A stretch of DNA of 32,415 nt, counting the filler, from Rhizodiscina lignyota (lineage: Eukaryota), in assembly GCA_010015805.1 (NCBI GenBank). It is 5 parts of 5 records of this genome, joined end to end, with 100 filler letters (N's around TTAATTAATTAA, not from the genome) between each part and the next. Parts side by side here need not be neighbours in the genome. Positions count along the whole stretch, not along the records: positions 1 to 21,011 come from ML978149.1; 4 more parts are not named here. One strand, given 5' to 3'. Under the pieces are notes generated by a model. That model saw nothing but the letters and a program-made list of their open reading frames with translations, was not told the origin of the DNA and did no database searches. Shown one piece after another: positions 1 through 32,415 of the stretch. Numbering within the stretch: the first letter of the stretch is position 1; every line of letters begins with the position of its first letter. A program made the position numbers and the translations under genes.

Positions 1-480
1 TCTTAAAAAATGATTTTTAAGTCTTTTAATTTAATAGAAAATAACTTAATAAATAGAGCTATTTTTAGAAATTTAATTATCCTATCTTATTATTTACTAT
101 TTAAAGTATAATATATTAAATTTTTATAGAAATAATCCTATTAGTTATTAATTTATAAAAGGTTAAAAACTATTATACGTAATACGCACGGTAATCTAGT
201 ATACGTAGCCGTCTAATCTCCTACATTTCTAATTTTAGAACCTACTACTCCTTACGGCTACTCGTATTATAACGTGTAGATAAATACTAACTAGGTAAAA
301 CCGTTATAATAAACACTTAAAATATGATTTCTAGTGCTATTATTACTTAAATCGTCTATTAGCTCTAGTACTATAGTTAATCGGATTATTTACATAGCTC
401 TAATACTATAATTAATCAGATCGTCTACTTAGCTCTAGTACTATAATTAATCAGATCGTCTTTTTAGCTAAGGCGCTAAT
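1..480. mobile_element. AT-rich RIP-degraded repeat/transposon relic
   Basis: Very AT-rich, TpA-enriched and CpA/TpG-depleted, no ORFs; composition shifts to normal GC at about 480-540. Confidence 0.7.
346..470 (+). repeat. 35-bp tandem repeat, about 3.5 copies
   Basis: Unit TAGCTCTAGTACTATAATTAATCAGATCGTCTACT starts at 360, 395, 430 and (partially) 465; copies differ mostly by transitions. Confidence 0.85.
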
Positions 481-634
481 AAAACCGTGCGTTGAAAATT
501 CCCGTATCCGTAGGGAGTAATAGTATCTTTAGTCACCCTTAGGGCCTTTCAGTACGGAACTATGATTACATCGGCAAACACAACGCCTTAGGAAGCGCCC
601 ACTTCGGAACCGACCAAGTAAGGAACCCCCAGGT

Positions 635-1726
635 CTATAGAAAGCCCATGAAAGACGCAACCCATGGAAACTCCATAATCAATCTAATCATTACGCTGTT
701 CTCGTACCAAAGCATCCTGCCAGCTAAGCCTTCAAACACAATAACGGCAGCGTTCAGTGAAAACCAAGCAATGTCTTCCCACCATCCGCAGCTAAACGCA
801 AGGGACCAAGTGACCAGAGCGTGAACGAATCCCGAGAAAAGGAATATTATAACCACATTCAGTGCGCGAGAAAGATGTGTGCGATTTCTCAGACGTAAGA
901 GATAGCGCAGTACCAATTTGCTCAAGCAAATGTACGTTGGGCCAACGAGCTGGTGCCAGAAGCCACCCCAGAAACCGCGGACCGAACGAGTAGCGCGGAT
1001 ATCACCAAAAAGAGGGGGCCACTCTTGGGCAGAATCCAACTGTAGCACCCAGATGGCCACAAAAGCCATGATGCTGTGAAAAAGGTTGTCGACCAGCCAG
1101 GTGCTCAGAACAAAGTCTGCAACTAGCAATAGTCGGAGAATTCCTTCGCCAATTGTGATGTTTGGCAGTCGTCGGGCGAACTTCGTCTTTTCAGTCAGAC
1201 CAGCTGCATACATTCCATCCTTCTGGGCGTTCTGAACAACTTTGCTGGCCAAGGTAGGCGCGTATGTAAAGTATACGTAAACCCCAGCAGTGAAGAGCAA
1301 ACACCGTGTTAGCTGACGAATCCAGGAACTGCTGCTACTTGAGAGAGCGGTTCGTTCTGGAGATGGTTTCGACTCTGAATTGGCCGGCCTTTTTATCCTT
1401 CGAGGATTGAAGAGCATCTTATACGCCGCAAGCCACGAAGCTGGAGCGGGGAGGTTTGGCTCGATAGTGTACGCCTCAATCACCAGAACACAGGAAATGT
1501 GAAGTTGCCAAATCGAAAGAAACAGTAGTATGATTGATTTCAACACTTCGTGGATAGGAATGATGCGTACTTCTTGAAAAGTTGCCATCGTAAATATGCC
1601 GATAATAGAAAGTAGCATCCACCGAGATGCTAGGCCCGTGATACGTAGACCCACGAGCGCCGTAGAAGATGCAACTGCGAAGTAGCTTGAAGCCAATAAT
1701 AACGAAGATAAGAGTGTGGAAGCCAT
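635..1726 (-). CDS. Membrane-bound O-acyltransferase (MBOAT_2/wax-synthase, TRI7-like); C-terminally truncated by a premature TAG (ancestral stop probably at 566-568)
   Basis: Multi-TM protein with WPPLFG...SVRGFWGGFWHQ and FLFSGFVH motifs typical of secondary-metabolite MBOATs. ATG at 1726. The frame continues past TAG 635-637 as TWGFLTWSVPKW... Confidence 0.85.
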   Translation of the reverse strand: MASTLLSSLLLASSYFAVASSTALVGLRITGLASRWMLLSIIGIFTMATFQEVRIIPIHEVLKSIILLFLSIWQLHISCVLVIEAYTIEPNLPAPASWLAAYKMLFNPRRIKRPANSESKPSPERTALSSSSSSWIRQLTRCLLFTAGVYVYFTYAPTLASKVVQNAQKDGMYAAGLTEKTKFARRLPNITIGEGILRLLLVADFVLSTWLVDNLFHSIMAFVAIWVLQLDSAQEWPPLFGDIRATRSVRGFWGGFWHQLVGPTYICLSKLVLRYLLRLRNRTHLSRALNVVIIFLFSGFVHALVTWSLAFSCGWWEDIAWFSLNAAVIVFEGLAGRMLWYENSVMIRLIMEFPWVASFMGFL

Positions 1727-1980
1727 GTTTCCTTTAGTCGAGTAACTCAAAATGTACGATCTATTTCGATGATGAAATCAATGTTATCGGCAATAAGTTG
1801 CGAGAAACATTCGTTACCAAACAGAATGTCCATAATCTGATTTTCATTCCGCATTAATAAATAGTGGGTTCTACCACATCTCTAAGCAGCATGTTAATCT
1901 GCCATGCTTACAGCTGTTCACATTAATTGAGATTCATTGAGGTTGTGGCTCACCGGCACGACCTGCCTAGACTATCCTAT

Positions 1981-1994
1981 CGTACGGCCGTACG
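1981..1994. promoter_or_regulatory. 14-bp perfect palindrome CGTACGGCCGTACG in the divergent MBOAT/Sec11 promoter
   Basis: Self-complementary sequence containing CGG/CCG triplets, typical half-sites of Zn2Cys6 factors; the function is inferred only. Confidence 0.35.
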
Positions 1995-2350
1995 GAGTAC
2001 AAGCGCTACAATTTCGCATGATTCGGGTAAGGTCAGCGCTACTCCCTATGGCCGCGGCAGTTTTCAACCCATCAGCTGAAGAGACGATGTAGTCAATCAT
2101 GGGACTAGAAACTCTATCCTACTGAGTGTTTATTATGAGGATTCTGCCTATCTGACGTTTATTTGCCCGTTGAATATGCCCGTGGCGGCAGGGAGTAGCA
2201 GAGGTCGAGACTCGAGAGTGAAGCCGTCGGCGTCAGCTTCTCCTGCACCTATGTCTTCTAAGCGACGATTGAATCGTTTTCTCTGTCTCCATCTCCTATC
2301 TTCTGTGACTCTTATTGGATTCATTGAACTACACAGGTTCTGCGAAAGCA

Positions 2351-2875
2351 ATGTTGTCCTGCAAGTTCCTTCGACACATCCTCGTGTGTACCATTCTACC
2401 AATATCTGTTATTCTATTACAAAAACCACTACAATATGTGTCCCAGTCACGAACACCTATCGTTGTTGTAACATCAGGATCAATGGAACCAGTATTTTAC
2501 CGCGGAGACCTCCTCCTGGTATGGAATCGAGAGCAACACCTTCAAGTAGGCGACATCGCTGTTTGCTGGTTGCCCAGTGCAAAGCTTCCCATGGTTCACC
2601 GCATTATTGAAACGACAACAAAAGATTACGATCCAGCCCAGCAGCTGTTCCTGACGAAGGGCGACAATAACGTAGTCAACGATCGACAGCTCTATCCCGG
2701 CCAAAGGGCTTACCTTGACCGCTCTGACGTTGTAGGAATTGTCAAGGCTCACATTCCGTGGCTTGGGTGGCCGGCTGTTGCAATTAGTGAGATTTCTGGG
2801 CTAGAGGGACTTCTATGGTGCGTTTTGGGGTTGACAGTCTTCTTCTCTGGATGGCGAACAGTTGGCCAAAGCTGA
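2351..2875 (+). CDS. sec11: Signal peptidase complex catalytic subunit Sec11-like (peptidase S26B), divergent intronless paralogue
   Basis: N-terminal TM segment, PIVVVTSGSMEPVFYRGDLL (catalytic Ser), MVHR (His), FLTKGDNNVVND (Asp), C-terminal hydrophobic segment. First ATG at 2351. Confidence 0.9.
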   Translation: MLSCKFLRHILVCTILPISVILLQKPLQYVSQSRTPIVVVTSGSMEPVFYRGDLLLVWNREQHLQVGDIAVCWLPSAKLPMVHRIIETTTKDYDPAQQLFLTKGDNNVVNDRQLYPGQRAYLDRSDVVGIVKAHIPWLGWPAVAISEISGLEGLLWCVLGLTVFFSGWRTVGQS

Positions 2876-3220
2876 ATGTTTGTTCTTTACGCGGAACATG
2901 CAGCAGTCGGCCCGACAGGGATATGGTGCATTTTCGAGCTGACAATCTTCGTCTCTGAAGGGTGGCCGGTTGGCCTGAGCTGAATGTCTATTCTGGTATT
3001 TTGATGCAATCTTCTTCTTCCAGGGGCGAACAGTTAGCCGAAGCTGACTTTCTATTCTTGTACTTGCAGTTGATCAGTGATTGTGCCCGTCGACGTAGCC
3101 ATTCCTCACATAAAGAACAACACTGAGACGCTGTCACTCTATAGTGTGGCAACCAGACATAGGCTGGTTGAGAATACACTCTCTCAGGAGTCTATTTCCC
3201 CTTCTCTTTTGCTCAACGCA

Positions 3221-6200
3221 ATGTCCACCAATAGTTCGAACAAGTTGCGGTATTCTTCGATAGACTCACCAGATCTCAGAGAACCCGTCGCAATATGTGG
3301 CATGGCAACACGCTTGCCCGGCAACATAGCTTCCCCAGAAGAGCTATGGGACTTTCTCCTGAAGAAAAAAGATGCTCGAAGCAAGGTCCCAGAGAGTCGG
3401 TTCAATATTGAAGCTTTCCTAGATCCGATGGGCCGACCGGGGACCACGACTGTTGATGCTGGATATTTTCTCGATCCCTCGGCCGTTGACTTGGATAGCT
3501 TTGACCTCAATGCATTCTCGATGACTCGCGCTGAGGTCATGGATCTTGATCCGGTGCAGCGGCAGTTGCTGGAGATCGTTCGCGAATGCCTCGAGAGCGC
3601 CGGTGAGCCTGAATGGGAAAGGCATGATACTGGATGCTTTGTGGGGTCTTTCGGTCAGGACTGGGCAGATCTAACCGCAAAAGACAGTCAGGCGCATGGA
3701 ATATATCGGGTGACAGGATCGAGTGATTTTATGTTGAGCAATCGGATCTCCTACGAGTACGATTTTCGAGGACCTAGGTTGGTATTATCTCCCCCAAAAA
3801 CACTTGTCTATGGTCAAGTTCTAACAGCCGATCTTAAAGCGTCACGTTTAGAACTGCCTGCTCAGCGTCTATGGTTGCACTTCATGCCGCCGTCCAAGCT
3901 CTACGGACTGGCGACTGCTCTGCAGCAATCGTTGCGTCAGCGAATTTGATTACTTCACCCGCCCTCACCATAGGGCTGTCCGAGATTGATGCTCTGGCAC
4001 CTGATGCTTCTTCTAAAACATTTGATGAAAGTGCTGACGGATATGCGCGCGGTGAGGCTGTTAATGCAATCTACCTCAAGCGCCTTTCCGATGCTATCAC
4101 CGATGGCAGTCCCGTGCGAGCTATCATCCGGGGTACAGCATCGAACGCCGATGGAAGGACGCTGTCTATAACGAACCCAAATCACAAGGCGCAGGTGGAT
4201 CTGATTCGTCATGCGTACTCCAATGCTGGCTTATCTCTAGACGACACCACGTTTGTTGAGCTACATGGGACCGGAACTCAGGCAGGAGACTGTACTGAGT
4301 CTAACGCCGTAGCCGAGGTTTTCTCGACTCACCGTCATGGTCAGTATATAGGCTCAGGAAAATCTCCCCGTGGTGTTAAGCTTAATGACTTGGAAGCTGA
4401 TGAGATATTTAGGTCAAGCCGAATGTCGGCCATGCAGAAGGCGCATCGGGCCTCACAAGCATTATCGCAAGCGTTCTAGCTTTGGAGCACAAAACTATTC
4501 CACCGAATATCAAATTCGAAAACCCTAACACTAAGAGTAAGACTGCGCAAGCGCCGTACTGTTGTTGCGCTCTGCTAAATATCGATATAGTACCTTTCAA
4601 GAAGGCAAAGCTCATTGTCCCAACTGAACCAACTCCATGGCCAGCCAATCGTTACGAGAGAGTGAGCATCAACTCATTCGGGCTGGGAGGTGCAAATTCG
4701 CATGTAAGTGTATTCAACAATTCTCTTCCATGTTCGAATAACGTGATCTCACAGTCGTCGTGGTGCAGGTAATACTAGACTCGGCGGCATCATTCGGACT
4801 GTATCAGCAGCAACAGCGTGTTGCAACGTCCAATCAACATCTTCTACTTTCCTCCGGTCACAGCCAAGGTTCCACTAATGAGAACGTATCGCGCTTGATC
4901 GAATACATTCAACAAGGCCGACCTAGATTAGATGACCTGGCGTTTACTCTCGGTCGACGGCGACAACACCTCTCATATCGGTCTTATTGCGTGGTCAACG
5001 AACAGAGAATTATTATAACATCTCATCCAATCAAGGCTCACGAGACTGCGAAAGTAGTGATGGTCTTCACAGGTCAAGGTGCTCAGTATCCAGGCATGGG
5101 CAAAGAGCTGGCCGAAACGTACCCGAGCTTCGACAACGACCTCCGCAAATTCGATGCTATCTTGTCATCAATACCAAACCCGCCGTCATGGTCAGTAAGA
5201 GGTCAGTCATGAGCAGCGTTTTCTTTTTCATCAATCATGTGTTGACTCTTAGATAGACACCATACTCCACTCATCTGAATCATCAATGACAGGAGTCATC
5301 TCGCAACCGCTCTGTATCGCCATCCAGATCGGACTAGTAAATTTATTACGTTCATGGGGCGTTACAACAGAGGCAGTTATAGGTCATTCAAGCGGCGAGA
5401 TCGCGGCTGCGTATGCAAGCGGAGCGCTATCCATGGCTGATGCCATTAGTCTGTCATATCGCCGTGGTAATAGTCTGCCGTCCGGTGCGAACGGGTCTAT
5501 GGTCGTTGTAGGTCTTCCTAAAGCTGAGGTTTTGCCGTACATGTTACCCGGTGGGACTATTGGCTGCGAGAATAGTCCTGTGAATATCACGATTTCTGGA
5601 GATGGATCTGTTTTGGACTCTGTCGTAACAAGAATTCAGAAGGAGAAGCCGCAGACCTTCATTCGACGCTTGCCAGTTGACATGGCGTATCATTCTCGTA
5701 AGTTATACCATGTTTCATCTTTCATAGTCTCAATAAACTAACAGACAAAGACCATATGGAATCTATTTCGCATGTTTACATGCGCGCTGTTCAAGACCTC
5801 CAATACGGGACTCCAAAGGTTCCGATGTATTCTACAACATTAGGCCGCAAAGTACAGGAAGGAGAGATCCTCGGTGCGGCATACTGGAGAGCCAATCTTG
5901 TCCAACCTGTACTGTTTGATACAGCGATCCGAAGCATCCTTGATGACAGCACTCTGTCAGGACACAAAGTTTTTCTCGAGATCGGATCCCATTCCGCGTT
6001 ACGAGGAACATTGAGGCAATGCTTTCATCAGCATTTACGAGGTAGCCAGGCGACATATGTCGCTACCTTAGTCCGGAAAGAACCAAGCGATATGTCTCTG
6101 CTCAATACCTTGGGACAGCTGCATTGTCTCGGCACTTCTCTAGCGCTAGGTGCGATCTTCCCAACCAAACAAATCTTGACGGATTTGCCTCCATACTCTT

Positions 6201-9200
6201 GGAATCGAGAGAAGGTCATTAGGGAGAAACGTACCTCCAACGCATGGAGACATCGCAAATTTCCTCGACATGAGCTACTCGGCGCACCTGTTTTGGAGCA
6301 GAACGAACTTGAGCCGGTCTGGCGCAATGTCTTCCGCCTCCAAGATGTGTTGTGGATTCACGATCATCAGGTGGACTCCAATATAGTCTTCCCTGCTGCC
6401 GGATATGTTGCCATCGCCGGTGAAGCCATTAGACAGATTTGCGGTGGTACCATAGATGGCTACGATGTGCGACACCTTTCTGTCGCGGCGGCCATCATTC
6501 TTCGCGAAAACACAACGACGGAGATCATGACGAGCCTTAAACGAGCGCGGTTGTCGGATGCCGAAGTTTCATCGTGGCATGACTTTACCGTATCGTCCGT
6601 CCAGAAAGGCAACTGGGTCCAGCATTGTTGGGGTCAGGTCCGGGCTTCGACGCAGCCTCTGCATTCTGCCTTTTCTTCAGCCGTTGCAGTGCCTTTCTCA
6701 AGAAAGGTCTCGCCACAGAAGTGGTATCATGCTTTGAGTCGTACCGGACTACACTATGGGCCGGCATTTGCAAAGTTAAAGCAGATTTCGGCGGCTGTTG
6801 ACGAACATGCAGCGAGTGCGATGATTACTTACGACTGGCCAGCAGGCGCTGACTATATCCTTCACCCGACAGCTCTTGACTTGATATTTCAGACTCTACA
6901 GGTAGCTGATGTGCACGGAAAATCCACGAGCCTCTCCGGAATATTTGTGCCAACGTACTTGGAGGAACTCAGCGTGAGAAGATCCTCTTCCAAATTGTTT
7001 GTACAAGCCAATGTCCATTCATCCACCGCAACAGAAGGCGTCGGTATGAAGGGTTACTGTGTCGGTTGGGCAGATGGCGGCGGCGTCGTCGTCAAAGGGT
7101 CATGGTTTGCGCATGTCTCAGCTCAGCAACGGTTATGAAGATGCCAGGAGAGCCACAGACCTGATCACCGGGTCAGAAATGATCTGGATGCCGAGCTTGG
7201 AGTATCTGAGTAGCGAGGAAAAGAAGGGGCTGATCCTCACGACCCACGACGTCTCATCTGTCCAAGAAACATTGGAAGAGATGGCCTTATTGACAATGAG
7301 CCAGCACTTTGAAACTCTATGTGCACGAGAGGCGCGGAAACCTCATCTGGAGAAGTTTCGGCAATGGATACTTTCGACAGTACGAGAATTGCAAAAGTCT
7401 CACCATCCAGTGTGGCCTGGCCTCGAAGTGCCGGTCTCAGACTTGGATCTGAGTAAACCCAACGAAATCCATCTCGAAGAAAGAAAAAGGGCTCTACGAC
7501 ATGCAGTCACTCTTCGCGATCAAGCTGGTACCGGCACTGGCGCTGTCGATGTAGTGATACGTATTGGTGAATGCCTGTTGGATATCATAGATGACAAAGT
7601 CTCGACACTCGAGCTCCTCTCGGAAAACGACTTGTTTGGGAGATACTATCGCTTCGGGAAATTGTTCGACTACCGTCCATTCTTGAAGCACCTCATCCAC
7701 GAACGGCCAACATGCAACATCCTTGAAATCGGAGCCGGAACGGGCAGTATCACTGCTAGCATCCTACCAAATCTATACTCAAGTAATGGTAACCGCCTGT
7801 TCTCGACGTATACATTTACAGACATCTCGGAGGGGTTCCTGTCACTTGCAAAGAGCAACTTCCAGCAACACCACGGCATGAGATACCAGGTATTTGACAT
7901 AACTTTAGATCCCGATGGGCAAGGCATTCCAACACAATTCTATGACCTGGTCATTGCAAGCAACGTGGTCCATGCTACACCAGCTTTGCATGCATCCTTG
8001 ACCAATGTTCGGAAAGTGTTACAGCCTAGCGGATATTTGTTATTGCAGGAGCTCCGCAATGATTCATTCTATAACTCCTTCGTGATGGGCGGCTTGGAAA
8101 GGTGGTGGCTTAGAGGAGATGATGACAGAGAAGAAACGCCATACGTTGGCCCAGTAAAGTTGGCAGCCGAGTTGAAAAGGGCTGGATTTGCTGAACCTGA
8201 GATTTCATTAAGGGACCACCAGGATTTGCGCCCGGGAGCCATCAGCGCACTCCTGATTGCGCGTTCAAATGTTTACCAGCCGGCGAATGGTCATTTGGAG
8301 TCTGGAAAGGTCACAATTGTCGTCAACTCGGTTGATTTGGACATCGTCCGACTGATCGAAAACAATTTCGCCACGCATGGCATTATCGTCGATTTCTGTC
8401 AATTCGCACTGGGCGATATGCCTGCAAATAACCAGGACATGATCTCTCTCCTCGACATTGATGGCCCCTTCCTATTGGACATCAATGCTGACGATTTTGA
8501 GCGTTTGAAACACATTTTAACAACCATGGACCCCAACAGCCACCTTCTTTGGTGCACACAGTCGTCACAGTTCCCGGGCATGTCTCACGATCCGTCATAC
8601 GCACCTATACTTGGTTTAGCACGGAGCTCCCGATTCGAGCTTGGAATAGACTTCGCAACCCTTGAGACAGACCTTCCTCTCACTCCTTCGTTTGCTAAAA
8701 TGATTCCCTCTTTCTACACTAAGTATCGTGGGCATCGGGGTGTAGCAAGAGACGGAGGTTCTGGGACAGCAGACTATGAATTTGCATTTGCCAACGATAC
8801 TGTCCACATTGGCCGGCATGATTGGTACTCTTTAAAGTCAAAGAACTTTAACTCTGGCGAAGGTGTACCAATGGATGTTCGAACCCTTTCCATTAATCGC
8901 AAAGGAGCGCTTCAAACTCTGTGTTGGAAGGCGACGGGACATTTGACCCTATCTTCCAGCGATGTTAGAGTCAAAGTGGCGTATATTGGTCTGAATTTTC
9001 GGGTAACGTATATTCTGATGTGGGCCGTCGAGTTTGTGGACTTATTCGTATTAGGATTTGATGGTAGCCATGGGAGTCATTACTGCTGGTGATCTTGGAC
9101 TGGAGATGGTGGGTACCGTAGTTGAAGCTGGACCGGCGGTAATTCGGTTCAAACCTGGCGACCTCGTGGTGGTACTAATGCCTGGATGTTTTGGAACGGA

Positions 9201-11416
9201 AATTGTCGCTTCGGATCGACACTGTGTGCAGATACCAGACGGTCTCAGCTTTAAAGATGCTGCCTCCATGTATTCAGTATTCTGTACATCACTTCTGGCG
9301 CTGATCGATACCGGCAGGCTTCGAACCGGTCAGGTAAGGCACACAGAGGGAACTTTCTAGTAGCAGATGCTGATCAACTGTCACAGAGTGTGCTGATCCA
9401 CTCGGCATGTGGTGGTATTGGACTAGCAGCAATTCAGCTGTGCCAGTCCTTTGGAGTTGAGGTAAGATCAACTCTCTTAGATATATTGCTCGTGGAGACT
9501 AACGTGAGAAATAGACATTTGTAACTGTCGGAAACAAGAATAAAGCCAGGTACCTCCAAGAGCATTTCAAAGTCCCCTCGGATCACATATTCGATTCTCA
9601 CAGCACTTCATTTCGTGAGATGCTTTTAGCTAAAACACAGAATCGAGGTGTCGATCTCGTCCTCAATTCACTCGCAGGAGAGTTGCTTCAAGCTTCGTGG
9701 GATTGTGTTGCGGACTTTGGTATGCTTATCGAGCTCGGAAAGAGAGATATTCAGACGAGAGGCAAACTTGATATGTTCAATTTTAGCCACAATCGAGGAT
9801 ATTATGCTGTGGACTATGAGCAAATTCTCACAGACAAGCCTGGCGTAAACTTGAGGTATGTGCCTAGGTTGATGATTTTAGGTGAATAATTAATGACCAA
9901 TTAACTTAGGATCATGGAAAGAGTCTCGGACTTTTATCATCAGGGAATCATCAAACCACTTCCTCTGAAGGTGTTCCCGGCAAAGGAGGTTGAGCAATGT
10001 TTCCGAGCCCACCAAAAAGGAGAGCACATCGGCAAGTTACTCGTGGAAATGCCTGTTGATCCTTCCAATCTACCCGTGGATGGGAATCTGACCCAAAAAT
10101 CGATCGCTTTCGATCATACTGCAGCCTACCTTCTTGTTGGCGGTTTGGGTGGCATCGGTCGCTCTGTGGCAATCTGGATGGCCGAGCACGGAGCAAAGCA
10201 TATAATATTTGTTTCGCGTTCCAAAACGGCAGAGACAGCTAAGCAGGCGTACGCCAACTTCTTCGAAGAGCTCGAAGCCTTGAGCTGTGAGTACATTGTA
10301 ATCCATGGAGATATTACAGTCGCTGGCTTTGTGGAAGGAATCATCAATAAGACGACGATTGACATACGGGGCGTGCTTCAACTGGCGATGGAGTTGAACG
10401 ACAGCAGCCTTTCATCGATGACACACGAACAGTGGCAAGCAACCGTATCTCCGAAGGTCGCAGGAACGCTAAACATTCACAATGCATTTACGTCATCAAA
10501 TGCATTGCCGTTAGATTTCTTCGTCATGTTTGGTTCCCATAATGGATTGCATGGCTGGTTTGGGCAATCAAACTATGCAGCAGCAAACGCGTTCGTCGAC
10601 GCATTTGTCGAATATCGGCATCGACAGGGTTTGGCAGCGTCTGTAGTGGACCTGGGACCAGTAGACGACATTGGTTTCGTTAATGAGCGGCCGGAGGTGG
10701 CATCTAAGATGCGATCTACGTTCAAATACTTCCTGCCGGAGAAAGAGCTTCTTCACGCAACAGAGATTGCCATTGCAAGGTCAAATCCCTGAGACTTGCA
10801 GCCCATTTCAATAACCCAGTCGAAGTACTTCGCGTCGAACCGCAGCCAGATCATCGCCGGACTGAGGCCAAGCGTTGCACATGGCGAAAACGGCTCTGGA
10901 GACAGCAACCTTCCCTGGCAGGGAGATTCACGATTTCTTGCATTCCGAAATATTGAAGCTGATCTAGGGTCTGGATATGATATCAGCAGTCCAGGACCAG
11001 CGTCTGAGTCTAAAGACAAAGCACTCAGTTTTCTTTTGTCATTGTGCTCTCAAGAATCGTCAATATTGCACGAACAGCCCCTGCGGAGTATTCTGGTACC
11101 CGGTTGTGGGGAGCAGACGGCGCTTCAGGTTGTTTCTGGGGCCATATTCGACAGAATTTGTATATTCTTGGACCTCTCCGATACGAAGAAAGATGAGCTC
11201 GTGCAGCTTGCTGCGCCATCGTCAGTGTCCTTGTTAACCCTGGGCCTTGACTCTCTGGTGGCCATTGAGCTACGCAACTGGTGGAGACAGAGGCTAAGAC
11301 TTGAGATCTCGGTGCTTGAAATCATGGAGAAAAAATCCATTGAGAAATTGGCGCAACATGCACTAGATGGTCTGGCTGCTCATTTTCCTCAGTCAAATGG
11401 CCAGATAACGAGCTAG
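3221..11416 (+). CDS. Highly reducing iterative type I polyketide synthase KS-AT-DH-cMT-ER-KR-ACP (disrupted in this sequence: probable pseudogene, or base-call errors)
   Basis: [75 protein letters not shown]. c[57 protein letters not shown]. Introns inferred at 3778-3839, 4357-4412, 4537-4590, 4704-4768, 5202-5256, 5698-5750, 9003-9054, 9334-9386, 9462-9514, 9856-9909. Lesions at 4357, about 7097 and 10790. Confidence 0.95.
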
Positions 11417-11513
11417 TGTAGGGGACTCATATAGTTTCGTTTGAATACGAATTGATGATAAGATGTTCCGCTTTTGAATATGTGGAACATTATCGCTACG
11501 GTATTATTTGCGT

Positions 11514-12494
11514 CTAATGTAAAACAGGGAAGCATTTCTTGAACGATTCCCGCTCTCCCACCTTTGACCACCACAACTTTATCTTAGCCCCAATTGTGAA
11601 CCCATGATCAGATATTTGAAGGAGCTTCTCTAAAGGCTCGAAATCCGTCACCTGGCTTCCACCCGCACCCCACATTGCATGTGACAACCACGGAATGATA
11701 TGAAGATCCGCCAACGTTAGCTCATCTCCCGCTGCGTACGGAAGGACAAGAAGAGAGTCCAGTTGTTGCAAGCCAGCCGCAAAGTCGCGGAACATTGCAT
11801 CTGACTGTGTGAAAAAGGTCTGATGGTCTTCTCCGACTGGACTGTTATAGAGTTTGTTGACCGCTCCGTTCATGCGAATTCTTGGTTTGTAGAACGCGTC
11901 CAGCTCAGGATTCTCTCCACCATATTTCTCTAATTTGGCTTGTCGATTGCGCAAGAATTCGTTCCACATGCTGCTTTGCTTCTTCTCCATCTCTTCTTTG
12001 TTACGAGCATGCAACAGGATCAAGTTGGTGCCCATTTGATCGGAATGAACGAGACCAATGAGTCTCTGCATGACCTCACGCGTTCGAGTGTCTATTGGAG
12101 TCAATGAAGTCCCCGCCAGTCGCTGGTCGAGATAATTTAGGATCTCCGTCGAATCAACAAGAGGTTTTGGGAGGGACTTTGTCGTCAAGGATGGGATCGT
12201 TCCGTTTGGATTAATCTTCACATAGTCAGGATGGAAGTTCTCTCCGCCAACTAATCACCATTAGCATCTTCAAACTATTCTAAGGCGCACTACTCTTACA
12301 AAGGTCAATTTCTTCAATCTTGTATTCGTCTTCTTTCATGTCCTTCTCTGCAAGACCGAGTAGAGGAACGCCGGCCCATTGAGACGCTGTCGATGAATAC
12401 ACAGTAACCTTTGAATCATTTCCTGTTAGCCCTCAAATAGCCCAACAATGGACATCGCAACTGGCCATGGAAATCCTACCTGATTGTTTGCCAT
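11514..12494 (-). CDS. Glutathione S-transferase family protein
   Basis: Exons 12494-12480, 12408-12300, 12250-11514 with GT-AG introns. GENFHPDYVKINPNGTIPSL...DSTEILNYLD (GST-N) and GDELTLADLHIIPWL (GST-C). Confidence 0.9.
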
Positions 12495-13456
12495 TGTGCT
12501 GTGGTGTTGCGAATAAATCCTTCCCAGCCGGATTCTGTGAACAATATCGTACTAAAGATTCAAGATTTCTCCTTCTACACGACTTAAGGATTCAGTAACA
12601 TTTATATTTTATCATCTCGGACCTCTCCTCATAGCATACAGGTGCTTTGCCCTTCCTTCATCACCCCTGTAATCTGTTAGTCACTAGACTCCCATCCTAT
12701 TCTACTTTGGTATACACATTACGCATAGCTTCCACGACAGAGCCCTTCATCGTGCCAGTTTCTAAAGATATGTCAACAAAATAAAATTAATGTGCTTCCT
12801 CATCCACCTGCATGAGATCTGCAATACAGGATCATGAGGCTGAAACTCTATATTGAGGTCAGAAATTAAGCGGCAGTTGTCTTCGGTGAGGTCCTTGTAT
12901 TGCCAATGAACCAGGGAAAATAAGAATGGATTGGCCCCATTCATGAAGGAAGTTAGTGGAATTAGCTGCCCTGAGAATATCGCGCAAACTAGACATCCTT
13001 TTGGATGACAAAGGGCTCGGCCGCTAGACAAACTGTAATACAAAGAGTGATTATCTCTTACTCCGTGAAGCAATTGAGGCTATCTCTGAAAGTAAATTTG
13101 TATGTTCCTTGGCGTAAAGCAACAACAAATCATCAATAGGTTTATGCGCTTTGACGATCATAGAGGCTACACGCTATTGCTTTCCAATGTTTCGAAAGTG
13201 TGGCAACTTTGCTGTCACCCTCGAGACATGTTCAAGTTTAAAAATCGTATTTGAAAATTGCTGCAACTCCAAAACTCATTCAATCGAGACATTTCCATAG
13301 TATCCGCTCGAAGATATTGATTTCCACATACTATCGAGACAAGCCGCCGCGCAAAAATATATAACCAAAAAAGACCAGAAGAGAATATATAAAGGCCGCC
13401 TTTGTCCCCTGCTCTTAATCAACCCTGACATAACCTTGGAGATGGCGAGACGCGAC

Positions 13457-14596
13457 TTAGAATGCAGTCAAACCAGATGCGCCGTTGTTGACTGGCAGAC
13501 CCTGACCTCGTCCGAAAACTCCCAGATTCCTGAGCGAACCGTCATTTTCCACCGCCCAGCCTTGCACAGCGCCAGTCCCCCGCAAAAGATCATACAGAAA
13601 AGCTCCGTCCGCCGACACCGCAAGATCAACTGGGTTGCTGTCAATGCCGGGATTCGCAGCGACATCCTTGAGGATGCTGACCGCGCCGTTGGGGCTGACA
13701 GTGTAAGAGGCAATCGTGCCACTGACGAAGTTGGCAGTGAAAGCAAACTGCTGCTTGCGTCCAGCAAGTATGACCCAGCAGCCATCAGTCTGCTGATTCT
13801 TTTCGGACTTTGTGATGGGCTTCAGCGCCCCGGTCGAAGTATCAACGTGGTAGGTGGAAACTGCAGCGTTGGTGAAAACAGGAAGGCCAGATTCGACGAC
13901 GAAAAGCGTTCCATCCTCACGGAACTGTGCTCCGAAAGGACGGTTACCTGAAGACGCGCTGATGGTGATAGGGCCGGTTGCTTCGCCATTCCTGTCGATG
14001 TTGAAGAAGTCGATTGTGCTGCCCACTTTGTTTGTGACGATCAAGCCTTTGCCATCGGGGCTGAACTGAATGGTACCTGGGACGCCGATTGGGGTGCTGG
14101 TGGGAATCGTGGTGTTGCCAATCGCAGCGAGCTTGCCATCACGGCCCACCTCATAGCCTCGAATGCCAGTGGTCGCTACCGATCCGTCCAGAACGTAGGC
14201 AAAGCGCTCATTGAGGGTGATGCTCAAGGGCTGATCGCCTCCGTAGATGACTTGGATCCTCTCAAGACAGGAACCGGAGACGGAAAACACGCTAACCCTG
14301 TCGTCCGAGGGACTGATAGCATATAGGAAGCGGTGATCGCGGCTCAATTGTAATCCGCCTTGCGTATCAAAGTCGACTCCTTGACCTTTACCACCAGTAG
14401 AGTATTCCCCAGTCTGCGTGAGCTTGCCAGTGCGGTCTCGTGAGAATGCAATGACCTTGTTATCATCTGGTGCATTAGTCAACGCAAAAGCTGCACCAAC
14501 TTCACCGGAAGGCTTCCTGCAATGTATGTTTACTGCATGAACGACACTGGATGCGAATGCAAGAGCACCAATAATAGCAGTGACTGAAGGTCTCAT
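13457..14596 (-). CDS. Secreted beta-propeller lactonase-family protein (6-phosphogluconolactonase/cycloisomerase-like)
   Basis: Signal peptide MRPSVTAIIGALAFASSVVHA; repeated propeller blades (LSRDHRFLYA, FSPDGKGLIV, VSADGAFLY); intronless 379-aa ORF. Confidence 0.8.
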   Translation of the reverse strand: MRPSVTAIIGALAFASSVVHAVNIHCRKPSGEVGAAFALTNAPDDNKVIAFSRDRTGKLTQTGEYSTGGKGQGVDFDTQGGLQLSRDHRFLYAISPSDDRVSVFSVSGSCLERIQVIYGGDQPLSITLNERFAYVLDGSVATTGIRGYEVGRDGKLAAIGNTTIPTSTPIGVPGTIQFSPDGKGLIVTNKVGSTIDFFNIDRNGEATGPITISASSGNRPFGAQFREDGTLFVVESGLPVFTNAAVSTYHVDTSTGALKPITKSEKNQQTDGCWVILAGRKQQFAFTANFVSGTIASYTVSPNGAVSILKDVAANPGIDSNPVDLAVSADGAFLYDLLRGTGAVQGWAVENDGSLRNLGVFGRGQGLPVNNGASGLTAF

Positions 14597-16092
14597 TGTG
14601 ACTGTATTAACAAAATGATTGAAACGGGTAATGAGTAATGGAGAAATGTATATTATAGAGCGTTCCGTCTAGACAATGGAATTTAGATTAGGATAAAGAC
14701 GTTGGAAAGAAGAATCGACGGCCCAACCTCTATTAAAGGAAAGGAGACGCCCCTGAAGAAGAATTCATGTCTCCAAGAAAGCGTCTACGATTCCAAAGCC
14801 GCCATTGACGCGAGCATTGTGGCTTGTGGAAGGTTGTATACATTGTACGTAAAAATGCTTCTGTCAGCGGGTCCTGGAGAATGCACATTCAATCTTTGAT
14901 GAGGATCATCTGGATCTAGTGAAAGCTACTTCCTCGACTCAAACAAGATTGATTATTTGAGCGATTGACCATTTTGGGCCATCGATACGTTGGTGCTTGT
15001 ATGAATCAGGCGGCAGGTGCCCGGACAGACCCATCGCAGAGTGAAGTGAACAATGAGGTGATCGCCGACCACAATGGCGTGGCATTAATTTTTACGTAGC
15101 TTCAAAGGTTGAGAGCTGGAAGGCATACGGGTGTCGAGGGCCAAAATAGTACCATGGAGGTCTGCCATATTCTCCCCGATAATATACGTTACGTCAAATT
15201 CCTAATCACGAGGCTTGGTCTTCCTTTCTCTTCAAGAATGCTTATATAAGCTTTTTACGACAGTCAGGCTTTGAATTCGGACGCCAATTCTCTCTGGCTA
15301 CACTGCCTTTTACGCATTGACAAAGCTCTGGGCCCTTGCTCTCCCTTCGGATCGACTGTGCAAGTTCATATTCGCTGGGATCACGGGCGGTGCAGTTAAC
15401 ATCCCGAGCAGAGGAGACGAACGCACCGGAACGTGGTCCTCGCGGATGAGCTGAAGGCAACCTAAGTGTAAGGAGGTCGCGGGAGACCAGGAACCGTGTT
15501 CGGGGAAAGGGGACTTTGAAGGAGGTGTGTGTGGTGTTCTGGTCTGGTCGGAACTCGTTCGGCTACTTCCGTTTGGCACCTGTTGGCTTGGCAATGAGGC
15601 AAAGGATTCTTCTGCGCGAGTAAAGGCTGCGAGCTTAATCAAAGGACTCTCATATACCTCAGAATGCAGTTATCGGGTCCAAGAGAAACTCTAAGAACTC
15701 AATTTGCGATAGTATAAGATCTTGCTTGCTTCGGATTACCGCTCGCTTGGACTCCGGACTGGAAGGCAGTTATGTACGCATTGTATTTGCGCGCTTTGGA
15801 TTCTCCCCACAGGTTTTCAATCATGCAAGGAGCCGCATCTCTCTATTTATGATTCAGCTCCATGGATGGCACTCTGGGACGTGACAAAACGTGTGCTGGA
15901 TTCGTTGCTAGACTTCCATTTGGTTGTTGTCGTTCCAATTGCCGACCCCGTCATTTCCTAGATCCAATATGATCTTGCTCCCCAGTAAGCCACAGTATTC
16001 TGTGCTGGACTAAGCTAAATCGTAACTGTAGTTCTCTTCGTGGAAGATATCTCAGACCAAATAAACGGGTTCGGTACTATGAGAAGCGCATC

Positions 16093-16326
16093 GTGACGGA
16101 GAAGCTGCCTTCTGAAAGCAAAGCTGCGGCGGATCCATACATATACAGCGCACTGCCTTCCGCACGACATATTCGTCTCGTCAGTATTTTACCAGGGCCT
16201 CCAGATTCGGCGACATCGCTTCGAAATTCAATACATGACCTATCAGAGTGTCCGCCGTTCGAGGCGCTCTCATACACATGGGGCGATGCCTCAGTCACTG
16301 CTCTCGCCCAATGCCGCATGCGATAG
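16093..16326 (+). pseudogene. HET-domain (HET-6-like) N-terminal fragment
   Basis: YIYSALP..RHIRLVSILPG...PPFEALSYTWGD is the hallmark start of HET domains. The frame stops about 11 codons later; I saw no nearby in-frame ATG or downstream LWIDAICI motif. Confidence 0.7.
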
Positions 16327-16589
16327 CAAGGCTCTACGAAGTTCATCAAGATGAGCGTCCGCAAATTGTCAGGAAAACCTTCGGGAGAAGGTGCTTGCCA
16401 ATGGTCGGCCACGGAACAGCCCGAATCGCCTAGTCAAGCAAGCATGACCATGAAAGAATGCGCCGAGTAGAACGGATGTTTGCAGAACAGACCCAAGTGA
16501 ATATCCACTTCGATTCAAGCACTGCGGAGGGAGCGTAAGGGATCTAAGAAGCTTGGCGCATGAGGATCTAGGGAATTGCAGATGCTGCT

Positions 16590-16983
16590 TTTAGCCTGAA
16601 TGAAATGCAAGTGCTTAGCGGCTGTCATCCACGTTACAATGGCATTAACATCATTAAAGAGGGGTTCCAAGCAATCACAATCTCTTTCTTACACTCTAGA
16701 TTAATCGCCTTATACACATCTTGCATGATGATGTAGTGCAAACCCTCAAACGGGCAGGTCGACAATGTTCCGTTCAAGCGTCGACCCAAAAGCGTCGCAA
16801 CCGTGACCAAACGACGTCTCTATTTCAATCCAATGGACTGGTACTGGCAGTTTTAGATCTTTCATGAGGCGTGGCGGCCCTGTTTTCAACGTCTCCGCGC
16901 CCCAGTACTCCGCCAGTTTGAGCAGGAGTTTCGCCACTTGCAAGGTTCGCGCCAGGTTAATTTCTCCAAACGGCGAAGTGGGG
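16590..16983. promoter_or_regulatory. Putative XlnR site and clustered CreA sites upstream of the acetylxylan esterase
   Basis: GGCTAAA on the minus strand at 16590-16596. SYGGRG matches at 16893-16898, 16900-16905, 16908-16913 (minus) and 16978-16983 (plus). Confidence 0.4.
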
Positions 16984-17287
16984 GCATTTTGTTTCACAGT
17001 CGAACGCTCAAAGCATTCATGCGAGATGAAAATAAGCTTTAATCGAAACCCGTAATAATTGAGACGCCACCGGGAATGAAATCATGGAGAGCTCAATATG
17101 TACGGAGAAAGTCCAGGTCTACCGCAGGATGAATTTGATCGCGACATCTCCGTCTGACCGAACAGTTCAAAGTCACCGAAGAACTTAAATACCTTCTCAT
17201 GTTGCCATAATACTCAAAGACTCAGCTTGTCTCTCTCTCGCATCTCCATCTCAGCCACAAACATTTCCATCTTCCAAGCTCTTCATC

Positions 17288-18172
17288 ATGTTTCACGTCA
17301 AGGCCGCTTGCATTTTTCTTCTCGCACAAACACTCATTGCATCTCCTATTGACTTGGAAGCAAGACAGAGCTGCCCAAACATTCATGTATTTGGCGCTCG
17401 AGAGACGACTGCTCCAGCCGGTTATGGATCTTCTGGCACGGTGGTCAACTTGATCCTCAACGCTCATCCCGGAGCGACCTCCGAAGCCATCAATTACCCG
17501 GCGTGCGGAGGACAGAGCAGCTGCGGCGGTGTTAGTTATGCAAACTCGGTTGTTCAGGGAATCAGTGCTATTACCAGCGCAGTGAATTCGTTCAACAGTC
17601 GTTGTCCGAGTACGCAACTTGTTTTGGTCGGCTACTCACAGGTACGCGTCGAGGAATTTTCTTGCTCAAGAAACACCTGCAGGTTTACAAGGCACTGACA
17701 AACACATGCAGGGCGGTCAAATCACAGATGATGCTCTGTGTGGCGGCGGAGATCCAAACGAGGGATACTCCAGCACGGCCGTCACCTTCTCCGCATCAGC
17801 ATTGAACATGATTAAAGCAGCCATATTCATGGGAGATCCTCGCAATGTCGCTGGACTCTCATACAATGTTGGTACTTGCGCTGCCGGCGGAGTAAGTGTC
17901 CATGTCTTATCCCACTTGCACTTCCATCCCTGGTTTCTGCATTCTCCCATCGGTCTTGCGTCAATGTGAAATGGAATTCCCTTGCTGACCAGTTGCTCCA
18001 GTTTGACGCCCGTCCGGCTGGATTTTCTTGCCCGAATGCCAGCAAGATCAAATCGTACTGCGACTCCTCGGATCCGTACTGCTGTAATGGCAACAATGCT
18101 GCAACTCACCAAGGATACGGCAGCGAGTACGGCCAAGCAGCATTGACCTTCGTCAACAGCAAGCTGTCATAA
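17288..18172 (+). CDS. Secreted acetylxylan esterase, CE5/cutinase family (Axe2-like, no CBM)
   Basis: Signal peptide; CPNIHVFGARETTAPAGYG, GYSQG nucleophile motif across an intron, FMGDPR, YCDSSDPYCC, HQGYG. Exons 17288-17641, 17712-17891, 18002-18172. Confidence 0.93.
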
Positions 18173-19372
18173 CCCTGGACGATCATGGATTAACCAAAGC
18201 CTTCGTCTGCGTGCTCTTTTGATCCCTTATGACTCTTAATGCCCGGAAGCAGGCGAAGGTATGGCGCTCAATCCTGCATGAACATTGGTTTCCCTGTATA
18301 TATCTTGATGTAAATACGAGCTTGCGATCCAACATACATACAAGCATGGATCCATCGGCACAGAGACCTTTTCCAACTGAGGAGGTCTGTTGTTGCAGAG
18401 CCACAGGTTGATCAGCCACTGATCAAACTTGACAATGTAATCCGTCGCTCAACTGATTGATCCCCACTGCGAACAAGCGTGGACTCATTAAATACGTTGT
18501 TTCTATTGTTAGATAGTGATACCAAACGTGCTCTCTTAACCTTTGACACGACTCCGGAAGCTCAGAGGTCCTGCTCTCGCTCACAAATACTTGTGAACTT
18601 GTGCGACCTCGTTGAGACCTCGTTGAGAATATCATCTGTTAGCAGAGTTTTGGAGAAGCTCTAATTTGATTAGACTCGTCACAGCCTATAGGAATTCGGC
18701 CCATATCCAAAGGCTGCTCGATGATGAATAGAGAGGTAAGTGTATCCTCATCTTCCTTCCTTTTGCGGATGATTCATTCTACAGCCCTCGTGCAAGATTG
18801 ACGAAGGAGGAAAAGACCACGAATCAAGCATTCCTCGCACAGCAATAAGGAAAGCGAAGGGCCTTCCATAGATTGATAAAGTTCGTCAAGGTTAACTCTT
18901 CTTGAATCAACGATTTGGCTATTTGACTTTGTGTTGACGGTTCTCGGTGCCAGCTCGTGCGCGATGTGAACGTCGCTCGAATAGCTGTATAAACTTCCGC
19001 AACGTCATGAAATTCCGCGTCGCAATAAATCATCTCAATCCAGTATACTCTATTTGAGTTCATCTCAAATTATTATTGTCCAAAAGAAGCTTTTTCGGCC
19101 GTAGAGCTGTGAAAAGGGAAGATTACTGATCGTGCTGCGGAATAGTGAACATCTTCAACGTCGACGCAGGTTCACGCTCGCAACACAGGCAATTTATGCT
19201 GAGTGATCGTTTCTCCGCATCTGAGATCATTCCAAGGTTATTTGCGCCTTTTTGATACCTCGGTCGTAAGCTCGATTTTCTGCGCTGAAATTACGAAACG
19301 CGTCGTGGAACTCTTCTCGTCCGGCTTTCGAGATATTGAAAGACGACCATTTCACAGACAGAAGGTATCACA

Positions 19373-20245
19373 ATGGCAGAACTTCGTGCAGCAGTTTATA
19401 TTGCACCGCCGATTCTATTTGCTTCGCCCAGCGGTAAAGGCAAAGGCGGCGTCTGGTCGCCGATTTCATGCACTCTTGTTTACGCTGCCAATGAAGCTGT
19501 TCTTGTCGACACACCGATTACCATCAAACAAACCGAAGAGCTGATAAGTTGGATCAAACGAATTGCGCCCGGCCGCAAGCTGTCGTACATCTACATCACG
19601 CACGGACATGGAGACCACTTCTTCGGAATCCCACAGCTGTTAAAAGAGTTCCCAGAGGCGGTGGCTGTTGCAACAGCAGGGACAGTGGCACATATGGAAC
19701 AGCAGATCCAAGAGAAGGAGTATCATGATACATGGGAAGTCCGCTTCCCCGGACAAATCTACCGACCATTCAAGCTTGCCGATCCATTACCGTCGAGGAA
19801 CGAATTTCGCCTTGCGAATCGCTGGCTTTTCCGCGCCATTGAGTGCGGCCACTCAGATACATACTCGTCCACAGCGCTTTGGCAACCCGATCTCAAGCTC
19901 GCCGTCTGCGGTGACGTGGTGTATGGACAGGTGCACCAGATGCTGGGTGAGGCGAACACAAAGACCAAGCGTGAAGAATGGATTCGAGCGGTCGAGAAGA
20001 TCGAAGCACTCGATCCAGCATATGTCGTGCCAGGCCATTGTCAAGCAGAGGAGATCCATGGCGCGTGGCACCTTACGAATACAAAGAAGTATCTTGTCGA
20101 TTTTGGAGAAGTGCTAAAGACTGCGAAAGACCGAAGAGCGGTTATCGAAGGCATGAACAAATTGTATCCTGACCGATTCAATCCTGCTGCGTTGATAATG
20201 AGCGCTGTTCGCGCGTTCGAGGTGCCAAAGAAGGCTAGGATTTAA
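19373..20245 (+). CDS. Metallo-beta-lactamase-fold hydrolase
   Basis: AVLVDT, YITHGHGDHFFG (HxHxDH), GHSD, CGDVVY, VVPGH; intronless 290-aa ORF. Confidence 0.9.
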   Translation: MAELRAAVYIAPPILFASPSGKGKGGVWSPISCTLVYAANEAVLVDTPITIKQTEELISWIKRIAPGRKLSYIYITHGHGDHFFGIPQLLKEFPEAVAVATAGTVAHMEQQIQEKEYHDTWEVRFPGQIYRPFKLADPLPSRNEFRLANRWLFRAIECGHSDTYSSTALWQPDLKLAVCGDVVYGQVHQMLGEANTKTKREEWIRAVEKIEALDPAYVVPGHCQAEEIHGAWHLTNTKKYLVDFGEVLKTAKDRRAVIEGMNKLYPDRFNPAALIMSAVRAFEVPKKARI

Positions 20246-20279
20246 GCTATAAGTAGAAAAGAACTGATAATAAAGCGAC

Positions 20280-21011
20280 AGAGCAAATCTAAAGCGAATT
20301 TAAGTCGATTTAAGAGCGATTTCTAAGTAGCTTAAAAAACTTTTAAAGCTACTTAAGTATTCTACTCTAAAACGTGTTATATTCCCGTAACTTTACCTAC
20401 CTACCCTCCTTATTACTACCCTAGAACGCGTCGCCTTCCTAATTTTACTTACCTACCCCTTATATTATATATATAGATTATATCGCGATTTACTACCCTT
20501 TAGGAACCTATTATAAATCCTTTTCCTCTTTTCTTCCTTTTCCTCCCCCTAAATCTAGGCTTATATAGCCTATATACTATATACCTATCTATACTTAATA
20601 ATAACTACTTTAACTACTATTATACTATTAATTTAATTATACTAATCTTTTTTTTAATCTCTTTTATATTTACTTACTTACTTATTCTTTCTTTTTCTCT
20701 CTCTTTCTTTCTAAGCTTATTATCTCTTAAAAATAATATTTTAAGCTCTTATTAATAAAACTAAGCTATTTAGCTACTAGGACTCTTTTATAAGTATAGA
20801 CTAATACGTATATTCGCTCTAGTTACTATGTAACTACAAGTTGTTTTAGTAGCTAGTATATAGTCCTCCTCCTAAAACTATATATTTAGATCCCTACTAA
20901 AACCTTATATTATCTAAAAGTAACTAAACTAATCTATACTTTTATAACGCTCTTTTTTAACTAGTCTAATAATATTAGCGTACTTAAAGAGTAGTAGTAG
21001 TAGAAAGAGTA
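20280..21011. mobile_element. RIP-degraded repeat of unresolved family
   Basis: Abrupt shift to AT-rich, TpA-rich sequence right after the MBL stop codon; no intact ORF. Confidence 0.6.
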
Positions 21012-21111
21012 NNNNNNNNNNNNNNNNNNNNNNNNNNNNNNNNNNNNNNNNNNNNTTAATTAATTAANNNNNNNNNNNNNNNNNNNNNNNNNNNNNNNNN
21101 NNNNNNNNNNN
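21012..21111. other. Scaffold gap with artificial TTAATTAATTAA linker
   Basis: 44 N + TTAATTAATTAA + 44 N. Confidence 0.97.
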
Positions 21112-24100
21112 AATCCTACTACTACTATCTAAATCCGTCGACGCGATCGTCGTAAAAACCTCCTCTAACTTAAACCCTATAAACGGCCTTACTAACCTTA
21201 AATCGTACTATAACAACTTACCTACCTCGCGCGGCAAATACCTATCGGATCGCCCTCTTCTCTCCTACTGCCGACACTCCCTACGCAACTAGCGCTGTCT
21301 CGAATTCATGCTCGAAAACTGCCTTAGAATCGCCTTAAATTCGCCCGCTTAATCTAATAATTAATAAACAAACAAACGCTGCTACCCGAATTGAATTAAC
21401 ACCTTGCACGCGTTGTTGCTCTTAAACCCGCCTACTATCTCCTTAAACCCTAACTACTTGACTAACGACCTCTTAAACCCCCCTAAATCGTCGTTATTAC
21501 TAACCTTAATATCTATATCCTTACCCCTCCTACCTTTGTTGTTAAAAAACTCCTGCTCCTACCCCCTCTCCCCTTTTACCTACCCCTTAAACTCCTCCCC
21601 TTTTACGTACTATAACGCTACTACCGCCTCAATTAATACTCCTTTCCTATACTAGTACTAGAAAACCCCTTGCCTTCGCTACTTCTACCTACTATTCGCC
21701 TTATTTAACTCCTACGTCCTATAAACCCCTTGTAGCACCCTGTAACCCTAACAACCCGTAAACCTCTACTACTTAACGCCCTCCTTAACCTCCCTAACTA
21801 CCTCTCTAAACATCTCTACGTCGACCTCGCTTCCTACCCTTAAACACTCCTTAAACTCGTGCCCTGCGTACGCCCTATCACCTATCGTATAATAATATGT
21901 ATAACCCGCGCGCTACTCCTCTAATATATCCTCTAACCTCTACTCTATAATTATCTGTTTTTATTGTAATACCCTCTCGCCCTTTACTCTAGCCCTACGC
22001 CTTGTTATCTCCCTATTAAACTCTATCCTTAACTCTTGCCTTTCCCTCTCGTCCCTACTTCTATCCCTACTATTATTACTATTCTTATTAATAACCCTCT
22101 TTCTCCCTCTCCTCTTACTCTGCCTACTCTAGCTATATATGTACGCCTACTGTAATTCCGCCTGCTACAATCCCTCTACCCGCTACAATCCCTCCTACCG
22201 CTATAATCCTTCCGCCTACTATAATCCCGTCTACTACTACAATCCCTCCTCTTATAACTGCCCTTCTCCCTCCTGTAATCGCCTCCTATAATACATATCG
22301 TACGCCTCCTCTCCCTTCTTATACCCCTTTCTATCCCTCCTACTATCTATTACCCTGTCTAATACCGCCCTCCTATACTAGCTATTACCCTACGAATCTA
22401 CAAACTCTATTATATTATCCTCTATCCCCTACTAGCTCTTATCCTCCTATATAACCTCGCCCGTCCTCTAATCGACCTTAACCGCCTGTAATACAATCGA
22501 CTCGCACGCCCTCCTATCCCTACCTACCCTACTACTCTCTTATACGAAACTCCTTAACTTCCTTACCCTACCTACGTATATAACTACCCTAATCGTTAGC
22601 GTATTAACCCCTAATCCTAACGCGTTTGTCGCTGTAAAAACCTGCTCTGTACCTTCTTTTAACACTTATAATAACTTCGCCTTTTCTTCTTTACTACCTA
22701 CTACTCTATAGAAATACTTATACCCTAAAACCTTTACTAACCTCTCCGTCTTCTTGACTATATTGTAATATACTATAATCTAGCTTAGTATCGTATACTA
22801 CGCCCTCTTCTCCTCTACTAATCTAACTACTATCTCCTTCTCTTCTACCTAGCTATGAAAAATTACCTAGTATTTAATATTCTTCTTTATAGTTAGCGCC
22901 CTAAACTAATACTCTCCCTCTTTCTCTCTCTCTCCCTCTCCTTCTCTCTCTATACTCTCTCTTTTACTACTACTACTACTCTCTCTGTTACTACTACTAT
23001 TACTCTCCTTACTACTACTACTACTACTACCGCCTCTCTTCTTACTGTTACTACCGCTAAACCCTATTAATCTTTTAAACTCTGGCTCGTCCGCTAGTAG
23101 TAATATTACTATTAAAAATACTATCTGTATCTCTACCCTAATTAACTTCCTTAACTATAAAACCCGACTCCTCTACCTGCCCCTCTCGCTTGAATCTAAT
23201 ACTACATAGTACTCGTTAATTACTACCCGATCTAACCGGCCTATCGCCCTCTACCTGTTTAAAAACTAGCTAAACACTGTACCTACTACTAACTCTAGCG
23301 TTACGAATATAATTAACGCCTACTCGTATAGCCTTGCGCTACTCTACTCTACGCACTCTATCCCTACCGCCTTGTATCTAGCTGCTATGTCCTGCCTTAA
23401 TATAATTAATAGTACTACTACTACTATTATACCCGTAGAATAAAACGCTAGCAATATAAATAACAAACTCTTACCCTCTCCTGTCGCTATAATCGCTACT
23501 ACCGGGCTTCTCTACTATATAATTACCTTAATTACTAGCTCCTACAACCCTTTAAACTCTATATCTAGCCTAACTAACTTCCGCAACTACTTCCTTATAT
23601 CTGTCTTCCGTATCGCTACCTACCTCCCGAACTCTTCTTCCTCCGCTTGCTACCTCCTATAGGCCGCTACTAAACCCTGCTTAGCTAGCTCCTATAACGC
23701 TGATTTAAACATTAAAAACTTATGCTACTCCTTACTAACCTTCTAAAACATGACCTGCTGCGCTATAGTGTAGAATAGTAACTTATCGACGCCCCTACTA
23801 TATATGCCCTCCCTTATCTGCGCGCTATAGCCTGTCTACAAATAGAATCCGACCTCTCTTTAATTAAACCCGTTAATATACTGCCCCTTCCCCCCCTTGT
23901 CCTCTTCCTACTACCTACTATCCTTATCTCCTCTCGTAATAGCTTAGATAATAGCCTTATTATTAATATACTGCCTGTAAATCGCCTTGCTACTATACCT
24001 CTAATATATAATGTTTATCCTTACCCCTAAATATGTTATACTAGCCTTCTAGATCGCTTTTCTAACCCTATCCGTATCCTAATATACTGTCTTTATCGAT

Positions 24101-27100
24101 AGTAGCTACTATCTATCCTCTCTATTATCCCTTTCTCCTCCTCCTCCTCCTCCTCCTCGCCGTCTTCTCCCTCTTATCTTTAGGCCCTACTACGCCTGTT
24201 CTAGCTTTAGCTCCTATAAAAACGGGCTGCGGCCGCTTCTACTACTACTAGCGATATTTCTACTATTGTTGCCGGCGATATTGCTACTACTATCTCCTTC
24301 GACCTCTACTACTGCCGCTACCGCCGCCGCCGTTAATACGACGGTAGAAATACTCTCTAACCTGTCCTAAAACGGCCTTACTAACTACAAATCGTACAAT
24401 AATAACGACCTGACCTCGTGTAGCAAATACTAGTAGATTACCTTCTCCCTACCGCTAAACCCTACGCCCTTATAGTACTATACTACGTATACTACTATCC
24501 TATCCTCTACGAAAATGTCTCTGCCTACGCCGTCCGCGCTATTCTTATACTGTACTATAATAATCTCTATACCCCTAGCTAGCTGTCCTCCCGTTATATA
24601 CATTAATACTAATAAATCCTGCCTATACGCGTCTAAATCCTTCTTATACTACTAGATCCTGTCTTTCTTCTATATAACCGGATTGCCGCTATTCTGCTGC
24701 CGCCGCCGCTACTACTACTACTAGCTTCTACGGATTATATCGTGCGTAGCCTTAGTATCGACAAACTCCTCGCGTAACTACTACTCCCCTATAACTCTGT
24801 CTACTATCTACTTACTACTGTCGACGCTGCTAAACGCCTCTCTATTCCGCCTGTCGTCTATAAAACTCTACCTAACCCTTATCTCTACTATATTATCTAC
24901 TATCTAGTCTATTTTTACTAGCGGTAACTACGTCGTCGTATCTACGCTATTAGGCCGGCCCTTATCGTTGATATGTAATAATAATAACCTCCTCTTAAAC
25001 CTTAACTATAACGTGTATACTAACCCGTAGATTATCGCCCGTAAATCTAGCATACTAAAACTAATATAGCTGTATAACAACCTGTCGCTAACCTAATCTA
25101 CTACTCCGTCTACTACTATACTATAATATACCTTTAACCCGTACGTCCTTAACATTAAAACCCAATTTATCGGCGTCGGCTTGCTACTAAATACGGTTAA
25201 CGTTATAAACCTGTACACTATCTCCTACGCTAACTAGAAATAGGTTAGCGCCTTCTTTAATGCCTCTACCCGGCTAAAACCTTACTCTTCCCTTATCTCT
25301 TTAATTACTACTTCCCTTATTAACTTTACGCGGTATAAAACTAATATTCTAGCGACTATAATAACTACTAACAATACTCGCGTCGCCTTAGACAGCCCTT
25401 TCTACGCGTAATCCTTATCTAACCCTAAAACCGCCAATCTACTAACGATACTATTTGTATATATGTCGTCCTATACGTTATAGTCTAATAATATGATTAA
25501 AAACTCTAATATCGCTACTTCTACCTTACTGTCTTCTTTATCTCCTCCCCTCTCTTCCTCTCCTTACTCCTACTCTTACTCCTACTCTTGCCCCCGCCCT
25601 TGTACCTTCTTACCCTACTCCTCTTTACGCTTAATAGTCTGTTTAACCTATATTAATACTCTAACCTATCTACTAGTCAATCTATACAGCGGTCTTTTCT
25701 ACTTAATACTATTTTCTGCTTCTTCTCTTCTATCCCTCCCTCCTTACCTTCTTCCCTCTCGCCTAGCCCTTTTAATCTCTATACGCATCTCCTTATCTAA
25801 CCTTAAATCCTTTTCTAAATCTTCCTCTAAATCCTCTTCTACTAGCCCTATTAACGCGTCCCCTAACCTGCTATTACTGTCGCTACTACTACTACTCCTA
25901 CTACTCCTCCTCCCCCTCCCCCCTTTTATCGCCTCTAGTAAACCCTACGTCCTCTAAATATAACAAACTACCTTATACTAAACCTTAGCGTACCTCTTAA
26001 TCGTCTTACCCTACTACCTTACGTTTAACAGCTTCTTATTCGATATCTTGCCTATCTCTCTTCTATTTATATAATATGTAGCTATAAAACCTACAACTTC
26101 TGGCTATACTGCCTTTTACGCCTCCTAAATAACTATCTATACTATATTATATACCCTAACTAACTCCTACTCTCTTTTTATATCTATTATACTACTACTT
26201 TCGCTATTACTTTTACTATTACTTTCGCTATTACTGCTTTCGCTACTACTATCGTCGCTACTATCGTCGCTACTACTACTATTACTATCGCTATCGCTCC
26301 TATCTCTATCTACTAGCATCTCTACTATCTTAACTAACTACCTATAGTTAAACCCCTCTAAATGCCTCGCCTATCCCGCCCTCCTTAACTACGTTTATAG
26401 TACGTATCTATTCGTATTAGCCTAGACTATCGCCCTCTCCTCCTTAGCCTCTCGCTTTAACCGCTTATCTACTAACATGAAAACCCTCTCTATCTACCGC
26501 CTTATAACGCGCTATATCTGCTTATCCCTATTAACTGTACTTTCTCCTTTATCTCCCTTACCCTTACCCTTACCTCCTAGCCTTACTATTACCTTAAACA
26601 ACCGCTACTACCCTCCTATCCTAAAAAACTGCTAGTAATACATACCTACTATCTACATCTTATACTCTTACGCCTCTATAATAGCTAACCTCGTCGCCCT
26701 ACTACGGCCGCGCCTATTCGCCTACCTATACTCTTACTTATAATACTTCTATATATCCTCCCGCGTGCGGTATATATGTCCGTACTCGTCGTACTAATAA
26801 CTATCGTCCTATAACTACAAACCGGCTAATAGCGCTAACATAGGCTCTAGATACTAGACCTCCTTACGCGTGACTACAATATCTTTTGCTGCGATGCTAC
26901 TTACCTCTACTACAATCGCCCTACGCGCGTCTACTGTTAACTTGCTCTTATGCTTCTAGCTTAAATGTAAACCTATACTACTCCTAATAATAGCGTACCT
27001 GTACCTCCTATAAATAATCGCCTTATACTACGGTAAATACTCGAAATAATCGCTAAAACCTACTATCTCTCCCCTAATCTTTTAATCTCCCTCCCTCCTT

Positions 27101-27765
27101 AGTTCTACTATAGGTTCTTCCTTAACTAACGACTAGGGCAACTATTAAATAGCCTTCTAAACTTAATAATACGTCTTATTATCTACTTAAATCCCTAATC
27201 TTCTCCTCCTTTTCTTATTTCGTAGCTTTGACGCTTTAGCCCCTAGCCGCGCTACGCGCGCACGCCCGCCCGCCCGCCCTACTTAAAACACGTAACTACG
27301 AAACTACTTTCGTACTATAGAAACAGGCGCGTACTACCCTATTAACCTACTATATTTAACTACAGCTTACCCGCCTTTAACTATAATATACTACCTACTA
27401 TCCTACCTACCTACTACGTCCGACCGCGACTTGTTTTACTTACTACATACTATACTAAACTACTAATCCTGCTTAGATCACGTAACCGCGAACACGAAAA
27501 CTCCTGCATACCGCGGACTACAGCTATAACGTAATAACGTACTATAACCCTAATAGTTCTAACTGCATGGCCGGGTTAGGCGCGGCTAGGACTATATTTC
27601 TACACGCTTAAAACCCGCCCCTAGGCGCTACTTTACTACTTTCTCGCAAATTAGGTTCGACTCTAAACCCTAAATCGGTCCGACCCCCTCCTTATCCTAC
27701 TAGCGCTAAATTTGTTAGCAGGCTTAAATCAGTTCGACTCGAACCGGTCGTATAGTACGAGTTAG
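21112..27765 (-). mobile_element. RIP-inactivated helicase-encoding element (telomere-linked-helicase-like)
   Basis: Long strand-biased RIPed coding relic. A candidate 5' terminus at 27765 is defined by comparison with the copy at 32321-32415. Confidence 0.75.
21382..27066 (-). pseudogene. RIP-mutated ~1900-codon ORF: DUF3505-like Zn-finger region, central domain, RecQ-family helicase
   Basis: After reverting C>T/G>A changes the minus strand reads ICRRCRYA..HL...H and WLRRAGWARHLEG near 26360-27050. Walker A ATGEGKSLLF at about 23460-23490, VVIDECH at about 23205-23225, ATNALGLGVD at about 22600-22635, QESGRAGRDG at about 22513-22545. Confidence 0.85.
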
Positions 27766-28144
27766 CTTAGTATATACTAGGCTATAAGATATAGTTAAGC
27801 GTATACTAGTTTTTAACTAGTTACTACTAAGTAGAGTAGAGGCTAGGTACACGGAAAAAATTCGTACTAGCTTATATAAAGATAAGGTCGTAATTAAGGT
27901 AGCTTTAGCTACTAATTATTATAGTTAAGTAAGGTAGAGTAGTATAAACTAAGTATTAAAGTAAAGAGTATATTAATCTAACTATTATAAGTAGCTACTA
28001 ACGATATAAATACTAGCTATAGCTAGCTTATACCTACCTAACTAATACTAACTTAAAGGAATCTATAATATTTACTTACTACTAAGCTATATCTAGTTCT
28101 ATATATTAGTAAGAAAGGATATACTAAGAAAATAAAAATCCTAG

Positions 28145-28244
28145 NNNNNNNNNNNNNNNNNNNNNNNNNNNNNNNNNNNNNNNNNNNNTTAATTAATTAA
28201 NNNNNNNNNNNNNNNNNNNNNNNNNNNNNNNNNNNNNNNNNNNN
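28145..28244. other. Scaffold gap with artificial linker
   Basis: N44-TTAATTAATTAA-N44. Confidence 0.97.
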
Positions 28245-29778
28245 TTTACCTTATTATCTCTTTATTTTCTTACTAATCTATTATTCTTACTTCTATTATT
28301 TTAATATACTACCGTTAATTACTACTACTAGCGAGCTTTCGAGCGCCTAAACTAATATAACTCTAGCGTCGAATCCTAACGTAAGTTATTTAAAGTAGTA
28401 ACCTTTTAAGTATTTAGCTAGCTTAGTAGATACTCGAACGACTATACTATTTTATAGTATATAAATTAATAAGAAGATCCTTAACTATTTTATTCTTATT
28501 CCTCTAGTACTACTAGGAGCAAAAGGTAGCTAGTAGCGCTTATAGATTTATAGCTACGGTATTATTAGTAAAGAGTATTAAGATCCTTCTCTACTACTAG
28601 GTAAATCTTATAAAAGATTCTAGATATACCTTTACTATTTTAATTACGATTTTAAGCGTAAAATACATAATATTATCAAATTCTTACTTTAAGGTACTAC
28701 GAATTTAGCGTATTACTTAAGGAGTATATACTAGATTAACGCTCTAATAAAGTAGGTAACTAATATAGCTTATCCTAAAGTTAATTAGTAGTAGTATATT
28801 ATATACTACTACTACTAGGTTATTCTCTACTATATCTTATTTTAAGTATTAGTATACTAGTTATATTATTTAATTCTAAATCTTACGAATCCTAATACCT
28901 TCTAGATCGTACTAAGTTACTACTATACTATTACTAAGTAGCTTATCTTACTATTTATAGTATTATATACTAGCCTTATTCGAACTAAGCTCTATAGTAC
29001 TAAAGGACTTATTATACTAGCTTTTAATATATAGAGCTCTAGAAATTACCTCTCTTTATATAGGATTATTACTTACTATGTAACTTCTTACTATAAATAG
29101 CGTAGTATCCTTATTAGCCTTCTTTACGTTCTTAGCTAGTATTTAGGCGAGAATATCGCTAAGTATGTTAACTAAACCGTAAAGCGCTATAGAATCTCTA
29201 GTATACTTAGCTACTATATGCTTAATAACGCTAGTAATAACGATATAGCTATAAAAGAGCTTTATAAGCGCTATAAAGGCTTAGGAGATTGTATAATAAA
29301 GAGACTACGTTATTTAGGCTATATTATTAATCTAGTAGTTAAGGCTAGCTTATTTGTAAATTATAAGAAGGAAGATTAAGAAGAGATTAATAATAATAAC
29401 CTAGAAGAGCTAGTAGAATAGGCGTAGTGAAATATACTCTCTAATAAGCTAAAATACCTCGTAGCTAGGCGTAAACTCTATATAATTAGGAAGGTAGTAA
29501 ATATCTTTACTTATATTATAGCCTCTAGTTAACGCGTTAAATCCTTTCTCTAGCTAGAGAAAGAAGTAGAGCTAGATAAGACTCTAATAGTCATAAAAGA
29601 GGTTGCTACGCGCTAGAATAGTACGTATTTAATACTTAAAAAAGGTTAGTTATACTCTATAATTTACTCTTATTACTACTTTATAAGTTACTATATATTT
29701 TAGGTTTATATTACTATAATATTACTATAAAATAAGCCTAATCTAGCTATAATTCGTTACCTTTAATTACTTTTATTA
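28245..29778 (+). mobile_element. RIP-inactivated hAT-family (Restless-like) transposase relic
   Basis: De-RIPed plus frame gives FDIWSS, HSGENIA, LDNASNND (29221-29244), LRCLGHIINL (29305-29334) and TRWNSTYLM (from 29608); the last three are in the same frame. Confidence 0.85.
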
Positions 29779-29878
29779 NNNNNNNNNNNNNNNNNNNNNN
29801 NNNNNNNNNNNNNNNNNNNNNNTTAATTAATTAANNNNNNNNNNNNNNNNNNNNNNNNNNNNNNNNNNNNNNNNNNNN
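29779..29878. other. Scaffold gap with artificial linker
   Basis: N44-TTAATTAATTAA-N44. Confidence 0.97.
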
Positions 29879-31272
29879 GTAGTAATTAAAGAGATAAGGG
29901 AAGAGTAAGGTTTTAGCCGGGTAGAGGCATTAAAGAAGGCGCTAACCTATTTCTAGTTAGCGTAGGAGATAGTGTACAGGTTTATAACGTTAACCGTATT
30001 TAGTAGCAAGCCGACGCCGATAAATTGGGTTTTAATGTTAAGGACGTACGGGTTAAAGGTATATTATAGTATAGTAGTAGACGGAGTAGTAGATTAGGTT
30101 AGCGACAGGTTGTTATACAGCTATATTAGTTTTAGTATGCTAGATTTACGGGCGATAATCTACGGGTTAGTATACACGTTATAGTTAAGGTTTAAGAGGA
30201 GGTTATTATTATTACATATCAACGATAAGGGCCGGCCTAATAGCGTAGATACGACGACGTAGTTACCGCTAGTAAAAATAGACTAGATAGTAGATAATAT
30301 AGTAGAGATAAGGGTTAGGTAGAGTTTTATAGACGACAGGCGGAATAGAGAGGCGTTTAGCAGCGTCGACAGTAGTAAGTAGATAGTAGACAGAGTTATA
30401 GGGGAGTAGTAGTTACGCGAGGAGTTTGTCGATACTAAGGCTACGCACGATATAATCCGTAGAAGCTAGTAGTAGTAGTAGCGGCGGCGGCAGCAGAATA
30501 GCGGCAATCCGGTTATATAGAAGAAAGACAGGATCTAGTAGTATAAGAAGGATTTAGACGCGTATAGGCAGGATTTATTAGTATTAATGTATATAACGGG
30601 AGGACAGCTAGCTAGGGGTATAGAGATTATTATAGTACAGTATAAGAATAGCGCGGACGGCGTAGGCAGAGACATTTTCGTAGAGGATAGGATAGTAGTA
30701 TACGTAGTATAGTACTATAAGGGCGTAGGGTTTAGCGGTAGGGAGAAGGTAATCTACTAGTATTTGCTACACGAGGTCAGGTCGTTATTATTGTACGATT
30801 TGTAGTTAGTAAGGCCGTTTTAGGACAGGTTAGAGAGTATTTCTACCGTCGTATTAACGGCGGCGGCGGTAGCGGCAGTAGTAGAGGTCGAAGGAGATAG
30901 TAGTAGCAATATCGCCGGCAACAATAGTAGAAATATCGCTAGTAGTAGTAGAAGCGGCCGCAGCCCGTTTTTATAGGAGCTAAAGCTAGAACAGGCGTAG
31001 TAGGGCCTAAAGATAAGAGGGAGAAGACGGCGAGGAGGAGGAGGAGGAGGAGGAGAAAGGGATAATAGAGAGGATAGATAGTAGCTACTATCGATAAAGA
31101 CAGTATATTAGGATACGGATAGGGTTAGAAAAGCGATCTAGAAGGCTAGTATAACATATTTAGGGGTAAGGATAAACATTATATATTAGAGGTATAGTAG
31201 CAAGGCGATTTACAGGCAGTATATTAATAATAAGGCTATTATCTAAGCTATTACGAGAGGAGATAAGGATAG
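29879..31272 (+). repeat. 1394-bp inverted duplicate of 23918-25311
   Basis: Both ends, the length and sampled internal segments match the reverse complement of 23918-25311, including RIP mutations; bounded by gaps on both sides. Confidence 0.92.
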
Positions 31273-31372
31273 NNNNNNNNNNNNNNNNNNNNNNNNNNNN
31301 NNNNNNNNNNNNNNNNTTAATTAATTAANNNNNNNNNNNNNNNNNNNNNNNNNNNNNNNNNNNNNNNNNNNN
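31273..31372. other. Scaffold gap with artificial linker
   Basis: N44-TTAATTAATTAA-N44. Confidence 0.97.
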
Positions 31373-32219
31373 ACCTGGATGCGCAGGACCGGCTGGGCTG
31401 ACACGTTTGCTGGTGCCGATCGCTACTTGCTCCGGCGCCTTACTGACCCTCCCACTCCGCACGGCTATAGCCTACTGCTCAGCCGCCCCGGCACGGACGA
31501 GATTTGCAGTAGCGCTGAGGACGAGCAGGCCCTTGCCGTGATTGGTCGTGCTGTCGACTGCTTCTTCGATCGGTGCGAGGATACTGCGCGGAACACAGGC
31601 CACTCGGCCCGCTGCTGGCTTCGAAGCCAGGTCTCTGGGAGGCCGTATAAGGCGCCATTTGAGCTACCGGCACGGGAGAGTACTAGAAGAAGGTACCGAG
31701 GGCTGTGGAAGAGGCTCGTATACTTCTTAGCCCGCCTATATCGCCTTGACAGCGGAGTACGCGGAGAGCTGCTTGGCGTACAGCTTTCAGACGGCCAGCG
31801 AAGGGCTATAGAGCTGGTATGGGTGGCCGCCTCGCGACTTGAGCTGGACGGCCCAGCGGGTCAGCTACTACAGACGACAATGGGAGGTCAAGGCCTATAC
31901 TTTCCATCGCTGCGCCGTAACCCAGAAACCCTTGCCGCCTCTGATAGCAAGAGCTCCGGTCGCTCAGGGCTGATTATCTACCGTCGTCAGAGCCATTCAA
32001 GGCTATTAAAGGGTGGTTCCGCCGCCGCCGCCGCCGCCGCCGCAGCAGCAGCAGCAGCAGCAGCGGCGGCGGCGCTATCCCCAGACAGAGAGGGTGATGA
32101 GCTAGAGAGCCCGCTGGAACTATCCGACGAGACTAGCTCGAACGCTAGCGGCGATGAGACTACAGCTGCTAGTGCTGGCGAGCGTGATTCAGAGAAAGCT
32201 TACTCAAGTAGCGACAGTA

Positions 32220-32250
<31 letters not shown>

Positions 32251-32362
32251 TGATAGTAGCGACGACGATGACTATAACGAGACTGACGATGATATTGACG
32301 GAGAGGGGGATGCTATTGGACTAACTCGTGCCACACGACCGGTTCGAGTCGAACCGATTTGA
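31373..32362 (+). CDS. Partial ORF of a second, little-RIPed DUF3505/helicase-type element protein; 5' end lost in the gap, 3' end interrupted by an insertion at 32321
   Basis: TWMRRTGWADTFAG parallels TWLRRAGWARHLEG of the RIPed element. Also contains PF....ESTRRRYRGLWKRLVYFL and an acidic/low-complexity tract. GC-rich open frame. Confidence 0.65.
32021..32074 (+). repeat. GCC/GCA/GCG trinucleotide microsatellite (poly-Ala); a GGC poly-Gly tract follows at about 32222-32248
   Basis: Read directly from the sequence. Confidence 0.9.
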
Positions 32363-32415
32363 ACCTGCTAACAAATTTAGCGCCGGCAGGATAAGGAGGG
32401 GGTCGGACCGATTTA
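32321..32415 (+). mobile_element. Terminus of a mobile element (un-RIPed inverted copy of 27671-27765)
   Basis: 95-bp inverted match with 9 differences, all transitions. Similarity ends sharply at CTAACTCGTGCC. Contains the palindrome GGTTCGA-G-TCGAACC. Confidence 0.75.

Follow-up and report, generated by a model that had tools for sequence, protein, structure and literature searches.

Sec11 is the catalytic subunit of the ER signal peptidase. To our knowledge, few inhibitors of the eukaryotic enzyme are known, namely cavinafungin and, following a recent report, nanchangmycin; mutations that confer resistance to cavinafungin were reportedly described by Estoppey in 2017. Target duplicates inside fungal biosynthetic clusters are an established self-resistance pattern, examples being HMG-CoA reductase in statin clusters, the IMPDH MpaF in the mycophenolate cluster and the DHAD AstD for aspterric acid.

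A further source cites work on two more in-cluster target duplicates, a proteasome subunit for fellutamide B and RPL10 for ligustrone A (PMC13613211). Cavinafungin, according to the excerpted text, is a fungal lipopeptide aldehyde that inhibits the eukaryotic signal peptidase (PMC11721386), and nanchangmycin, a bacterial polyether polyketide, is stated in an excerpt to have been reported to bind SEC11A (PMC12569634). Both sources, as excerpted, indicate that signal peptidase inhibitors are wanted as host-directed antivirals, because flavivirus polyproteins depend on signal peptidase; the same excerpts make no mention of a biosynthetic cluster with a Sec11 copy (PMC11721386, PMC12569634). A literature search for a published PKS cluster containing a Sec11 copy likewise found none.

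Gene content of the locus

The locus described here lies in a stretch of 32,415 nucleotides of the Rhizodiscina lignyota assembly GCA_010015805.1 (filler between its five parts included), which is called the window below. It comprises the following features.

635–1726, minus strand: MBOAT_2 (wax-synthase-like) membrane acyltransferase (PF13813, E 5e-17, 62.4 bits, cut-off 25)
1727–2350, no strand: 624-bp spacer from which the MBOAT and Sec11-like genes diverge
2351–2875, plus strand: Sec11-like gene without introns, encoding a divergent signal peptidase paralogue of 174 aa ("PMVHR type")
3221–10792, plus strand: HR-PKS, KS-AT-DH-cMT-ER-KR (Pfam), 12 exons, 11 GT-AG introns, ending at TGA
10790–10792, plus strand: in-frame TGA in the KR-ACP linker, in the PKS frame as read in the window
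10793–11416, plus strand: linker and ACP; past the TGA the PKS frame has 207 further open codons (Pfam PP-binding, E 2e-7; ACP_SdgA_C)
11514–12494, minus strand: intron-containing GST-like gene that converges on the PKS (GST_N_2, GST_N_3 and GST_C, all weak)

The original prediction had described the four genes in this arrangement and had proposed the Sec11-like gene as a candidate self-resistance gene. Most of its structural statements hold. The Sec11-like reading frame is intact, carries the quoted motifs and has no intron; 345 bp separate its stop codon from the PKS start codon at 3221; the MBOAT gene diverges from it; and the GST-like gene converges on the PKS, with its stop codon 97 bp from that of the ACP-containing PKS frame (11414–11416).

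The MBOAT_2 gene is intronless, with its ATG at 1726, and encodes 363 aa, of which the deposited model P0331 spans just residues 172–363. Some sources name relatives of this protein "wax synthase domain-containing protein". In the GST-like gene, the start codon and the first intron were located by inspecting the sequence, and the weak GST_N_2 match has 26.5 bits where the cut-off is 25. Near the cluster there is also a large tract that is poor in G, rich in AT and devoid of Pfam matches.

A divergent Sec11 with an intact catalytic apparatus

A protein search leaves little doubt that the product of 2351–2875 is a Sec11 homologue, as it returned 1836 matches at E<=1e-3. The catalytic Ser (S-x-S-M-E-P), the His (V-H-R) and two Asp (G-D-N-N-x-x-x-D) are all kept, and alignment agrees with the earlier claim that these motifs are intact. 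PF00717 (Peptidase_S24/S26) reaches 21.6 bits, below its curated cut-off of 23.3; this is a weak criterion, since many canonical Sec11 rows likewise have no precomputed Pfam domain.

Hydropathy segments cover residues 6–25 and 151–168, and an AlphaFold2 model (pLDDT 91.5) places helices at 2–31 and 151–172. The top PDB matches of this model are human SEC11C (7p2q_A, E 6.5e-11) and then SEC11A (7p2p_A), with TM scores of 0.79–0.81 when normalised by target length. As modelled, the paralogue keeps the SEC11 fold together with the N-terminal and C-terminal hydrophobic helices.

Residues were compared across 121 sequences, 107 canonical and 14 divergent. The Ser, the His and both Asp are conserved in all 14 divergent members; the differences lie next to them. 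All 107 canonical sequences have Leu at position -3 of the nucleophile and none of the 14 does; the window copy has Thr there, which bears out the departures from consensus near the active site that had been claimed for it. Gly at -1 occurs in 106 of the 107 canonical sequences and in a single divergent one, the window copy. Two residues before the His, 106/107 canonical sequences carry Ile, whereas all 14 divergent ones carry Met, so that the window copy has Met before V-H. A Trp marker likewise separates the groups (14/14 versus 0/107).

In a tree, the 14 divergent proteins form a well-supported clade of Pezizomycotina (support 100/99), with members in Xylariales, Xylona, Alyxoria, Mycoblastus, Penicillium capsulatum, Cenococcum and Rhizodiscina. 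End branches within this clade measure 0.24–1.5, leaving out five closely related Xylaria/Xylariales rows (0.05–0.41), compared with at most 0.27 for canonical Pezizomycotina rows in the same tree. These comparisons point to a second Sec11 lineage that evolves fast and is spread over several classes of filamentous ascomycetes; as far as literature searches show, it is undescribed.

This lineage coexists with the housekeeping enzyme. The original prediction depended on a separate canonical SEC11, and such a gene was found in the R. lignyota genome (P0262), on a 1,870,748-bp contig other than that of the cluster; it shares only 40% identity with the cluster copy. Both forms occur in Xylona heveae too (P0008 and P0061), and in Cenococcum geophilum the canonical SEC11 is P0255. 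Between R. lignyota and C. geophilum, canonical Sec11 is 89.8% identical, as against 41–43% for the PKS-linked paralogues.

Conservation of a three-gene unit

The earlier proposal also implied that the paralogue should accompany the orthologous PKS in other species. This was found on a Cenococcum-like metagenome contig (L001), which contains the following genes.

1490–2683, minus strand: MBOAT_2
4730–5322, plus strand: Sec11-like gene with one 74-nt intron
6335–14274, plus strand: PKS (97% identity with that of C. geophilum)

The triad of MBOAT (minus), Sec11-like gene (plus) and HR-PKS (plus) thus has identical order and orientation in the window and on L001, the MBOAT orthologue (36% identity) occupying an equal relative position and strand. 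It is kept between two orders of Dothideomycetes, with proteins 36–50% identical and flanks that share nothing else. No Cenococcum-named protein is among the best 120 of the 1836 Sec11-like matches, and the Cenococcum reference genome may lack an annotation for the Sec11-like gene found on L001.

A third organism with this linkage is suggested indirectly by matching contig statistics. The best non-self matches of the Sec11-like protein (P0003; 24 contigs, longest 40320) and of the PKS (P0123; 25 contigs, longest 40320) agree in these statistics with P0481 (25 contigs, longest 40320). For the MBOAT protein, the best non-self match is P0332, whose 90% cluster includes P0481. The three PKS-linked Sec11 copies form a subclade within the 14 (support 98/89).

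Comparison of the loci indicates that the conserved unit is three genes, namely HR-PKS, MBOAT_2 and divergent Sec11. The GST-like gene, which had been counted with the cluster, stands as a neighbour of the PKS, but its membership is not established, because no GST match occurs in the 2.1 kb present downstream of the Cenococcum-like PKS on L001. The divergent intergenic region (1727–2350) and the corresponding regions of L001 share no 7- to 10-mers.

State of the polyketide synthase in R. lignyota

All PKS domains through the ACP are encoded in the window, but the in-frame TGA splits the ACP from KS-AT-DH-cMT-ER-KR. The spliced coding sequence of 3221–10792 equals the deposited model P0122 exactly (2323 aa), which accordingly has no ACP. 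Orthologues are P0123 (46%) and the Cenococcum proteins P0124 and P0242 (44–50%), and the matches ranking after P0123 and P0124 are only about 32% identical. The Cenococcum PKS P0242 looks intact, with a complete KS-AT-DH-cMT-ER-KR-ACP set.

Beyond the TGA, the ACP keeps its DSL serine motif, and the stretch that encodes it lies in a frame-2 HSP over 9518–11401 with 50% identity to P0124. The TGA is also present in an independent re-assembly of the reads: over 6924–12600, a Logan contig of run X1 (depth 154) is identical to the window. This run probably stems from the very sample that was assembled, and is therefore silent on other isolates.

For this genome, and compatible with any other reading elsewhere, we regard it as fairly probable that the locus is a decaying relic in which the PKS died so recently that the Sec11-like and MBOAT genes are still intact; nothing would then be made or resisted in this strain. 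The re-assembled reads argue for this, as does the absence of any ATG ahead of the ACP motif from which an ACP frame could start after the TGA, and the AT-rich tract close by fits as well. No convincing in-frame intron spans the TGA, although one candidate does exist: the single near-typical in-frame GT-AG bypass, 10780–10845 (66 nt), has a weak donor. Against decay speak the conserved, still open 207 codons and the condition of the remaining 7.5-kb gene, which shows no other lesion and has all 11 of its 11 introns intact, in addition to the restricted reach of the X1 data. Since the TGA removes the ACP from the PKS, the R. lignyota cluster may be dead unless the stop is bypassed, and judged from the gene sequence it is probably inactive now. 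The original prediction held that the cluster "makes or made" an acylated reduced polyketide; for the same reason, "made" is likelier than "makes" in this strain.

A self-resistance hypothesis and its alternatives

The paralogue is a strongly altered second copy, and at least two distantly related species retain it beside a PKS and an acyltransferase, which makes it a good candidate for self-protection. We therefore consider the best reading, to which we would give an even chance, to be that the clustered Sec11 variant is a self-resistance gene against a signal-peptidase-inhibiting product of the cluster. The HR-PKS, with its KS-AT-DH-cMT-ER-KR-ACP set, would build a methylated, reduced acyl chain, which MBOAT_2 would offload from the synthase or esterify. 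The product would block the canonical Sec11 of competing eukaryotes, while the producer would be protected through expression of the clustered variant; altered next to the catalytic Ser and His, this variant would be insensitive to the product and would stand in for the housekeeping subunit in the signal peptidase complex.

Several observations speak against self-resistance. In R. lignyota the TGA deprives the PKS of its ACP, and Cenococcum names are absent from the best 120 Sec11-like matches. Gly at -1 is retained in the window copy but in none of the other 13 clade members. The divergent Sec11 clade is also wider than the PKS clade; in view of this and of the low identity of the subsequent PKS matches, the paralogue may have an older function unrelated to the PKS.

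A first alternative is that the Sec11-like protein is an enzyme of the pathway. Anchored in the ER membrane and with its Ser/His active site on the lumenal side, this hydrolase could act together with the MBOAT on an intermediate, for example by releasing or trimming a polyketide conjugate linked through an ester or amide. Pfam shows no release domain in the PKS, both proteins are predicted membrane proteins, the clade is old and fast-evolving, and the changes flank the nucleophile and the His, as a changed substrate specificity would predict. We nevertheless think this unlikely: a literature search gave no S26B peptidase acting on small molecules, the entire Sec11 architecture is kept, including both helices that are membrane-seated in the human complex, and an HR-PKS product can be offloaded by an acyltransferase alone, as in LovD-type release.

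It appears similarly improbable that the divergent Sec11 serves a particular set of secreted proteins and is linked to PKS and MBOAT through shared regulation or inherited synteny, and not as the target of the metabolite; a Pezizomycotina-wide clade that appears older than the PKS clade, the intact fold and catalytic residues, and the two forms in Xylona heveae would suit this idea, but the constant order and orientation of the triad between two orders, despite such divergent proteins and otherwise unshared flanks, and the patchy distribution (14 of the 121 compared sequences), unlike that of a general housekeeping isoform, argue against it.

Returning to self-resistance, a broader hypothesis may be formulated, which we hold only tentatively and judge somewhat doubtful. 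The three genes would specify a polyketide-type inhibitor of the eukaryotic signal peptidase complex, the first of its kind from a fungus, along with a dedicated insensitive catalytic subunit, and the whole "PMVHR-type" clade would consist of drug-insensitive subunits travelling with biosynthetic genes. If this were true, each member of the clade would mark a producer of a signal peptidase inhibitor. A conserved cluster with its own altered Sec11 opens a directly testable route towards a new chemotype via target-directed genome mining. The divergent Sec11 proteins also constitute a natural set of active-site variants, which could reveal how the enzyme escapes inhibition.

Comparison with known systems

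The window copy resembles canonical Sec11, SEC11A and SEC11C (MEROPS S26B) in fold, in the Ser, His and two Asp, in both helices and in a length of about 170 aa. It differs from them as a second copy beside a PKS, in which otherwise invariant active-site neighbours of the Ser and His are replaced.

In the bacterial type I signal peptidase, natural resistance to the lipopeptide inhibitor arylomycin involves Pro84 of E. coli LepB, a residue of the strand that directly precedes the catalytic Ser. By analogy, the paralogues depart from canonical Sec11 in what would be the corresponding strand before the catalytic Ser, and the P84A LepB-inhibitor structure 9nlo is among the fold matches of the model. 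LepB differs, however, in being an S26A enzyme with a Ser/Lys dyad, and its resistance is a substitution in the sole housekeeping gene, with no clustered second copy.

Cavinafungin and nanchangmycin indicate, as far as excerpts of the sources go, that Sec11 can be inhibited by natural products, a polyketide included (PMC11721386, PMC12569634). Neither compound comes from an HR-PKS and MBOAT cluster. Compared with the target-duplicate genes of other fungal clusters, the present locus differs in that the proposed target is the signal peptidase complex and in that the copy derives from an old, wide clade and is not a recent duplicate. It is like them in having a divergent extra copy of an essential enzyme beside the core synthase, a housekeeping copy elsewhere, and a linkage that is conserved across species.

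Genes of the window

The window stems from Rhizodiscina lignyota, a fungus of the Dothideomycetes (Aulographales), and contains the following genes:

635–1726 (−): MBOAT_2 acyltransferase, 363 aa (Pfam PF13813, 62 bits against a cut-off of 25)
2351–2875 (+): divergent Sec11-like signal peptidase paralogue, 174 aa, intronless
start at 3221 (+): HR-PKS with the domains KS, AT, DH, cMT, ER, KR and ACP
11514–12494 (−): GST-like gene, convergent on the PKS, with weak Pfam matches
13460–14668 (−): lactonase-type beta-propeller gene, downstream of the GST
17189–18169 (+): cutinase, split by introns, downstream of the GST
19340–20242 (+): metallo-beta-lactamase-fold gene, downstream of the GST

The spacings in the original prediction, 345 bp between the Sec11-like gene and the PKS and 97 bp between the PKS and the GST, are correct. 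The deposited MBOAT protein (P0331, 192 aa) covers only residues 172–363 of the 363-aa open frame; this public gene model looks truncated, because orthologues align over nearly the whole frame. An AT-rich tract at 20300–30000 (GC 0.24–0.42, strongest at 21000–27000) shows a GC skew of −0.5 to −0.7, its + strand being nearly free of G, and contains no open reading frame with a Pfam match. A short tandem array of 21–24-nt units lies inside it at 22953–23028. The tract may be a repeat that has decayed through RIP-like C-to-T mutation biased to one strand.

Linkage of the Sec11-like gene to the PKS and the MBOAT gene

The closest non-self relatives of the PKS are the Logan proteins P0123 (46% identity) and P0124 (44%), the next matches being at about 32%. 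The 90% cluster of P0124 includes a PKS of Cenococcum geophilum 1.58 (P0242), which has the full domain set, ACP included. When JGI metagenome contigs were scanned for P0242, one locus emerged, the Cenococcum-like contig L001 (16,392 bp), with a PKS that has 97% identity to the query. It carries:

1490–2683 (−): MBOAT_2 gene
4730–5322 (+): Sec11-like gene, 172 aa, with one GT-AG intron of 74 nt
6335–14274 (+): PKS

Order and orientation of the three genes are identical in L001 and the window, and the linkage of the paralogue to an orthologous PKS, proposed as a check of the original prediction, is thus present elsewhere, together with the MBOAT gene. Low-complexity matches aside (L001 1–238 against the AT-rich tract at 21–26.3 kb and against 32123–32278), convincing similarity between L001 and the window is confined to this triad; other matches are a dozen short fragments of 12–69 residues below 27 bits. 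Counterparts of the GST, lactonase, metallo-beta-lactamase-fold and cutinase genes were not found in the 6.3 kb upstream and 2.1 kb downstream of the L001 PKS, where only matches with E>0.2 occur. Of the gene set originally assigned to the cluster, the Sec11-like, PKS and MBOAT genes therefore recur on L001, but the GST was not found in the 2.1 kb downstream. The lactonase, cutinase and metallo-beta-lactamase-fold genes, which have no counterpart on L001, are window neighbours and at most candidate members of the cluster. The four intergenic regions compared between the window and L001 share no 7- to 10-mer. Two open frames flank the L001 triad, at 3225–3767 (+, 181 codons) and 14713–15384 (−, 224 codons); both are without Pfam matches and have no equivalent in the window.

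A third instance of the triad is indicated indirectly by contig statistics in Logan. The best non-self match of the Sec11-like protein (P0003, 43% identity) occurs on 24 contigs, and both the best non-self PKS match P0123 and the MBOAT_2 protein P0481, which clusters at 90% with P0332, the best non-self match of the MBOAT, on 25 contigs; the longest contig measures 40,320 bp in all three cases. The second-best MBOAT relative (P0333, 392 aa, 39% identity), from a JGI/IMG metagenome, lies on two contigs, the longest of 21,001 bp, and may point to another copy of the cluster.

A separate housekeeping SEC11

The protein database was searched with a profile of eight canonical Dothideomycete Sec11 proteins, giving 6080 matches at E<=1e-20 among 8000 scored candidates. 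The best 120 of these 6080 include the signal peptidase complex catalytic subunit sec11 of Cenococcum geophilum 1.58 (P0255) and a protein annotated as signal peptidase complex catalytic subunit sec11 [Rhizodiscina lignyota] (P0262, 167 aa, on a contig of 1,870,748 bp). P0262 displays the canonical motifs, and its identity with the window protein is 40% across 163 residues; the genome hence does hold a separate canonical SEC11. Both Sec11 forms are also carried by Xylona heveae (P0008 and P0061). The canonical Sec11 proteins of R. lignyota and Cenococcum share 89.8% identity, as against 41–43% for the linked paralogues and 36–39% for the MBOATs.

A clade of divergent Sec11-like proteins

Residues were compared across 121 sequences, i.e. 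120 listed relatives of the window protein and the L001 protein. A distinct pattern is common to 14 of them, while the other 107, from fungi, animals and one oomycete, are canonical. The 14 comprise the window protein, P0003, the L001 protein, proteins of Alyxoria varia, Xylona heveae, Mycoblastus sanguinarius and Penicillium capsulatum, one ENA protein, and six of Xylariales. The nucleophile Ser, the His and the two Asp are conserved throughout these 14 proteins, which differ from the canonical form as follows:

Residues of canonical and divergent Sec11 proteins
Position −3 from the nucleophile: canonical Leu 107/107; divergent Leu 0/14 (Val, Thr, Ile or Ser)
Position −1 from the nucleophile: canonical Gly 106/107; divergent Gly 1/14 (the window protein)
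Two residues before the His: canonical Ile 106/107; divergent Met 14/14
Trp position: canonical Trp 0/107; divergent Trp 14/14

A maximum-likelihood tree was computed from 53 rows, namely all 14 divergent and 39 of the 107 canonical sequences, the remaining 68 being left out for speed. The divergent proteins form one clade (support 100/99), in which the window protein groups with P0003 (100/97) and the L001 protein joins this pair (98/89). The clade is placed beside canonical Pezizomycotina Sec11 with weak support (90/46), a position open to long-branch effects. End branches measure 0.24–1.5 in the divergent clade outside five closely related Xylaria/Xylariales rows (0.05–0.41), and up to 0.27 in canonical Pezizomycotina.

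The window protein keeps a hydrophobic helix at the N-terminus and another at the C-terminus. AlphaFold2, given an alignment of 24 sequences, yields a model with pLDDT 91.5 whose closest structures are human SEC11C (7p2q_A) and SEC11A (7p2p_A); the fold matches also include a P84A LepB-inhibitor structure. Look-alikes in the ESM Atlas are SEC11 clusters.

An in-frame TGA ahead of the ACP

The deposited PKS model P0122 (KAF2092354.1) is 98% identical to the window; it comprises 12 exons, and splicing its 11 introns, all GT-AG and 38–65 nt long, reproduces P0122 from the window letter for letter. The shortest intron (38 nt, 4375–4412) has a plausible branch site. Decay as an explanation of the frame changes in the PKS is rejected, as these are introns.

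P0122 ends at a TGA at 10790–10792, in the linker between KR and ACP. Behind it the same frame stays open for 207 codons and encodes an ACP with a DSL motif, and the frame-2 match 9518–11401 that contains this stretch is 50% identical to the orthologue P0124. No ATG precedes the ACP motif in the frame after the TGA. The Logan re-assembly of X1, a DNA sequencing run and the sole run found to hold the locus, covers 6924–12600 at a depth of about 154 with zero differences; because it agrees throughout, the TGA is not an assembly slip. X1 is probably the assembly's own sample. At 6834–6953, this re-assembly splits into pieces of 59–61 nt, with minor variants of one differing letter each at depth 5–13 beside a main form at about 150; these could be rare variants, or a short part of the DH region could be present in a second, diverged copy.

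Among 119 in-frame GT/GC-AG pairs of 30–300 nt spanning the TGA, only 10780–10845 (66 nt) combines a near-typical length with a GT donor. This candidate intron has a weak donor (GTCAAA), and part of the protein sequence that splicing it out would delete aligns with orthologues. The PKS of this strain seems somewhat more likely inactive than active. Such an inactivation would be recent, since the rest of the gene is undamaged. For experiments, the intact Cenococcum-type cluster would be the system of choice, rather than that of R. lignyota.

Possible self-resistance and alternative roles

The Sec11-like gene may be a target-duplicate self-resistance gene of a fungal cluster, a reading with a proposed product, inhibition and protection whose chances we regard as evenly balanced. 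It fits the target-duplicate pattern because the genome has a housekeeping copy at another site, because the second copy retains the full catalytic set, evolves fast and is altered at otherwise invariant positions beside the catalytic residues, and because linkage to the synthase and the acyltransferase has been kept while the surroundings changed. Its main weakness is the breadth of the divergent Sec11-like clade, which extends beyond the PKS clade. A specialised signal peptidase isoform, with a linkage that is regulatory or historical, appears unlikely, and a Sec11-like hydrolase with a role in biosynthesis is similarly improbable. Neither computational test of the self-resistance reading, whether this is the only SEC11 in the genome and whether the paralogue is unlinked elsewhere, refuted it. 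The observation behind the original prediction stands after correction on two points, namely that a TGA lies ahead of the ACP and that L001 yielded no GST, and its interpretation is supported in part.

In bacteria, natural resistance to arylomycin lies in the strand just ahead of the catalytic Ser. The signal peptidase appears plausible as an inhibitor target: cavinafungin is described as acting at the substrate cleft of SEC11A (PMC11721386), and nanchangmycin, a polyketide, as binding SEC11A and blocking the complex (PMC12569634). Among the full texts searched, a corpus with few subscription journals, no paper was found that describes a Sec11 copy inside a biosynthetic cluster or connects Sec11 or the signal peptidase with fungal clusters or with self-resistance; resources compiled automatically, for example FunARTS / ARTS-DB, may contain an uncommented entry for the gene. 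Target-directed self-resistance as a kind of system is known, and the signal peptidase as its target, together with the clade of paralogues, appears to be new.
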